Of a DNA stretch of 64,000 nt, positions 1 through 64,000 are shown piece after piece. Made by a program: the position numbers and the translations under genes. This stretch comes from a virus. Lineage: Duplodnaviria > Heunggongvirae > Uroviricota > Caudoviricetes. Position 1 is the stretch's first letter. The number at the start of each line of letters is the position of its first letter. Location of the stretch: the IMG/VR virus record IMGVR_UViG_2939521961_000009. One strand, written 5' to 3'. Under the pieces are notes generated by a model. The model searched no databases. It worked only from the letters and a program-made list of their open reading frames with translations, and had not been told where the DNA came from.

Positions 1-348
1 TTACGGTTCACACATCGCAGCCAACACGGTTTCTAAGCCATCCATCTGTACGTGCAAGGCTTTTTTAACGACGCCAACGACGCGAGCCGTCCACGCATCG
101 GCCGACATTTCCGCAACGGTATAAAGATTATCTTGCTGTTGTAAATCGGCAATTTGCTGTTCGCCGCCGATTAAGTTGACCTCATAATATCCCCAGTCAC
201 TGAAATGTTCTGTAGCAAGAATATCGGCATACACGCCCTGATGCGCACGGTGAAATGCACCAAAGCCTAAATGAATAATTCTTGGGGCCAGGTTATTACG
301 ATCATAAACAGGGAGTGTCGCTTTTGCTGATAACAAATTATTTCCCAT
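1..348 (-). CDS. ydfI: Mannitol-dehydrogenase-family oxidoreductase (YdfI-like), N-terminal 115 aa; 3' end lies beyond window start
   Basis: ORF translation has Rossmann motif [13 protein letters not shown] typical of mannitol/mannonate dehydrogenases; sits next to ydfJ-like transporter as in E. coli. Confidence 0.8.
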
Positions 349-436
349 AACAATTCCTTAAATATAAATATGGCAAGCTATATGTTTTGTTATATGAATA
401 AAAATCCCCTCTCCGGTAAGAGAAGGGATTGAGGAT

Positions 437-1720
437 TTACAGACTTCTGGAAGGTTGCGCAGCTCTTACAACACGCGGTTGATCTTCCGCAGCGTCTTCC
501 AGCGCACTTAAATCACGGTCTTTCACCTCTGGCATTTTCAGCGCAGAGATTAAACCAATTACTGAATATGCCATGATCATAATGGCGATCGGATACCAGG
601 ATTCCGTCATGGTGCAGAAAATACCCGCCAGGATAGGACCAAAACCGGAAGCGATAAGACCACCAATTTCTTTAGAAATAGCCATCCGGGTAAAGCGGTT
701 TTTACAGCCGAACATTTCTGCCATGGTAATGTTTTCCAGAGCAAATAATCCCAGCACCGCACAGTTATGAATCACAATCAGTGCAACCATAATGGTGCTC
801 GGGGCATAGCTTTTATCTACAATGATAGAAAGCATTGGCCATGCCAGCACAATCGCGGAGGTATTCATAATAATATACGGGATCCGGCGACCAATTTTAT
901 CGGATAACCAACCAAGGAACGGAATGGTCATAAAGCCGAGAATCGAACTAATCATCAATGCATCTGTTGGAATTGCTTTGTTAAACAATAACGTCTGCAC
1001 TAAATAGCCTGCAAGGAAAGTCTGAATTAACCCGGAGTTACCCGCCTGACCAAAACGCAGCCCTGTTGCCAGCCAGAAGGATTTGCTCTGGAACATGCTA
1101 CCAGCAGGTGCAGGTTTTGCTGTGGGTTGGTTGCTGTCGTTAACCTTCTCAAAGACCGGGCTTTCTTTCAGATTCATACGCAACCAGATAGCAAAGACCA
1201 TCACGACAACGCTCGCCAGGAACGGTATACGCCATCCCCACGCAAGCAGTTCCTCTTTACTGAGAATGAAGAACATAAAGGCCCAGATTGCCGTTGCGCT
1301 CAAGGTTCCGCAGTTAGTTCCCATAGCTACAAATGAGGAGATAATTCCGCGCTTACCTTTTGGCGCATATTCCGCCAGCATCGTACCGGCACCGGAAATT
1401 TCCGCACCTGCACCCAACCCCTGAATAATACGCAGCGTCACCAGCAAGATGGGGGCAAAAACACCAATCTGTGCATAGGTCGGTAACACACCAATTAAGG
1501 TGGTACAGATCCCCATCATGGTGATGGTAATAAAGAGCACTTTTTTACGCCCTATTCTGTCGCCCATTTTGCCGAAAATAAATGCTCCGACAATACGCGC
1601 CACATAACCTGCACCGTAGGTTCCCATTGCCAAAATTAACGCCATTGCCGTTGATGATTCAGGAAAAAATATTTCATGAAACACTAACGCTGCGCCGAGC
1701 GAATATAACTGGAAATCCAT
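437..1720 (-). CDS. ydfJ: MFS-family transporter (YdfJ-like), 427 aa
   Basis: Long hydrophobic ORF with multiple predicted TM segments and MFS-like loop motif (GDRIGRKK). Confidence 0.8.
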   Translation of the reverse strand: MDFQLYSLGAALVFHEIFFPESSTAMALILAMGTYGAGYVARIVGAFIFGKMGDRIGRKKVLFITITMMGICTTLIGVLPTYAQIGVFAPILLVTLRIIQGLGAGAEISGAGTMLAEYAPKGKRGIISSFVAMGTNCGTLSATAIWAFMFFILSKEELLAWGWRIPFLASVVVMVFAIWLRMNLKESPVFEKVNDSNQPTAKPAPAGSMFQSKSFWLATGLRFGQAGNSGLIQTFLAGYLVQTLLFNKAIPTDALMISSILGFMTIPFLGWLSDKIGRRIPYIIMNTSAIVLAWPMLSIIVDKSYAPSTIMVALIVIHNCAVLGLFALENITMAEMFGCKNRFTRMAISKEIGGLIASGFGPILAGIFCTMTESWYPIAIMIMAYSVIGLISALKMPEVKDRDLSALEDAAEDQPRVVRAAQPSRSL

Positions 1721-2322
1721 AATTCACAGGTGTTTTTTCCCATCCTGTGGTTTCCTTGGCGTTTTCTAGGTTTTTTCAGATAGTTGCATTTTTTTAAAAG
1801 CATCCTAAGTTCGATCTCAGTGTCTATCTGGGGCCTATTTCTGTCCCATATATGCCCCAAAAAACTCCCCAACAGATAAGTAGTTTTTTCATGGATTTAC
1901 GCGTAAAATCAATAACGGCTGGAAATCATTCAATACTCGCACTATCGAAAAATTTACCAGCCAACCGCAGCACGTTCTTGCATAAGGTGTGTCTGCGGTT
2001 TTTCAACTATTCAGATACATCACTCCCATCACATTCATTCCTCCACATCAAAGGCATATAGGCTATATCACCTTGATATTTTTCTTTTTCAGATAAAAAC
2101 TGTTATCTATGTATACTTTTAAACCCAATCCGTGTAGAGTCTCTGCATAAGATAGTTTGCAGTTGCCGCTTCAGCTTGCGCCATAAACCGCCTGATTTTT
2201 GCTGCCACCTGTTAGCATTCCTGTATACCTGAAACGACAATGTTTATCTACGAACTTTAAGAACACCCAAGATAAAAATTGTCAACTATATCATATATAA
2301 CACATTACTAATTCGAGGCTAT

Positions 2323-2433
2323 ATGAACAGCATACTGATAATCACTTCTCTCCTTATCATATTCAGCATTTTTAGTCATGCCCTAATAAAATTAGGGATT
2401 GGCATATCCAATAACCCAGACAAAACCGATGTA
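2323..2433 (+). CDS. Candidate small hydrophobic protein (36 aa, [37 protein letters not shown])
   Basis: ATG preceded by GAGG about 5 nt upstream; single predicted TM helix; below the 60-aa cutoff of the ORF track. Confidence 0.3.
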
Positions 2434-2504
2434 TAAGTCAACATATCCTGAATCAGACATACAATATCGCAATGAAAATCAATAATATTTTAAGGAATAT
2501 CTTC

Positions 2505-2738
2505 ATGAAATCAAAAGACACCCTAAAGTGGTTCCCTGCGCAGCTTCCTGAAGTAAGAATTATCCTAGGGGATGCTGTAGTGGAAGTAGCAAAACAGGGA
2601 AGACCTATCAATACCAGAACATTGCTTGATTACATTGAAGGAAACATAAAGAAAAAATCATGGCTGGATAACAAAGAATTATTACAAACAGCGATATCAG
2701 TTCTTAAAGACAACCAAAATTTAAATGGTAAAATGTAA
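2505..2738 (+). CDS. ydfK: Prophage protein of the YdfK/YnaE family (about 77 aa from MKSKDTLKWF; ORF could start at 2472)
   Basis: Sequence recalled as near-identical to Qin/Rac YdfK/YnaE; position next to pin as in Qin. Confidence 0.6.
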   Translation: MKSKDTLKWFPAQLPEVRIILGDAVVEVAKQGRPINTRTLLDYIEGNIKKKSWLDNKELLQTAISVLKDNQNLNGKM

Positions 2739-3054
2739 TATAATAAACTTACTTTTTTATCATTTTTCCACTTTAACAACATTTTGCTCCACTTTTCCAC
2801 GACCAAACAACTTGAAATCTGGTTAAAATAACACGCAACACTATTCTTCTTCCTTGAGTCCGCCCGGAACTCGAAAAACAAACCGAGTTAAAGCCATTTT
2901 TCACAAAATCGATTTTGGGTCTCACCAAAATTACGGGGTTGCATACGCATTCGTTTATTTTCGAACGTGTACATACAAATATGCACAAAAATAATCAAAA
3001 TTATTTTCTGAGATGCATTATGATATGAACACCAATTTCGTATAGAGTCTCACT

Positions 3055-3645
3055 ATGTCTCGAATTTTTGCTTACTGTCGGATATCAACGCTGGATCAGA
3101 CCATCGAAAATCAACGCCGGGAAATCGAAAGTGCAGGTTTTAAAATCAAACCTCAGCAAATAATCGAAGAACACATTAGCGGCTCAGCAGCAACCAGTGA
3201 GCGTCCTGGTTTTAACCGGTTGCTTGCTCGCCTGAAATGTGGTGATCAATTGATTGTGACAAAACTGGATCGCCTTGGTTGTAATGCAATGGATATCAGG
3301 AAAACAGTGGAACAACTGACCGAAACAGGTATCAGAGTGCATTGCTTAGCATTGGGGGGCATTGACCTGACCAGTCCAACAGGAAAAATGATGATGCACG
3401 TAATTTCAGCAGTCGCTGAATTTGAACGAGACCTTTTACTTGAACGCACTCATTCCGGGATAGTAAGAGCCCGCGGCGCAGGGAAACGTTTTGGTCGACC
3501 ACCTGTGTTAAATGAAGAACAGAAACAGGTGGTATTCGAACGAATTAAGTCAGGTGTAAGTATAAGTGCCATTGCCCGGGAATTCAAAACCTCGCGGCAA
3601 ACCATTTTAAGAGCCAAAGCAAAACTTCAGACACCTGACATATAA
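3055..3645 (+). CDS. pin: Serine DNA invertase Pin (Hin/Gin/Cin family), 196 aa
   Basis: N-terminal catalytic motif [10 protein letters not shown]-terminal HTH; near-identical to recalled PinQ/PinR. Confidence 0.9.
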
Positions 3646-3742
3646 AAAATAATCTCGGTGTGAGATGCTTTACGTCTTCCAAGCCCCCTTCCTTGCCGTA
3701 AATGGAAAGATACATCTAATTATAGAATTTATATGTTTTACC

Positions 3743-4312
3743 CTACGGCAGTGCTGGCCATTCAATATCCTGTGCAGTTGACGTATCAACACGGTTCAGC
3801 AACACCCGATACTTTTTCCAGGCTTCCAGCAATGAGGTTTCTTCCTCCGTTGCGATTTCCAGATCTACAGCATCCTGAAGTGGCGCAATATGCTCACTGG
3901 CTACCTGCATCAGGCTGTTTTTTGTTTCTTCCGCCTCTCGGATCCGGAACAGTTTTTCTGCTTCTGCATCTTTCACCCAGGCTGTGCCGTTCCACTTCTG
4001 AAACTCCCCTTCCGGCGATAACCAGGTAACATTTTCCGGTAACGGACCGAGTTCAGAAATAAATAACGCGTCCCCTGACGCTACGTCATAAACCGTTTTA
4101 CCCCGATGGTCTTCAACGAGATGCCACGATGCCTTATCACTGTTGAAAACAGCCACAAAGCCAGCAGGAATATCTGGTGGTGCAATATCGGTACTGTTTG
4201 CTGGCAGACCTGTATGAGGCGGAATATATGCGTCACCTTCACCAATAAATTCATTAGTTCCGGCCAGCAGATTATAAATTTTTATGGTCCGTGGTTGTTC
4301 ACTCATTCTGAA
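3743..4312 (-). CDS. tfa: Tail fibre assembly protein Tfa (start taken at MAFRMSEQ)
   Basis: Matches recalled lambdoid TfaQ/TfaR; in the pre-insertion sequence its ATG overlaps the stf stop (TAATG). Confidence 0.85.
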
Positions 4313-4378
4313 TGCCATTATGCAAGCCTCACAATTGAGGTGTACTGGCAATAGCGGACACTACCATTTGTTCTTTTT

Positions 4379-5197
4379 TTAAGCAGCCATCTGATGATAT
4401 TTTTCCCTGAAGGCTGCCGGGGAGATATTCCCCAGACGAGAGTGACGACGCTGACGATTGTAGAAAATCTCAATGTATTCCCGTATTACTGAGATGGCTT
4501 CATCCCGGTTATTAAAACGATAGTGGCTCAGGCTCTCATTTTTCAGCGTTCCCCAGAAGCTTTCCATCGGAGCGTTGTCGTAACAGTTACCTTTACGCGA
4601 CATTGATGTTTTCAGACCAAACTGCTCCTGTATGACCCGGTAATCGTATGCGCAGTACTGTGAACCTCGATCAGAGTGGTGGATTAGCCCGGCAGGTGGG
4701 CGCTGGCTCCTGAGCGCCATAAACAGAGCTTTACCTGTCAGCTCTTTTGTCATGCGCTCTCCCATGGCGTAGCCGACAATTTCGCACGTATAAACATCTT
4801 TGATGCCAGCGAGGTACAACCATCCCTCCTGTGTGGCAACATACGTCAGGTCCGCCACCCAGACCTGATTTGGTGCTGTAGGAGCGAACGTCTGGTTCAG
4901 CAGATTTGGCGCAACTGGCAGATTGTGGTTCGAGTTCGTAGTCGCTCTGAACTTGCGTTTCTGCTTACAGCGTAGCCTTAGCTCCTTACGAAGACGTGCC
5001 AGTCGGTCACGACCAACGATGATGCCATTCTCTGCCAGCTCCGTCTGGAGCCGCCGGGTTCCATATGTTTCGCGAGTGCGGATATGTGCCACCTTAATCT
5101 CCAGTTTTAGCCGCTCATCACTTTGTTTTCTGTCTGAGGGTTCATGCTGTACCCAGTTGTAATAACCGCTCCTGGATACACCAAATACCTGACACAT
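4379..5197 (-). CDS. IS3-family transposase OrfB (DDE catalytic domain), 272 aa
   Basis: ORF translation; expressed as OrfAB fusion by -1 frameshift in IS3 family. Confidence 0.9.
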   Translation of the reverse strand: MCQVFGVSRSGYYNWVQHEPSDRKQSDERLKLEIKVAHIRTRETYGTRRLQTELAENGIIVGRDRLARLRKELRLRCKQKRKFRATTNSNHNLPVAPNLLNQTFAPTAPNQVWVADLTYVATQEGWLYLAGIKDVYTCEIVGYAMGERMTKELTGKALFMALRSQRPPAGLIHHSDRGSQYCAYDYRVIQEQFGLKTSMSRKGNCYDNAPMESFWGTLKNESLSHYRFNNRDEAISVIREYIEIFYNRQRRHSRLGNISPAAFREKYHQMAA

Positions 5198-5232
5198 CGC
5201 TTCAATGGGAAATTGTTGTCGCCATTGTTCGA

Positions 5233-5535
5233 TTAACGCGTATTTTTCAGCGACTCCTGTGCAAAATACGCTGTTGCTTTTTTTAATATATCTCGCTCAA
5301 GGCGAGCTTCATTTAACGCCTTACGCAGTTGCAGAATTTCAGATTCCAGTTCAGCCACCGTGCGGGAACCAGGAGTACCGAGCCCTTTTCTGGCGGCGGT
5401 AACCCATTGTCCTAAAGTGCCTTCAGGAAGAGATAATCGGGAAGCGCCTTCACTGATCGAAAGTTGATTTTCAAGAACCGTTCTGACAGCTTCGGCTTTG
5501 AACTCTTTAGAGTAACGTTGGGTTTTTCTGCTCAT
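5233..5535 (-). CDS. IS3-family transposase OrfA (HTH), 100 aa
   Basis: ORF translation; slippery A-rich run near its 3' end. Confidence 0.9.
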   Translation of the reverse strand: MSRKTQRYSKEFKAEAVRTVLENQLSISEGASRLSLPEGTLGQWVTAARKGLGTPGSRTVAELESEILQLRKALNEARLERDILKKATAYFAQESLKNTR

Positions 5536-5596
5536 TATTAGCTCCTTCTGATGCCATTCTATTTCAGGAAGGAGTGTCCGTTAAACTCAGGCTACC

Positions 5597-8551
5597 TCAA
5601 ATATAGTTAAATGCGATGTTTTTGACGGTGTTTTCCGCGTTACCAGCAGCGTTAACGGTGATGGTGTGTCCATGTGAACCAATCGCAACGGAGTGCGTAT
5701 GAGCACCAATACCGACAGTATGCGCGTGTGCACCTGCAGATGCTGCTGTGCCGGACAGTGAATGGCTATGATTACCATCTGTACTGGTATTCGCTAACCA
5801 CCCCGTAGACATACCTACTGAGCCTTGTACACCCCAGGTATTTTGACCTGAGCTTGTATAACCATATTGATAAGTATCTTTAAAAACACTGGGGTTAAAT
5901 CGACGGCCATCTCTATGGCTGTGATTACCAGCTGCATTCGTGCTGCCACTTAAACTATGGGTATGCGCACCAGTGTTATTCGTGGATTTAGTGCCGTAAT
6001 CAAACGACGATGTGGTTTTCGTCCCCAAATCCGTACTGGATGCGCTGGCGCTGTGGGTATGCGATTTAATGCCGTCCTGTTCCTGAGACAATACGGCCCG
6101 ACCACTGGCAGGTTTGCCCTTAATCGTCCAGCCACGCATATCAGGGATCACGCCTGACGGATAAGCCGCTGCAAGTTTCGGGTATGCAGATTTGTCAAAA
6201 GCCTGCCCCTGCATCAGGGCATAGCCAGACGGAACGGTATCTGATGGCCACGGGATTGGTGCGCCAGGCGGATAAAACTGCTCTGATGGCGTATAGAGTG
6301 AATAAACTGTACCGTCCGTTAACCCTTCCGGCTTATTAGCAGAATATGCTGGTGACGTATGAATCGTCACGCTGGCATTACTGGTATAATCCCATTGAAT
6401 ATTTACACCAGTCGCATAATTTCCGATTGCAACGTAAATATCGTAAGTATCACCAGATGTATTAACCCAGGCAAAATTTGTAAACCCTGTCAATGTGCGC
6501 TGCCATAAAGCACCAGTAATCCCCTTCGGATTACCATTACCTGCACGTAAAACAAGTTCAGATATACCTGCCTGTTGAGGTGACCCCACGTTAAATCCAG
6601 CGCCACCAATCAACGTAATTGAAACAACAGAACTCGCCTGTGGCATGGTTACCGTTGCTAATTTGAACCAACCAGCACCACCGCTGAATGACATTGTTGT
6701 TGAGTTAAGCGTACCAATATCTTTCGGCGTCAGTGTTATATCCGCTGAAAGCGCCTTACCATTCACCTTACGGGCAGAAGGTACCCGACCATTCGCATTG
6801 TCATTAGCTGCTTTCACTGCTTTCGGTGTCGCAGCAAGCGTTTCAGATGTGCTGTTGGTTGCACTACTGAGCTGGACAATTCCTTTTTGTGCTGTCGTAG
6901 CGTCCTGTGCGGTGTATTTCCCGTTAGCCAGGTCATACGCGGCCTTAACGGCTTTTGGCGTTGCCGCCTGTGACTCGGAAGTGCTGTTAGTCGCACTGCT
7001 GAGCTGAACTATCCCTTTCTGTCCTGTCGTTGCATCCTGTGCGGTGTATTTCCCGTTAGCCAGGTCATACGCGGCCTTAACGGCTTTTGGCGTTGCCGCC
7101 TGTGACTCGGAAGTGCTGTTGGTCGCACTGCTGAGCTGTACTACCCCCTTTTTCGTCGTGCTCGCATCCTCAAGCGCCACGGCGGATGCAATATCCTCTG
7201 CACGTTTTGCCGCTGTCTCAGCGCGCGTTGCTGCGGATTCTGCCGTACTTTTGCTCTGTGCTGCCGCTGCCGCACTGCCAGCAGCCTCTGTCGCCTTCGT
7301 GGATGCCGTCGTGGCGCTGCCCCTCGCTGCTGACGCCTGTCTGGTCGCCTCATCTTTTGAAGCAGACGCAGATGATGCCGATGACGCCGCCGAACTGGCG
7401 GACGATGCGGCAGCCGTTTTTGAGGATTCTGCGCTGGTTTCCGACGCTTTCGCGTTCGTTTCGGATGTCTTCGCTGCGGAAGCAGACCTCGCTGCTGCGC
7501 TGGCCTGTTCAGTGGCTTCGCCAGCCTTCGTTGTGGCTGTTGAAGCGGATGATGCGGCGCTTTCTGCCGATTTTCCGGCGGCGGTGGCACTGACTGCTGC
7601 CTCCTCTGCCTTAATGGACGCCTCACGGGCCGATGATGCAGCTGCTGTCTCAGAGTCTGCCGCAGCTGAGGCGCTCTGTTCCGCTGCCGTTTCAGAAGAC
7701 TTAGCATTCGTCTCGGACGTTTTTGCCGCCTTCACGGAATTTCCTGCCGCCATTGCCGAGGAGGCTGCACTGCTGGCGCTTGTGGAGGCGTTCGTTTCTG
7801 ATGATTTTGCCGCCTCTTTGGAGGCCGCCGCATCTCTGGCTGAAGTGGCGGCTTCTGACGCTTTCGTCGTCGCAGTGGATGCAGAAGTGGCTGCTGATTT
7901 TTGTGACGCTGCAGCATTCGTTTCTGACGTTTTCGCGGCACCGGCACTGGTGGCCGCCGCGCTTTTTGAGGACTCTGCAGCGGCAGCACTTTTTGATGCT
8001 TCTGTGGCCTTTGTTGATGCTGTTCCTGCGCTGGAAGACGCTGACTGAGCCGACGTCGCGGCCTGCCCGGCTGATGTGCTGGCTGCACGTGCTGAGCCTG
8101 CAGCATCAGTCGCATGGGTTGCCGCCTCACGGGCTGATGTGCCGGCATCGCCGGCTGACTTCTTCGCGGCTGCCGTGTTCTGTGCCACCGCGGACGCGTT
8201 ACGCGCCACCTCTTCCACCATCAGCTCAAAACGGCGCAGTGCCTCCGGACGGGCATCATCCTCCGTCATGGCACCGAGAAAATCATTCAGCGTACCGGGT
8301 CGGGAATCTTCATACACGGTGATGGTCCCGGCATGTGACGGCGGGAATCCTTCCACCAACAGAATAACGCTGTACTGACCGTACTCAACGTCCATACTGT
8401 AACGCCCGGCTTCATCCGGATTTTCTGAGGCCAGCGTGTTCACCACCACCGTGGTGCTGTTACGTTTTGCTTTCAGCTGGATTGTGCAGTTCTGTACCGG
8501 TTTTCCTGTGCCGTCTTTCAGTACACCTGAAATCTTTACTGCCATATTCAC
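5597..8551 (-). CDS. stf: Side tail fibre protein Stf, 984 aa; last 4 native codons (VRLA) cut off by IS600, stop supplied by the IS terminus
   Basis: Long Ala/Ser/Thr-rich shaft, tandem 44-aa repeats, C-terminal HxH-rich tip region; position between lom and tfa. Confidence 0.85.
6790..7190 (-). repeat. Tandem coding repeats of about 132 bp (three 44-aa units KG(I/V)[12 protein letters not shown]...YTAQDATT) inside stf
   Basis: Near-identical DNA blocks visible at about 6811-6880, 6945-7010 and 7075-7140. Confidence 0.7.
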
Positions 8552-8609
8552 CCCACAAAAAAGCCCGCCTGAACCGGCGGGCTGTCATAACACTGTGTTA
8601 CCTGGCTAA

Positions 8610-9209
8610 TCAGAATTTATAACCGACACCCACGATGAAACTGTTGGTACGCCAGTCACCGCTGCCGGAGCCTTCATAAGCGACGTCAACGGCCACGGAT
8701 TCGGTCGGGTTAAACTGCACGCCAGCTCCCCACGCCAGAGACGTGTTGCTGTGGCGACCGTCATCACTTCCGGTCAGCACATCGTGCGTTTTCCCCTTGT
8801 TGTCAGTTACGCGGATATAATCTCCGGAGAAAGTCGAAACACGGCTGTAAGCCATACCCGCCATCGCATACGCGCTGAACCATTCATTCACGCGCACAGA
8901 CGGCCCCGCCATCACGCTGAACCAGCGGTTACGCACGGAATCTTCATGCCAGCGGGTATCGCTGTAATGCGTTTTTTGCTCATCTTCAGCGTTGGCATAA
9001 CTGAATGACGTAATCAGCCCCAGCGTGTCCGTAAACTCATAACGGTATTTCACGTTAATCCCGTTCAGATTATCGCTGCCGGGAGCGTTCGTACGGGCAT
9101 GAAGATACCCTGCGCTCAGTGTGGCCTGCTGCTCAGACGCCCATGCAGGCGCACCGGATACGGCCAGACAGATGGCTGCGGACAAAATGGCTGCACAAAC
9201 TTTACGCAT
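8610..9209 (-). CDS. lom: Lom/Ail-family outer membrane beta-barrel protein, 199 aa
   Basis: Signal peptide, C-terminal aromatic residue (GYKF), lambda position between J and stf. Confidence 0.8.
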
Positions 9210-9279
9210 AATTACCTCTCGCTTTTCTGCAATAAAAAAGGCGTCATTCCTGACGCCCTTTATTGGGGTTATAAATATT

Positions 9280-12200
9280 TCAACGAATACTGATGCCGGA
9301 AGCAGCTTTTTTGGTCACAATCACCGTACAATCGGTGATATTGCCTGCCCCCTGATTGCCTTTCTGGAAAATCTTAAACTCCAGAGTGACGCTACCACCA
9401 CCACTAGGCATATCAATAACTGCACTGTAACTACCGGGAATGGCCCCTTTAGTTTCTCTGGATGCGATTAATACGCCGTTTTTGCGAACTTCAAAACCAT
9501 AACCCGTGTATCGCGTGCCTCCTGGGTTATTTCCGCTCCCCGGATCGTCATACGCTATACCGTTAAAAATAATGGGCGGAATAATAATCTGGCGGTCAAA
9601 GTTATGATCATCGCTGATGGTGACTGTAACCGTACCGTTTGGTGTTTCCGTGTTACCCCACGTACCGACTTTTTTCGGGAAGGCTTTTGATACAGCTTTA
9701 ACGAAATCCCCTCTGACCTGGGTCGCCTCCAGCATGCCCTTAATCGTACAGTTCTGGTTAATCGTGACATTGTTGAGCGTTCCTGAGTTCGCATTCACAC
9801 TGCCACTGATATCCGCATTTTTAGCGGTCAGCTTTCCGTCTGATGTCAGGGAAAATACCGGAGGACTGCCACCGCTGGTAATGGTGGGGGCCGTCAGGCG
9901 CTTCAGGAACACGTCGTTCATGAATATCTGGTTGCCCTGCGCCACAAACATCGGCGTTTCATTCCCGTTTGCCGGGTCAATAAACGCGATACGGTTAGCG
10001 GCAACCAGAAACTGGCTCAGCTTGCCTTCCTCCGTGTCCTCCATGCTGAGGCCAATACCCGCGACATAATGTTTGCCGTCTTTGGTCTGCTCAATTTTGA
10101 CGCCCCACATGGCATTCCATTTATCGTTGGCGTCTTTCCACTCTTTCGAAAACTCCTCCAGTTTGCTGGCGTTATCCTCCGTCAGCTCGACTTTTTCCAG
10201 CAGCTCCTTGCCGAGATGGGATTCGGTTATCTGGCCTTTGAAAAAATCCAGGTAACCTTCCGCATCATCGCTCGCCCGACCGACAGCCTCCACAAATGCC
10301 GATTTGCCAACAGTGTTCACACTGCGGATATAAAAGTAATAATCATGGCCCGGTTTGATATTGATACTGGCGGCTATCCAGTACAGCGCCGTGCCAAGAT
10401 AGCGGGCTGTGGTTTCAACCTGCCTGATATCGGTAATCCGCTTTTCCGAGAACCAGAACTCAAACTGTACCGTCGGGTCATAAATGGCAAGATGCGGCGT
10501 GGCGGTTATCTGAAAATAGCCCGGCGTCAGCTCAATCCTCGACGGTGCTGCCGGTGCGGCAATCCGGAACGATACCGACGCCGCATCGCCCTGCTGCCCC
10601 CACGCATTTACCGCCCGGACTGTCAGCCTGTAGTTCCCCAGCGCCAGTTGCGTGAAGCGGTATGTGGTTTCCGTCGTCCGGGCCGTGCTGACCAGCCGCT
10701 CACTGCCGTCGTCCGCTGTTACGGTCAGACGGAGCAGGAAGCTCACGCCCTTCACCACCTTCGGTGTGTCCCATCGCGCCAGCACCTGATATTCCCCGCT
10801 GTCTGCAGTGACTTCTGCGGTCAGGTGCTGCACCGCTGGCGGCGTGACACCATTCACCGTGCCACTCTGTTCGCCGTCAAAGTGCGCCCCGTTATCCACG
10901 ATGGCCTCTTTTTCCGGCACATGCTGCACGGCGGTGATGGCATACGTGCCGTCGTCGTTCTCACGGATACTCACGCAGCGGAACAGGCGCTGGCGCAGCG
11001 TCGGCAGCTTCAGCCCCCATACGCTGTATTCAGCAACACCCTCAGGAACACGGCTCACTTTTACCTTCACGCCGTCGGTGACGGACTGAACCTCCACGCT
11101 GACCGGATTGCCACTTCCGTCAACCAGGCTTATCAGCGTGGTACCGGAGGATGGCAGCGTGATTTCACGGTCGAGCGTCAGCGTCCGGGTCTGGCTGTTC
11201 ACCGCCAGCACACGACCACCGGTGCTGATACCGGCATAGTCATCATCGCAGATTTCAATAACATCGCCCGGTACATGGCGAAGCCCTTCTGCGCCGACGC
11301 TGAAATCCACGGTCTGCGTCTCCAGCAGCTCCGTTTTAATCAGCCACAGCCCGGCGCGGTGTGCCTGCCCCCGGCTGGTACAGCCAAAGGCATCCATCTT
11401 CGTAACATTACGACCGTAACGGGCAATGGCCTGCGTATCTTCAACAAGCTCTGTCGCCGTCTCCCAGCCGTTGTTCGGGTCAATCCAGTTCACCTCAACG
11501 GCATTATGGCGGTCTTTCAGGGCGCTGAAGCTGTAGCGGAACGGCGCGCCATCATCCGGCATCACCACATTACTGCGGTTATAGGTCCACGCCTTATCCG
11601 ACGGTCGGTTCTGCACGAACGTCAGCGTCTGCCCGTTCCATACCGGCATACAGCGCATCGCCGAGCAGAAATCACTGAGAACGTCCCACGCCTTGCGCTG
11701 TGTGGTCAGGTACGCATTACAGGTGATGCGCGGCTCCGTGCCGCCAAAGCCGTCCGGCACTGACTGGTCGCAATTCTGGCCGATGACATACAGCGCCCAT
11801 TTATCCACATCCGCCGCACCAAGACGTTTCCCCATGCCGTAGCGCGGATGGGTAAGCATATCCCACAGACACCAGGCCATGTTGTTGCTGTATGCCGGTT
11901 TTAACGTTCCGTCCCAGATACCGCTGTATTGTCGCGTCTGCGGGTTATAATTCGACGGCACCTGCAGAATACGCCCGCGCAGATGATAATTACGGCTCAC
12001 CTGCTGGCTGCCGAACTGCTCCGAATCCACCTGTACGCCGACCAGTGCCGTGTTCGGGTAGCACTGTTTCACATCGATGATTTCGGTGTATGACGACCAG
12101 AGCGTTTTGTTCTGCAGCTGGTCTGTGGTGCTGTCCGGCGTCATCCTGCGCATCCGGATACTGAACGGGCGCGGCGGCAGGTTATCCACCACCACAGAGG

Positions 12201-12738
12201 CCAAGTACTGCGAGGTGGTTTTGCCTTTAATGGTGATGTCTTTTTCCGTCACCCAGCCACCGTTACGTTGTATCTGAACCAGCAGGCGGACTTCCGATGG
12301 ATTCCTGTCCCCCTTTGAGGTGGTTTCCACCAGTGCCTGCACACCGAAGGTAAAGCGCAGACGGTCGATGTTTGCCGACGTGATGGTCCGGGTGATCGGC
12401 GTGTCGTATTTCACTTCCGTCCCCAGCACCGTCTCGGATCCGGAGGATTCAAATCCCTCCGGCGGTGTCTGCTCCTGCTCACCGGCCCGGAACACCACCG
12501 TGACGCCGGAGATGTTGGTATTCCCCTCAGTGTCCAGCACTGGCGTACTGTTCAGCAGCACGCTTTTTAATCCATCCACCGGACCTTCAATCGGCCCTTC
12601 GCTGATGGCATCGATCACACTCAGCAACTGCGTGGACTTCAGGTTGTCCTTCGCTTCGCGCGGAGTATGCCCCTTACTGCTGCCTTTACCCATTCCTAAC
12701 GCTCCATAAACGACAAAACCGCCCGGAGGCGGTTTCAC
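9280..12738 (-). CDS. J: Host specificity / central tail fibre protein J, 1152 aa
   Basis: Size and lambda-order position; sequence recalled as J-like. Confidence 0.9.
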
Positions 12739-12753
12739 ATAAAACGTTTTTCA

Positions 12754-13401
12754 TCAGCGACCAATCACTACAACCTGACCACCATCCCCTTCGTCTGCCG
12801 TGCTGATCTCCTGAGAGACCACCCGCGACCCCACGCGCATTTCACCGTACAGAACGGGCAGAACATTGCCCTGGGCAACCATGTTATCCAGTGAGGAGAA
12901 ATAGGTGTTCTGTTTGCCGTTATCTGTACTTGCTGCCGTGGGCGTCCTGGCTTTCGGTGCCAGCATCTGCGCCACTCCGCCCAGGATCATACTGGCCCCT
13001 GCCGCATACATGCCCGATACAGCCGCGGCACCCAGCCAGCCCACAGGGTTCCACCATGCCACCGCAATCAGCGCCGCCCCCAGCACCACCTGAAACACAC
13101 CGCCACTTTTAGCTCCCGCCAGACGCGGCACGATGTGGATCACGGCACCATTTGCCAGCGGCTCATTAAGACGGGCAGACAATTCGGTTTCACCTGCATC
13201 ACGCCCGGCAATGCGTACCTGGTACCAGCCGTCGCTCAGTTTCTGACGAAACGCCGGGATCTGCATGGCCAGCGCCCGGATGGCTTCAGACCCCGTTTTC
13301 ACTCGAAGGTCGATGCGGCGGCCAAATCGTTGTAAATCCCCGTAAAGGCAGATGCGTGCCATGCCCGGTGACGCCAGAGGGAGTGTGTGCGTCGCTGCCA
13401 T
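12754..13401 (-). CDS. I: Tail assembly protein I
   Basis: Lambda-order position, C-terminal hydrophobic Gly/Ala-rich segment. Confidence 0.8.
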   Translation of the reverse strand: MAATHTLPLASPGMARICLYGDLQRFGRRIDLRVKTGSEAIRALAMQIPAFRQKLSDGWYQVRIAGRDAGETELSARLNEPLANGAVIHIVPRLAGAKSGGVFQVVLGAALIAVAWWNPVGWLGAAAVSGMYAAGASMILGGVAQMLAPKARTPTAASTDNGKQNTYFSSLDNMVAQGNVLPVLYGEMRVGSRVVSQEISTADEGDGGQVVVIGR

Positions 13402-14042
13402 TTGTCGGTATACCTCTCTCGTTTACTCAGTTGTTCAGGAATATGGTGCAGCAGCTCACCGTCGCCGCAGTAAATGGCGGCATGATTCGGCACCGATGAA
13501 CCAAAACAGCACAGCAGCACATCGCCCGGTTGTGCTGATGACAACGCCACCTGATACAGCCCTGTGGCCTCCAGATTATCCAGATAGAGATTCTGACCGT
13601 TACGCCACCAGTCATCCCCGCGATGAAAATCCGGCATCTCAATCCCCGCCAGATGATAAGCATCCCGGAACAGCGTGTAACAGTCCGTCACCCCGTGCTC
13701 AAAGCGCCGCCCGGTGAGATGCGGCACACAGCGGAACTTGTGAATCGCCCCCCGGCAGACCAGCCACCACGGCAAATCACTCTGCACCTGCAGCCGCCGG
13801 TCAGCCTCACTCAGCCAGGGCAGACCACCGGGATGACTGTGGACCAGTGCCACAATCTCACCCTGCATCTCTGCCTGCAGCCAGTCCTCCGGAGCCATCC
13901 GGAAATAATCCTCCGGCTCACCGGAAATATTCACGCAGGGAAAATATCTTTCCCCCTCCGGCGCTCTCACCACGAAGCCGCACGACTCCGCTGGCGCACA
14001 TCGCCGGGCGTGCGCCAGAATCGCTGATTCTGTCTCTGTCAT
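13299..14042 (-). CDS. K: Tail assembly protein K (JAMM/MPN plus NlpC/P60-like), start taken at MTETESAIL
   Basis: HSHP motif and Cys/His-containing C-terminal domain; lambda order. Confidence 0.8.
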   Translation of the reverse strand: MTETESAILAHARRCAPAESCGFVVRAPEGERYFPCVNISGEPEDYFRMAPEDWLQAEMQGEIVALVHSHPGGLPWLSEADRRLQVQSDLPWWLVCRGAIHKFRCVPHLTGRRFEHGVTDCYTLFRDAYHLAGIEMPDFHRGDDWWRNGQNLYLDNLEATGLYQVALSSAQPGDVLLCCFGSSVPNHAAIYCGDGELLHHIPEQLSKRERYTDKWQRRTHSLWRHRAWHASAFTGIYNDLAAASTFE

Positions 14043-14046
14043 GGGA

Positions 14047-14745
14047 TTACTGCGAAAGTTTGTTAATGGAAAGGAAGCCGCCAAAGTTGCCGACGTTATT
14101 GCGAAACTTACAGCCGCTCAGGCATTTGCTGCATTTATCCTTCGTGATATCGGACGTCGGCTGGTCATATTCATCCGCGACTGCCGGACCGTGATAACCG
14201 CACTCATCACCGCGATAGGTCCAGGTGCAGGTGTTGGCCAGCATGATACGTCCCGGAAAAACAGCGCCGTCCGTTTCCGTCGGCGTGGACAGTACAAAAG
14301 AGGCACTCACCGCGCTCAGTTCGCTGCACTGCTCAATGCGCCAGCGGCTGATCACCTCCTGCTCCGGATCGGCGTCACTGTTTCCGTTGACGAAGTTCAC
14401 CGCATCCAGAAAACGGGCGTAAACCTTACGCCGGACCACCGTTCCGCCGACCAGACTCTGCAGATCTTCCGCCATCCCGGTGACCATACCGTACAGGTTA
14501 GAAACCGTCAGTGTCGGACGGGCAGCACTGCCCTTGCCGTTCAGTTCAAATCCCGTCCCCTGAATGGGGTATACCTGATACTGCCGCCCCTGCCAGATAA
14601 CCGGCTCACCTTTTTCGTTCTGCTCATTACAGAAAAAATAACGTTCACCACCGACCTCTGTCAGATCGATTTCCCAGAGCACCACCTGGGCTGACTGAGT
14701 GAGGCGTGTCGTCTCATGATGTGTTTCCTGTGGAATATCCTGCAT
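14047..14745 (-). CDS. L: Minor tail protein L
   Basis: Lambda-order position and size (232 aa). Confidence 0.85.
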   Translation of the reverse strand: MQDIPQETHHETTRLTQSAQVVLWEIDLTEVGGERYFFCNEQNEKGEPVIWQGRQYQVYPIQGTGFELNGKGSAARPTLTVSNLYGMVTGMAEDLQSLVGGTVVRRKVYARFLDAVNFVNGNSDADPEQEVISRWRIEQCSELSAVSASFVLSTPTETDGAVFPGRIMLANTCTWTYRGDECGYHGPAVADEYDQPTSDITKDKCSKCLSGCKFRNNVGNFGGFLSINKLSQ

Positions 14746-14754
14746 CAGAGCCTC

Positions 14755-15084
14755 CTATGCCACGACCTGTTCAAAATCTGCCGTTATGGTTACCCACAGC
14801 GCCCCCACGCTTGCCGACCATTTACGACAAACCACCCTGATCGGTTTCCAGTCATAAGGTGGCGTCCACTGAAATGCACGGACGCCACCGTGCCGTTCCA
14901 GAAAGGCTTTTAAAGATGGGTGGTCACATTTACGAACACGTATCGTCACGCTGTAAGTCGACAACTGGTTATTCAGTCCCGCCGCACGACGCTGTTCATA
15001 ACCATCGCCCAGCTTCACTGTCACCACTTTCGGCTCTGATACCACATTCATATCCGGGCGCACTTTCCAGTGAAACGTCTCCAT
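14755..15084 (-). CDS. M: Minor tail protein M
   Basis: Lambda-order position and size (109 aa). Confidence 0.85.
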   Translation of the reverse strand: METFHWKVRPDMNVVSEPKVVTVKLGDGYEQRRAAGLNNQLSTYSVTIRVRKCDHPSLKAFLERHGGVRAFQWTPPYDWKPIRVVCRKWSASVGALWVTITADFEQVVA

Positions 15085-18000
15085 TACCGATATGCTCCAC
15101 TTAACCGACCACCATCACGGGCCTGCTGTTGCATAAAGTCCGCTGCCGCTTTTTTCCCGAGGTCATAAACCGCCTTCAGGGCAGCCGGACCTATCTGCCC
15201 GTTCGTGCCATCGTTATTGATCTCGATGTTGTACTGCGGGGAAAACATCGCCATACCTGACCCCCCAATATCCGCCACAACCCCCAGCTTACCGTCAGCA
15301 CCACGACGCAATGGCAGAATGGCTTCAGGTCCCGCTTCCCCCATCACACCCGCGCCTTTTGCAAAAGCAAAAAACGTCGGACGGTTAACCACCGTGCCAC
15401 TGTAACGACTCAAATCAGCAGACTGATAAATCCCCCCATTGGCATTCAGGGAAAGGCTGCTGAGATCAAATCCCAGTACACTGCCAATCCCTTTTATCGA
15501 TTTCATCATGGTTGCCTGCGCCAGGATTTTCGCCATATCTGACAGCACAGAAGAGGTGAAGGATTTGAAATTGAGTTTGCCGGTAGTGACAAAAGTTGCC
15601 AGGCCATTTCCCATGTTGCTGAAGGCTGACGAGAACACCTGTTCTGCTGTTTCTGCCGTATTATCTGCATCCACGGTAAAATCCTGAAATGCACGCAGGA
15701 CTCCGTTTTTCCAGTTACCCTGCACAACTTCAAGCTGTTGCCAGTAACGGCGATTCTCATTCAGTTGTCGGTTCAGGCTCTCCGTCAGCGCCTGCTCGGC
15801 CTTTCTGTAGTCATCCGTGTTATATGTCCCTTTCTGCTCACTATCCCGCCTCAACTGCTCCAGCTGTTGCTGGTATTTCTGGCGAAGACTCAGTTGTACC
15901 TGATATCGCTGTCGCTGCTGATCACCCATACCCACCGTGGCGATATCCAGGTCATGTTGCTGACGCTGAGCGCGCTCTTCTTCAGCCAGTTGACTGGTCA
16001 GCTGAATTGTTTTTTTCTTCAGCTCGTTGAGTGCCGTCTGTTTCTGAAGCTCCTGCTGTTTTACATCCAGCAGCGTCAGTGCCTGAATCAGTTCATCTTT
16101 ACGGGCCAGCACACTCTTTTCATCTGCCGTCAGTTTTTTCCCGTCCAGGTCGCTGATGCGCTGCTGCAGAGCCAGAAGCTGTTTATGCGCTTCTGTCATC
16201 CTTTCCGTGGCAATGCCTGCTGACTGTCTGGCAGCAGCAATCTGTCCTTCCACCTGTGCCTGTTGCTGACTGTACTGCAGCAATAACCGGGTGGCCTCAT
16301 CATTACGGGTTTCGCGTGTTTTTTTCTTACCGGATGCCAGGGCTTTCTCGTAACGTTCATTTTCACGTTGTATCGCCGCATCCCTGACAGCCTGATCGGC
16401 GTACTGCATGGCATTAATACGCGCAATTTCACGCTGATGTCGTGCTGCTTCCGTTTCATTCATCCGGTTCAGTGCAGCATTTTCAGCATTACGGCGTTTC
16501 TGTTGCTCCTGATAATTCCGCTCTGCCTGCTCTTTTGCATCCTGCAAATCCTTCTGGCGTTTTTTCTCCTGAAGATCGTTAAGACGCTGCTGATCGTATT
16601 CAACCTGAGAAGATGATGCCGTCCAGGGGAGTCTTTTCGCCCGCGACACTTTCTCCTGTAAAGCGGCAATCTGTTCATCCAGCGAGTCTTCACGACCAAT
16701 ATTCATGGCCGCATCCCAGAAACGACTCCACAAATCAGACAGATACTTCAGCGTACTGCCAAGCGCATTGAGGTTATTATCAATATCCGCAGTACGCCGA
16801 CCGGTTTCCTCTGCCAGTGCAGACATGGCTATCCGTGCAGCATCACTGGACCGCCCCTGCTCCCCAAGGACGCGTATCTGCTCAAGCTGAGTGGCAGTAA
16901 GAAAATGCAGCTCATTGTCCAGAGCCTTCGCGGCATTTACAGGATCATCCTTCAGCCGCTTAAACTGATTTATGGTATCGCTGACCGACTGGCCAACCGA
17001 TCGCTCCATCTGTGCGGCAACTCTCGCCACCATACCGATATCGTTTCCACGAAATGCACCACTCCCCACCACCTGAGCCAGCGCACCGGCTGCAGCATGT
17101 TGCGTGATACCATTCCCGGAAATAGCACGACTGAGCGTCCACAGCTGCCCGGCAGTGACTCCGGCATAATGCCCCGTCAGCGACAACTGGCGGTTAAATT
17201 CTTCCCCCTCCTTCTGACCGTCATACCAGGCTTTACCCAGACCATAGACGGCCGCGGCAATACCGCCAATAACCCCGCCAAGCATCATGCCTTTCGGTGA
17301 CATCAGTGTGTCTATCCATCCGGCACGGTTAGCCAGCGTTATCCCGGATCCCCTCAGCGCCCCTAAATTGCCGCGGGCCAGTTCACCTATCAGAACGCCT
17401 ATCTCCTGGCGGGCTGCTGCACTTTTCAGACCCAGCGAATGCGTGGCTTTTCCTGCCTGCTCCATTTTGCGGATATACACTTCTGCAGCACTGCTTACCC
17501 CCAGCTGGGCTGCCTTAGCACGAAGCAACTCAGAAGATGAAAGATTCAGGCGGGTTGCCTGCTCTTTAAGCTGACGGATAAACGCCACTTTCTGTCGGGT
17601 AGCCTCTTCCTCAGCCTGTGTAAGAACACGGGTTTTCGCAGTAACCTCAGAAATCAGCGCCAGATAATCCTGCTGACCAATCCCGCCACTGTTTCTGGCC
17701 TGTCGGATCTGCTGCTGAATACGCTGTAATTCCTGCAGCCCCGCACTGGCCTGTTTCACACTGTCAATCTGACGATAAAACGCAGCAGCCGCTTTATCCT
17801 GAGCCTCCGCCAGAGCCATGGCCTGCGCCTGTTCCTCGCGCATTTTCTGGCTCAGTGCCTCCATGCGCTGGCGGGTTTTCTCCACCTCGCGGGCCATGCG
17901 TTCATGAGCCTGTGCGTTCTTCTCCACCGTCTGCGCATGGACGGATGCGGCTGTTGCAGCCGAAGAAGCTGCCTGCGTTGTCTGCCGGGCGGCCTGAGTC

Positions 18001-18179
18001 TGACGCTCCATAAAACGCTGCATACGGGCAGAAGACCGTTCTGCATCGCTGGCTGCACCATTCAGAAGGTTTTTGATACGGGGAATTTCATTTTTAAACT
18101 CTGCCGCATCAATCCCCAAATCAATGACCAGGTTGGCTATCTGGTCCATAACGCACACCTCCGGAAATACCTTCCCCAA
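15084..18179 (-). CDS. H: Tail tape measure protein H, 1031 aa
   Basis: Long coiled-coil-rich ORF between GT and M. Confidence 0.85.
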   Translation of the reverse strand: MGKVFPEVCVMDQIANLVIDLGIDAAEFKNEIPRIKNLLNGAASDAERSSARMQRFMERQTQAARQTTQAASSAATAASVHAQTVEKNAQAHERMAREVEKTRQRMEALSQKMREEQAQAMALAEAQDKAAAAFYRQIDSVKQASAGLQELQRIQQQIRQARNSGGIGQQDYLALISEVTAKTRVLTQAEEEATRQKVAFIRQLKEQATRLNLSSSELLRAKAAQLGVSSAAEVYIRKMEQAGKATHSLGLKSAAARQEIGVLIGELARGNLGALRGSGITLANRAGWIDTLMSPKGMMLGGVIGGIAAAVYGLGKAWYDGQKEGEEFNRQLSLTGHYAGVTAGQLWTLSRAISGNGITQHAAAGALAQVVGSGAFRGNDIGMVARVAAQMERSVGQSVSDTINQFKRLKDDPVNAAKALDNELHFLTATQLEQIRVLGEQGRSSDAARIAMSALAEETGRRTADIDNNLNALGSTLKYLSDLWSRFWDAAMNIGREDSLDEQIAALQEKVSRAKRLPWTASSSQVEYDQQRLNDLQEKKRQKDLQDAKEQAERNYQEQQKRRNAENAALNRMNETEAARHQREIARINAMQYADQAVRDAAIQRENERYEKALASGKKKTRETRNDEATRLLLQYSQQQAQVEGQIAAARQSAGIATERMTEAHKQLLALQQRISDLDGKKLTADEKSVLARKDELIQALTLLDVKQQELQKQTALNELKKKTIQLTSQLAEEERAQRQQHDLDIATVGMGDQQRQRYQVQLSLRQKYQQQLEQLRRDSEQKGTYNTDDYRKAEQALTESLNRQLNENRRYWQQLEVVQGNWKNGVLRAFQDFTVDADNTAETAEQVFSSAFSNMGNGLATFVTTGKLNFKSFTSSVLSDMAKILAQATMMKSIKGIGSVLGFDLSSLSLNANGGIYQSADLSRYSGTVVNRPTFFAFAKGAGVMGEAGPEAILPLRRGADGKLGVVADIGGSGMAMFSPQYNIEINNDGTNGQIGPAALKAVYDLGKKAAADFMQQQARDGGRLSGAYR

Positions 18180-18887
18180 GATGCATCAGTTCTTCGTCCG
18201 TTCGCTCCGGTATCCCGTTCTCTTCCGGTAAAAGGCTGAAATCAGCCACCGCAGCATCACTGCTGCCGGACACCATTCTCACGATCAATGCCTTCAGCGA
18301 GGCAAACTGCGCATCCATCCACACATCACTGAAGCTCTGCATCCGGAAATAATCGCCCCACTCACCAAGCTCAGTGGCCGACATTTCCGACAGCATCCGC
18401 CGCCAGTCTGCCCGCCGGAACTCCCGGGCAAGCCGCATGACAAACTGCATTTCCCGCGTCAGGACTTTTCCGGCGTCAGCGCCTCATGCTCATCATCCAC
18501 GGCATTATCAATGGCCCCCATACCGCTCAGCGACAGAACCATCTCCGCCCCCGCACCCAGGGCATCATACGACCATGTTGTAATAACGGATGCGCAAAGC
18601 GTCTCTACATCCTTAGACTGATCCGCATTCCACAGTGAGCGGGAAACCAGCCAGGCATTGATATCCATCCCCATCCGCAGAAAAGCAATCTGTCGTTCAG
18701 CCTCCGGCAGTTCTCCCTCCCCGGCATCAAACTTTGCCGTTCGCTGCTGAACAAACGTCAGATATTCAATTCTCTGCAGCCCGGACAGCTCACTGAGCAC
18801 CACGGACTGTTTTTCATAATTAAACGTGTCCTGTTTCAGAAACATCATGTTCTCCACCTGCAAAAAAGCCCCGAATAACCGGGGCAA
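18121..18887 (-). CDS. G: Tail assembly chaperones G (about 18459-18845) and GT (made by -1 frameshift at G-GAA-AAG at the end of G, T part 18121-18458)
   Basis: Two overlapping frames; the -1 shift at CCGGAAAAG joins G exactly to the T-frame peptide. Confidence 0.7.
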
Positions 18888-18905
18888 ATGATGAGTATCG
18901 TCCTG

Positions 18906-19649
18906 TTAACCTGCTGCGCTGACAGTCACCGCAGTCACAGCCACAAAATTCCCGTCAGCGGTCATGCCCACAATGCTGACACTGCCCTGCTTCACGCCTT
19001 TTACCGTGGCCACAAGTCCGTTCAGGGTAACCGTGGCAGTCTGTGGATCTGACGAATGCACACTGATCGCTTTGTCACTGGCTCCGTCAGGTTTTACTGT
19101 AAAGGTCAGCGTGGTGGTTGCTCCCACTTTTACACTGGCAGACGCCGGTGATACTGTCAGCCCGGTAACGCTCACGGTTTCAGTGCCTTCCTCTGCCAGA
19201 TACGGACGCCCCACACCGCTGATTTTCACAGTGCGGGTCATCACGTCTTTTGAGGCAATGGTTTTACCCAGTGAGCTCAGCCAGCCACGGAAAACATCAA
19301 CAGTGCCGTTGGGATATTTGATACGAAACGCGCAGACTTCACCGGAGTCGAACAACTGAACCAGTTTTTTCTGCCCGCTGTCACCCGGACGCCAGGCCAG
19401 CGTCGCCGAAGTATCACCAACGGATTTCTGCCCCTGGGTTGTCGTTTTCCAGTCTGCATCTTCATCATCGAGATAAGTGTCATCTTCTGCATCAGCGGTC
19501 ATTTCGCCAGGTTGCAGATCCTTCACCATCGCAAGACGCAGCCAGTCAGTGTCCGACAAAGGGTTCGCAAACGCATCGCCGTTGCCGGTATACATCCAGA
19601 ACGTCGTCCCCGCACCTTTCGTCTTTGCCAGTGGATTTGGTGTGGTCAT
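18906..19649 (-). CDS. V: Major tail protein V (start taken at MTTPNPLAKT) with C-terminal Ig-like domain
   Basis: Lambda-order position, size, C-terminal Thr/Val-rich beta region. Confidence 0.85.
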   Translation of the reverse strand: MTTPNPLAKTKGAGTTFWMYTGNGDAFANPLSDTDWLRLAMVKDLQPGEMTADAEDDTYLDDEDADWKTTTQGQKSVGDTSATLAWRPGDSGQKKLVQLFDSGEVCAFRIKYPNGTVDVFRGWLSSLGKTIASKDVMTRTVKISGVGRPYLAEEGTETVSVTGLTVSPASASVKVGATTTLTFTVKPDGASDKAISVHSSDPQTATVTLNGLVATVKGVKQGSVSIVGMTADGNFVAVTAVTVSAAG

Positions 19650-19659
19650 TACCACCTCC

Positions 19660-20073
19660 TTAATTCGTGTACGTGATCTGGTACGTGATTTCCGCCATCG
19701 CCCAGGTGGCCATCTCATTATCACGTTGATAGTTAAAACCGAGTGGGATCAGGGTGTCGATGAGTCCGGAAAGTGCCGGTATATCATTCAGGGCAGGGAA
19801 AATGGTGCTCTCCATCCACATATCCAGCTCTGAATCCGGTGCCTGTGCCCGGATGAAGACGGCAATATGCAGAACAGCCTGCCAGTCATCTTCATCCGTC
19901 ATTTTTCCGGTGTACTGAGCATCACTCAGCCACACCGCCACGGCAGGCAGTTCCTGCGCATCAATAAATGCCGGAAGCCCGTCAAAAAACGTGGCGCTGT
20001 CTCCACACTGTTCCCGAAGGCGTGCCAGTACGGCCTGGCGGATTTGTGTATGTCGGTTCATCGGGTCAGCCAT
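19660..20073 (-). CDS. U: Tail terminator protein U
   Basis: Lambda-order position and size (137 aa). Confidence 0.75.
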   Translation of the reverse strand: MADPMNRHTQIRQAVLARLREQCGDSATFFDGLPAFIDAQELPAVAVWLSDAQYTGKMTDEDDWQAVLHIAVFIRAQAPDSELDMWMESTIFPALNDIPALSGLIDTLIPLGFNYQRDNEMATWAMAEITYQITYTN

Positions 20074-20636
20074 AACCTCAGTTGTTGTTTTAGTGCATAC
20101 CCCAGCTGTTTCGGCATTTCCGCAGCAATGATGTGGTCGCGGGCATCTTCAAATGCCTGTGTCAGCGATCCGGACAGCGGGATTTTCACCACATCAATGG
20201 GGTAACGATTTTTGCCATCAATACGTCGCATCACATGCCAGCGACCATTCGCCAGTTGCTGAATAAACGCATCCCGGAAAAGATATTTACCCACCTTCAG
20301 CACACTGCCACGGTACTGCAGTTTTCCACCACGCCGGGCCAGTCTGACCCGGGCTGTCCCCAGCTTAATGGCGGGCAGATTGCCCCGGTTAACGCGGATC
20401 CTGACCGTCATTTTTCCTGACGGACTGGCTTTAAACACCCGGACACGCTGACGTACCAGTTTCAGGGGGATCCCTTTCACCTGGTTATCTCCCGCAACGG
20501 TATTCCCGGCAACCTGCCGGGTGGCAACCGAGACCGCTTTCTGTGCCACACGGTTTATCGCCCATGCGCTGGCCTGTGGCACCATACGGGTATCAAGGCT
20601 GTTCAGATTGCGGATGGCATTCTCAAGCCCCTTCAT
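20058..20636 (-). CDS. Z: Minor tail protein Z
   Basis: Lambda-order position and size (192 aa). Confidence 0.75.
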   Translation of the reverse strand: MKGLENAIRNLNSLDTRMVPQASAWAINRVAQKAVSVATRQVAGNTVAGDNQVKGIPLKLVRQRVRVFKASPSGKMTVRIRVNRGNLPAIKLGTARVRLARRGGKLQYRGSVLKVGKYLFRDAFIQQLANGRWHVMRRIDGKNRYPIDVVKIPLSGSLTQAFEDARDHIIAAEMPKQLGYALKQQLRLWLTR

Positions 20637-20647
20637 CCCACACCTCT

Positions 20648-20923
20648 TTACTCAATAAAGATCATTGGCTTACCGTTAAAACGTTCATGCCGTGTGACCG
20701 TCCATTGTTGTCCGTCATAAACAACGCGATCCCCGCGCCGTGGGCGGTATCCCGAAGAAAACACCACCAGAGAGACCGCAGGTCCGGACAGAGCATTCAG
20801 CTCTGCCAGTGTTTCTCCCGGGATCACAATCATATCGACATCATTAATCGAGGCTGTCTTTCCCATCTTTCTGACCGTGATCGCATCCATACGCGCTGCC
20901 AGCCGGGAAAAGGGATCAGACAT
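20648..20923 (-). CDS. Head-tail joining protein, FII-like (91 aa)
   Basis: C-terminal RRGDRVVYDGQQWTV resembles recalled lambda FII RRGDTLTIGEENFWV; position upstream of Z. Confidence 0.6.
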   Translation of the reverse strand: MSDPFSRLAARMDAITVRKMGKTASINDVDMIVIPGETLAELNALSGPAVSLVVFSSGYRPRRGDRVVYDGQQWTVTRHERFNGKPMIFIE

Positions 20924-21168
20924 TGAGTTTTACCGGCACTTCTTCTGCACTGGTTCCGGCATCTGCCCAGACAACCCCGACCAGCGGCTCAGAGCCGCTG
21001 TTAGTCAGCTGAACTTTTCCTGACTTCAGATAAACCTTCTTACCCGTTTTCATGTCATCCGTTTTCAGCTTAGGCAGCATAAACACACCTTCGGTTATGC
21101 CGTCTGAGGTAGCCTGAGTTTAACGGACACTCCTTCCTGAAATAGAATGGCATCAGAAGGAGCTAATA

Positions 21169-30231: not shown

Positions 30232-30792
30232 TTATTTTTCCGAAACGCTCGCAGGATAATAACGATAAAGGGTTGAAAGACCGATATCAAAAATAAGTGC
30301 CACCTGTCTTCGACTGACACCCCCGGCCAGTAAACGCCCGACCTGCTCGTATTGTTCCTGCGTGAGACGGCGGGGTCTGCCGCCGGTTCGTCCCCTTTCA
30401 CGGGCAGCTGCAAGACCAGCCCGTGTCCGTTCGACAATTAATTCACGCTCCATTTCTGCCAGCGCACCCATTATGTGAAAAAAGAAACGCCCCATGGGGG
30501 TTGACGTATCAATGTTGTCAGTAAGACTACGAAAATTTATCCCCTGTTGCTGTAATTCATCTGTCAGCGCAACAAGGTGGCGCATACTGCGCCCCAGCCT
30601 GTCCAGTTTCCAGACCATCAGTGTGTCACCGGGTTTTAGTTTCTTCAGTGCCCGCTTCAGTCCCGGCCGCTGTGTCGTTTTACCACTCATTTTGTCTTCA
30701 AAAATCTGCTCACATCCTGCACATTCCAGCGCATTTCTTTGTAAACCGGTGTTCTGGTCATTTGTTGATACGCGTATATAGCCAATCAGCAT
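30232..30792 (-). CDS. gin: Serine DNA invertase Gin/Hin family, 186 aa
   Basis: MLIGYIRVSTNDQ catalytic N-terminus; close to recalled Hin/Gin; adjacent to invertible tail-fibre segment. Confidence 0.9.
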   Translation of the reverse strand: MLIGYIRVSTNDQNTGLQRNALECAGCEQIFEDKMSGKTTQRPGLKRALKKLKPGDTLMVWKLDRLGRSMRHLVALTDELQQQGINFRSLTDNIDTSTPMGRFFFHIMGALAEMERELIVERTRAGLAAARERGRTGGRPRRLTQEQYEQVGRLLAGGVSRRQVALIFDIGLSTLYRYYPASVSEK

Positions 30793-30847
30793 GTATTTAC
30801 CTTCCTTAAAAAGAGGTGAAAATGCCTTTTAAAACAGATATACGGTA

Positions 30848-30873
30848 TCCCTGAAAACCTCGGTTTACGGGAA
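30848..30873. promoter_or_regulatory. gix/hix-like recombination site (TCCCTGAAAACC-TC-GGTTTACGGGAA)
   Basis: 26-bp imperfect palindrome matching the recalled 12-2-12 invertase site. Confidence 0.55.
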
Positions 30874-31218
30874 ACGGTAAATAAGGCGGCGAATGCCCTG
30901 CCATCGAACGGAACGGCTGTTGCAGCGAATAAACTCGCCACTCCAAGAAATATTAATGGTGTCCCATTTGACGGAACGCAGGATATAAATATTACATCGG
31001 GGATGACGCAGTCTGTGGCTGACTCACGTTATGTTCAAAGCATTCGAAGAGGTTCAAGGTCAACGATTGGAATGCAATATAATATTTTTGAAGTTCCTGA
31101 CGGATGCGTACTTACAGGGCTTGATGTCGCTGGTGATGGTAATGCAACGGTAACCGCATATTATCGACCTGTTCAGTTTCTGATAGATGGTTCGTGGAAA
31201 ACAGCTTCCAGCGCATAA
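30874..31218 (+). CDS. Silent alternative tail-fibre C-terminal cassette (Sv'-like); no start codon of its own
   Basis: Open frame from the gix site; first about 50 aa about 85% identical to the matching region of the expressed S gene, then a divergent tip. Confidence 0.55.
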   Translation, partial: TVNKAANALPSNGTAVAANKLATPRNINGVPFDGTQDINITSGMTQSVADSRYVQSIRRGSRSTIGMQYNIFEVPDGCVLTGLDVAGDGNATVTAYYRPVQFLIDGSWKTASSA

Positions 31219-31297
31219 AAGTGCAGTAGTTCAAAAAACAGATTATCTGAATAAATATATGATGATTTTGTCTTTTCAACAAAAACAAGGTGAAATA

Positions 31298-31819
31298 ATG
31301 GAGCTTATTAACGTAAAACGATATTACCCGGAACACAAACCCTATGGTGAGGATGTTCAGTATTTCCAGAGTGAGGACGGAAGGGATTTTTATGAATCTA
31401 TCCCGCTTTTCACAAAGAAATACAAACTCTGTATTTCGCCTGTAACGGGTATTATCTGCTCTGTTGCTGAAGATGTCTCTGCTTTATATCCGGCAGGTTT
31501 TACTGTTGTTGAAGTGGACGAACTGCCGGAAGGTGTGAATATTGACGGTAACTGGCAGTTTTCTGATGGCCTGATATCAAAGGTGCCGGTAAACTGGAAG
31601 ACGGTTGCTGAAAAGCGTCGCTCATCGCTGCTCCAGGAAGCCAACGAAACCGTGGATGACTGGAAAACAGAATTAAAACTGGACATGATTAGCGATGAAA
31701 ATAAATTACAGCTGACGCGCTGGATGGCGTATATCCGACAGCTTAAAGAAATGCACTTTAATGATATTGCCAGTGAGGGGCATTACCAGGCGATTCCCTG
31801 GCCGGAAAAACCGGAATAA
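31298..31819 (+). CDS. Tail fibre assembly protein (Mu U/U'-like), start taken at MELINVKRYY
   Basis: C-terminal ISDENKLQLTRWMAYIRQL resembles recalled Mu U. Confidence 0.75.
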   Translation: MELINVKRYYPEHKPYGEDVQYFQSEDGRDFYESIPLFTKKYKLCISPVTGIICSVAEDVSALYPAGFTVVEVDELPEGVNIDGNWQFSDGLISKVPVNWKTVAEKRRSSLLQEANETVDDWKTELKLDMISDENKLQLTRWMAYIRQLKEMHFNDIASEGHYQAIPWPEKPE

Positions 31820-31824
31820 TTCAG

Positions 31825-31846
31825 AGGGTGCATTCAGCACCCTTTT
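31825..31846. terminator. Hairpin between convergent tfa and S (AGGGTGC-ATTCA-GCACCCT then TTTT)
   Basis: Perfect 7-bp stem followed by T-run. Confidence 0.4.
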
Positions 31847-31853
31847 CTGTGGT

Positions 31854-32765
31854 TTACACTGAACTTACCGTTCTCCAGGCATTATTAATATAAATCTGAA
31901 CCGGGCGATAATAGACCCCACCGATATTGTCCGCAGACCGGGAGCCGGTTTCCTGCACGTTAATACCGGAAAGCATACAACCGGAAGGTGCGCTGTAATT
32001 CCATGATATTTCATTGCCTCCGGGTGAATGATAGCTCTGTGCTCCAAGCTGAACATTCTGTACATACCGGCCATCTGCGGTTGACTGCGTCATTCCTGAC
32101 GTGATGTTGATATCCTGCGTTCCGTCAAAAGGAACGCCATTAATATTTCTTGGGGTGGCGAGTCTGTTTGCTGCCACGGCGGTTCCACCCGATGGCAGGG
32201 CATCAGCAGCCTTATTTACCGTTTCCCGTAAACCGACGTTATCGATAAAAGCGCCTTTATCCGGAATGTCTGCGCCGTTCTGCTCCCTGCGCAGGTAACG
32301 GTTATCACCTTCGCTTTTGCTGTAAACATCCAGATTATTACGGGCGGTTCCCGCATTCTCCAGGTCGGCAAGGTTCTGATCCTTCGCCAGAGCATTAACG
32401 TCACCGGGACCAAGACTGTTTTTTGTGGCAAGCGCCCCAAGACCAAGATAACCACGGGCAAGACGCTGGGCTTCCGCACCGGCATCAGCAATTTCTTTCA
32501 GGTTGTTTTTCCGGGAAAAGGCATTCGCAGCGATAATGGCTTTAATGGACAGCGTAAGCTGGTTTAACTGCGCCTTATCCGGCTGAATACTGGCTTCAGC
32601 CAGAATATTCAGCAGTTCGGCCTGGAGAATATTCAGCCAGTCCTGACCAATCCAGCTGATACCTTTTTGTCCGTCACCTTCGGTAAACCAGGTGGTGGTA
32701 TTACTCTGCGCCGGTGCCAGCGCAGGCATATTCGCCACGCCGGAATTATTATCAACATGAAACAT
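31854..32765 (-). CDS. Tail fibre protein S (constant part above 32248, variable tip below the gix site)
   Basis: Mu-order position after the gp48-like gene; crosses the gix site at 32223-32248. Confidence 0.8.
   Translation of the reverse strand: MFHVDNNSGVANMPALAPAQSNTTTWFTEGDGQKGISWIGQDWLNILQAELLNILAEASIQPDKAQLNQLTLSIKAIIAANAFSRKNNLKEIADAGAEAQRLARGYLGLGALATKNSLGPGDVNALAKDQNLADLENAGTARNNLDVYSKSEGDNRYLRREQNGADIPDKGAFIDNVGLRETVNKAADALPSGGTAVAANRLATPRNINGVPFDGTQDINITSGMTQSTADGRYVQNVQLGAQSYHSPGGNEISWNYSAPSGCMLSGINVQETGSRSADNIGGVYYRPVQIYINNAWRTVSSV
32223..32248. promoter_or_regulatory. gix/hix-like recombination site (TTCCCGTAAACC-GA-CGTTATCGATAA), inverted relative to the site at 30848
   Basis: Left half is the exact reverse complement of the right half of the other site; central dinucleotides GA versus TC. 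Confidence 0.55.
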
Positions 32766-33325
32766 TAAATAGTCTCCTCTTCATGGCTGTTTGCATACAC
32801 GTAAATAAACGTCTGCCATGCAGGCTTATAACGGTTCAGAATACATTCCAGCGCACCGCCTTCATAAATACGCAGCGGCGTGAGAATATCATCCAGCACA
32901 TTCATATTCCGGTAGCCGGTTTCACTGTTAATCGTGACAATACTGACCCACTGTGAATCCGGTGATGGCTGAATATCTATTTCATAACCAAACTCTGCCG
33001 CAAACCGGATATAAAATTCACGGTTAAGAGAGGGTTTCATCCGGTATTTATTCCCGGCATAACGCTGACGCTCCTGAATGGTTGCGCCGGTCATATCACA
33101 TTCCGGTAACCCCAGATAACGCTCCCAGTCTTCCAGCAGCAGACGGGATGAATCAGGAAAACGTTCTGCCAGCATCTGGTTACCGGTCCAGGAAACACGC
33201 TCCGTGGAATGACTGAGGCCCAGGCACAAAGCCGCAAGAACGGATGACGGCCGCTTATCCCATGCCAGCCCGTCAGGCAGCAACTGCAACAGGGCACGCT
33301 GATGCGGGGTCAGGGTTACAGCCAT
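32765..33325 (-). CDS. Mu gp48-like baseplate/tail-fibre attachment protein
   Basis: Position between baseplate J-like gene and S; size 186 aa. Confidence 0.7.
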   Translation of the reverse strand: MAVTLTPHQRALLQLLPDGLAWDKRPSSVLAALCLGLSHSTERVSWTGNQMLAERFPDSSRLLLEDWERYLGLPECDMTGATIQERQRYAGNKYRMKPSLNREFYIRFAAEFGYEIDIQPSPDSQWVSIVTINSETGYRNMNVLDDILTPLRIYEGGALECILNRYKPAWQTFIYVYANSHEEETI

Positions 33326-34401
33326 GTGATTTCCCCCACGGTCAGCAACTCTGTATCTCCGGCCATCACGGACTTCAGCGGGCTGCGAACTTCAAAATCC
33401 TCCAGTCCTTTCACCCCTGCAACAGCCCGCCAGAATGATGAAGGCAATACAAGTCCACCCGGCCGCGATTCGTTATAAAGCAGGTCCGTTAATGCCTGTT
33501 TTACGGCAGCCTGATTTTCCGGCGTTTTGGGTACAATCCTGATCTCAAACGCCACCGGCTTATTGGTCAGCTTAAACACGCTGATTGTCGGCCCAAGTGG
33601 CTGACCAACGGGCTGGCCCGTCGCCGGATCATCATGACTGCGGATATAATCCGCCACCCGCTTCACATCACCTTCTCCGGGGAAAATGTCAGGGTTATTA
33701 TCCTGAACAAAAGTCACACCAACACTACCCGCCTCAGGCCATTCAGGCTTACACCATGCCCGCGTCACGCCCGGTACTTCCCGTGCCCAGCGTTCAAAAT
33801 CATACTGTGTTCCCCCTGATGGCGGGTTCTGTACCCGGAATACCAGCCTGGACAGCAACTCCGGCACCGTTTCCACATCCGCACCACCGGTGAGTCCCGT
33901 GCCGGTGACCGTGGCTGTCTGGTTGATGCCCGCCTGTGGCGTGATAAAGGACAGGCGGGTTCCGGTCGGGGTATTTCCAGCGCGCCCCGCACTTTCCGCC
34001 TCCACATTAACATTCAGTGTTCCGGCTTTTCCGGTCGCAGAGCCGGTGATGCGGTACACAACACCATCGCTTCGCTGAAGGAGTACGCCTTCCGTGATCC
34101 CTGCATCCGTGGTCAGCATCAGTTGTACCGGTCCGTCAGCGCGGGAAGCCGGTTTACGGATGACACCCCAGAATGCGCAGTGTTTCAGGAGTTCGGCTTC
34201 ATCAGCTTCTGTCGGAATTATCTGCCGGGAGATCCAGGCCAGATGTTCATGCTCCTGTGCTGACAGACCCGCCAGTGCATACGCAATGGCATTCAGGGTG
34301 GTTTCATTCACGCCCGGCTGCGAACCGGGCAGGCGCTGGCTGATATCCTGTTGTGTCTGTGTGATCAGTTGCGCCAGTGGTAAGGGCTGATAAGGCATCA
34401 T
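33316..34401 (-). CDS. Baseplate J-like protein (Mu gp47-like)
   Basis: Size 361 aa and Mu order. Confidence 0.8.
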   Translation of the reverse strand: MMPYQPLPLAQLITQTQQDISQRLPGSQPGVNETTLNAIAYALAGLSAQEHEHLAWISRQIIPTEADEAELLKHCAFWGVIRKPASRADGPVQLMLTTDAGITEGVLLQRSDGVVYRITGSATGKAGTLNVNVEAESAGRAGNTPTGTRLSFITPQAGINQTATVTGTGLTGGADVETVPELLSRLVFRVQNPPSGGTQYDFERWAREVPGVTRAWCKPEWPEAGSVGVTFVQDNNPDIFPGEGDVKRVADYIRSHDDPATGQPVGQPLGPTISVFKLTNKPVAFEIRIVPKTPENQAAVKQALTDLLYNESRPGGLVLPSSFWRAVAGVKGLEDFEVRSPLKSVMAGDTELLTVGEITWL

Positions 34402-34835
34402 TCCCCCTTCATATCAGCATAAAAAATCATCGGATGTCTGCTTCCGTCCGGCAGGGTGATTTTCACGGAAAGCGAAAGGCGAGCATGCCCCACACGCATG
34501 GCATGGCATACCACGGATGTGGCAGCACCGCTTTTATGCAGCCACGCCAGCGCTTCATCAGCATAGGCCTGTGCACGGCTGACCACGGAGGACAGCGTCT
34601 TTTCACGGCTTAACAGCCAGAGACGGGAGCCAACGGGGCGCTCCCGGAAACTGTCTCCCCACCATCCCCGACGGTCACGGGTGCCGTCAGGGATTTCATC
34701 GGAATCCAGCGCCCGCCTGTCCGTAAACAGTGAAATAATGACCGCAGTCAGCAGGCTGTTATCCGTCAGAAGATCTGCGCCGTTCAGTTGCAGGGAACCG
34801 CAACCCTGATCCCAGACGACAGCAATATCAGCCAT
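34398..34835 (-). CDS. Baseplate protein (Mu gp46 / gpW-like), start taken at MADIAVVW
   Basis: Mu order; ORF extends to 35048 in overlap with upstream gene. Confidence 0.65.
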   Translation of the reverse strand: MADIAVVWDQGCGSLQLNGADLLTDNSLLTAVIISLFTDRRALDSDEIPDGTRDRRGWWGDSFRERPVGSRLWLLSREKTLSSVVSRAQAYADEALAWLHKSGAATSVVCHAMRVGHARLSLSVKITLPDGSRHPMIFYADMKGE

Positions 34836-35442
34836 TCTCTGGTCCTCCCGTTTTGCTGCCTTCACCGTTATCGTGATGCACATGACCTGAATAGGTGATC
34901 CCGGCAATAACCGCTTCGGACATCGTGAACGTCCCCTGTGATCTTCCGGTGCCGTCAATGGACACATTGCCTTTGACATGCAGGTTCTTATCCACTGTGA
35001 CATTACCGGTAAAGTGAGCCTCCGGTGTATCCACCTGAACACCTTCATCGGCGTAAATCTCCAGCGTCTTACAGGTCACAATGATCCGGCCGTTCTTTGT
35101 CAGACGTATACGGTGCCCCTCATGGTGATACACGCCGGTATCTCCGGCGGTAAGTCCGGTCGGGCGACTGCGGCGGTCTTCCACCACAAGCACCACGGCC
35201 TGATCCCGTTGTCCGCCAGCACAGGCCAGAAAAACTTCCGCACCAGGCAGGGGGACGCTGATTTGCCCGTACTGCTGGGGGCGTTCAACGTCATCAAAGG
35301 TTTCACCATCCATACCGGTGATTTGCACATTCTGGATTTTCAGCGTGTCCGTTGTGCCGGTCAGTACACCACGCCCGAACAGCAGACGAACACCCCGCAT
35401 TACGGGGGCCAGAAGGCGGCTGATGACTTCGTCATTCATCAT
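34828..35442 (-). CDS. Baseplate spike protein (Mu gp45 / gpV-like)
   Basis: Mu order, size 204 aa. Confidence 0.7.
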   Translation of the reverse strand: MMNDEVISRLLAPVMRGVRLLFGRGVLTGTTDTLKIQNVQITGMDGETFDDVERPQQYGQISVPLPGAEVFLACAGGQRDQAVVLVVEDRRSRPTGLTAGDTGVYHHEGHRIRLTKNGRIIVTCKTLEIYADEGVQVDTPEAHFTGNVTVDKNLHVKGNVSIDGTGRSQGTFTMSEAVIAGITYSGHVHHDNGEGSKTGGPENG

Positions 35443-36556
35443 TGAATTTAATCCCCTGTTTTTTCATCTGTGCCCGCACGAAGGCGTCCACGTCACCCGC
35501 ATTTCCGCTTCCGCTGTTTCCCGGCTCTGCCGGAACAATAAAGCCGTCACGGGGTGCCAGAATCAGACGGGTGGTTTCGCCGTGATTTGCATCCAGCGAA
35601 AACTCCACCTGACAGACAAGAAGATCACGCTCTTCCACTCCGGTGCGGGGAGCCGTGACAGCCGTCAGCAGGTTGATATCCCACAACTGGCCGTTCTCCC
35701 GAAACCAGTGCCGCACGGTGGCTGTCAGGCGCACAGAGCGGGCAACCGCCCGGCGCATTTCCCGGACAGCCCTCTGGCGTGCACCGTCTGCATCAACAGC
35801 ATGATCCGCCAGCACAATTTTCGGTCTGTAACGGTGGATGGCACTGTCTGTCACCGTACCAACGGGTGCGGCCAGCGTTCCGGCTGTCAGTGCATCCCCG
35901 GCATGACCACCACCACGCCCGTGCCCCCGTACACGGTATTCACTGTGGCGCAGACGGTGATCCACGTTGTGATCCAAATCCAGCAGATTTTCGCCCAGCG
36001 TCAGCGTGTCGCCACGCTGACTGCCGGCCTGAGTGAAAACCAGTTCACCGGCGGCATTACTGGTTACCAGGACGCCTCTGTGTCTCGCGGCCCGTGTCAG
36101 CGCATCTGCCACGGTTTCTGAGTTTTCCAGTGTGAAGGTGGAAAAGGGCCGGGCTGCCGTTGCATCATTTACCTGCCAGCGCACCGTGACCCCGAACGGA
36201 GCACACAAATCTGAAGCAATGTGCTCCAGCGTGCGGTTCCTCCACTGGCTGCCCGGATGAATGGCTGAACAGTCCACCAGGTCACCGGTTTTATCCCGTC
36301 CGCTGAGCGTGATCTGAAAACGCGTGGCGCTGATGCGCTGCCGGACCTGATCCAGCCAGCCAGTGATCACAGGCTGACCGTCAATGCGCAATTCCAGAGA
36401 CTGACCGGCACGGACGGATGACGGAAGGCGTACACCGGGCATCATTACCCCCAGTTCAAAGGAGCCCGCCAGATGTTCAAGAGAGCGACGAACACTCACC
36501 GTCAGCCAGCCGGAAAAAATCTCACCGCCCAGATACAGTTCAACCCTGCTGCTCAC
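35432..36556 (-). CDS. Baseplate hub protein (Mu gp44 P / gpD-like)
   Basis: Mu order, size 374 aa. Confidence 0.75.
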   Translation of the reverse strand: MSSRVELYLGGEIFSGWLTVSVRRSLEHLAGSFELGVMMPGVRLPSSVRAGQSLELRIDGQPVITGWLDQVRQRISATRFQITLSGRDKTGDLVDCSAIHPGSQWRNRTLEHIASDLCAPFGVTVRWQVNDATAARPFSTFTLENSETVADALTRAARHRGVLVTSNAAGELVFTQAGSQRGDTLTLGENLLDLDHNVDHRLRHSEYRVRGHGRGGGHAGDALTAGTLAAPVGTVTDSAIHRYRPKIVLADHAVDADGARQRAVREMRRAVARSVRLTATVRHWFRENGQLWDINLLTAVTAPRTGVEERDLLVCQVEFSLDANHGETTRLILAPRDGFIVPAEPGNSGSGNAGDVDAFVRAQMKKQGIKFNDE

Positions 36557-37910
36557 TAATCACCTCCACTGAATGGCCTCCGGGAATGAACAGCGGATCA
36601 ACAATACCGTTACGGCGCACAAAACGTTGCCAGCCGGTACTGTTCCCGGTGGCACGGTACAGGGTCACCAGTGCAGGCTCGGTGGTACGTACAGTCACTA
36701 CTGTTGCACCGGGTAGCTGAACTCCCCGTGTATTCAGATCCTCTGTCAGTGCCAGTCTGGCATCACGAAGCGTCAGCGCCGTGGCGGTATACCCCTGCCC
36801 GGACAGTGTCATCACCTGCCGTTCGAGCGCTTCGCTTAAGTCACGGTTAATGCGCTGAAGATCAACTGAACTTTCCAGCCAGACAGGCCAGGTACGGTGG
36901 GCTGCGTCACTGTCCGGCAGGGTTTCCTGACTGAGAACCTGATCCAGCAGTTTTCCCACGGTCTGTGCCTGGGCCACCACGGCAGCACTCTGCATTACCG
37001 CCCGTATCAGACGAATATTCTTTTGTGCTGCCGGTGTCAGACCGATGAGAGTCTGCGGATTATCCTGCTCATCCAGCACGTAACGCAGGGAAGATAATGT
37101 CCTGTACAGTTGCGGCATTCCCTGAGAGACGGCGGATGTCGTCCGGCCGATACTGCCACCGGGCCGGGTATTCAGGCCTCCTGAAGACAGTGACGGCAGC
37201 GATGGCAGGGTGATCAGGGCACTGAAAAGCCCCGCAAAAGATGAGGCCATGCGGGAAGGTGCTGTCAGTAATGCCGTGGCATTCCCTTTCAGCGCCGTGA
37301 ACGTGGCAGTAAAGGCACTGATATCCTGTACAATCCCCATGCCGGAAACGGCATTTTCCAGGGCGGACACCTTATCGCTGATGGTTTCGGTCATTGCCTG
37401 GACATCGTGCATTCCGTCAGAAATCACCGTCCAGCCCGCTTCCAGGGTTTCAAAAACCTTCCCGAGCGCGGTGGTACTCTTCTGCTCCAGAATGGCGGCC
37501 GTGTCCTGTGTGACAGCAGGTGCGGTATCATCACTTACCGGCGTGACATTAATGGTGAACTCAACCACGCCCTGTTCAGCAGCGTTATAACGACTTTCAA
37601 AGCTGTTTATCAGCACATTTAACGTGCCGTAATCCGGGTGAAGCAGCTCCCCGGCACCGGGAGCACGAAGGGCATCACGCAGACGATTTCGCTGTGTCTG
37701 AACATCATCCCCCATCACAAGTACACTGAACGTAAATTCAGCCAGTTTAGGTCCCAGATCGTCTGCACCACCGGTTTCCCGTAACGGATATTCCCGACGG
37801 ACAATGTTTCGCCCGCCACGTTCGCGCTGCTCACGCCAGACGAGGAACGGCACACCACGGAACGCACCACGACCGTCACCAGAGGCCATAATTCCCTCCG
37901 TTCCAGACAT
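36540..37910 (-). CDS. Mu N-like (DNA circularisation) protein
   Basis: Mu order, size 456 aa. Confidence 0.7.
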   Translation of the reverse strand: MSGTEGIMASGDGRGAFRGVPFLVWREQRERGGRNIVRREYPLRETGGADDLGPKLAEFTFSVLVMGDDVQTQRNRLRDALRAPGAGELLHPDYGTLNVLINSFESRYNAAEQGVVEFTINVTPVSDDTAPAVTQDTAAILEQKSTTALGKVFETLEAGWTVISDGMHDVQAMTETISDKVSALENAVSGMGIVQDISAFTATFTALKGNATALLTAPSRMASSFAGLFSALITLPSLPSLSSGGLNTRPGGSIGRTTSAVSQGMPQLYRTLSSLRYVLDEQDNPQTLIGLTPAAQKNIRLIRAVMQSAAVVAQAQTVGKLLDQVLSQETLPDSDAAHRTWPVWLESSVDLQRINRDLSEALERQVMTLSGQGYTATALTLRDARLALTEDLNTRGVQLPGATVVTVRTTEPALVTLYRATGNSTGWQRFVRRNGIVDPLFIPGGHSVEVISEQQG

Positions 37911-39951
37911 TCACATCCAGTCCGTGACCGGACGTGTCATCAATATCAATACTGCGAGCCTGCCACCCTTCCGGGGCAACCAGCTCCACACGGGCAGAGG
38001 CTTTTTGTACCGCCTGTCCACTGCTTTCATCATCACTGCCCCGTAATTTCTGCCAGGCTTCAGTCAGCCATCCCCCCAGATAGTTACCGAGATAGCTGCC
38101 CACCGTAGAACCAATGGCAATCCCCACAGGTCCGGCTGCCGCCCCCAGCGCACCACCGGCAATACTGCCTGCAAGAGAGCCGACCGCTTCTCCCTTGTCT
38201 GTGGCACTGGCGCTGCCATCCAGCAGAACCGGGGCTGCCATCGCGCCAGCCCACAGGGCACCTCCACCCAGCCGGCCGGCCAGTCCACCGGCACTGCGGA
38301 AAAAGCCGGAGAAACGCCCCAGCCCCATGCGGCTACCGACAGACGAAAGTAACCCACCGGCGCGCCCCATCATGCGCCCCCAGAACCCTGCCCCACCAGA
38401 AGAGGGAGACGGTGGCACTGGGGACGGTGGCAGGGGAGGCGTGACCGGTCTTCCGCGCCCCGGTCCGCGTTTCCTGCGGCCCCGCCCCTGACGTCCGCCT
38501 GAGGATGTATCGGTCGCGCCGGTGCCGGACAGTCCTCCTGTGGGCCAGTTTGTTACAAGTACTGGCTGAACGGCTGCCGGATTTACCCCGGTAAGAAAGT
38601 TTATAAAACGTTGCCCTCGTCCCTGAGATGTGCCTGGTGGTGTTCCGGCCGGAGGAGAGCGCCGGAAAGGTGAAGTCAGGAAGGCCGCCGCTGATAATCC
38701 GTATCCCAGCAATGCAGCACCCGGACGTATAATCCCCGTTCCGACAGCCCGCGCCATTTTCAGGGCACGGGTGGCGAGATACATGTACAGCAGGTATTTC
38801 GCGGCAGTCTGTGCCCCCTGACCAATGCGATCCAGCGCATCACCATAGCCCGCATCCCGCAGAGCCTGAAGCGTGTCGCGTACCTTTCTGATCGCCTGAT
38901 AAAACCCTGTCACTGCATCACGGGCATACTCAAAGCCCTGGTTCATGGCTGATGCCGTGCTTTCCGCCAGGGAATGGTAACTGCCATCAGATTTGGCACT
39001 GTCAACCCATGAAAGAAATCCCCTGAGATTACCCTTCAGTTTTTCAAATGGCCCACTGTCCATCACATCCCGGGCAAACTGGTCCCAGACGTCACCCATC
39101 ATGGCCGTCAGGCCACTCCAGGAATTCATTGCGTCCTTTTGTGCTCCCCTGGCCTGTTCCGCCAGCGTCTGAAATAACAGGCGAATACTGTCCGGCCCAA
39201 GCAGCCCTTTTTCACCAAGTTTTCTGACCACTTTCTGGTCCACACCCAGACGATCAGCCAGCACGCGGTAGGCATTAATGCCGTAGGTGGCAAGAATATT
39301 TGCATCCGCCGCCTGAATACTGCCTCTTGCATACATCTGTTTCAGTTGCAGGGATGCCCCCTGTGCATCGGACAGTGACCAGCCGCCCACGGCCCCCTGA
39401 TCCTGAAGCATGGTGACAAAATTTCGGGCCTCCCTGTCACTCATACCAAAGCCCAGACTGGACGTATATTCCTGCATGACGCCAGCCAGCCCCCAGGTGG
39501 TTTCCTTCGCATTCTGTATTGCCCACCTGCGGACATCATCCGTTTTCGCCCGATCCCCTTTGTAAAGGGAGTTCAGGCGAATCATATAGGTTTCCATCTC
39601 CGCTGCCGGGCGAATAAATCCCCGGTTAAAGCCATATACAGCAGCACCACCGGCCAGCATTCCGTAAAGATTGCTGATCCGCCCGATGGTGCCGGTAATA
39701 CTGCCCTGAAGACGGTCAAAATCAGAAGTGACATGGCGGATACTGCCCCGCACCCCGGCCAGCGTGCGCTGCATCCTGCTTCCGAGTACATCTGTTTCCT
39801 GCCCGGCACGGCGGGCAGCATTTCCCAGGCCACCCAGCCCCGCCTGGCCGGAGCGTGAGAATGCCCCCAGCTCCTGTGACCACTGGCGGGATTTGGCTGA
39901 GATATTGCCGAGCAAATCAACTATCAGAGATGCTCTGAGATTTCGGGCCAT
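37876..39951 (-). CDS. Tail tape measure protein (Mu-like), Gly-rich C-terminus
   Basis: 691 aa ORF between tail chaperone and N-like gene. Confidence 0.75.
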   Translation of the reverse strand: MARNLRASLIVDLLGNISAKSRQWSQELGAFSRSGQAGLGGLGNAARRAGQETDVLGSRMQRTLAGVRGSIRHVTSDFDRLQGSITGTIGRISNLYGMLAGGAAVYGFNRGFIRPAAEMETYMIRLNSLYKGDRAKTDDVRRWAIQNAKETTWGLAGVMQEYTSSLGFGMSDREARNFVTMLQDQGAVGGWSLSDAQGASLQLKQMYARGSIQAADANILATYGINAYRVLADRLGVDQKVVRKLGEKGLLGPDSIRLLFQTLAEQARGAQKDAMNSWSGLTAMMGDVWDQFARDVMDSGPFEKLKGNLRGFLSWVDSAKSDGSYHSLAESTASAMNQGFEYARDAVTGFYQAIRKVRDTLQALRDAGYGDALDRIGQGAQTAAKYLLYMYLATRALKMARAVGTGIIRPGAALLGYGLSAAAFLTSPFRRSPPAGTPPGTSQGRGQRFINFLTGVNPAAVQPVLVTNWPTGGLSGTGATDTSSGGRQGRGRRKRGPGRGRPVTPPLPPSPVPPSPSSGGAGFWGRMMGRAGGLLSSVGSRMGLGRFSGFFRSAGGLAGRLGGGALWAGAMAAPVLLDGSASATDKGEAVGSLAGSIAGGALGAAAGPVGIAIGSTVGSYLGNYLGGWLTEAWQKLRGSDDESSGQAVQKASARVELVAPEGWQARSIDIDDTSGHGLDVNVWNGGNYGLW

Positions 39952-40077
39952 ACTTACTGCTTCGTTCTGATGATTTTTTCTGTCTGTCGGCAGTGCCGGT
40001 AAAGTTGCGACAGGGGGAGGTTAAGCGCCCATTCCGGACCGCTTTTTGTCACCATCCCCAGGATAATTGCCGCTTCT

Positions 40078-40554
40078 TCAATCTGATCCCGACACTGCGC
40101 CTGATCGCCCCCGGTCAGCTGCCAGCTTTCCGGCAAGCGCGGTATCCAGCAGGCTGACCGCTGCCATCAGGCGGGAGAGATCGCGCTCGCTTAACTGTCC
40201 AATCTGACGGGGTGACAACGGACCTTCAATGTCTCCCACTGCGGCAATCTGACGGCGCAGCAGTGCAACACCGCGTAACGACGGAGACGCTATCAGCATC
40301 GGGCCATTGTTTGTCTCCACCACGCGCTCGGCTTCTGCTTCTGCGTCAATACTGTCTTTCGCTGTCAGTTCCCGGAACGTGACACGATATTCACGGGTCT
40401 CACCAAACGGCAGACCATCAAGCAGATCCACATATCCCTTTGCCAGTTGCTCTGTCAGCCCGGCAGTGCGTGGATCAGCCCCCTCAAGTGCTTCCCGGAT
40501 TGCCTCCATCACGGCTGCCTCGGAAACTGCCGTTTTTTTCTTACGTGTGGTCAT
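40078..40554 (-). CDS. Tail assembly chaperone (Mu gp41-like); overlapping ORF 39954-40136 may be a frameshift extension
   Basis: Position between tube and tape measure; overlapping second frame runs to the tape-measure start. Confidence 0.5.
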   Translation of the reverse strand: MTTRKKKTAVSEAAVMEAIREALEGADPRTAGLTEQLAKGYVDLLDGLPFGETREYRVTFRELTAKDSIDAEAEAERVVETNNGPMLIASPSLRGVALLRRQIAAVGDIEGPLSPRQIGQLSERDLSRLMAAVSLLDTALAGKLAADRGRSGAVSGSD

Positions 40555-40568
40555 TTTATTTTTCCTGA

Positions 40569-40934
40569 TCACTGAACACGGGTACTGGTGGCGCTGGCGA
40601 ACTTCACGGAGATCTCCCCGCCACCGTCAAGCGAGGCCGGTTCACTGCTCCAGGCCTTCGTCATCATGTGGACTTCGCCGGTATCCGCCACAAACTCGAT
40701 AGTGACCGCAGTCCAGTTGTTGATTTCATCAGCGGCTGGTGAGCCTTCTCCGCCTGCCGGAAATTTGCAGTCCAGCGTCGCTTCACGTGGTTTCTGGCGG
40801 TAACCATAGACTTTCGCGCCTTTCACCACTTCACGTTCAAAACCTGACGGAGAAAATGTAGCCCCCTCAAGCGTCTCGTATTCCTGACCGTTCACACGGA
40901 TAGTGGCCGTGCCCTGATACTGTTTTCCGCTCAT
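40569..40934 (-). CDS. Tail tube protein (Mu M-like)
   Basis: Mu order after sheath, 121 aa. Confidence 0.75.
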   Translation of the reverse strand: MSGKQYQGTATIRVNGQEYETLEGATFSPSGFEREVVKGAKVYGYRQKPREATLDCKFPAGGEGSPAADEINNWTAVTIEFVADTGEVHMMTKAWSSEPASLDGGGEISVKFASATSTRVQ

Positions 40935-40942
40935 GCCTTACC

Positions 40943-42445
40943 TCACAAAATGAAACGGATCTGTGCTGCCAGGAAGCGGAACTGGTTAACCAGATCCGGC
41001 GTGCATAACACGTCAAGACGGTTTCGATCTGACGCATTACGCTCCACAAGCAGATTCTTTTTAAAGGTGTCCAGATTTTCGACCAGCCCGAGTTCCACCC
41101 ACTCTTCACCCAGCGAAATTAACTGAAGCTTCATGATCTCCGGCGTCACGATATTCTGACCGGCACGAACGGGCGTCCCGTCATCAGCCAGTTTATGGCG
41201 CGGAAAACGTTGTGTGATAAAAGTACGCAGGGAATAACGCAGCCAGGAGAGGGTGTAGATGGTTTCCACATCCAGATAGCTGGGATCACTTTCGCCGTAC
41301 ACGTTCTGGCGATACATGGTCACCTGACGTTCGATCTGAACCACATCACCGGCAGCCACACTGACCGTGGCAATCCCTCCCCACAGCAGACTGTTACGCT
41401 CTTCACGCGTCAGACGATCGGCCGGAGCCGGGGCCATGCGTGACGGAAGCGCCAGCGTCTGAAGCGGACGCGCAGGATCTGCTCCCAGAGAGGGTGCACA
41501 GGTGGCACAGACCGCCGCTGCCCAGAGGTAATCCGGTTCAGGGGCTTTGGGAATGGATGTGCAGGTCGCCAGAAAATCATTGCGTTTTGCCCCGAATGCC
41601 TGCACCTCACCAAACGTGCCGGTATGTGCCAGCCACAGCACGCCGTCAGACATTTTGGCCGGTCCCCAGCGTTTCAGAAGCTCATCACTGATGATTTTCA
41701 GGTTTGCATCATCCTTATAGGGCATGACGACATAGTTGTACTGGCGATCGCCCATCCCCGCCACGCTTCGGGTGATATCCGGGTTAGCCGCTTTTTGTTT
41801 CGGATAGGCTATAGCGACCTGTATTCCTTCCGGGGTTGCTTCCCCGTCGTGATAGTTCAGGCGCACATCATGAACGGAGCATTCACCGGTAAAGCGGGCG
41901 GTGATCCCCAGAGACCCTTTCAGACCTGCGCCATTATCACCACTTCCTGCACCAGAGGAGGCCGTGAAGGGCGCGTCAGGATCGGCATTGATCAGCGCGG
42001 CCAGCTCGTCGGTCAGTTCTTTGCCTTTCTTACCTTTTGGTGCCGGGAGTGTATAACGCCGCCCCCCCACGCAGGCATAAACAATCCCGTCACGGGTGAC
42101 CGTTCCGGTCAGATTCATGGCCGCAGCCGTTGCCTGTCCGGTGCCGTTCCCCTGAGCAATGGCATACAGTTCAGCATCAGGATTGATGGCGATAAATTCC
42201 GCCACCATCAGGGCAATCATGGAACCGCGCCCCCAGAGTTCTGTTGCCTGAGACGCACGGGTGATCCTGACCGGAACATCCAGAACACCGGCACCGTCCA
42301 CGGCATTCTCTTTCATTCTCGCCTGACCAAACAGCAGCACACACTGACGCTGTGCCGGAGTGCCGGTGACAGCCATGGAGTTATTAAACTCAACCTCAAT
42401 CAGCGGTATACGGCGGTCATTACCGATCCCGTCAAAATTAATCAT
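40943..42445 (-). CDS. Contractile tail sheath protein (Mu L-like), 500 aa
   Basis: Size and Mu order. Confidence 0.85.
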   Translation of the reverse strand: MINFDGIGNDRRIPLIEVEFNNSMAVTGTPAQRQCVLLFGQARMKENAVDGAGVLDVPVRITRASQATELWGRGSMIALMVAEFIAINPDAELYAIAQGNGTGQATAAAMNLTGTVTRDGIVYACVGGRRYTLPAPKGKKGKELTDELAALINADPDAPFTASSGAGSGDNGAGLKGSLGITARFTGECSVHDVRLNYHDGEATPEGIQVAIAYPKQKAANPDITRSVAGMGDRQYNYVVMPYKDDANLKIISDELLKRWGPAKMSDGVLWLAHTGTFGEVQAFGAKRNDFLATCTSIPKAPEPDYLWAAAVCATCAPSLGADPARPLQTLALPSRMAPAPADRLTREERNSLLWGGIATVSVAAGDVVQIERQVTMYRQNVYGESDPSYLDVETIYTLSWLRYSLRTFITQRFPRHKLADDGTPVRAGQNIVTPEIMKLQLISLGEEWVELGLVENLDTFKKNLLVERNASDRNRLDVLCTPDLVNQFRFLAAQIRFIL

Positions 42446-42687
42446 TGCGGTTTCTCCTTATCGGATGCCGGTTGGGCGACCGGTTTTTCTGTCGCAGTCG
42501 TTGCATCCGCAGATACAGCCGGAGCCTCTTCAGCGGCTTTTTCAGCCTGAATGACATCGCCGTCATCAAGACGCCGACACCAGAACGGCGTAAAGGGCTT
42601 TTCCTCCCCCTCCTGTGCCAGCGGGCGCATTGTGTCGGGATCACGAATCAGGCGTCCCGGCGCGGGTTTGATAAAGATGGTTTTCAT
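42442..42687 (-). CDS. Mu gp38-like small protein
   Basis: Position only. Confidence 0.5.
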   Translation of the reverse strand: MKTIFIKPAPGRLIRDPDTMRPLAQEGEEKPFTPFWCRRLDDGDVIQAEKAAEEAPAVSADATTATEKPVAQPASDKEKPQ

Positions 42688-43248
42688 TTACAGTTCCTCC
42701 GGCGGTTCGACCGCCGTTGTCGTGTTCCCCGGCAAATCAATATGTGCCTCAAACGGCGGCGTACCGGGCGGCTCCACAAAGGTTTCGTAATGACGCAGGA
42801 AGTCGTCCAGCGAGCTGGTATCGGTCAGCGGTGCGATCATTTCCTCGCAGGAGAAATAAAGCGCATACATCACCGCACCACTGTCCGCCTGGGTTTCGGT
42901 GTAACCGTTGACCGCCTTTTCAAAGTAAAGCGGTGAGGTTTTTTCTGTTCTGAAGCCGTTAAGCACGGCAATCAGCCGGGCCACAATCTGATACAGTCCG
43001 GGACGGCTGGCCTCACGCCCGTTGAGCATGTCGCCGATGACGTAGAACACCCAGTGACTGACCAGGCGACCACGGGTACGGCCTTCACCGGCACCCAGCC
43101 AGGCAACGTAGATCGCCGGGGCGTTAATCAGCATGGTGCGCAGTACGCTGTCGCTCCAGTCGCCGGGATGCGTGTCAACAGACACCAGTTCATTCCCGAA
43201 ATACTCACGGATACGGGCGATGTATGCCTGTTCGGTTTCCGTAATCAT
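42688..43248 (-). CDS. Mu gp37-like protein
   Basis: Position and size. Confidence 0.6.
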   Translation of the reverse strand: MITETEQAYIARIREYFGNELVSVDTHPGDWSDSVLRTMLINAPAIYVAWLGAGEGRTRGRLVSHWVFYVIGDMLNGREASRPGLYQIVARLIAVLNGFRTEKTSPLYFEKAVNGYTETQADSGAVMYALYFSCEEMIAPLTDTSSLDDFLRHYETFVEPPGTPPFEAHIDLPGNTTTAVEPPEEL

Positions 43249-43664
43249 ATGAAGCCCTTCTGGTTGCGCCCGAATACCGCTGCATCAGACTGAACCTGTG
43301 GTAAATCCCCGGATTCAGGGGCCGCACCGTTCGTATCCACACCGACCGGCACATTGCCGTTCATGACATCTTTCAGCCAGGCCAGCGCTTCACGGTAACG
43401 GTCACGCGCCTGATCGGAGGCTCGCTGATCGCACAGGTAATAAAAGGCAATCGCGCAACAGTGCTGAACAAGAACGGCCGGAATAACCTCCAGCGGCAAC
43501 GTGTAACGGGCGGACAGATAGCTGTCGATAAGGGCTGACGCATCTGTCAGCGCCCGGTTCAGCTTGCGCGTGTCCGGCTCATCCGAACGGGGCACAGCCA
43601 GTAACGGCCTGAGCAAATCCTCGCGGTAACGCGCCCGCATATCGGTTTCAGTGGCGTAATTCAT
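43245..43664 (-). CDS. Mu gp36-like protein
   Basis: Position and size. Confidence 0.6.
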   Translation of the reverse strand: MNYATETDMRARYREDLLRPLLAVPRSDEPDTRKLNRALTDASALIDSYLSARYTLPLEVIPAVLVQHCCAIAFYYLCDQRASDQARDRYREALAWLKDVMNGNVPVGVDTNGAAPESGDLPQVQSDAAVFGRNQKGFI

Positions 43665-44014
43665 GCGCGGGCCTTTTTCGCCTGTTTCGCTTTGTTACCG
43701 GTCTTTTTCCGGGGAGTATCCTGTCCGGCTTCGGCTAAATCTGTACCGGCCACTGCATGAACCACACCCGCCACGCTCCCCGCATCATCAGCAGGCGTCT
43801 GTAGTATTCGCACAGTGAGGCATGGCTCCGCCTCCAGTCGGGCAAGCTGCTCCGGGGAGACCTCAACCTGCTGACGTCCACGCGTGAACAGGAACCCCGC
43901 ACGACGAAACGCCGAACGACTGCAACGCACTTCTGCCAGCACTGTGACAGAATTGTCACCACTGACCTGAAGACCTGAATCATCTGTTGCTGCCACAGTG
44001 TGATGTTCATTCAT
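43661..44014 (-). CDS. Mu gp35-like protein (basic C-terminus)
   Basis: Position only. Confidence 0.5.
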   Translation of the reverse strand: MNEHHTVAATDDSGLQVSGDNSVTVLAEVRCSRSAFRRAGFLFTRGRQQVEVSPEQLARLEAEPCLTVRILQTPADDAGSVAGVVHAVAGTDLAEAGQDTPRKKTGNKAKQAKKARA

Positions 44015-44057
44015 ATTTGCCCTCCGCAGGGGCCGGGCCGTAAGCCCGGCTCACCGT

Positions 44058-45005
44058 TTACAGATAATCCGCGACAACCAGCTCCAGCTTGCCCTTCATC
44101 TCGTTAGAGACGGTTGCGTTTCCGTCTGCGAACAGTTCACGCTCCAGCAGCTGCACCGCCTGTTTTTCCAGCGAGGTGGGGACAACAATATGGGTGGGTT
44201 TGATGCCGAGTTTGCGGCCACCGTCAGCGGTAAATTCGCGCATGGCTGACCAGCCGTGCCACAGTGCATCCAGCGTCAGCGGTGACTGCATCATGTAGGC
44301 CATCTGCCAGAAGCCGTAGCCCACATTGCGACGGGCGGATGCACCAAACACAAATTCGTTATCGGTGAATGCGCGACCTTCATCGACTTTGGTCTGGGCA
44401 ACCAGTTCAGCCTTACGGCGATCCTGATAAATCAGCGGTTTGATTGCGCGTGAACAGTCGAGCAGATACCAGGCAGGACCGCTGTAATCCGCTTGTGCAC
44501 CGACAGAGCCGGTTTTTGCCACAAACATATTGCTGACCATCTGCGCATCCCCGGAGCCATCCACTTTGGGGTAAACAGGATGTTCGGTATCAAAGAAGTT
44601 CTGGCCGTCATAGCAGGCCGCATTAATCCCGTCACGAAGAGCAGCAAAGACCAGTTCATCCGGTTGTGCCGCAGCAGCGCGCCCCATCTCCTGGAACAAC
44701 GGGGAATAAATACCGAGGTTATCGTCTTCGAAGTCATCGCGGTTAATGGCGACGGTGCCTTCAAAGGTTTTGTTCACGATGGCATAGCCATAGGCCTTCA
44801 TCTTCTCGATGACGCGGGAGCCGATCCACTCACGGAACTGCGGGAACTGCCCCAGCCAGCCGTAGGTGTTGGATTTCGACGTGGACGGTACGGTCATCGC
44901 AATTTTTTTGTACTGCGACGGGGCCATGGACATCCCGGCCTGAAAATCAGAACGGTAGCCCGTCATCAGGGCGGTGATCATCGCCGGTGTAATCGGGGTA
45001 GGCAT
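44058..45005 (-). CDS. Major head subunit (Mu T-like), 315 aa
   Basis: Size and Mu order. Confidence 0.8.
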   Translation of the reverse strand: MPTPITPAMITALMTGYRSDFQAGMSMAPSQYKKIAMTVPSTSKSNTYGWLGQFPQFREWIGSRVIEKMKAYGYAIVNKTFEGTVAINRDDFEDDNLGIYSPLFQEMGRAAAAQPDELVFAALRDGINAACYDGQNFFDTEHPVYPKVDGSGDAQMVSNMFVAKTGSVGAQADYSGPAWYLLDCSRAIKPLIYQDRRKAELVAQTKVDEGRAFTDNEFVFGASARRNVGYGFWQMAYMMQSPLTLDALWHGWSAMREFTADGGRKLGIKPTHIVVPTSLEKQAVQLLERELFADGNATVSNEMKGKLELVVADYL

Positions 45006-46129
45006 TATTGCATTTCCTCTTTCATTTTCAGGAACTCGGCTTCGGTTTTACCCAGCAGTTTGGCGGCCGCGATATCTTCAGCCGACAGCACAGCGGTGGC
45101 AGTCTTTTTATCCGGCACGGTCACGGTGTCGGTCTGAAGGCCGGTCAGGGCCGCAACCGGCTGGCGGGCGTCAAGCTGTGCAGAAAGTGCCGCAACGCCA
45201 ATCTGCCCGCCCAGTTGTTCCAGATAGCCGCGTTCGCTTTTGAAGATGCGCCCTTCGGATTCAGCCTTGTCCAGCACCTGCTCCAGCGTGGTGCTGCCGT
45301 GCTGCGCCGACAGCGCAACGTATTCGGTACGCAGGGCGTTATACGTTTCAACGGGCACGTATTTCGTCAGATCAATACTGCCGCCAGCCGGTGTGCCTTT
45401 TGCGGTTTCCAGCTCTGCCGACAGACTGGCGACCTGTGTTTTCAGGTTGTCGTGTGCATCCGCACGGGTTTTGATCCCGGTGAGGGCAGACAGCGCCGCC
45501 GTGCCCAGCTCCGGCGTAAATTCGTCACCGTCAGCCACGGTCAGACCGAGCGCCGTCAGCAACTGGCGTAATTGCTCATTCATGGAGGTATCCTTTAAAG
45601 GAGGGTTTAAGGCGTTATAAAGGTCATCCGCCGACAGTGCGGCGACAGGATTCATGCCGGTCAGACCGGGGTCACCGGTAATAGCCAGCATCCGAAGTTC
45701 GACAGGTTCGCCGGTGCTCTCGTCATAGCCAATCACCGGTGAAAACCAGGGGAATTCGTTATTACGCAGATGTTCAAGGGCCGGAGGGTTCCACTTCGGG
45801 CGCACCTCGAAACCTCGCTCTTCACTGAAGCGAAAATTCTCCGGTGAGGCCATCACAAAACCGGCAGCCGGTGCCGGATGTCCCTCAATCAGGGTCTGGT
45901 GGTTGTAGTCAATTTTCACCGGCTGATTGAGCGCCACAACACGGGAGACCATGCGCTCAACGGCTGCATGGTTGATCAGCCAGCCCTCGGCCGGTTTTTC
46001 CGGGCGACCGTCACGGGCCTTTACCCGACCGGCTGGCATGATCTGACACCAGTCACCGTCCCCGTCTGCGGACAGGCTGATGGCATTCAGAATGGCATAA
46101 GCAAGTTTGGGCGTGTTTTTCGTCTTCAT
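45005..46129 (-). CDS. Head protease/scaffold protein (Mu I-like)
   Basis: Size 374 aa and Mu order. Confidence 0.75.
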   Translation of the reverse strand: MKTKNTPKLAYAILNAISLSADGDGDWCQIMPAGRVKARDGRPEKPAEGWLINHAAVERMVSRVVALNQPVKIDYNHQTLIEGHPAPAAGFVMASPENFRFSEERGFEVRPKWNPPALEHLRNNEFPWFSPVIGYDESTGEPVELRMLAITGDPGLTGMNPVAALSADDLYNALNPPLKDTSMNEQLRQLLTALGLTVADGDEFTPELGTAALSALTGIKTRADAHDNLKTQVASLSAELETAKGTPAGGSIDLTKYVPVETYNALRTEYVALSAQHGSTTLEQVLDKAESEGRIFKSERGYLEQLGGQIGVAALSAQLDARQPVAALTGLQTDTVTVPDKKTATAVLSAEDIAAAKLLGKTEAEFLKMKEEMQ

Positions 46130-46305
46130 TCCGGCAGCATAGGCCGGGAATTTTCAGGGCGGGTTTTGCGGGATTTCAGGAAGTGCTTCCAGGGGAAAAA
46201 TACAAAGGCGCTTCACGCAGATTTTAAAGCCCGTTAAATACAGGTTAGAAAATCACGACACGCGCCTGAAGGGGGTAAGGTAATGCATTTGCATACCTTA
46301 AACAA

Positions 46306-46779
46306 TTAAGGCGTTTCTGTGGCCTTTTTAAAGCGTTTTCTGATTTCGTCCATGATCTCCTGCTCTGCCACCTGATCAAAGCCCATATACGGACGTGCAC
46401 CAATGGCCGCCGGTCCCGGCGGCATACCTGGCAGGCCACCCCACTGATGAATGGCCGCATAAGGCTCATTTGATCCAATCAGCGCCCAGGTGTCGCCATA
46501 ATCCGTGGTCAGGCGTCGGGCCAGATCGCCGTTCAGCGTCAGGATTTTGCCGGGCATGTATCCCTTACGGGTACGCCACTTGCGGTAAGGATCTGACCAG
46601 TCATGCCAGCGTTCGCCGTCCGGCTCTTTTTCCTGTTCAAACGCCATTTCTGACGATGACAGAAGGCTGGACGCCACACTGCGGGCCAGGTCTTTTCCGC
46701 CACCCACAAACTGAAGCCGGGCAAAGACCCGCTGGAGACGCGTAACGTCAACAACGACGGCGGCATCAATGGATGACAT
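46306..46779 (-). CDS. Virion morphogenesis protein (Mu G-like)
   Basis: Size 157 aa and Mu order. Confidence 0.65.
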   Translation of the reverse strand: MSSIDAAVVVDVTRLQRVFARLQFVGGGKDLARSVASSLLSSSEMAFEQEKEPDGERWHDWSDPYRKWRTRKGYMPGKILTLNGDLARRLTTDYGDTWALIGSNEPYAAIHQWGGLPGMPPGPAAIGARPYMGFDQVAEQEIMDEIRKRFKKATETP

Positions 46780-46900
46780 ATTGCCTCCGTATAAAATATG
46801 AATATAAAATAAGCAGGCGGTCAGTGTACGCTTAACTGGTAAAGTCGGTGCCTGCCTCCGGGTGGATCATGTATGCGGGTTCGACCCCCGCCACTGACCG

Positions 46901-48232
46901 TTAATCAATATCTCCTTCCAGTACCTCAAGCATTCCGCCCCGGATATCCGATTTCAGCTTATCCATATTGATAACCCGGTAAGCATTAACAATCACATCC
47001 AGTTTATCCGGCTGACGCTTCAGGCTGTACGGTGCATTAACGGCAATCTGCACACTGCCATCCTGATTTTCCACGATATACATCAGATTGTTGTGCCGTT
47101 TGTCCCACAGTACCGCTTTTGGCCTTGCCAGCATTGCCGGTAAGCGCCCGAAATCCTCCGGTGTCAGGGCGATACCGTCATTCTGATGTTTCATGCTGTC
47201 CGCATGGAGCACATTTTTACCGCTCATCGCCAGCAGGCGGGCCGGTGGCGTTCCCGTCCGGCTTTCCACCGCCTGCGCAATGCTTTCGGTCATAAAGCCC
47301 AGCGTGCGGATATCGTTACCGCCTCGCCGGGTTTTCATGATGTTTTTTGCCCAGATGCGGAACGCCAGCTGCCGCTCCGGGCTGTTGTTCATCTCCTGAA
47401 CCACCATTTCCCGTAACGCCGGGCTTTTCACCTCGATCAACTTGCGGAGCAGCGCCTGGTCTGTGCCGAACGCCGCCGAACCGGGGTTATATGACCAGCC
47501 CACATCCGGTGTCATGGTTCTGGTGCCATCTGAATATGTGGTCACCGGCATTTCTCTGACTTCTCCGGTCTGCTTATCCACGCCAGCCTCAACATTGCGG
47601 GTGGAAAGATGATCCTGACCGGATGAAACGGATAACCCCATTGCATCCAGACGGGTCTGAGACAATGGCCGGACACGGCAGCGGCAGTTCCAGCCATTGG
47701 GTGGGTAGTGTGTATTCCAGAACGGATCGTCATAGCGGAATACCAGACCGTTAAGGGCGGAATGCGCCGGGCGGGTGCGGCTGTCCATCACCGCCACATA
47801 CTGCCAGAACGGATGCGTGTCCGTGTTGTTCATCATCTGCGTGTAACGCCCGGCATTGTAAGCCACGCGGGTGTTCACGTTGTAAATCAGCGCCAGACGG
47901 CGGGGACAGCCCAGCTGCACTTCTTCTGCGTTACCGGCGCTGTCCACCACAATCTGCTTTCCCCACCATCCCAGCTTTTGCAGGCGGGGGGTCAGTGTGC
48001 GGATAAATGCTTTCTGTGAAATCCCCTCATCAATGGCCCGTTGCACTTCCGCCTGTAGTGTGGTCAGTACGTCCAGGCGTGCCACTTTTGCCGCCGTGAA
48101 CGAACGGGCATGAACATCCGCGTCTGTTTCGAACCAGTTCCAGCTGATATGCGCCCCTTTGGCGCGGAAGTATGCCACCGCCTCTTTTGAGGGAAGCGTG
48201 GCGGCATAACCTAAATCAATCCCCTGTGCCAT
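46901..48232 (-). CDS. Head morphogenesis / minor head protein (Mu F-like)
   Basis: Size 443 aa and Mu order. Confidence 0.75.
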   Translation of the reverse strand: MAQGIDLGYAATLPSKEAVAYFRAKGAHISWNWFETDADVHARSFTAAKVARLDVLTTLQAEVQRAIDEGISQKAFIRTLTPRLQKLGWWGKQIVVDSAGNAEEVQLGCPRRLALIYNVNTRVAYNAGRYTQMMNNTDTHPFWQYVAVMDSRTRPAHSALNGLVFRYDDPFWNTHYPPNGWNCRCRVRPLSQTRLDAMGLSVSSGQDHLSTRNVEAGVDKQTGEVREMPVTTYSDGTRTMTPDVGWSYNPGSAAFGTDQALLRKLIEVKSPALREMVVQEMNNSPERQLAFRIWAKNIMKTRRGGNDIRTLGFMTESIAQAVESRTGTPPARLLAMSGKNVLHADSMKHQNDGIALTPEDFGRLPAMLARPKAVLWDKRHNNLMYIVENQDGSVQIAVNAPYSLKRQPDKLDVIVNAYRVINMDKLKSDIRGGMLEVLEGDID

Positions 48233-49814
48233 CCAGCATCCCCTTCATTTCCGCAGCAAACATGGCATCACTGAGCAGCGTCATCAGGCGGGAATCATCC
48301 ATTTCACGGTAAAGGGCAGGCAGGTCTGCCAGTGCCTCCGCCAGCCCCCGCGTTCTGATGGCATCAATGACCGGCTCCAGTACCGGGTCGATGGCCTCCT
48401 GTAACCGGCGGGCAGGCACCGCATCCCCCATGTCGTCCAGTTCATCTCGGGGGCTGCTTTTCGCTTCCGGCAGTCTGGCAGCCAGCGCTGTCTGCTCTGT
48501 CTTCTCCTGTTTTTCCGGTGGCATCTCTTTGTCTGTCTGAGCAGGTTCATTGCCACTCTGACGGACACGGAAGATGGCTTCACCGGGGGCAGGCTGTGGA
48601 ATACCGGTCTGCTCCCGTACCCAGGGATCAGGAATATCCATCCCCGTACTGAGCTGCATCACCGCACTGGTGATTTTGGTGATATCCCCCGGCTCTTTTG
48701 TCTGGAAACAGATACGCGGCAGGCGACGGATATCAATGGCGTGGGCGGTGTTCAGGGCATACAGCGGATACACCAGATCGCGGTTCAGCGTGGCGGCCAG
48801 CTGACGTAAATCAGAATCCCTGATTTCCCGGCGCACCTCGTTATGCACTTCACCCAGCGAACGTGCGCCCTTGTCTCCGGCTTCCGTGGTCAGCGTGCCG
48901 CCGAGGATAGCTTTGGAGATGGAACGCTCCCCCCACGAAATCATGGTTTCAAACGGATCGGCCTGACCGTTCGCTGCCGCCTGAAACTCCAGCGACATCC
49001 CGGCCGGGATGATCCCGCCTGTACGTCGCCCGATATCCATCACCGCCCGCATCAGGGCGCTTTTCTGCTCCGGTGTTGCCCCGGAGGGGTATTTACCGAC
49101 CTTCATCGGCAGGCCGTACACCTCCAGAAATTCAGCCAGATCGCGCACGGAATAGTTTTTGAAAATGAACGGCCAGATAAGCGTTCTGACAAGCCCCGTC
49201 GCACCACCGTAGCCGGTGCGTGAACGTGACTGATGCACTATCCAGCCAAAGGGCTGAAACGCCACCCCGGCATGGCTGCCGTCACGCAGCCGCAGTTCGC
49301 TCAAATCATCCGGGTTAAGGCAGAAATGCCCGCTGTCACGCCAGCGGATGGCGCGGATGATGTGCATTTTACCGAGCATCCCGTGCTCAATCTCCATGCA
49401 GGAATAGCCTTTCAGGATGGCATCGGTGGCATCAAACAGCATGGCATCAAACCAGTCGGCGGAATGCAGATATTCGTCGAGCATTTCCGCGTCCTTTTTC
49501 TCATTCGCGCTGGCGTTCGGGGGCGGCTCAATACTCCAGGGCACGCCCTGAATGGCAAGACGTCGCTTGCCCAGCTCTGCAAAAAGGTGGGTATCCTTTT
49601 CTTCAATGTCAGCGGCCAGATCGGACTGGGCAATCAGATCGCCACGTTCAGCCCCGCGAAGGCACTGTGCCGCCCGGTTCGGGGTGATACCCGAGGCCGG
49701 ATGTTCAATATAACGGCTGGCAATCTGCGGAATATCCAGCGCGGCGCTCTGCATCTCCGGGTCAAAGGAGAAAGGTTTTCCGTCAAGATCAATTATACGT
49801 CCCACTACCAGCAC
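48216..49814 (-). CDS. Portal protein (Mu gp29-like)
   Basis: Size 532 aa, between terminase and F. Confidence 0.75.
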   Translation of the reverse strand: MLVVGRIIDLDGKPFSFDPEMQSAALDIPQIASRYIEHPASGITPNRAAQCLRGAERGDLIAQSDLAADIEEKDTHLFAELGKRRLAIQGVPWSIEPPPNASANEKKDAEMLDEYLHSADWFDAMLFDATDAILKGYSCMEIEHGMLGKMHIIRAIRWRDSGHFCLNPDDLSELRLRDGSHAGVAFQPFGWIVHQSRSRTGYGGATGLVRTLIWPFIFKNYSVRDLAEFLEVYGLPMKVGKYPSGATPEQKSALMRAVMDIGRRTGGIIPAGMSLEFQAAANGQADPFETMISWGERSISKAILGGTLTTEAGDKGARSLGEVHNEVRREIRDSDLRQLAATLNRDLVYPLYALNTAHAIDIRRLPRICFQTKEPGDITKITSAVMQLSTGMDIPDPWVREQTGIPQPAPGEAIFRVRQSGNEPAQTDKEMPPEKQEKTEQTALAARLPEAKSSPRDELDDMGDAVPARRLQEAIDPVLEPVIDAIRTRGLAEALADLPALYREMDDSRLMTLLSDAMFAAEMKGMLDGTGD

Positions 49815-51469
49815 CCCCGATCAAATTCATGATATGCCTCATCGTCATCACGATAACCGCCCTCCATGGCCCGCGACCGCTCCGGCAGCGCCTGACAGGC
49901 TGATTCATCCAGGATGAAGCCCTCCATGTATGACGCCCGGTTTGCCATACAGAGCGCCACGGCAAAATCGCCATGGCGGCGGGCGTTCACAGCCGTTGCG
50001 TTCTGGTCCTTCGTACGCCCCTTGTCAATTTGCGGGATACCGTTCACCACCTTCACATGGCGCAAATCATCAAGCGTGGTCTGATGGCGGGCGACGAGGA
50101 TATTCTGATCCTCAAACTCGGCCTTCAGTTTTGGCATCCACTCGCCGTACCACTTCGGCGATAACATCACGCAGTCGATGATGTCCGGGCCAAAGGCCAG
50201 CAGCGCGGCTTCGGCCAGATAGCCGCCGTTACCGGTGGCGTCGAACGCCGCACCGACCAGCGCCGGAACGCGGGTCAGGATGTACATCATCACCTGCTCC
50301 TGCTGGGCATACGGCAGGTTGCGCAGCTCCACGCGAAACACCTCGCGTTTTGCCAGGGATTCAGTGATTTCCAGCAGCACAAAGCAGGAGAGGTCACCGA
50401 TGCGGGCAAAGTCTTCCCCGAAGCTGAAGCGGGAACGGGGATTTAACGCCTCTAAAAGCGGTTTTAAATGTTCTTCACACCAGGTTAAAACCTCCGATTC
50501 ACGCAGCCATGCGGCACGGCTGATGAAGTCGTCCGGGGCTTCAAACGTCAGAATCGGGATGTCGCGGAGCATCGCCATTTCAATAAGCGCGTGAGGAATA
50601 TAGGCACCGCCGGATTTTTTCGGGATACAGCCGTATTCCTCGTCGGCATCCTCACGGGTCGGGGCGTTTTTGTAGAGATCATCACGCCACTTCTGCTCGC
50701 TTTCCGGTGACCATTCGCGGCCGGTGACATAACAGATACGACGGTACAGCCCGTCCGCAATGGCATCATCCAGGGTAATGCGGTGGACGCTGTAATCCTT
50801 GCGCCCCTCGCGGGCTTCCTGAATGTACTGATTAAACAGATTATCGACGCCGTTATGCGTGGAGATAATACGCACGCGCGCGCCCCACATGGTGAGCGCC
50901 ATTGCCGCCTTGAGAAGCTCATCCAGTGACTCGTGGAACGCGGCTTCATCAATCACCACATCCCCCTGAAGGCCGCGCAGGTTTGACGGACGGGAAGACA
51001 GTGCCTGAATTTTGAATCCACTGTTCGGAAAGCGGATCATGTAGGTCAGAATTTCTTCTTTTTTATCCCGATCCCAGAAGGTCTGCTCATACACATCAGC
51101 ATCTGCCAGCTGGTTAAAGGCACGGGAGAACAGTGCGCAGGCAGAAATATATTCCAGCGCCATCTCCTGCTTTGACCCCACATAAAACACATTGCGGCCA
51201 CCACGCCGCTTAGGCTTTGCGGCGGTAATGACGTTACGCCCGGCTTCCGCCCAGGTAAGCCCGGTGCGGCGGGATTTTTCCGCGATGCAGACCTCGCTTT
51301 CATCCTCAAACCAGCGGGCCTGATAATCCAGAAATACCGGCATATCACCGGGCAAATCAAGGCTGTCCGGCACATCCACGCCCAGCAGGGCTTTTTCACC
51401 GGCCAGATCAATTTTGCGGGTGGAGACGGTATTCGTCAGTAAGGGGGAGAGTTCTTCGGCGTTATTCAT
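49805..51469 (-). CDS. Terminase large subunit (Mu gp28-like)
   Basis: Size 554 aa and Mu order. Confidence 0.8.
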   Translation of the reverse strand: MNNAEELSPLLTNTVSTRKIDLAGEKALLGVDVPDSLDLPGDMPVFLDYQARWFEDESEVCIAEKSRRTGLTWAEAGRNVITAAKPKRRGGRNVFYVGSKQEMALEYISACALFSRAFNQLADADVYEQTFWDRDKKEEILTYMIRFPNSGFKIQALSSRPSNLRGLQGDVVIDEAAFHESLDELLKAAMALTMWGARVRIISTHNGVDNLFNQYIQEAREGRKDYSVHRITLDDAIADGLYRRICYVTGREWSPESEQKWRDDLYKNAPTREDADEEYGCIPKKSGGAYIPHALIEMAMLRDIPILTFEAPDDFISRAAWLRESEVLTWCEEHLKPLLEALNPRSRFSFGEDFARIGDLSCFVLLEITESLAKREVFRVELRNLPYAQQEQVMMYILTRVPALVGAAFDATGNGGYLAEAALLAFGPDIIDCVMLSPKWYGEWMPKLKAEFEDQNILVARHQTTLDDLRHVKVVNGIPQIDKGRTKDQNATAVNARRHGDFAVALCMANRASYMEGFILDESACQALPERSRAMEGGYRDDDEAYHEFDRGCW

Positions 51470-52050
51470 CAGGCTTTACCCAACAGAATCCCCTTAATAC
51501 GGGACTCAAGCTGTTCACTCATCCCGTCCACGCCGCGCAGCTCGTCGGTGACGGCGTTTGCCATCTCTTCAGCAAATGCAGCCCGGATTTCTTTTTCACG
51601 CTTAATGCTGCGCTCGGCGGCACTTTCCGCACGCTGTGCTGACAGGAGGATGTCCTTAATAAGACGCATATCCACGTCGCTGTCACTGTTCAGGGATTCG
51701 GTCGCGGCACGCAGACGGCGGTACATCAGGGCGCGGGACATCTCCAGAATCAGCGCTGTGGTTTCACCGGTTGGCTTGTCTCCCAGTTCGGCCATCATGG
51801 CTTTTGTCTGCTCGCGTAAATCACGCAGGTTACGGGCAATCAGCTCATTACGGGAGGCTTCCCGGCTGATGGCCGCCGGTGAAAGCTGCTGCTCTTCCGG
51901 CAGGCCCGCCTCACGGATCAGACGGTTGATTTCCTCGCGTATCTGGACCTGCGTCAGACGTTTTTCACGCAGCATTTCCAGCAGTGGCTTACGGATGCTG
52001 TCGGGGAGCAAATCCACCTTGCGCACGCGTCCACGCGTCGGCTTGTCCAT
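51469..52050 (-). CDS. Putative terminase small subunit (Mu gp27-like)
   Basis: Position before large terminase; Arg-rich helical protein. Confidence 0.6.
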   Translation of the reverse strand: MDKPTRGRVRKVDLLPDSIRKPLLEMLREKRLTQVQIREEINRLIREAGLPEEQQLSPAAISREASRNELIARNLRDLREQTKAMMAELGDKPTGETTALILEMSRALMYRRLRAATESLNSDSDVDMRLIKDILLSAQRAESAAERSIKREKEIRAAFAEEMANAVTDELRGVDGMSEQLESRIKGILLGKA

Positions 52051-52052
52051 CG

Positions 52053-52343
52053 TTACCCCCTTGCGCGTGGTTTCTTCACACCCGGAACGCTGGCGCGACC
52101 TTCCGCCACATCCTGACCCCGGCCGGTCAGTTCGGCGATGAAATAACCGTTAACGAGCGTGCGCTTACGCACCAGTCCCTGCTCGGCAAGCCAGGCAATG
52201 TGGGTGTGAACGGTGTCGCGGGACACGCGGTGGCCGTAATCATCCAGACAGTCCTGGAGCACGGATTCACCCAGTTCACCGTTGTAATCTGCCAGCGACC
52301 GCAGAATGACCAGACGCTGATCTTCAGTAATGAAATCACTCAT
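52053..52343 (-). CDS. Mu gp26-like protein
   Basis: Position only. Confidence 0.5.
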   Translation of the reverse strand: MSDFITEDQRLVILRSLADYNGELGESVLQDCLDDYGHRVSRDTVHTHIAWLAEQGLVRKRTLVNGYFIAELTGRGQDVAEGRASVPGVKKPRARG

Positions 52344-52648
52344 TGCGTTTTTTTCCTTACAGCCTGCTCCAGCAGCAGTTCGTTCTGATAGGAGACAGAG
52401 CGGAGCGTGGCGTTCGTGGTTTTCAGTTCACCCCGCAGGGTCACGATTTCCACATTCAGACGGTTGACCTCGGCTTCTGTCGGCAGTGACGACAGGCGGG
52501 TTTCCACCTTCTCAACGCGGTCGGAGAGTTTTTCAAAGGCCTCGCGGGGGACAAACGTTTTGCGCATCAGCGCCATGAATATCCCGCCAGCGGTTGCCGT
52601 CGCCGAAAGGATCGGCACAACATAATCTTTAACGATGCTGACCCACAT
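52340..52648 (-). CDS. Mu gp25-like protein with N-terminal TM helix
   Basis: Position only. Confidence 0.5.
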   Translation of the reverse strand: MWVSIVKDYVVPILSATATAGGIFMALMRKTFVPREAFEKLSDRVEKVETRLSSLPTEAEVNRLNVEIVTLRGELKTTNATLRSVSYQNELLLEQAVRKKTQ

Positions 52649-52856
52649 GACGGGCCTCCATGATGTTCTGGCAGTTCACACAACGGATGGCATCCGGCAC
52701 AGCAACAAGACGTGCGGCGGGGATCTCTCCGCCACAGTCCGCGCAGACACGTCTGCCCGGAGCATCCATTGCCCGGCGCTTACGTGTCAGCCGGTTACAA
52801 AGGGCGCGTTCTGATCCCCGCTCCATCACAGCCTGAGCACGATCTGAATCATCCAT
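52629..52856 (-). CDS. TraR/DksA-type C4 zinc-finger protein (start taken at MDDSDRAQ)
   Basis: CADCGGEI...CVNCQ motif. Confidence 0.6.
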   Translation of the reverse strand: MDDSDRAQAVMERGSERALCNRLTRKRRAMDAPGRRVCADCGGEIPAARLVAVPDAIRCVNCQNIMEARHVGQHR

Positions 52857-52866
52857 ACCTTTTTCC

Positions 52867-53238
52867 TTACTTCGTCTTTCCTGCCGGAACAGCAGGCGTT
52901 CCGGCCATATCAGTAAATTCATGTTGTCGCCGCGCCTCCAGACGACGAATACTGGCCTTGTCCACGTTGCAGTTCTTGATCACCGCCAGCAGTTGCAGGT
53001 TGTAAGTGACCGATGCCCCAAACGTGAACGGCTCCGGCGCAGGAGGGACCAGGCAGTCAGCCAGCCATTCAGCGGGGATCGGCACCGGCTTCACAGGCAC
53101 GTATTTCACAGACGGCCCGGCGCACCCGATCAGCCACATCATCAGGAACAGGGGCAGAGGCCGCAGGCACTGCCGCCAGCGACCGGCGGACAACGCTCTG
53201 CTGCCCCTCGCTGTGCTGAATGTTCTGTTGTTTTTCAT
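52867..53238 (-). CDS. Candidate o-spanin lipoprotein (Rz1-like), Pro-rich, lipobox LIGC
   Basis: Overlaps the 3' half of the Rz-like frame, as in Rz/Rz1 pairs. Confidence 0.4.
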   Translation of the reverse strand: MKNNRTFSTARGSRALSAGRWRQCLRPLPLFLMMWLIGCAGPSVKYVPVKPVPIPAEWLADCLVPPAPEPFTFGASVTYNLQLLAVIKNCNVDKASIRRLEARRQHEFTDMAGTPAVPAGKTK

Positions 53239-53419
53239 TCGTGGCCGCCTCACTGATTTGTGAAATGAGTTGCAGGGTGTGCTGCTGATTTGCCAGCACC
53301 TGACGCGCCTCATCCCGCTCACGCACAAGCACCTGATTATTGTCTTCAAGGCGCTGCGTCTTCTGGTGCATTCCCCATATAGCGGCAACCAGTACAGCGA
53401 TAATCCCCAGCGCCGCCAT
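53069..53419 (-). CDS. Candidate i-spanin (Rz-like), N-terminal TM then coiled-coil; start uncertain
   Basis: Follows the endolysin; TM segment MAALGIIAVLVAAIW then Gln/Glu-rich helix. Confidence 0.45.
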   Translation of the reverse strand: MAALGIIAVLVAAIWGMHQKTQRLEDNNQVLVRERDEARQVLANQQHTLQLISQISEAATNEKQQNIQHSEGQQSVVRRSLAAVPAASAPVPDDVADRVRRAVCEIRACEAGADPR

Positions 53420-53531
53420 GCACGCCCCGGCAATCAGGGCCGGTAAGGCATTATTCACCGCAGCCACAGGACACCCCGTAACAGCAGTACCGCACACAGC
53501 AGCGCTATCATGAGCGGTCGCCAGAAGCGGT

Positions 53532-54032
53532 TCAGACTTTCGGCAAGTCGTAGCGACATAACCATTCATCCGCCGAACGGCGGGCCTCAAGGCCGGGGAG
53601 TTTCACCCCCTTTGAATAAATCCAGCGGATATACTGCTTACAGGACGCGGGCATCTGCCCGGCATTGATCAGGCGCAGAAGCGTGGAGTTGCGAAAGTTC
53701 GTTTCACCGGCCCAGAAGATCCACGAAGCCAGCGCCACCGTCTGACCACGGGTAAGCGGCACCTGAACACGCCGATCAATGGCCGCAAAGGCCCATTTCA
53801 TGTCCTTTTCCAGTAGTTCCAGGCATTCTTCATCTGTCAGGGTCATACCCGGTTTCACATCCGGGCCGGTATGGCCGTAACAGATGGTGGGTGTACCGGT
53901 GGGATCGATATACGTGGAGTTTTCTTTCCCTTCCCAGTAACCGGTGTAATGCGTGGCAATCGTGAACGTCCCGGCACCGGCCAGAACAAGGGCAATCAGC
54001 TTTTTACGCAGTGGTGCGGGGAGTTTTGGCAT
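53532..54032 (-). CDS. SAR endolysin (lysozyme family with N-terminal signal-anchor)
   Basis: N-terminal hydrophobic LIALVLAGAGTFTIA followed by lysozyme-like domain. Confidence 0.8.
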   Translation of the reverse strand: MPKLPAPLRKKLIALVLAGAGTFTIATHYTGYWEGKENSTYIDPTGTPTICYGHTGPDVKPGMTLTDEECLELLEKDMKWAFAAIDRRVQVPLTRGQTVALASWIFWAGETNFRNSTLLRLINAGQMPASCKQYIRWIYSKGVKLPGLEARRSADEWLCRYDLPKV

Positions 54033-54103
54033 TGTTACGCTGTCTCATGATGTTCTCTGAGTCAGCGTAACGGTGAAGGAGAGGCGGCAGGCTTTGCGGA
54101 ATA

Positions 54104-54529
54104 TCAGAAAAGTGGCGGTTGCGTTCTTGCCAGATGCAGACGGCGCTGTTCGCGTATGACGGTATAAATCTGGGTTTCTGACATCCGGTAATGGCGGCGA
54201 AGGGATTCAATTTTCTCGCCCCGGTCCCAGCGCGAAAATATCTCATTGTTTCGCAGCTCGGCAAAGAGAGATTCCCCGACCGGCAGGTAATAACCCCGTC
54301 CGCCCATATAGGCTGCCTGAGCCGCAGCCACCTTGCGTGCCAGTTTACCGGCCAGTACCGGCTCAATCCCCTGACGCTGAAGTTCTGCGCCGGTGACTTC
54401 AACCAGTTCTGACAGGGTCCGCGGCCAGTTCTTTTTGAGAACATCATCAGGGATGTCATCAAGGCGGTCGATAAGGGCGTGCAGTTGCTCACTGTCACCA
54501 CCAAACATGCTCATCTGAGTTTCTGCCAT
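54104..54529 (-). CDS. Mor/C-family transcriptional activator
   Basis: C-terminal region matches recalled Mor/C pattern (GGRGYYLP...HTH); sits before lysis genes. Confidence 0.75.
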   Translation of the reverse strand: MAETQMSMFGGDSEQLHALIDRLDDIPDDVLKKNWPRTLSELVEVTGAELQRQGIEPVLAGKLARKVAAAQAAYMGGRGYYLPVGESLFAELRNNEIFSRWDRGEKIESLRRHYRMSETQIYTVIREQRRLHLARTQPPLF

Positions 54530-54598
54530 ATCAGCCTCCGGTTCTCGCGTTCCCGGTAAGTTTAAAATAAAAATCCCGCGTTGTGGCGGGATTTGGAG

Positions 54599-55108
54599 TT
54601 AACGGGGAAGTGATTTTTCATACTGCCTGCAAACGGCGTCATACCCCATCAGCGTGCGTTCGGGCATTCCCATCGCGGCCAGCATTTTGCGGCGGTGCCA
54701 TCGCTTGAGACGCTCCAGCACATCTGAGGCCAGGGCGGGGTGTTGCTCCAGCCACTGCCAGTTTGCCACACCTTCGCCGCCGTTTTGCGCGGCCGTCTGC
54801 GATTTCACCCAGCGGTTAAGGGCGGTTTCCGCACCATCGGTGATAAAGCCCTGCCGGTGCATCACCTTCCAGATGGCGCGAATTTTGGCGGTCACCGTAC
54901 CCGGTTTTAAGGCCCGGTTAACCGGGTTCTGACGCACTTTAAAACCGCGTTTTTTGAAAACATCCAGCACGCGGGATAACTCATCCGGTGACATATCCCG
55001 GCAGCTGGTTTTGCCGGTGGCTGCCAGCAGCGCGGATGTATAAGTCTCATCATCCAGGGCAAGCTCGCGCTTTGCCACATGAATGGCGGATATCAGTTTT
55101 CCTCTCAT
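54599..55108 (-). CDS. GemA-like early protein
   Basis: Position immediately before Mor/C as in Mu; size 169 aa. Confidence 0.6.
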   Translation of the reverse strand: MRGKLISAIHVAKRELALDDETYTSALLAATGKTSCRDMSPDELSRVLDVFKKRGFKVRQNPVNRALKPGTVTAKIRAIWKVMHRQGFITDGAETALNRWVKSQTAAQNGGEGVANWQWLEQHPALASDVLERLKRWHRRKMLAAMGMPERTLMGYDAVCRQYEKSLPR

Positions 55109-55401
55109 ACCGTATTTACCTTTTTACGGACATGGAAAGCCTTTTCTGCCTCATCCCACCGGGCATGGTGTGTTGGTGGAATAATCATTATGTGCCAGCC
55201 ATCTCTGGTTGTTATCCGGCAGAAAAATTCACCGCTATATAACACAATGGCCTGCTGAATGAGCGCATCAGCCGCCCGTTCAACCGGATGTCTTTTATCA
55301 AAAAAGCAGATGATTTTTCGACATAACCACCGGGTAATAACAAATGCGCCGAAAAAGGATGTGATATATAAGCACCAGAACAACAGAGAACTATTGTCCA
55401 T
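55105..55401 (-). CDS. Hypothetical membrane protein, 98 aa
   Basis: N-terminal TM helix; Mu-like early accessory region. Confidence 0.45.
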   Translation of the reverse strand: MDNSSLLFWCLYITSFFGAFVITRWLCRKIICFFDKRHPVERAADALIQQAIVLYSGEFFCRITTRDGWHIMIIPPTHHARWDEAEKAFHVRKKVNTV

Positions 55402-55588
55402 TATCTTTCTCCTTATTCAGTCTTCTGCGACATTCGGCACAGTCATCAGGGCTTTCAAATGTATCCGGCTCGCGATTATGAGCCAGATATAACCACCGCC
55501 TACATATACTGATATTATCGCCAGTTTTAAAAAAATGATGCTTCTTAGCCATCAGAGGGCGCGCCCATCCAGCGGGTAGACTATTCAT
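55391..55588 (-). CDS. Hypothetical Cys-containing small protein, 65 aa
   Basis: ORF in operon register. Confidence 0.4.
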   Translation of the reverse strand: MNSLPAGWARPLMAKKHHFFKTGDNISICRRWLYLAHNREPDTFESPDDCAECRRRLNKEKDNGQ

Positions 55589-55955
55589 TTGCTTTATCCT
55601 CCATACTGGACAAAATCATCTGTATTAATGTCGGGCGTGGAGATATACGCATTTCATTAAGCGTCTGAAGGGCAGCAACAGCTGCCTGTTTATCGGTGCC
55701 TTTGGCAATTTCCGCAAGAGAATGCACAATCCATAACGGACTTAACGCCACGACTGAATCCAGAATCATGTCATCCATAATAATTTCTGACACATCCCGC
55801 TTATCACATTCCTTATCCATAAAAGAAACGATTTTTTCCACATCTTCCGGTTTCATGCCTCCGGCGATAAGAAATTTGCGATACTCATAAGACGATCTTA
55901 ATTCAATACTCATATTCATCTCCTGTAACTCTGACAAGGACGTGATTTTTCTCAT
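55581..55955 (-). CDS. Hypothetical protein, 124 aa
   Basis: ORF in operon register; preceded by 177-bp gap containing the G10 tract. Confidence 0.45.
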   Translation of the reverse strand: MRKITSLSELQEMNMSIELRSSYEYRKFLIAGGMKPEDVEKIVSFMDKECDKRDVSEIIMDDMILDSVVALSPLWIVHSLAEIAKGTDKQAAVAALQTLNEMRISPRPTLIQMILSSMEDKANE

Positions 55956-56082
55956 TTATGTTTTCCAGTAATACGGATATATATGTCGATAAGAAGATTC
56001 ATAATAAACAGGAAGAGCGACATCCTGATAAAGAACCAAATATCTGGCATCATGGACAGGTTTCCTGTAATCGCAAATATAA

Positions 56083-56092
56083 CCCCCCCCCC
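56083..56092. repeat. Homopolymeric tract C10 (G10 on the coding strand of the operon)
   Basis: Read directly: aaCCCCCCCCCCaacacc. Confidence 0.9.
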
Positions 56093-56132
56093 AACACCGG
56101 AACGAAAATTGCGAAAAATACAAGTCTCTTTA

Positions 56133-56684
56133 TCATGGCGTTAACTCCCGTAATACAGCGTCCTCGGCAGTCCGGCGATGGTGATAAATAAAATTCACCG
56201 TACTCTCGGATAATTCAAATTTCTCGCCTATTTCCCGGAAGGTAAGACGTCGTGGTGATTCAGCATCCCGTAATTCACGAATAAGATGAACATCATCGTC
56301 AGGTATACGGGTGAAGGGCAGCAATTCTCCGTATTTTTTCATGCTTACGCCAATATATCGCGCCCGATTGTGGACAGAATCCCGGTCTCGCCCCAGATAT
56401 TCTCCTATTTGCTTACCGGTCATCGTTCTGGCATTTTTTCGGATAAATTTATCTTCATCATGTTTAAATCTTGGACGTTTGCATTTGAGCAACTCCGGGT
56501 AAGTACCGCGTAATAAAACAATCCGGTTATGTACACCCCAGAAACTTCTTTTTACCCTGACAGCAATATCCTTAACCGGGGTGGATGGATAAAGCGCAAT
56601 CAGCAGCGCATCTTCTTCAGGTGTCCACGCACGGACATGAGCAGGTGCCTGACCTTTTCGCCCCATGGGTTGTAAAATCATCAT
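56133..56684 (-). CDS. Hypothetical DNA-binding protein with Myb/SANT-like motif (WTPEEDALL) and two HTH-like segments, 183 aa
   Basis: Motifs read from translation. Confidence 0.5.
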   Translation of the reverse strand: MMILQPMGRKGQAPAHVRAWTPEEDALLIALYPSTPVKDIAVRVKRSFWGVHNRIVLLRGTYPELLKCKRPRFKHDEDKFIRKNARTMTGKQIGEYLGRDRDSVHNRARYIGVSMKKYGELLPFTRIPDDDVHLIRELRDAESPRRLTFREIGEKFELSESTVNFIYHHRRTAEDAVLRELTP

Positions 56685-56687
56685 ACA

Positions 56688-57203
56688 TCACCCCCTGACT
56701 CGCTTTTCAGCAGCATAAAACTCATCAGACAGAATTTCGGTCATTTTCTGATTTGCGGGTTTTACGCCGCACTCAAGGTAAATCACATCGTCAACGCAGA
56801 ACCACTTCACAGGGCCAAACATGATTGCCGAGAAATCAATACCCAGCCAGAACAACAGTGCATCGGTTCTGGCATACGTGACGGGCGAATATTCACGCCA
56901 CAGACTGTTAAGTTCGTCAGAGGCAACGCGCAGGGCTTTGGGAATACGTGATGTGCGCGGTGTGCAGCTCCAGCCATTCGACGCAGTCGGTTTTCGCCAT
57001 AAGTCGCGATGAAAAGGATATTTGTCATCCATAAAGCGCAGCCCTTTAAAACAAAAGCCACTGATACCGGATACAAATACCGACCGGCACGCAACATTCA
57101 GCACGGCCTCAAGGCGTTTTGCCTCATCCTTAACTTTCTGGCAGTCCTGCTGATATTTTTGCCACGCGGCCAGCGCGGAAGGGTTTGATGTTTTAAAGAA
57201 CAT
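56688..57203 (-). CDS. Hypothetical protein, 171 aa
   Basis: Start overlaps upstream stop; operon register. Confidence 0.45.
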   Translation of the reverse strand: MFFKTSNPSALAAWQKYQQDCQKVKDEAKRLEAVLNVACRSVFVSGISGFCFKGLRFMDDKYPFHRDLWRKPTASNGWSCTPRTSRIPKALRVASDELNSLWREYSPVTYARTDALLFWLGIDFSAIMFGPVKWFCVDDVIYLECGVKPANQKMTEILSDEFYAAEKRVRG

Positions 57204-57736
57204 TACGCCACCTCCGCAGATATCCCGGCAGGCGCGGCCGTCCGGTCAACAATCAGGTAACGCAGAACGCGCGAGGTGATATTCCAGCCGCTTAAACCGC
57301 AGATAATGACACCCAGGCGTATGTCGATATACGCCATCACAAACTGGGGCACGCCTTCTTTCATGGCCTGCTCATCAACTTCAGCCACCACATAAACGGT
57401 TTCACAGGTCAGAACGCCCTGAGCAAATTCCCACGCCATTGACGGAATATCATGCCCCTCAATCCACGGCAGGGATTTTCTGAAGCTGCACCACTGAACA
57501 TCATCAGCCGCACCTTCCTGGCTGCATTTGCGACGAACCGGCTGCACCGGGCGGGGACGCGGAATATCATAAAAACCGTTACATTCCGTCAGCACCCCGG
57601 CATCGACCGCATCACGCAGAAAATAAACCATCGAGGATGGCGGCATATTCATTTTTTCAGCCAGAATGCCGCAGGTCAGACGCCCGTAAATACTCAGCCA
57701 GTTTTTAACCCCTTCAAGCACTTTTGCATCAATCAT
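57203..57736 (-). CDS. Hypothetical protein with possible N-terminal winged-helix, 177 aa
   Basis: Operon register. Confidence 0.45.
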   Translation of the reverse strand: MIDAKVLEGVKNWLSIYGRLTCGILAEKMNMPPSSMVYFLRDAVDAGVLTECNGFYDIPRPRPVQPVRRKCSQEGAADDVQWCSFRKSLPWIEGHDIPSMAWEFAQGVLTCETVYVVAEVDEQAMKEGVPQFVMAYIDIRLGVIICGLSGWNITSRVLRYLIVDRTAAPAGISAEVA

Positions 57737-57739
57737 GAA

Positions 57740-58282
57740 TTATTCCTCCGTCAGCGCCACATATTCAGAATGTTTAATCTCCTGGCATTCTTCAGGAATA
57801 CCCCCTTTTATTTCCCTGCCATAAGCGCCTACTTTAAACACCACGCACAGGGCATCACGGGAGAGCGACGGGGTCCACCAGGAGTCCATGTTAAACATGG
57901 AGGGGATTCTCATTACCCCCAGCTTTTCACAGAGCCAGACAAGGAAATCAGGACGCTTTCTTAACTCGCGTTCAGCGGCTTCAATCATTGCGGCAATCGC
58001 CGGTCCTTCAGGGCATGACTCATCAGGTCTGGCAATAAAGCACGGTCCGTCCCCGATAAAAGCCACATCATCGCGCTTACGCCAGCCCGCAGGCAGAGCA
58101 CCAGAAAAATAAAACTCACTGATTACGTCCATGGCAAACGGCTTTAAGCGCAATCCGGCAGCGCCTGTATTTTTCAGTAATGCCCGAAGAATACTGTTGC
58201 GTAGCGGTAAAACAGTCTGTTGATATTTGGTGAAATATTTATTTGTCTGCACACGGTCTAATTTGAAATAAAAATATGCCAT
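57740..58282 (-). CDS. Hypothetical protein, 180 aa
   Basis: AAGGAACAGG RBS before the ATG; first gene after gam. Confidence 0.45.
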   Translation of the reverse strand: MAYFYFKLDRVQTNKYFTKYQQTVLPLRNSILRALLKNTGAAGLRLKPFAMDVISEFYFSGALPAGWRKRDDVAFIGDGPCFIARPDESCPEGPAIAAMIEAAERELRKRPDFLVWLCEKLGVMRIPSMFNMDSWWTPSLSRDALCVVFKVGAYGREIKGGIPEECQEIKHSEYVALTEE

Positions 58283-58379
58283 ATATCCTGTTCCTTATTT
58301 TCAGTTTACAGGCGCAGGCAGTCCCCTGACGCGAGCGCCATACTTAAAACGATGTGATATTTAAAGATTTAATGCGGTG

Positions 58380-58910
58380 TTATTTATTCAGTCCGGCGTC
58401 CTGTTCAAAAGGCTCGACATAAAAACTTTCAGCGCCTTTATTCACCTTAATACCGGCAATGCCTTTCACTGCATCCGGCTCCGCCAGGACCGCTTCCTTG
58501 TTCACTTCCTCTTTCGTGCGGATGAATCGCTCAAGCCCCATACGGCGCAGCATTTCAATCACACCTTCCACATCACGGCTGACGCTGCATGATGGATTTC
58601 CCAGCCGCCATGATACTGTTCCGGTGGTCAGATTGGCTGTTTTGGTTTTGCCGCCGTTCGTCAGCTCATCGCGGTTGGTTTTGCACCAGTCCTGAATCCC
58701 CTTAAAAAGCACTTTGATTTCTTTTTTAAGGTTTTCAATCTGCGGCGTATAACGGGCGGTGATTTCTGCCACTTCATCATTCATCGCCGTTTCCAGCCGC
58801 AGCGCCTCTCGCTGAATATCGCCCAGGGTACGGATATCGCGGCTGACTTCTTCGCGGGTCTGCGGTGCAGCCTCGGCTGCGGCCTTTAATTTTGTAACAC
58901 GTTTAGCCAT
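58380..58910 (-). CDS. gam: Gam host-nuclease inhibitor (Mu Gam-like), 176 aa
   Basis: Close match to recalled Mu Gam (…LETAMNDEVAEI…DELTNGGKTKTANL…FIRTKEEVNKEA…). Confidence 0.85.
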   Translation of the reverse strand: MAKRVTKLKAAAEAAPQTREEVSRDIRTLGDIQREALRLETAMNDEVAEITARYTPQIENLKKEIKVLFKGIQDWCKTNRDELTNGGKTKTANLTTGTVSWRLGNPSCSVSRDVEGVIEMLRRMGLERFIRTKEEVNKEAVLAEPDAVKGIAGIKVNKGAESFYVEPFEQDAGLNK

Positions 58911-58921
58911 TTTGTTTTTCC

Positions 58922-59215
58922 TTATTGCAGTGTGCCTGATGCTTTATGCACGCGGTGGCGTTTAATGATGGCATCCGCCCCAAAAGCCTGTACAGATGCC
59001 TGAAATTCCGCTGAGAGAAACTGAATAATTTCAGGACTGTGATACTGGAGAATACTTGCATAAACGTCACAGAGTGACGTCGGCCTGTTATTCGTATCAC
59101 GTTCTGTTTTTACATCCACACCAATCTTTTCATGCACTTCAACACAGTCATTGCCTGCCGGTTTTTCGTCATGCGAAACATGCTTAAATTCAAAAATAAC
59201 GCGTACTTTGCTCAT
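58922..59215 (-). CDS. Hypothetical small protein, paralogue of the next gene (start taken at MSKVRVIFEFKHV)
   Basis: Shared N-terminus MSKV.R.IFE.K with the adjacent ORF. Confidence 0.45.
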   Translation of the reverse strand: MSKVRVIFEFKHVSHDEKPAGNDCVEVHEKIGVDVKTERDTNNRPTSLCDVYASILQYHSPEIIQFLSAEFQASVQAFGADAIIKRHRVHKASGTLQ

Positions 59216-59219
59216 GGAA

Positions 59220-59492
59220 TTACCCCTGCTGATTAAATTCATTACCTTTAATAACCCCGGAACGCATGCTCATATCTTTCATGAGCGCACTGGCTTTCAT
59301 TGCCACAAGTTCAGCAAAGTCTCTGCTTTCCGCGAGCATAACCACCCCAAAAATCATGGCGGGTCCATCACCTTTCTGCTTTATCCCGGTTGAACGTATG
59401 TCCAGACTTACCCCCATGCGCACTGTTCCATCAGCGTTTTTATGGATAACGTGCTCCTTGTATTCGAAAATAATGCGTACGACTTTACTCAT
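59220..59492 (-). CDS. Hypothetical small protein, 90 aa, paralogue of the previous gene
   Basis: Shared N-terminus; tandem arrangement. Confidence 0.45.
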   Translation of the reverse strand: MSKVVRIIFEYKEHVIHKNADGTVRMGVSLDIRSTGIKQKGDGPAMIFGVVMLAESRDFAELVAMKASALMKDMSMRSGVIKGNEFNQQG

Positions 59493-59770
59493 CCTCTGGT
59501 CCTCGTTCTGTTTGGATAACTGACCCGGCGTCTGACCTCACGGCAGAACCGAATCATGGCATTAAAGGCTTCTTCCTCCGTCACCGCTTCCGGTATCCCC
59601 GGAACCAGTAACTGCTCCTGTTCATCACGTCCATGACGCGCCATAACCTCAATCACATGCCGTACCGTGGCAGGCTTTCCGGCAACTATCGGCAATGCAC
59701 CTTCCGGCAGGACGTAACCAAACTCAATAAGACCACTCGACCACGCCCATGCAATGAGATTTTTTTTCAC
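59489..59770 (-). CDS. Hypothetical protein, 93 aa
   Basis: Operon register. Confidence 0.45.
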   Translation of the reverse strand: MKKNLIAWAWSSGLIEFGYVLPEGALPIVAGKPATVRHVIEVMARHGRDEQEQLLVPGIPEAVTEEEAFNAMIRFCREVRRRVSYPNRTRTRG

Positions 59771-59771
59771 C

Positions 59772-60038
59772 TCACACCTCCCAGTAAACCGTGCAGCCGC
59801 TGATGCGGGTGGCCTTCACACGGCGGCGCAGGCCGTTGGTCTGTATGGTGATTTCAATTTCACCGGTTCCCTGCACGTTGCCTACCGGCGGCGTGGTTTT
59901 CAGTGCAAAACGTTGCGGATAGCGCTTACTGCGTTCCAGTACCGCACCGGCAAGTTCGGTCAGACGGCGCGCGCTGTTCAGGGAGTCGAATAAATTCATT
60001 TTGTTACCGCAGGATTGCATATTCATATAACACCTCAT
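59772..60038 (-). CDS. Hypothetical protein, 88 aa (start uncertain)
   Basis: Operon register. Confidence 0.4.
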   Translation of the reverse strand: MRCYMNMQSCGNKMNLFDSLNSARRLTELAGAVLERSKRYPQRFALKTTPPVGNVQGTGEIEITIQTNGLRRRVKATRISGCTVYWEV

Positions 60039-60266
60039 TTAGCTGACTTGTTTCGCACCAACAGAACGGCATATTCCGCTGTAAACGTCTGTCGCACCTT
60101 CGCGATCAAGTCCGGCAGATATCACCATTCGTGTGCGGTCATTAAATTCAAAAAGAAAATCGCCACATTCTTTATTTTCGGCCAGTGAAATCACCTTCAC
60201 GTTATCGAAATTAACCAGGTAAAAGCGTCCGTAAATATCAGGAATATTAAATACCGCCATAATCAC
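60039..60266 (-). CDS. Small protein at the position of Mu kil, 75 aa
   Basis: Immediately downstream of B, overlapping its stop; assignment is positional only. Confidence 0.4.
   Translation of the reverse strand: MIMAVFNIPDIYGRFYLVNFDNVKVISLAENKECGDFLFEFNDRTRMVISAGLDREGATDVYSGICRSVGAKQVS

Positions 60267-64000: not shown

Follow-up and report, generated by a model that had tools for sequence, protein, structure and literature searches.

Invertible fiber segments are the textbook form of programmed host-range variation, and in the textbook layout each fiber tip is accompanied by its own assembly chaperone. The stretch of DNA analyzed here (64 kb, hereafter the window), which holds the Sp18-type Mu-like prophage of STEC/O157, carries such a segment with a single chaperone gene, which raises the question of how both fiber tips are provided for. 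A first-pass annotation had proposed either a reduced design in which one tip needs no chaperone or a deleted switch. Our analysis confirmed that the underlying observation, a one-chaperone invertible tail-fiber segment, was correct. On balance, we favor the reading that this is an active Gin-type host-range switch whose single tfa product folds both tips and is transcribed separately when the switch stands in its present orientation.

The segment is bounded by two 26-bp gix-like sites, located at 30848–30873 (left site, TCCCTGAAAACCTCGGTTTACGGGAA, core TC at 30860–30861) and 32223–32248 (right site, TTCCCGTAAACCGACGTTATCGATAA, core GA at 32235–32236). The two sites are inverted relative to each other, have matching GA cores and enclose 1.38 kb beside gin. 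Against the Mu gix taken from the Mu record (TTCCTGTAAACCGAGGTTTTGGATAA), the left and right sites matched at 20 and 22 of 26 positions, respectively, with the same central GA/TC dinucleotide, so the pair that the first-pass annotation had described as inverted gix/hix-like sites did align with a confirmed gix, the point on which that description had been staked. In a half-site matrix scan of ~64,000 positions, the left site ranked first (29.6) and the right site second (27.5), followed by a next best score of 12.1, the training set of the matrix partly including these two sites. A third crossover site that would flip tfa alone was also considered; only two strong sites were present, and a weak match at 31308 (score 11.1) was rejected because it lies inside tfa, where recombination would destroy the gene. 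Across loci the core co-varies between the two sites, being GA at both in most loci and AA at both in Sakai and in L011.

An inverted repeat of 185 nt (left arm 30853–31037, right arm 32059–32243; 81% complementary) encodes the fiber stretch common to both cassettes. Over the 150 nt inward of the sites, the shared sequence reported earlier was found, at an identity of 122/150 (81%) rather than ~85%. The neighboring gene at 30232–30792 (minus strand) encodes a gin-like serine DNA invertase of 186 aa (PF00239, E = 1.4e-51, plus HTH_7, PF02796), which is 76% identical to Mu Gin and has the catalytic Ser9 in MLIGYIRVSTNDQ. In Din systems, the invertase gene contains in its 5′ portion a Fis-dependent recombinational enhancer that acts in cis. 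Comparison of this region with Mu gave 94/120 identical positions over gin nt 1–120 and 74/112 over nt 121–232.

The fiber gene S runs from 32765 to 31854 on the minus strand and encodes 303 aa. Its constant N-terminal part, Sc (aa 1–177; 32235–32765, minus strand), lies outside the segment, matches PDB 5YVQ_A (E = 1.3e-48) and is 46% identical to residues 1–191 of Mu S. The ORF upstream of S matches PF10076 (Phage_Mu_Gp48, E = 2e-22); in the Mu G-segment architecture, the constant end of the fiber docks on a baseplate protein of this gp48 type. The variable C-terminal part expressed at present, the T0 cassette (31854–32234, minus strand; 126 aa plus stop), has no chaperone gene after it on its strand, and its tip is 41% identical to the Mu S tip and 70% identical to the Rac-SA53 fiber tip. 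The silent alternative, the T1 cassette (30862–31218, plus strand; 118 aa plus stop), has no start codon and would come into frame with Sc after inversion. The tips do diverge as previously noted, over ~72 aa (expressed) and ~64 aa (silent) instead of the ~60 aa given at the time.

The sole tail-fiber assembly chaperone gene, tfa (31298–31819, plus strand; 173 aa), is co-directional with the silent cassette, just as the first-pass annotation had it. Caudo_TAP assembly proteins include Mu U, P2 G and lambda Tfa; members of the family bind the fiber tip, which needs them in order to fold. The tfa product matched the Caudo_TAP profile PF02413 (E = 1.9e-18; 67.3 bits against a cut-off of 22.1) and PDB 5YVQ_B, Mu U (E = 2.3e-15), and its identity to Rac-SA53 Tfa was 53% over the whole protein and 75% in the N-domain. 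It is the only Caudo_TAP ORF in the segment and is convergent with S, the two stop codons lying 34 bp apart, so there is no room for a second chaperone gene of any family; together with the ORF list, this gap excluded a hidden second chaperone. Between the converging stops lies a G+C-rich hairpin (31823–31845; predicted folding energy −17.0 kcal/mol on the plus strand and −14.7 kcal/mol on the minus strand), which is terminator-like on the plus strand, where a T-run follows, and has no T-run on the minus strand. An A+T-rich spacer of 79 bp (31219–31297, plus strand) separates the silent-tip stop from the tfa start; it is a candidate regulatory region, and tfa has its own Shine-Dalgarno sequence, AAGGTG.

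When the segment was inverted in silico at the predicted core, a 295-aa S′ resulted in frame, with tfa after it, and exactly this arrangement exists in sequenced genomes. Five complete E. coli genomes contained the computed product, matching it at 100.0% over 2601 nt, and one genome in the opposite orientation has S′ annotated as WP_032284531.1. Complete E. coli genomes carried the window's orientation in 182 cases and the other in 26, and strains 8479 and Z869 each contained two copies in opposite orientations. In addition, 12 IMG/VR contigs terminated in the repeat at the Sc/tip junction. The switch is active, and the suggestion that it is a deleted, dead one is not supported, given that the inverted product occurs in nature.

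The layout is also conserved. Each of ~35 loci carried exactly one tfa, amid 7 T0 clusters, 3 T1 types and 23 tfa alleles, and both cassettes and tfa were intact in nearly all of them; one relative (L031) had a premature stop in T0. The layout is not a recent deletion: it persists among many tip alleles that have diverged, and a Citrobacter prophage carries another single-tfa switch, unrelated to this one. Of the earlier proposals, these comparisons support a reduced design as such. The median dN/dS was 0.10 for the T0 tip among 12 alleles and 0.15 for tfa among 23 alleles, and variation within T1 types was too low for an informative estimate. By this measure (omega ~0.10) the T0 tip is under purifying selection and hence functional. 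A single tfa allele was found together with T1 types sharing just 30–38% identity, so tfa is not T1-specific, and comparison of tfa alleles with tip alleles revealed a mosaic pattern with no clear linkage to either tip. Derivatives that have lost gin are fixed in the T0 state and retain an intact convergent tfa. Their tfa and T0 sequences are 81–96% identical, compared with 95–100% in the flanking non-coding DNA, and the alleles have therefore been imported by recombination; for this reason, low tfa dN/dS in these locked loci was rejected as proof of selection after locking.

Pairings outside invertible switches bear directly on which tip the chaperone serves. In non-switch phage loci with a T0-type tip, a co-directional tfa directly followed the tip in 64 of 64, and in 38 of these 64 (IMG/VR) the Tfa N-domain was 68–74% identical to that of the window, so tips of the T0 type are regularly paired elsewhere with window-type Tfa. 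According to PMC9608196, the N-domain is the fiber-binding part of Tfa in Mu. T0-type tips of ~60% identity were paired with a Mu-U-like Tfa in 26 loci, and tip type therefore does not strictly dictate Tfa type. Taken at the sequence level, these pairings suggest that both tips are most likely served by the one Tfa, and a shared chaperone fits the evidence better than a chaperone-free T0 tip.

The T0 fiber might instead fold without Tfa, either unaided or with host chaperones, leaving tfa for T1 tips only. The T0 strand does lack tfa, the fiber is short at 303 aa compared with 504 in Mu, the T0 orientation is the commoner one and a sigma-70 scan found no tfa promoter. Nevertheless, this possibility, which the first-pass annotation had raised, is unlikely, because a tfa gene lies immediately downstream of the tip at all 64 non-switch loci of the T0 type and 38 of those genes share the window-type N-domain. 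Moreover, the Mu S tip, a homologue of T0, was crystallized with U bound (5YVQ), the window Tfa has a fiber-binding domain of the kind that accompanies T0-like tips, and the locked T0-state derivatives have kept tfa intact. The same 64/64 pairing implies that T0-type tips depend on Tfa, and because tfa, while T0 is expressed, runs antisense to the late operon and has no validated promoter of its own, the segment could act as an on/off switch: no Tfa would be made in the T0 state, leaving particles fiberless or poorly infectious, and inversion would toggle infectivity or split the burst into competent and incompetent virions. We regard this as slightly less probable still, since the T0 tip is both under strong purifying selection and richly diverse in alleles, gin-less lineages fixed in T0 still exchange T0 alleles, and 87% of genomes would be "off".

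STEC genomes contain many lambdoid prophages with tfa genes, and closely related Tfa N-domains are found in Rac-type prophages; Tfa for the T0 state could accordingly come in trans from the plentiful tfa genes of co-resident prophages. Such a supply is improbable, as infectivity would then hang on the prophage content of the host and on co-induction, yet many strains share the one-tfa design, which is seen again in a Citrobacter prophage; supply in trans would also leave the retention of tfa in locked lineages unexplained. Least credible of all is a decayed remnant, that is, a two-chaperone G segment that lost one tfa and now drifts without function. The segment is indeed smaller than Mu G (1.4 versus 3.1 kb), and the premature T0 stop in L031 would agree with decay. 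Against it, both orientations are present at 100% identity, the crossover cores match and co-vary, intact cassettes and tfa with low dN/dS are the rule, the 34-bp gap leaves no room for a remnant of a second tfa, and Sakai releases Mu-like particles (PMC2669165).

In the active, shared-chaperone reading that we favor, Gin recombines the two 26-bp sites at the central dinucleotide they share and flips the 1.38 kb, joining the constant part of S either to T0, the present state, or to T1, and the single tfa product would fold both tips. In the T1 orientation, tfa lies downstream of S′, where transcription of the late operon can reach it. With T0 in place, tfa is antisense to that operon, so a separate transcript from the other strand would be needed if Tfa serves T0; it might start at a promoter in the long tfa spacer or just outside the left site, reading inward. 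A tentative extension of this model is an orientation-compensating supply, whereby a fixed promoter outside the left gix (or in the spacer) would transcribe the silent cassette and tfa exactly when tfa is cut off from the late operon by inversion, and one promiscuous Tfa would then serve two tips and, by module exchange, many.

Separate transcription of tfa is indicated only by hints, namely the unusually long spacer and one published microarray result. In all alleles of the Sp18-type switch family, the spacer upstream of tfa measured 51–121 bp, and the single-tfa switch of Citrobacter has one of 69 bp, whereas Mu, SfMu and L049, with two tfa genes per segment, have ≤2 bp between fiber and tfa. 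In Sakai, the reference genome of which has the switch in the window's orientation, ECs4990 (tfa) and ECs4991 (silent tip) were up together 2.1-fold with no other Sp18 gene listed as changed (PMC2241611), a small change from one study in which the probes could cross-hybridize with other prophage fiber genes and the culture may have contained both orientations. The sigma-70 scan yielded 6 sites versus 4.7 expected, none of them upstream of tfa and nothing above chance. By eye, a candidate weak inward-facing promoter, GTGAAA-17-TATACG, was recognized outside the segment at 30816–30844 (plus strand; 8/12 to consensus, below the scan threshold), and relatives with an 81% identical gin carry the promoter-like TTGTCG-18-GTTAAT at the same place. 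The candidates picked by eye in the three spacer types and beside the left gix were all weak. The shared word AAAACAGA(T) occurs four times in the 64 kb, three of these here, a post-hoc observation, and an Rfam search over 27.5–33.5 kb returned no known RNA.

The Sp18 Mu-like prophage, frequent among O157 and other STEC strains, is able to transpose and releases particles, and its invertible host-specificity region was already pointed out in 2009 (Asadulghani et al.). In the literature on Sp18 we found nothing published on the single chaperone, on genomes with both orientations or on the chaperone supply, and the single shared chaperone is probably a new variation on the known Mu-type fiber switch. 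A natural, widespread and active single-chaperone switch would mean that Tfa can be promiscuous across tips only 30–45% identical, a property useful for engineering the host range of phages and tailocins with fewer parts. If chaperone expression is uncoupled from the fiber operon, a concrete question of regulation inside an invertible element follows. Should the tentative orientation-compensating supply be true, it would give invertible host-range cassettes a general way of dispensing with their second chaperone, one that arose at least twice, in the Sp18 family and in the Citrobacter prophage.

Among known systems, Sp18 of E. coli O157:H7 Sakai (ECs_4989–ECs_4992) is the same element, 98.9% identical over the switch and equal to the window in gene order and orientation, with core AA at both sites against GA in the window. 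Rac-SA53-type fiber and Tfa pairs, from non-invertible prophages, have a similar tip and Tfa (70% to the T0 tip; Tfa 53% overall and 75% in the N-domain), but there tfa is co-directional, 2–14 bp after the fiber stop, and no invertase is present, whereas the window tfa is inverted relative to T0. The Mu-like prophage of Citrobacter braakii ATCC 51113 (L086) resembles the window in its Sc family (73%), its gin homologue and its one-tfa invertible region, in which tfa converges on the expressed 472-aa fiber and has a 69-bp spacer upstream. It differs in a distinct, longer Tfa (229 aa), in a larger segment and in that tfa is linked there to the T0-like tip; it also has three gix-like repeats instead of two sites, and may thus have more than two states. 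A P2-like switch from IMG/VR (L160) was examined as a further single-chaperone case and rejected: besides its one Caudo_TAP gene it has an unrelated 92-aa ORF after the other tip and therefore does not count as a true single-chaperone switch. The tfa profile undercounts in this survey of gin-linked segments.

In the Din family, a serine invertase swaps fiber C-termini at 26-bp sites, as in the P1 C segment (Cin), the e14 P segment (Pin), p15B (Min) and carotovoricin Er (Ein), and P1 and e14 have a chaperone for each orientation. Ein-mediated inversion in carotovoricin Er is cited in PMC13195805. The window shares with Din systems an adjacent serine recombinase, two inverted 26-bp sites with identical cores, the occurrence of both orientations and in-frame 3′ exchange. 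The G segments of Mu and SfMu have the window's order (gp48, S, invertible segment, gin), and the likeness to Mu extends from Gin and the gix sites to Sc, the tips and Tfa, the last two being homologous to those of Mu. Mu carries ~3.06 kb between its gix sites and two chaperones, U and U′, confirming the earlier statement of one per orientation, compared with 1.38 kb and one chaperone here, and its inverted repeat is 34 bp against 185 nt. Each Mu chaperone starts 2 bp after its own fiber, as in SfMu, which implies co-translation from the late transcript, a feature absent from the window with its 79-bp spacer. The window therefore has the Mu-S-like N-terminus and gp48-type neighbor of a Mu G segment, and lacks a tfa for each tip and a tfa abutting the fiber stop.

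On the minus strand of the window, baseplate genes are followed by the tail-fibre gene S, a serine invertase gene and an esterase-like gene. A gp48 homologue (PF10076; 33325..32765, minus) lies among the Mu-type baseplate genes, next to the 303-aa S ORF (32765..31854, minus); the invertase, gin, encodes 186 aa (30792..30232, minus). Between S and gin, the plus strand carries tfa (31298-31819), encoding a 173-aa Caudo_TAP chaperone (Pfam E=1.9e-18), and a 118-aa frame without a start codon (30862-31218), the silent tip cassette T1. The tfa gene is antisense to the expressed tip cassette, T0, and co-directional with T1. S and tfa converge, and the 34 bp between their facing stops leave no room for a second chaperone gene of whatever kind. 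The G+C-rich hairpin in this gap is terminator-like on the tfa strand only, which suggests that late transcripts would end after tfa when it lies downstream of the fibre (T1 state) and might continue past the hairpin towards gin when it is antisense (T0 state).

The two 26-bp gix-like sites were located at 30848-30873, beside gin, and at 32223-32248, inside S, mutually inverted, as the first-pass annotation had proposed. They matched the gix of the Mu record at 20/26 and 22/26 positions, with the same central dinucleotide. A site matrix scan of the 64-kb window gave 29.6 and 27.5 for the two sites and 12.1 for the next best, leaving only two strong sites; because the matrix was partly trained on these sites, independent evidence comes from the comparison with Mu gix. 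The inverted repeat spans 185 nt (81%). The earlier estimates of about 85% identity over 150 nt inward of the sites (measured, 122/150) and of tips of about 60 aa were slightly off, while the rest of the anatomical description was borne out.

We cut both sites in silico at the central dinucleotide and flipped 30860-32236. The constant N-terminal part of the fibre (Sc, aa 1-177) came in frame with the silent cassette, yielding a 295-aa fibre (S') followed by tfa. Five complete E. coli genomes contain this exact predicted product of 2601 nt at 100.0% identity, and S' is annotated as a protein in inverted-orientation genomes. Strains 8479 and Z869 have two copies apiece, one in each orientation, and 12 IMG/VR contigs break off inside the repeat where Sc meets the tip, a pattern that a mixture of reads from both orientations would produce. 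In nearly all relatives both sites have the core dinucleotide GA; in Sakai (L100; NC_002695, 5074600-5075000 and 5073300) and in the related locus L011 both have AA, a matched double change in the one feature needing identity for religation. All three observations support activity. Gin is 76% identical to Mu Gin and retains the catalytic serine. The Mu recombinational enhancer lies within the 5' end of gin, and the first 120 nt of the window gin are 78% identical to Mu. Four of the five defining features of the Gin/Din family were found (invertase, inverted 26-bp sites, both orientations and in-frame exchange); the fifth is a Fis-dependent enhancer. The inversion switch is active, and the element is a Gin/Din-family fibre switch by function and membership. 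Among E. coli genomes, 182 had the window orientation and 26 the inverted one (assembly-consensus counts, not phylogenetically independent); possible causes of this excess of the tfa-antisense state are slow switching combined with clonal inheritance, unequal rates, or selection.

Many O157:H7 and other STEC chromosomes match the region at 100% identity, and Sakai prophage Sp18 is collinear with it at 98.9% (ECs_4989, fibre; ECs_4990, tfa; ECs_4991, silent tip; ECs_4992, invertase). Sp18 is apparently intact and its invertibility has been reported (Asadulghani et al. 2009), so the switch as such is known; a literature search found no published discussion of its single chaperone. At the prophage right end (window ~25740-26950, as annotated in L002, an identical locus), a Com-family regulator is followed by a DNA cytosine methyltransferase, whereas the Sakai counterpart (ECs_4997-4998) comprises com and a Mom-like modification gene; the modification module has thus been swapped behind the same regulator. 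Directly downstream of gin, approximately in the position of com/mom in Mu, the 682-aa esterase-like gene (30132..28084, minus) encodes a SASA carbohydrate-esterase domain and a C-terminal DUF6645. The protein is kept among relatives yet very divergent (45-100% identity), and a surface-sugar deacetylase beside the switch could act in adsorption or lysogen surface modification. The second copy in 8479, 100% identical, lies at 101003-103603 of NZ_CP074995.1 (a 166,865-bp non-chromosomal record), the chromosome having the other orientation; in this strain the Mu-like phage has apparently moved by transposition into a plasmid or phage-plasmid.

About 35 related loci, drawn from IMG/VR and from E. 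coli genomes, were compared for layout. In either orientation the order was constant (Sc, T0, gap, convergent tfa, spacer, T1, gin), with a T0-tfa gap of 31-35 bp and a tfa-T1 spacer of 51-121 bp, over 7 T0 tip clusters, 3 unrelated T1 tip types (30-38% mutual identity) and 23 tfa alleles. The T1_A tip was found inside this Sp18-type prophage family only. One deletion, shared by seven IMG/VR loci (L014-L018, L025, L030), has removed gin, the left site and most of T1. The T0 state is fixed in these loci; what is left of T1 has decayed, and tfa is intact and convergent. In Citrobacter braakii, a Mu-like prophage carries a larger, different switch whose single tfa converges on the expressed 472-aa fibre, and a sister locus, L049, has two chaperones in the classical manner. 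The single-chaperone layout is a stable design.

T0 tip alleles make up a deep continuum (dS above 1); T1 tips are of three discrete, nearly invariant types, with a spacer of 79, 51 or 120 bp according to type. The mode of evolution seems to differ between the two cassettes. The gin-less loci differ in T0 and tfa alleles within flanking DNA that is 95-100% identical, and their host range seems to diversify through homologous exchange instead of inversion. The C. braakii locus (L086; ATCC 51113, 5819-8223) has three gix-like inverted repeats (~5819-5896, 7780-7856 and 8190-8223) and one 229-aa tfa, and may be a multi-state, Min-like switch with one chaperone. Three P2-like IMG/VR contigs (L160, L152, L173) carry a P2-type Gin-family switch in which one tip is followed by a Caudo_TAP gene and the other by a 92-aa ORF unrelated to it; their alternative tips appear to use chaperones from different families.

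The T0 tip (12 nucleotide alleles) showed a median dN/dS of 0.10, indicating strong purifying selection and hence a working protein, with the proviso that, because recombination exchanges tips and tfa, part of the dN/dS signal among alleles comes from selection in donor phages. It is 41% identical to the homologous Mu S tip, which was crystallised with U bound (5YVQ). We surveyed 64 viral loci that lie outside the Sp18-type switch family and have a T0-like tip (56-72% identical) at the end of their fibre. In all 64, a co-directional tfa starts no more than a few bases from the fibre stop; the first 85 Tfa residues are 68-74% identical to the window Tfa in 38, and the Tfa is Mu-U-like in the remaining 26. 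In Rac-SA53, the best-characterised pairing, the tip is 70% identical to T0 and the Tfa N-domain 75%, the C-terminal half only 35%. North et al. (2019), as summarised in PMC9608196, describe the Mu Tfa N-domain as binding the fibre tip and Tfa as remaining on the virion. Judged by sequence, the window's sole tfa is of the kind usually accompanying T0-type tips, and the same tfa allele occurs with differing T1 types, so it is not T1-specific. Taken together, these findings make it the best reading that one Tfa would serve both tips.

The suggestion that one tip needs no chaperone, with T0 folding unaided, is unlikely given this kinship of the window Tfa and, above all, the 64/64 pairing. An on/off switch, with particles of the T0 state devoid of working fibres, sits badly with selection on the T0 tip and with lineages fixed in the T0 state, and is distinctly unlikely. 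Supply of Tfa by other prophages in the T0 state is improbable, as a conserved design would then hinge on host content. The first-pass annotation had left a choice between a reduced design and a deleted switch: the former agrees with the stability over about 35 loci, and a decayed remnant, contradicted by activity, intact ORFs and low dN/dS, is scarcely credible.

If one Tfa serves both tips, late transcription through S, being antisense to tfa, requires a separate plus-strand promoter from which tfa would be transcribed in the T0 state. Both single-tfa families have an A+T-rich spacer (51-121 bp; 69 bp in Citrobacter) and an own Shine-Dalgarno before tfa, whereas tfa starts at most ~14 bp past the fibre stop, or overlaps it, in the two-tfa Mu, SfMu and L049 segments and the 64 non-switch loci. 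The ~105 bp preceding tfa have been conserved in the locked gin-less loci, next to the decayed T1 remnant. On a sense-oligo array of Sakai, ECs4990 (tfa) and ECs4991 (silent tip), the sole Sp18 genes listed, both rose 2.1-fold entering stationary phase (PMC2241611), a small change that cross-hybridisation or a mixed culture could explain; the joint rise points to a transcript beginning upstream of the silent tip. The long spacer, the conserved upstream DNA and the array fit a separate tfa promoter. A promoter consensus scan found nothing above chance and no convincing candidate for tfa; one candidate start is the weak promoter-like sequence GTGAAA-17-TATACG (30816-30844) next to the left site, which has a counterpart at the same place in diverged relatives. 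Of the four copies of the 8-mer AAAACAGA in 64 kb, three fall on the tfa strand within 830 bp (30831, 31235, 31664), two of these in non-coding DNA upstream of tfa in the form AAAACAGAT. Diverged relatives have the word next to the left site, and another spacer type contains it as well; it may be a regulatory word or chance.

The surprise is confined to the supply of a single, antisense-placed, cognate chaperone, a question that is sharp, easily testable and general (two independent families). The Mu G segment has two chaperones, as the first-pass annotation held; the Mu record shows U and U', and SfMu has them likewise. The Sp18-type switch departs from that architecture in two tested respects: it has one chaperone gene instead of two, and a long spacer precedes tfa, which in Mu abuts the fibre.

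Follow-up and report, generated by a model that had tools for sequence, protein, structure and literature searches.

A probable semi-essential early region of mosaic accessory genes in a common Mu-like prophage of Escherichia coli

Described early regions of Mu-like and P22-like phages

[quoted passage not shown] The SEE region of Mu (gp11–gp15, E10–E15) lies between gam and gemA and is non-essential and functionally uncharacterised (PMC3820752, PMC4553209). Its genes have been described as 'largely unknown' or 'uncharacterized' (PMC3820752, PMC8705779), and 'arm' (amplified replication) is an SEE function to which no gene has been assigned (PMC4553209). In P22, eaC belongs to the non-essential 'ea' early-left region, and the function of EaC is entered as 'Unknown' (PMC4837284). 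Sp18, from E. coli O157:H7 Sakai and related EHEC, has been described as the Mu-like prophage of O157 (PMC2669165, PMC13502914).

Position and gene content of the cluster

The window, a 64,000-nucleotide stretch of virus record IMGVR_UViG_2939521961_000009, carries a prophage in which A, B, a kil-like gene, Gam, GemA and Mor could be identified, all on the minus strand and arranged as in Mu. The preliminary description, made from the sequence alone, had placed seven minus-strand ORFs between gam and gemA, in the slot that is semi-essential in Mu. Identification of Gam and GemA by Pfam bears out this location. All seven ORFs are present at the positions and sizes first given; each matches a PHROG family (E 2e-32 to 2e-105) and is annotated as a CDS by RefSeq. 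The count itself was one short, as a frameshifted 61-aa gene with two transmembrane (TM) segments had been missed. The features are as follows.

58380–58910, minus strand: Gam, the upstream flank (Pfam Phage_Mu_Gam, 1.5e-41; 57% identity to Mu Gam)
58283–58379, minus strand: spacer downstream of gam, which bounds the variable slot
57740–58282, minus strand: 180-aa protein, placed in the EaC/DUF5420 family by profile homology (phrog_2260, 1e-74)
57203–57736, minus strand: 177-aa Mu gp11 orthologue (67% identity over the full length; Pfam Gp11_C; phrog_1949)
56688–57203, minus strand: 171-aa Mu gp12 orthologue (54% identity over the full length; PF26885 on relatives in the cluster)
56133–56684, minus strand: 183-aa putative DNA-binding protein with three tandem HTH modules (phrog_323; match to Mu gp9)
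55952–56136, minus strand: remnant of a 61-aa two-TM peptide gene (CDS in RefSeq relatives; frameshifted here)
55581–55955, minus strand: 124-aa acidic protein, variable cassette (phrog_1988, 5e-44)
55391–55588, minus strand: 65-aa basic protein with three Cys, variable cassette (phrog_2358, 2.6e-33)
55105–55401, minus strand: 98-aa TM-anchored protein, variable cassette (phrog_17269, 2e-32)
54599–55108, minus strand: GemA/gp16, the downstream flank (Pfam GemA, 3.2e-30; 44% identity to Mu GemA)

The eight co-directional genes mostly overlap, with junctions of -11 to +3 nt, in agreement with the tight packing first described, and the start of GemA overlaps the stop of the 98-aa ORF. Such junctions would fit a translationally coupled operon. 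The frequency of promoter-like and terminator-like sites within the cluster does not exceed that in shuffled sequence, and an Rfam search returned zero matches. The spacer downstream of gam contains a GGCGC...GCGCC inverted repeat and is conserved across Mu, SfMu and Sp18-like loci irrespective of the gene that follows; at 58283–58379 it folds no better than shuffled sequence (z -0.1). The GC content of the cassette genes is 38–46%, against 52–57% for gam, gp11, gemA, A and B.

The cluster DNA (55105–58282) finds matches in 233 of 5426 complete E. coli genomes, with 36 records at an identity of at least 99%, and it also matches the part of Stx phage records that is labelled 'inserted Mu-like phage'. 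In O157:H7 strains the window DNA is 99.9% identical and is annotated as the same string of hypothetical proteins, whereas the window copy differs from its Sp18-like relatives by a one-base frameshift in the 61-aa gene.

Comparison with Mu, SfMu, Yersinia phages and P22

As in Mu, the cluster is flanked on its own strand by the transposition genes, kil and gam upstream and by gemA and mor downstream; it is packed like an operon, it encodes full-length orthologues of gp11 and gp12, and it follows the conserved spacer. The region corresponds to the long-known SEE region, and several of its genes are related to those of Mu and P22. The remaining content differs. Mu has gp13, gp14 and Mu_54, whereas the prophage has instead the 183-aa HTH protein, the 61-aa peptide and the 124-, 65- and 98-aa proteins; in total, Mu is without five of the eight genes. 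The prophage has an EaC/DUF5420 gene and Mu has none. A gp9-type HTH gene is found upstream of gam in Mu but downstream of gp12, with an extra module, in the prophage.

In SfMu, as in the prophage, gam and the gp11 orthologue have a DUF5420 gene between them, whose product is 40% identical to the 180-aa protein, and SfMu gp14 is a homologue of the 124-aa protein (36%). In contrast to the prophage, SfMu keeps Mu gp13 and gp14, has gp12 as a pseudogene and is without the 183-, 61-, 65- and 98-aa genes. The Yersinia Mu-like phages vB_YpM_3/5/6/23 likewise have an EaC-type gene upstream of gp11, along with homologues of the 124-aa protein. P22 EaC shows a family match to the 180-aa protein, and both are early and accessory. 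P22-like phages are, however, another phage type, in which eaC sits beside xis/int, and the prophage protein is too divergent for a direct Pfam match.

Mosaic distribution of the genes

Among about 38 related loci, a presence/absence matrix gave at least 14 gene arrangements in which only gp11 and gp12 are constant; since either gp11 or the 180-aa protein was the query that fetched the loci, the constancy of gp11 is partly by construction and loci that have neither lie outside the sample, which is mostly E. coli and Salmonella with duplicate contigs included. The small low-GC genes are gained and lost independently among these relatives. Because gp11 and gp12 alone are constant while the small genes come and go, the cluster reads as a mosaic: the region is probably the SEE region of a common E. 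coli Mu-like prophage, made up of accessory genes that do not form a single system. Comparison over Mu-like prophages, which had been proposed as a way of telling core from variable genes, thus leaves gp11 and gp12 as the core and the rest as exchangeable.

None of the proteins has a housekeeping match. The ORFs are not a set of housekeeping homologues in conserved order, so the accessory-gene reading of the preliminary description stands, with lower novelty. Its statement that none of the ORFs could be recognised does not hold, as relatives can be named for four of them (Mu gp11, Mu gp12, the Mu gp9/E8 modules and P22 EaC/DUF5420). The profile and structure searches that it had recommended yielded these relatives and an EaC–gp12 fold, but no match that gives a function: none of the Pfam, PHROG and NCBIfam hits of the cluster is annotated as anti-defence, anti-restriction or superinfection-exclusion, PADLOC-DB contains no component of a known anti-phage defence system that matches the cluster, and no solved structure informative of function was found for its proteins. 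The sole PADLOC match is a weak one, of the HTH protein to a homing-endonuclease model (E 0.008).

Small cassette genes

The eighth gene occupies a 178-nt gap (55956–56132) and is annotated by RefSeq in relatives. Its 61-aa peptide has two predicted TM segments (hydropathy 2.55), and its start and stop overlap both neighbouring genes as ATGA. In the window the gene is frameshifted at a G10 run (56083–56092), whereas outside the window the tract is G11 or interrupted; in strain 2012C-4502, with G11, the gene is intact. For the 124-aa ORF, RefSeq takes an inner ATG as the start, which gives 110 aa (55581–55913). The protein is acidic (pI 4.8; GC 40.5%), has homologues in SfMu and the Yersinia phages but is missing from many relatives, and a sequence search for PDB relatives found none. 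Members of the 65-aa family (GC 44%) turn up in 287 phage records, most of them from lytic Pseudomonas phages of the PB1 type. The 98-aa protein accounts for the N-terminal TM helix of the preliminary description (residues 5–23; 19-residue hydropathy 1.82), which is followed by a soluble C-terminal domain. It occurs as two alleles that are 51% identical overall and nearly identical in the TM segment and, among phage records, it is confined to the present prophage lineage.

Some of these cassettes (61-, 98-, 110- and 65-aa) may be stand-alone counter-defence or exclusion genes, each acting alone, either in early lytic growth or via low-level transcription in the prophage. Low GC, cassette-like gain and loss, diversified alleles with a conserved TM anchor, and one small acidic protein are all consistent with this proposal. 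The 65-aa family also occurs in lytic phages of a different genus, a pattern typical for mobile accessory genes, and low-level transcription over the SE genes, driven by the early promoter Pe, has been reported in Mu lysogens (PMC3820752). In the general sequence and structure libraries searched, however, none of the cassettes matches a characterised anti-defence or exclusion protein, and we regard the proposal as possible but rather doubtful.

The constant gp11–gp12 pair and the DNA-binding candidates

The gp11 homologue matches Pfam Gp11_C at 7.9e-40 (135.5 bits; cut-off 27) and phrog_1949 at E 2e-105. Its layout appears to be a putative winged HTH at the N-terminus, followed by a Pro-rich linker and then the Gp11_C domain. 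The winged helix that had been suspected in one ORF finds a consistent place here, at residues 13–49, although the hits are weak (HTH_24 E 0.01; HTH_10 0.05–0.18) and every HTH assignment in the cluster is under the Pfam curated cut-offs. The genes of gp11 and gp12 are adjacent, with a 1-nt ATGA overlap, and both occur in all related loci.

The 183-aa protein is basic (pI 9.9) and was first described as having a Myb/SANT-like motif and HTH segments. Over its whole length it matches phrog_323, 'transcriptional regulator, D5-like' (6e-59), and RefSeq labels it 'DNA-binding protein'. All Pfam Myb and HTH hits are sub-threshold: several HTH families match residues 131–167 (best HTH_AsnC, 22.4 vs 27). 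A Myb/SANT domain is not supported, as the Pfam models Myb_DNA-binding and Myb_DNA-bind_6 reach 14.7 and 15.0 bits against cut-offs of 24.4 and 22.9, with 13 residues covered. Identity to Mu gp9 is 31% (E 7e-9) and, when compared module by module, modules 2 and 3 match Mu gp9/E8. Two alleles occur among relatives, one at about 95% identity and the other at about 71%.

A fold shared by the 180-aa protein and gp12

The 180-aa protein gives no match to Pfam DUF5420 (PF17457; cut-off 26 bits) at E up to 1, and two close relatives (P0004 and P0014) reach just 15–15.6 bits, while genes in the same slot with 23–38% identity to it score 51–53 bits. An alignment search from its family retrieves PF17457-bearing proteins at E ~1e-70, the A2 profile matches ST64T EaC over residues 19–208 (E 9e-13), and pairwise comparison gives 24% identity (E 7e-6). 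As judged from these comparisons, the 180-aa ORF is a divergent branch of the DUF5420 or P22 EaC family. Among relatives its slot is variable or empty.

AF2 models of the 180-aa protein (pLDDT 89.6) and the gp12 orthologue (pLDDT 91.3) have an identical order of secondary-structure elements. Of the ten top BFVD hits for the gp12 model, nine recur with the 180-aa model, each with a probability of at least 0.28 and most with at least 0.9. When a broad DUF5420 profile was aligned to the gp12 family with HHalign, the probability was 87% (E 4.1e-6, 153 columns), whereas narrow profiles alone failed (E 0.26). Since the models are confident, fold-search hits are shared and the profile comparison reaches E 4e-6, EaC/DUF5420 and Mu gp12 are remote structural paralogues of one fold and one superfamily. 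The fold is spread over Mu-like, P22-like, Vibrio and actinophage genomes, and a search for its solved relatives returned zero informative ones.

The tight coupling, the constant adjacency of gp11 and gp12 and the frequent EaC gene upstream would suit a functional module as well, so that for this sub-part of the cluster it may go too far to deny any system. The core (EaC/DUF5420, gp11, gp12 and possibly the HTH protein) could be one functional module, with the small cassettes as unrelated add-ons; a DNA-binding gp11 and one or two EaC-fold partners would then, for instance, boost Mu-type replication ('arm') or neutralise a host factor. In most lineages, SfMu and the Yersinia phages among them, an EaC-family gene directly precedes gp11, and in locus L050 it is duplicated. 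With the common fold, gp11 would be flanked by two paralogues. Conversely, the EaC gene is missing in Mu and in E. coli variants L016, L026 and L040, P22-like phages have EaC beside xis without gp11 or gp12, and the families of gp11 and gp12 turned up in Enterobacteriaceae alone (E. coli, Salmonella, Citrobacter). SfMu forms plaques although its gp12 is a frameshifted pseudogene in the one deposited sequence. A single core module is therefore unlikely. Still more speculative, and in our estimate quite improbable, is that the EaC/DUF5420–gp12 family is a widespread early phage effector, of which two paralogues in Mu-like phages bracket the DNA-binding gp11 and form with it a module that either acts against a host defence or nucleoid factor or supplies 'arm'.

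The improbable reading of the cluster as one system

The preliminary description had considered the whole cluster a likely place for one undescribed host-takeover, anti-restriction or superinfection-exclusion system. The early accessory position, the tight packing and the combination of membrane and putative DNA-binding proteins would suit such a system, as would the allelic diversity (23–40% identity in the 180-aa slot, 51% for the 98-aa and 71% for the 183-aa protein) in prophages that are otherwise 95–100% identical. The mosaic distribution nevertheless largely refutes it, as the genes other than gp11 and gp12 are swapped independently. In addition, gene composition is uneven (38–53% GC), some members turn up singly in phages of unrelated types (EaC in the P22-like and the 65-aa protein in the PB1-like ones), one member is frameshifted in the window, and PADLOC, Pfam and PHROG give no matches to defence or anti-defence families; a single system is very improbable. 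That several small ORFs are chance open frames, as their shortness (65 and 98 aa), mutual overlap and lack of Pfam or NCBIfam families might suggest, is already refuted on sequence grounds by full-length PHROG matches (E below 1e-32 for each), RefSeq CDS calls and protein conservation that reaches phages of other genera.

Proposed role and significance

By analogy with Mu, the eight genes would be read within a long early operon that runs from Pe through A, B, kil and gam to gemA. In the favoured reading of an accessory-gene mosaic, gp11 and gp12 are a constant pair inherited from the Mu lineage, with an EaC/DUF5420 gene, a remote paralogue of the gp12 fold, inserted between gam and gp11. The three-module HTH protein is built on the Mu gp9/E8 type, and the four small low-GC cassettes (61-, 110/124-, 65- and 98-aa) are exchanged between related prophages. 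The proteins are probably early-lytic accessory factors that are individually dispensable, since Mu is without five of the eight genes and SfMu forms plaques with a gp12 pseudogene. The gp11 and 183-aa HTH proteins may bind DNA and thereby adjust either transcription, of phage or host, or DNA transactions; the EaC/gp12-fold proteins may act as protein partners or modulators, and the membrane proteins may act at the envelope.

The analysis reveals no new system; it narrows the problem by setting the constant gp11 and gp12 apart from the exchangeable cassettes. The shared fold links Mu gp12 to P22 EaC/DUF5420 and brings two classic gene sets into one superfamily, and concrete candidate genes can be put forward for study by deletion and expression. 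Since pathogenic E. coli, O157:H7 among them, commonly carry the prophage, a phenotype of these genes would be of some practical importance.

Gene content of the block between gam and gemA

The preliminary description placed seven minus-strand open reading frames (ORFs) between gam and gemA of the Mu-like prophage, and all seven are present there. Each matches a PHROG family over nearly its whole length (E 2e-32 to 2e-105), so none of the seven is a chance frame; the idea that the small ORFs are spurious is ruled out by their protein conservation across phages. The count of seven, on the other hand, has to be revised. Between the 183-aa and 124-aa ORFs, in what looks like a 178-nt gap, lies an eighth gene, whose product is a 61-aa peptide with two transmembrane (TM) segments.

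Features of the gam-to-gemA block
54599-55108, minus strand, GemA (Pfam GemA, 3.2e-30), with Mor directly past it
55105-55401, minus strand, 98-aa ORF (ORF call)
55391-55588, minus strand, 65-aa ORF (ORF call)
55581-55955, minus strand, 124-aa ORF (ORF call; RefSeq starts at an inner ATG, giving 110 aa)
55952-56136, minus strand, gene for the 61-aa two-TM peptide, frameshifted (annotated by RefSeq in relatives)
56133-56684, minus strand, 183-aa ORF (ORF call)
56688-57203, minus strand, 171-aa ORF (ORF call)
57203-57736, minus strand, 177-aa ORF (ORF call)
57740-58282, minus strand, 180-aa ORF (ORF call)
58380-58910, minus strand, Gam (Pfam Phage_Mu_Gam, 1.5e-41)

In the window, a tract of ten G (G10, 56083-56092) shifts the reading frame of the eighth gene. 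In E. coli 2012C-4502, otherwise identical, the run is G11 and the gene is intact, and other relatives carry an interrupted G/T tract of either 16 nt (gene intact) or 17 nt (frameshifted). Either the G10 tract is a hotspot of slippage or the homopolymer was misread in sequencing.

At their junctions the cluster genes overlap by up to 11 nt or are separated by up to 3 nt, and promoter-like and terminator-like sites within the block show no excess over shuffled sequence. A terminator-like hairpin (54571-54594, minus strand; 9-bp stem followed by a T run) separates gemA from mor; the two genes overlap in one operon in Mu. An Rfam scan of 53.9-59.3 kb gave no match, and NCBIfam and PADLOC scans of all seven proteins returned nothing useful. 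Sequence searches of the PDB with the 183-, 177-, 124-, 65- and 98-aa proteins found no match below E 0.1, nor did profile searches of the PDB with gp11 (177 aa) and gp12 (171 aa).

In RefSeq, the neighbours of the block are Mu transposase, the B ATPase, a Kil-family protein, Gam, gp16/GemA and Mor, then lysis and head genes, and 54000-59300 matches the 'inserted bacteriophage Mu-like phage' region in two Stx-phage records. The block therefore lies in the early region of an Sp18-type Mu-like prophage, and it is the gam-to-gemA portion of the classical semi-essential early (SEE) region, whose small proteins have largely unknown functions according to the literature (PMC3820752, PMC8705779). It is 99.9-100% identical to E. 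coli chromosomal DNA, including that of O157:H7 strains, and is found in 233 of 5426 complete E. coli genomes (at least 80% of the block in 207 of the 233). E. coli 8479 carries the same cluster on a 166-kb plasmid (NZ_CP074995.1) and on its chromosome (NZ_CP074994.1), and some genomes hold up to four copies. Such plasmid and chromosome copies and multi-copy genomes are consistent with a transposition-active prophage.

Orthologues of Mu gp11 and gp12

The 177-aa ORF is 67% identical to Mu gp11 over the full length and scores 135.5 bits with Pfam Gp11_C (cut-off 27), which identifies it as the gp11 orthologue. Weak helix-turn-helix (HTH) and winged-helix matches (E 0.01-0.2) fall within its first 60 residues, at the same place in four homologues. 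A scan of genome contigs based on the gp11 alignment used just two strict peptide patterns and so yielded one locus only, in Citrobacter braakii; it says little about the breadth of gp11. The 171-aa ORF, 54% identical to Mu gp12, is likewise identified as the gp12 orthologue. Relatives of gp12, which bear Pfam PF26885, came only from E. coli and Salmonella, the full-length ones at 46% identity or more. In SfMu (NC_027382, 4443-4960) the gp12 orthologue is an unannotated, multiply frameshifted pseudogene, which implies either a dispensable gp12 or errors in the deposited sequence. Literature searches on the function of Mu gp11 and gp12, DUF5420 and EaC found no functional study.

A divergent EaC protein and its relationship to gp12

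The 180-aa protein has no Pfam match of its own. Genes in the same slot of related prophages (23-38% identity, full length) pass the cut-off of Pfam DUF5420, the family of the P22 early accessory protein EaC, and an alignment-based search reached Salmonella DUF5420 proteins at E ~1e-70. A profile search of 1.84 billion representative proteins found only 141 relatives, mostly single-domain proteins of ~170-210 aa; one distant relative among them matches Vibrio phage genes and the eaC of P22-like phages, P22 and ST64T included. The profile of the window's 180-aa family matches ST64T EaC at E 9e-13. Taken together, the same-slot DUF5420 matches and this profile match place the 180-aa ORF, on sequence evidence, in the P22 EaC family as a divergent member. 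EaC is encoded by an early accessory gene of unknown function, which adjoins xis in P22-like phages (PMC4837284). In one related locus (L050, 4862-5988), two tandem divergent EaC/DUF5420 genes lie upstream of gp11, with 38% and 31% identity to the window protein.

EaC and gp12 are also predicted to share a fold. Their paralogy became significant only once a broad DUF5420 profile was used; it was not significant with narrow profiles (E 0.26), and a plain gp12 HMM failed against 139 DUF5420 representatives.

The HTH protein and the small cassette genes

The 183-aa protein is basic (pI 9.9) and matches phrog_323, 'transcriptional regulator', at 6e-59; its Pfam matches, several to HTH families and one to Myb, all fall under the curated cut-offs. 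It has three tandem modules of the form [W/F]xxE(E/D)D...HTH, and the second and third pair with the two modules of Mu gp9/E8 (E 7e-8 and 7e-4 in pairwise comparison), suggesting a gp9-type origin. In Mu, gp9 lies upstream of gam, whereas the 183-aa gene lies between gam and gemA.

The 124/110-aa protein is acidic (pI 4.8), with homologues in SfMu (gp14, 36% identity) and Yersinia Mu-like phages. The 65-aa family occurs in 287 phage records, mostly of lytic PB1-like Pseudomonas phages, and the 98-aa protein, among phage records, only in this prophage lineage. Two alleles of the latter, seen across the window and three related loci (L003, L014 and L030), are 51% identical overall, with a nearly identical N-terminal TM segment and a strongly diverged soluble C-terminal domain. 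This points to diversification or cassette exchange limited to the soluble domain.

A mosaic of cassettes around a constant core

About 38 related loci spanning gam to gemA were compared. Only gp11 and gp12 were always present, and the loci show at least 14 arrangements. Retrieval used gp11 or the 180-aa protein as the query, so loci with neither lie outside the sample, and the constancy of gp11, above all, is partly a product of the retrieval. The EaC slot, vacant in Mu and certain E. coli variants and doubled in one locus, has alleles at 23-40% identity, while flanking genes of those prophages are 95-100% identical. The HTH protein has two alleles in relatives (~95% and ~71% identity), and the four small genes come and go independently, with other genes filling their place. 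The exchangeable genes have a GC content of 38-46%; that of gam, gp11, gemA, A and B is 52-57%. In place of the window's exchangeable genes, Mu carries gp13, gp14 and Mu_54; the isolated phage SfMu, which forms plaques, combines an EaC gene and a 124-aa homologue with its frameshifted gp12. Such a distribution does not fit a co-inherited multi-gene system; it fits a phage accessory region in which individually mobile cassettes have gathered around a small constant core.

A spacer of ~97 nt after gam (58283-58379, minus strand) is kept in Mu, SfMu and Sp18-like prophages, whether gp11 or an EaC allele comes next. It contains a GGCGC...GCGCC inverted repeat, and its predicted fold is no better than that of shuffled sequence. 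The spacer may mark a boundary of recombination, or act in regulation or processing. The kil-to-gam half (58922-60266; 106-, 90-, 93- and 75-aa ORFs) is equally mosaic: among otherwise near-identical prophages, its ORFs are either missing or found as alleles of 62-97% identity. Several have a low GC content of 42-45%.

Proposed roles and relation to known early regions

By analogy with Mu, the cluster genes would be read early in lytic growth within the transcript of the early promoter Pe, with perhaps some weak transcription in lysogens (PMC3820752). Each is probably dispensable on its own. The gp11 and 183-aa proteins are putative DNA binders, the EaC-fold proteins may be protein partners or modulators, and the 61-aa and 98-aa proteins might act at the membrane. 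Directly established by the analysis are the identities of the genes, their operon-like packing, the fold shared by EaC and gp12, and the mosaic distribution.

The nearest known counterparts are gp11-gp15 of the Mu SEE region, the early regions of SfMu and Yersinia Mu-like phages, the P22 ea region (EaC) and O157 Sp18. The sequence already stands in hundreds of public genomes, its genes labelled as hypothetical proteins; Pfam and PHROGs already include its families, and regions of this class have long been known to be uncharacterised. The additions made here are modest. They are an eighth gene, frameshifted and absent from the preliminary description; the placing of the 180-aa ORF in the EaC family; a fold relationship between EaC and gp12; a gp9-type origin for the HTH protein; and a division of the genes into core and cassettes. 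The cluster would be no surprise to a phage specialist, and its genes are still worthwhile targets for functional screens.

Follow-up and report, generated by a model that had tools for sequence, protein, structure and literature searches.

A run of ten cytosines in the early region of a Mu-like prophage raises the question of whether it is a regulatory element between genes or part of a gene, and of what a change in its length would do. In a preliminary description of the 64-kb window (the whole stretch of DNA analyzed here, 64,000 nucleotides), the run was placed in an intergenic gap, where slipped-strand mispairing was proposed to switch the genes downstream on and off. We analyzed the coding content of this gap, the expression signals around it, and the corresponding alleles in related genomes, and found that the tract lies within a small conserved coding sequence (CDS), which is frameshifted in the window.

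Position of the tract in a small gene

The run of ten C on the + strand, which reads as ten G on the operon strand (−), was confirmed, with the flanks ATAA-CCCCCCCCCC-AACA (Table 1). It is the only homopolymer of at least nine bases in the window; among the other G/C runs, the longest is one 7-mer. G/C runs of 5 to 9 bases are under-represented in the window compared with an independent-bases model: one 7-mer was observed against 7.0 expected, and no 8-mer was observed against 1.9 expected. For G/C runs of ten or more bases, the same model predicts approximately 0.2 per window. In E. coli K-12, G·C runs of 8 bp are already outliers (PMC8510543).

The assignment of the locus to a Mu-like early cluster was borne out by the Mu gene order and the hallmark families around it. 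On the − strand, the early operon leads from a Ner-like HTH gene through transposase A, MuB, Kil, Gam, Gp11_C, and Phage_Mu_Gp12 to the 183-aa HTH protein and the small gene that contains the tract, which is followed by three small unknown genes, GemA, Mor, and lysozyme and then by the late genes. Relatives that are identical in the region have HTH_35 (Ner), Mu transposase, and MuB through to lysozyme, portal, and Mu F in Mu order, and the minus-strand ORFs of the window match the lengths of these genes. Around the locus, the genes overlap or abut in an operon-like manner. The host element is a Sp18-type Mu-like prophage of E. coli, with the tract in its early operon. Sp18-type Mu-like prophages are present in O157 Sakai and other Shiga-toxin-producing E. 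coli, where they are apparently intact, transposition-competent, and located at strain-specific sites (PMC2669165, PMC7430833). In the prophage of strain War, a close relative described below, PGAP annotates a tRNA-OTHER between the virion- and head-morphogenesis genes (L036 2821..2900; approximately 46820..46899, + strand, in the window); ARAGORN found no tRNA in window positions 46600..47100.

Table 1. Coordinates of the tract, the small gene, its partial frames, and the adjacent genes in the window
Feature	Position	Strand	Description
G10 homopolymer	56083..56092	−	nt 45–54 of the small CDS, codons Leu15–Gly18; one base short of the G11 allele, which is in frame
Disrupted small gene	55952..56136	−	185 nt here, 186 nt when intact; intact product, a 61-aa two-helix membrane protein, MIKRLVFFAIFVPVLGGGVIFAITGNLSMMPDIWFFIRMSLFLFIMNLLIDIYIRITGKHK
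Truncated frame present in the window	56050..56136	−	28 codons, MIKRLVFFAIFVPVLGGGLYLRLQETCP, plus TGA stop
Remnant ORF, C-terminal half	55952..56053	−	33 aa, MMPDIW...KHK, helix 2; called by gene callers in frameshifted assemblies
Upstream gene	56133..56684	−	183-aa HTH DNA-binding protein, phrog_323 transcriptional regulator
Downstream gene	55581..55913	−	110 aa, phrog_1988, function unknown; start at Met15 of the listed 124-aa ORF (55581..55955)

The 177-bp gap in which the tract had been placed does exist between the listed ORFs (177 nt, 55956..56132), but the tract is inside a 61-aa CDS, and the gap is apparent because the frameshift itself erased the small ORF. The ATG of the small gene (56136..56134, −) overlaps the TGA of the upstream gene as ATGA. 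With a G11 tract, the frame from this ATG comprises 61 codons and ends with a TGA at 55954..55952; with a G8 tract, it comprises 60 codons. The length of the tract modulo 3 sets the frame, so that G8 and G11 are in frame, and G9, G10, G12, and G13 are out of frame. The G10 tract of the window is a −1 frameshift relative to the in-frame G11.

In RefSeq, a 186-nt CDS is annotated at this spot in every relative that we inspected, with the proteins WP_047381727.1, WP_000595947.1, WP_000595948.1, WP_000595949.1, WP_062899254.1, and WP_000621195.1, and the small CDS of strain ECP19-798 is marked "frameshifted." Over seven distinct in-frame alleles, 33 sites are variable, distributed as 9/6/18 at codon positions 1/2/3, and downstream of the tract the distribution is 4/3/12, with 12 of the 19 sites at third positions. 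This codon-position signature, the existence of 16 protein clusters, and the two hydrophobic segments with a helical-hairpin model indicate that the 61-aa frame is truly coding. The frame that is read with G9 or G12 (…GGGYICDYRKPVH…WKT, 59–60 aa) and is open up to the next gene was considered as a second product and was rejected as coding, because the variable sites (18/9/6 in this frame) do not fall on its third codon positions; its GRAVY value is 0.12, compared with 1.24 for the 61-aa frame.

Hydropathy analysis revealed two hydrophobic segments in the 61-aa protein, and its AlphaFold2 model is a helical hairpin with helices at residues 2–27 and 31–59 (mean pLDDT 72). The residues encoded by the tract, Leu-Gly-Gly-Gly (15–18), are in the middle of the first predicted transmembrane helix. 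The homologs form 16 clusters at 90% identity, all from Escherichia or Shigella, in which W34–M46 are invariant, and the protein was found only in Mu-like prophages of these two genera. A profile search of 1.84 billion representative proteins retrieved nothing beyond this family; Pfam, NCBIfam, and PADLOC gave no family match, and phrog_19804 gave a weak one (E = 9e-4). By tblastn against 50,697 phage records, no relative was detected except in a Mu-like insert in a Stx2c phage. A 39-nt block of the gene, TGGTTCTTTATCAGGATGTCGCTCTTCCTGTTTATTATG (residues W34–M46; CDS nt 100–138; approximately 55999..56037, −, in the window), has the same nucleotide sequence in all seven alleles, including the third codon positions, and both of its flanks vary. 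This block could be a recombination mosaic or could reflect a constraint at the nucleotide level.

The second half of the broken gene retains an ORF of its own. The ATG of this remnant ORF overlaps the TGA of the truncated frame as ATGA (56050..56053, −), and AGGA is located 9 nt upstream; the same stop–start overlap arises with G10, with G13, and in the G7 frame. Given the overlap and the AGGA, the 33-aa C-terminal half could be made by reinitiation, and, judged from these signals, the G10 allele could yield the hairpin as two peptides, one for each half.

Transcription and translation downstream of the tract

If the tract were in an intergenic promoter or regulatory region, its length would set the transcription of the unknown genes downstream. 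The tract is indeed upstream of the next gene, and homopolymer spacers control promoters in other bacteria. We nevertheless find this model hardly credible, because the tract is within a conserved, annotated CDS that has a codon-position signature. A promoter and terminator scan of 55500..56700 found no sigma-70-like −35/−10 sites on the operon strand and three promoter-like matches on the + strand, which is the chance level (3.2 expected from shuffles). In addition, the genes overlap or abut as one operon, and relatives have an interrupted sequence of the same length in place of the run. These interrupted relatives specify identical amino acids, which speaks against a switch that evolved for regulation. 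One of the + strand matches, at 56109..56136 (TTGCGA, 16-nt spacer, TATCAT; 9/12), is antisense to the operon and adjoins the tract.

An RNA element at the tract was also considered and was rejected: Rfam gave no family at E values up to 1, and the fold of the RNA from 55900..56150 was weaker than those of shuffled sequences (z = +1.35). Transcriptional control by the tract is unsupported, since there is no promoter-like site on the operon strand, no Rfam family, and no stable fold. The proposal that tract length provides phase-variable control of the downstream genes was not upheld, because the tract forms codons 15–18 of a gene, the operon strand has no promoter-like site in this region, and the downstream gene has its own Shine–Dalgarno sequence.

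The tract had been described as approximately 130 bp upstream of the start of a 124-aa gene. The distance to the ATG at 55955 is 128 nt, as described, but the real start is probably Met15 (55913), which gives a protein of 110 aa rather than 124; PGAP and other gene callers use this start, and phrog_1988 is aligned from residue 15. This start is 6 nt after an AGGAG and 38 nt past the stop of the intact small gene. The effect of the tract on the downstream genes should be small, given that a separate ribosome-binding site serves the next one. The untranslated stretch before the downstream gene is extended from 38 nt in the intact arrangement to approximately 137 nt with G10, and this longer stretch may cause some polarity on the downstream genes. 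In L008, a divergent relative, the gene that comes after the small one is different and overlaps it as ATGA.

Tract alleles in related genomes

Positions 44000..64000 of the window are identical to the genome of strain War over 20,001 bases except for C10 versus C11 at the tract, and the host flanks of the two are identical over 12 kb. Within 12000..44000, the window is approximately 1,267 bp longer than War (NZ_CP074717.1), as implied by the offsets of the flanking 100% matches, and an IS600-type insertion plus its target duplication would have this size. The surplus indicates that the window is from a sister strain of War and is not the same assembly.

A 1.4-kb region around the tract was found in 233 records, including 232 of the 5,426 complete E. 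coli genomes. For a survey of the alleles, we used a 99-nt query centered on the tract, which matched 55 records, and read one representative per identity class. The two records with 100% identity (2012C-4502 and War) have G11, and the 99% class, into which G10 would fall, is empty. The 98% class consists of one record with G9TTTT, the 97% class of 18 records with G6TGGTTTT, and the 96% class of 20 records with G5TTGGTTTT, one of which has a 100-nt span and is a +1 frameshift; the remaining 14 records, at 88 to 89% identity, have GGGGGACTGG or GGGGATTGG. Interrupted forms account for approximately 51 of the 55 matching records and G11 for only 2. Among the 5,426 complete RefSeq genomes, G10 is in none, G11 is in two, and G9T4 is in one. 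More distant relatives, outside the matches to the 99-nt query, have an intact gene with an interrupted tract (for instance, WGVGF in RM9245). Wider pattern scans added no pure-run allele: six loci in IMG/VR were all interrupted, GTDB representatives gave none, and metagenome contigs gave one, which was interrupted.

The alleles read as class representatives form a series within one fixed 13-nt slot between GTGTT and ATATTT. In this slot, GGGGATTGGTTTT encodes LGIGF, G5TTGGTTTT encodes LGVGF, G6TGGTTTT and G9TTTT both encode LGGGF, and G11TT encodes LGGGV; G4ATTGG is another interrupted form, and the interrupted alleles encode L/W-G-x-G. From this series, the pure run appears to be derived and rare, not conserved, at a site in helix 1 that is Gly-rich and variable. 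A repeat that is maintained among orthologs, which would be a sign of selection for mutability, was not found in the survey, as most alleles are interrupted.

On the pure-run background, the length of the tract varies. DNA sequences with this allele background showed G8, G10, G11, and G13; for G9 and G12, the length was deduced from exact matches to the protein product. G11 was read in L001, L009, and L036 and G13 in L014 and L027, and the Logan assembly SRR12341383 carries G13. L010 (GCA_017818735.1) has no mismatch over 3,134 bases except for a G8 tract, which is in frame and gives 60 aa. By an exact-sequence lookup of the predicted products, which counts contigs and not independent isolates and caps each count at 1000, G11 was the mode with 228 contigs, followed by G12 (21), G9 (5, plus 1 on another background), G11 with an extra T (2), G8 (1–2), and G13 (at least 1), and G14 gave none. 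These off-frame lengths are from draft or Logan short-read assemblies, in which homopolymer miscalls also occur; L013, L028, and L033, whose assemblies are of low quality and contain many broken genes, were excluded.

The +1 frame, which is the sole out-of-frame class that can be counted, makes up 28 of 256 contigs with the pure run (approximately 11%), compared with 6 contigs (LGGWFY…) against at least 2,000 in-frame ones for the interrupted alleles (at most 0.3%). The off-frame share is at least 35-fold higher for the pure run, and this excess agrees with the published exponential rise of the indel rate with run length (PMC8510543). Some G9T4 alleles may be hidden in the LGGGF class. G10 and G13 were left out of the count because the 28-aa product of G10 is not called by gene finders. 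A 55-aa TTG-start ORF that is specific to G10 was absent from the collection, and the 33-aa remnant ORF was present in 117 contigs, a count that is common to G10, G13, and other frameshift alleles and in which the lookup collapses similar places.

Two other disruptions of the small gene were observed. In L029 (GCA_047308285.1), an IS21-family element with the IstA/IstB genes (locus 6603..8572) is inside the small gene, and its junction near 9967, where ...AAAGTAAC meets GGGGGTTATATTTGCG, is right at the G tract (window equivalent, approximately 56083..56092), so that the same spot was struck by an insertion sequence in another strain. A second run in the small gene, T7 (CDS nt 17–23 in the L011-type allele), is T6 or T8 in the L015, L019, L028, and L033 and the L018 and L032 drafts. 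These differences may be sequencing errors, because several of those assemblies hold many broken genes.

Origin of the G10 allele and comparison with known systems

We consider it most probable that the tract is an incidental slippage hotspot within the small CDS, which inactivated a dispensable accessory prophage gene in this strain. Interrupted ancestors would have passed from G5TTGG through G6TGG and G9T4 to G11T2, with the frame and the Gly-rich peptide kept throughout. At 9 to 11 bases, the run would have become a hotspot, because the indel rate in E. coli is an exponential function of run length (PMC8510543). Replication slippage would then add or remove G's, by which the small gene would be knocked out and occasionally restored (on with G8 or G11; off with G9, G10, G12, or G13). 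The length modulo 3 would decide whether the 61-aa hairpin is made, and in the window the 28-aa fragment would be made instead. The preliminary description had noted that tract length can change by slipped-strand mispairing and had suggested a check of related genomes; the lengths G8 to G13 among relatives agree with such slippage, and we infer slippage itself as their cause. The same check revealed variation on the pure-run background and, in most relatives, an interrupted tract.

The difference from War might instead be an artifact of sequencing or assembly, in which case the strain would really have G11, one G would have been dropped, and the gene would be intact. The tract is the sole difference from War in 20,001 bases, and because the window departs from War by this one base in 20 kb, the earlier caveat of an assembly-prone homopolymer stands. 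An artifact would also fit with the finding that no complete RefSeq E. coli genome has G10 and two have G11, and with the many indels at runs in the low-quality assemblies L013, L028, and L033. However, G8, G9, G12, and G13 are present on the same background in independent assemblies, including short-read ones, and interrupted alleles also have real-looking +1 variants, one of which is in a complete genome and is flagged "frameshifted" by PGAP. No other homopolymer error was seen in the 20 kb compared. We therefore regard an artifact as unlikely, though it keeps an appreciable share of the probability, and the single-base difference as presumably biological in origin rather than a base-calling error. 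If the G10 allele is real, full-length protein might still be produced from it at a reduced level by RNA polymerase slippage or ribosomal frameshifting. Long homopolymers can induce transcriptional slippage, and the full-length frame is one inserted nucleotide away. Such recoding seems very unlikely, because no stimulatory RNA structure was found and the in-frame G11 is the mode among relatives, so that recoding need not be invoked; moreover, the conserved state is a single uninterrupted ORF, and G10 was in no other genome examined.

A different view of the same hotspot is that the hypermutable tract serves the G11 lineage as a switch, selected and reversible (bet-hedging), that turns the small early membrane protein on and off, for example, a protein with host toxicity or a role in the exclusion of other phages. 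As in a contingency locus, the repeat is inside a CDS, early in it, and its length modulo 3 sets the frame; the length is polymorphic among near-identical genomes, to which sequencing error could contribute. The six lengths from G8 to G13 are centered on the in-frame mode, an in-frame G8 allele exists, and the off-frame share is at least 11%, at least 35 times that of the interrupted alleles. There is also precedent in the coliphages T2 and T4 and in the polyG tracts of Campylobacter phages (10.1101/2025.10.21.683753). Against a selected switch, by far most alleles are interrupted and specify these same residues, which indicates that hypermutability is not a maintained feature of the small gene, and either neutral decay at a hotspot or sequencing error would be expected to leave this pattern as well. 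A true contingency locus is in our judgment improbable. A more specific form of this idea, which we offer as a long shot, is that in one sub-lineage of the Sp18-type prophages in Shiga-toxin-producing E. coli the Gly-Gly-Gly stretch turned into a G11 contingency locus that reversibly toggles the hairpin, which might be a host-toxic or superinfection-exclusion factor, with G10 and G13 perhaps giving two half-proteins via stop–start coupling. The mechanism of an incidental hotspot would work like that of a contingency locus, but on the favored reading the tract is neither a promoter-level switch nor a locus with demonstrated selection.

With the tract read as an incidental hotspot, the main value of this analysis is a corrected annotation, in which what looked like a regulatory gap becomes a small, broken gene and the start of the downstream gene should move to Met15. 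Since the gap is a broken gene, there is no promoter switch left to explain. The locus also provides a natural example from E. coli in which point changes would merge interrupted G-rich codons into a long homopolymer that becomes a frameshift hotspot, with lengths from G8 to G13 on one background. Were the variability reversible and selected, the recently proposed class of phage contingency loci would gain a member in a Mu-like temperate prophage from pathogenic E. coli, and the orphan 61-aa membrane protein would gain a pointer to its function; the phage would be temperate and transposable, and its host proficient in mismatch repair.

Homopolymer contingency loci in coding sequences are described for the coliphages T2 (agt) and T4 (rIIA) (Gomez, Barrick and Waters, bioRxiv 10.1101/2025.10.21.683753), and, as that preprint cites Sorensen et al. 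2021, tracts of 7 to 11 G are in the receptor-binding genes of Campylobacter Fletchervirus phages. The tract studied here is like these loci in that the run is inside a coding gene of a phage, a change of ±1 shifts the frame, and several natural lengths exist; it shares the E. coli host with T2 and T4 and a polyG of similar length with the Fletcherviruses. Unlike them, it is in a temperate transposable Mu-like prophage that is mostly replicated with the host chromosome, and it is in one sub-lineage only and interrupted in most alleles. Phase variation within coding sequences of bacteria (the polyG/polyC tracts of Neisseria, Haemophilus, and Campylobacter and the tracts of Bordetella pertussis, PMC1891110) is similar in that an ORF has a G run close to its 5′ end and is turned on or off by length modulo 3, and the length is polymorphic among close relatives. 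In contrast to those systems, the tract here is not conserved among orthologs, and long G·C runs are rare in E. coli (PMC8510543).

The resemblance to promoter-spacer switches is confined to a G/C homopolymer upstream of a gene; the tract here is translated sequence, not a −35/−10 spacer or an activator site. Homopolymer switches of the promoter-spacer type include those of Bordetella fim and the Neisseria opc and porA promoters. E. coli is mismatch-repair proficient and is not, to our knowledge, known for phase-variation loci based on simple sequence repeats. In its position and presumed early expression, the small gene is like those for the small proteins of the semi-essential early region of phage Mu (Kil and its neighbors, from B/gam to gemA/mor), although the 61-aa protein has no relative among the 50,697 phage records apart from the Mu-like insert in a Stx phage. 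Pseudogenes that arise by homopolymer frameshift in prophages and in decaying genomes, as in the defective prophage pool of E. coli O157 (PMC2669165), are similar in that the loss or gain of one base in a run disables an accessory gene of a prophage, with no change in the remainder of the element. Unlike in decaying prophages, the rest of this prophage region is identical to that of an intact relative, which points to an isolated event and not to general decay.
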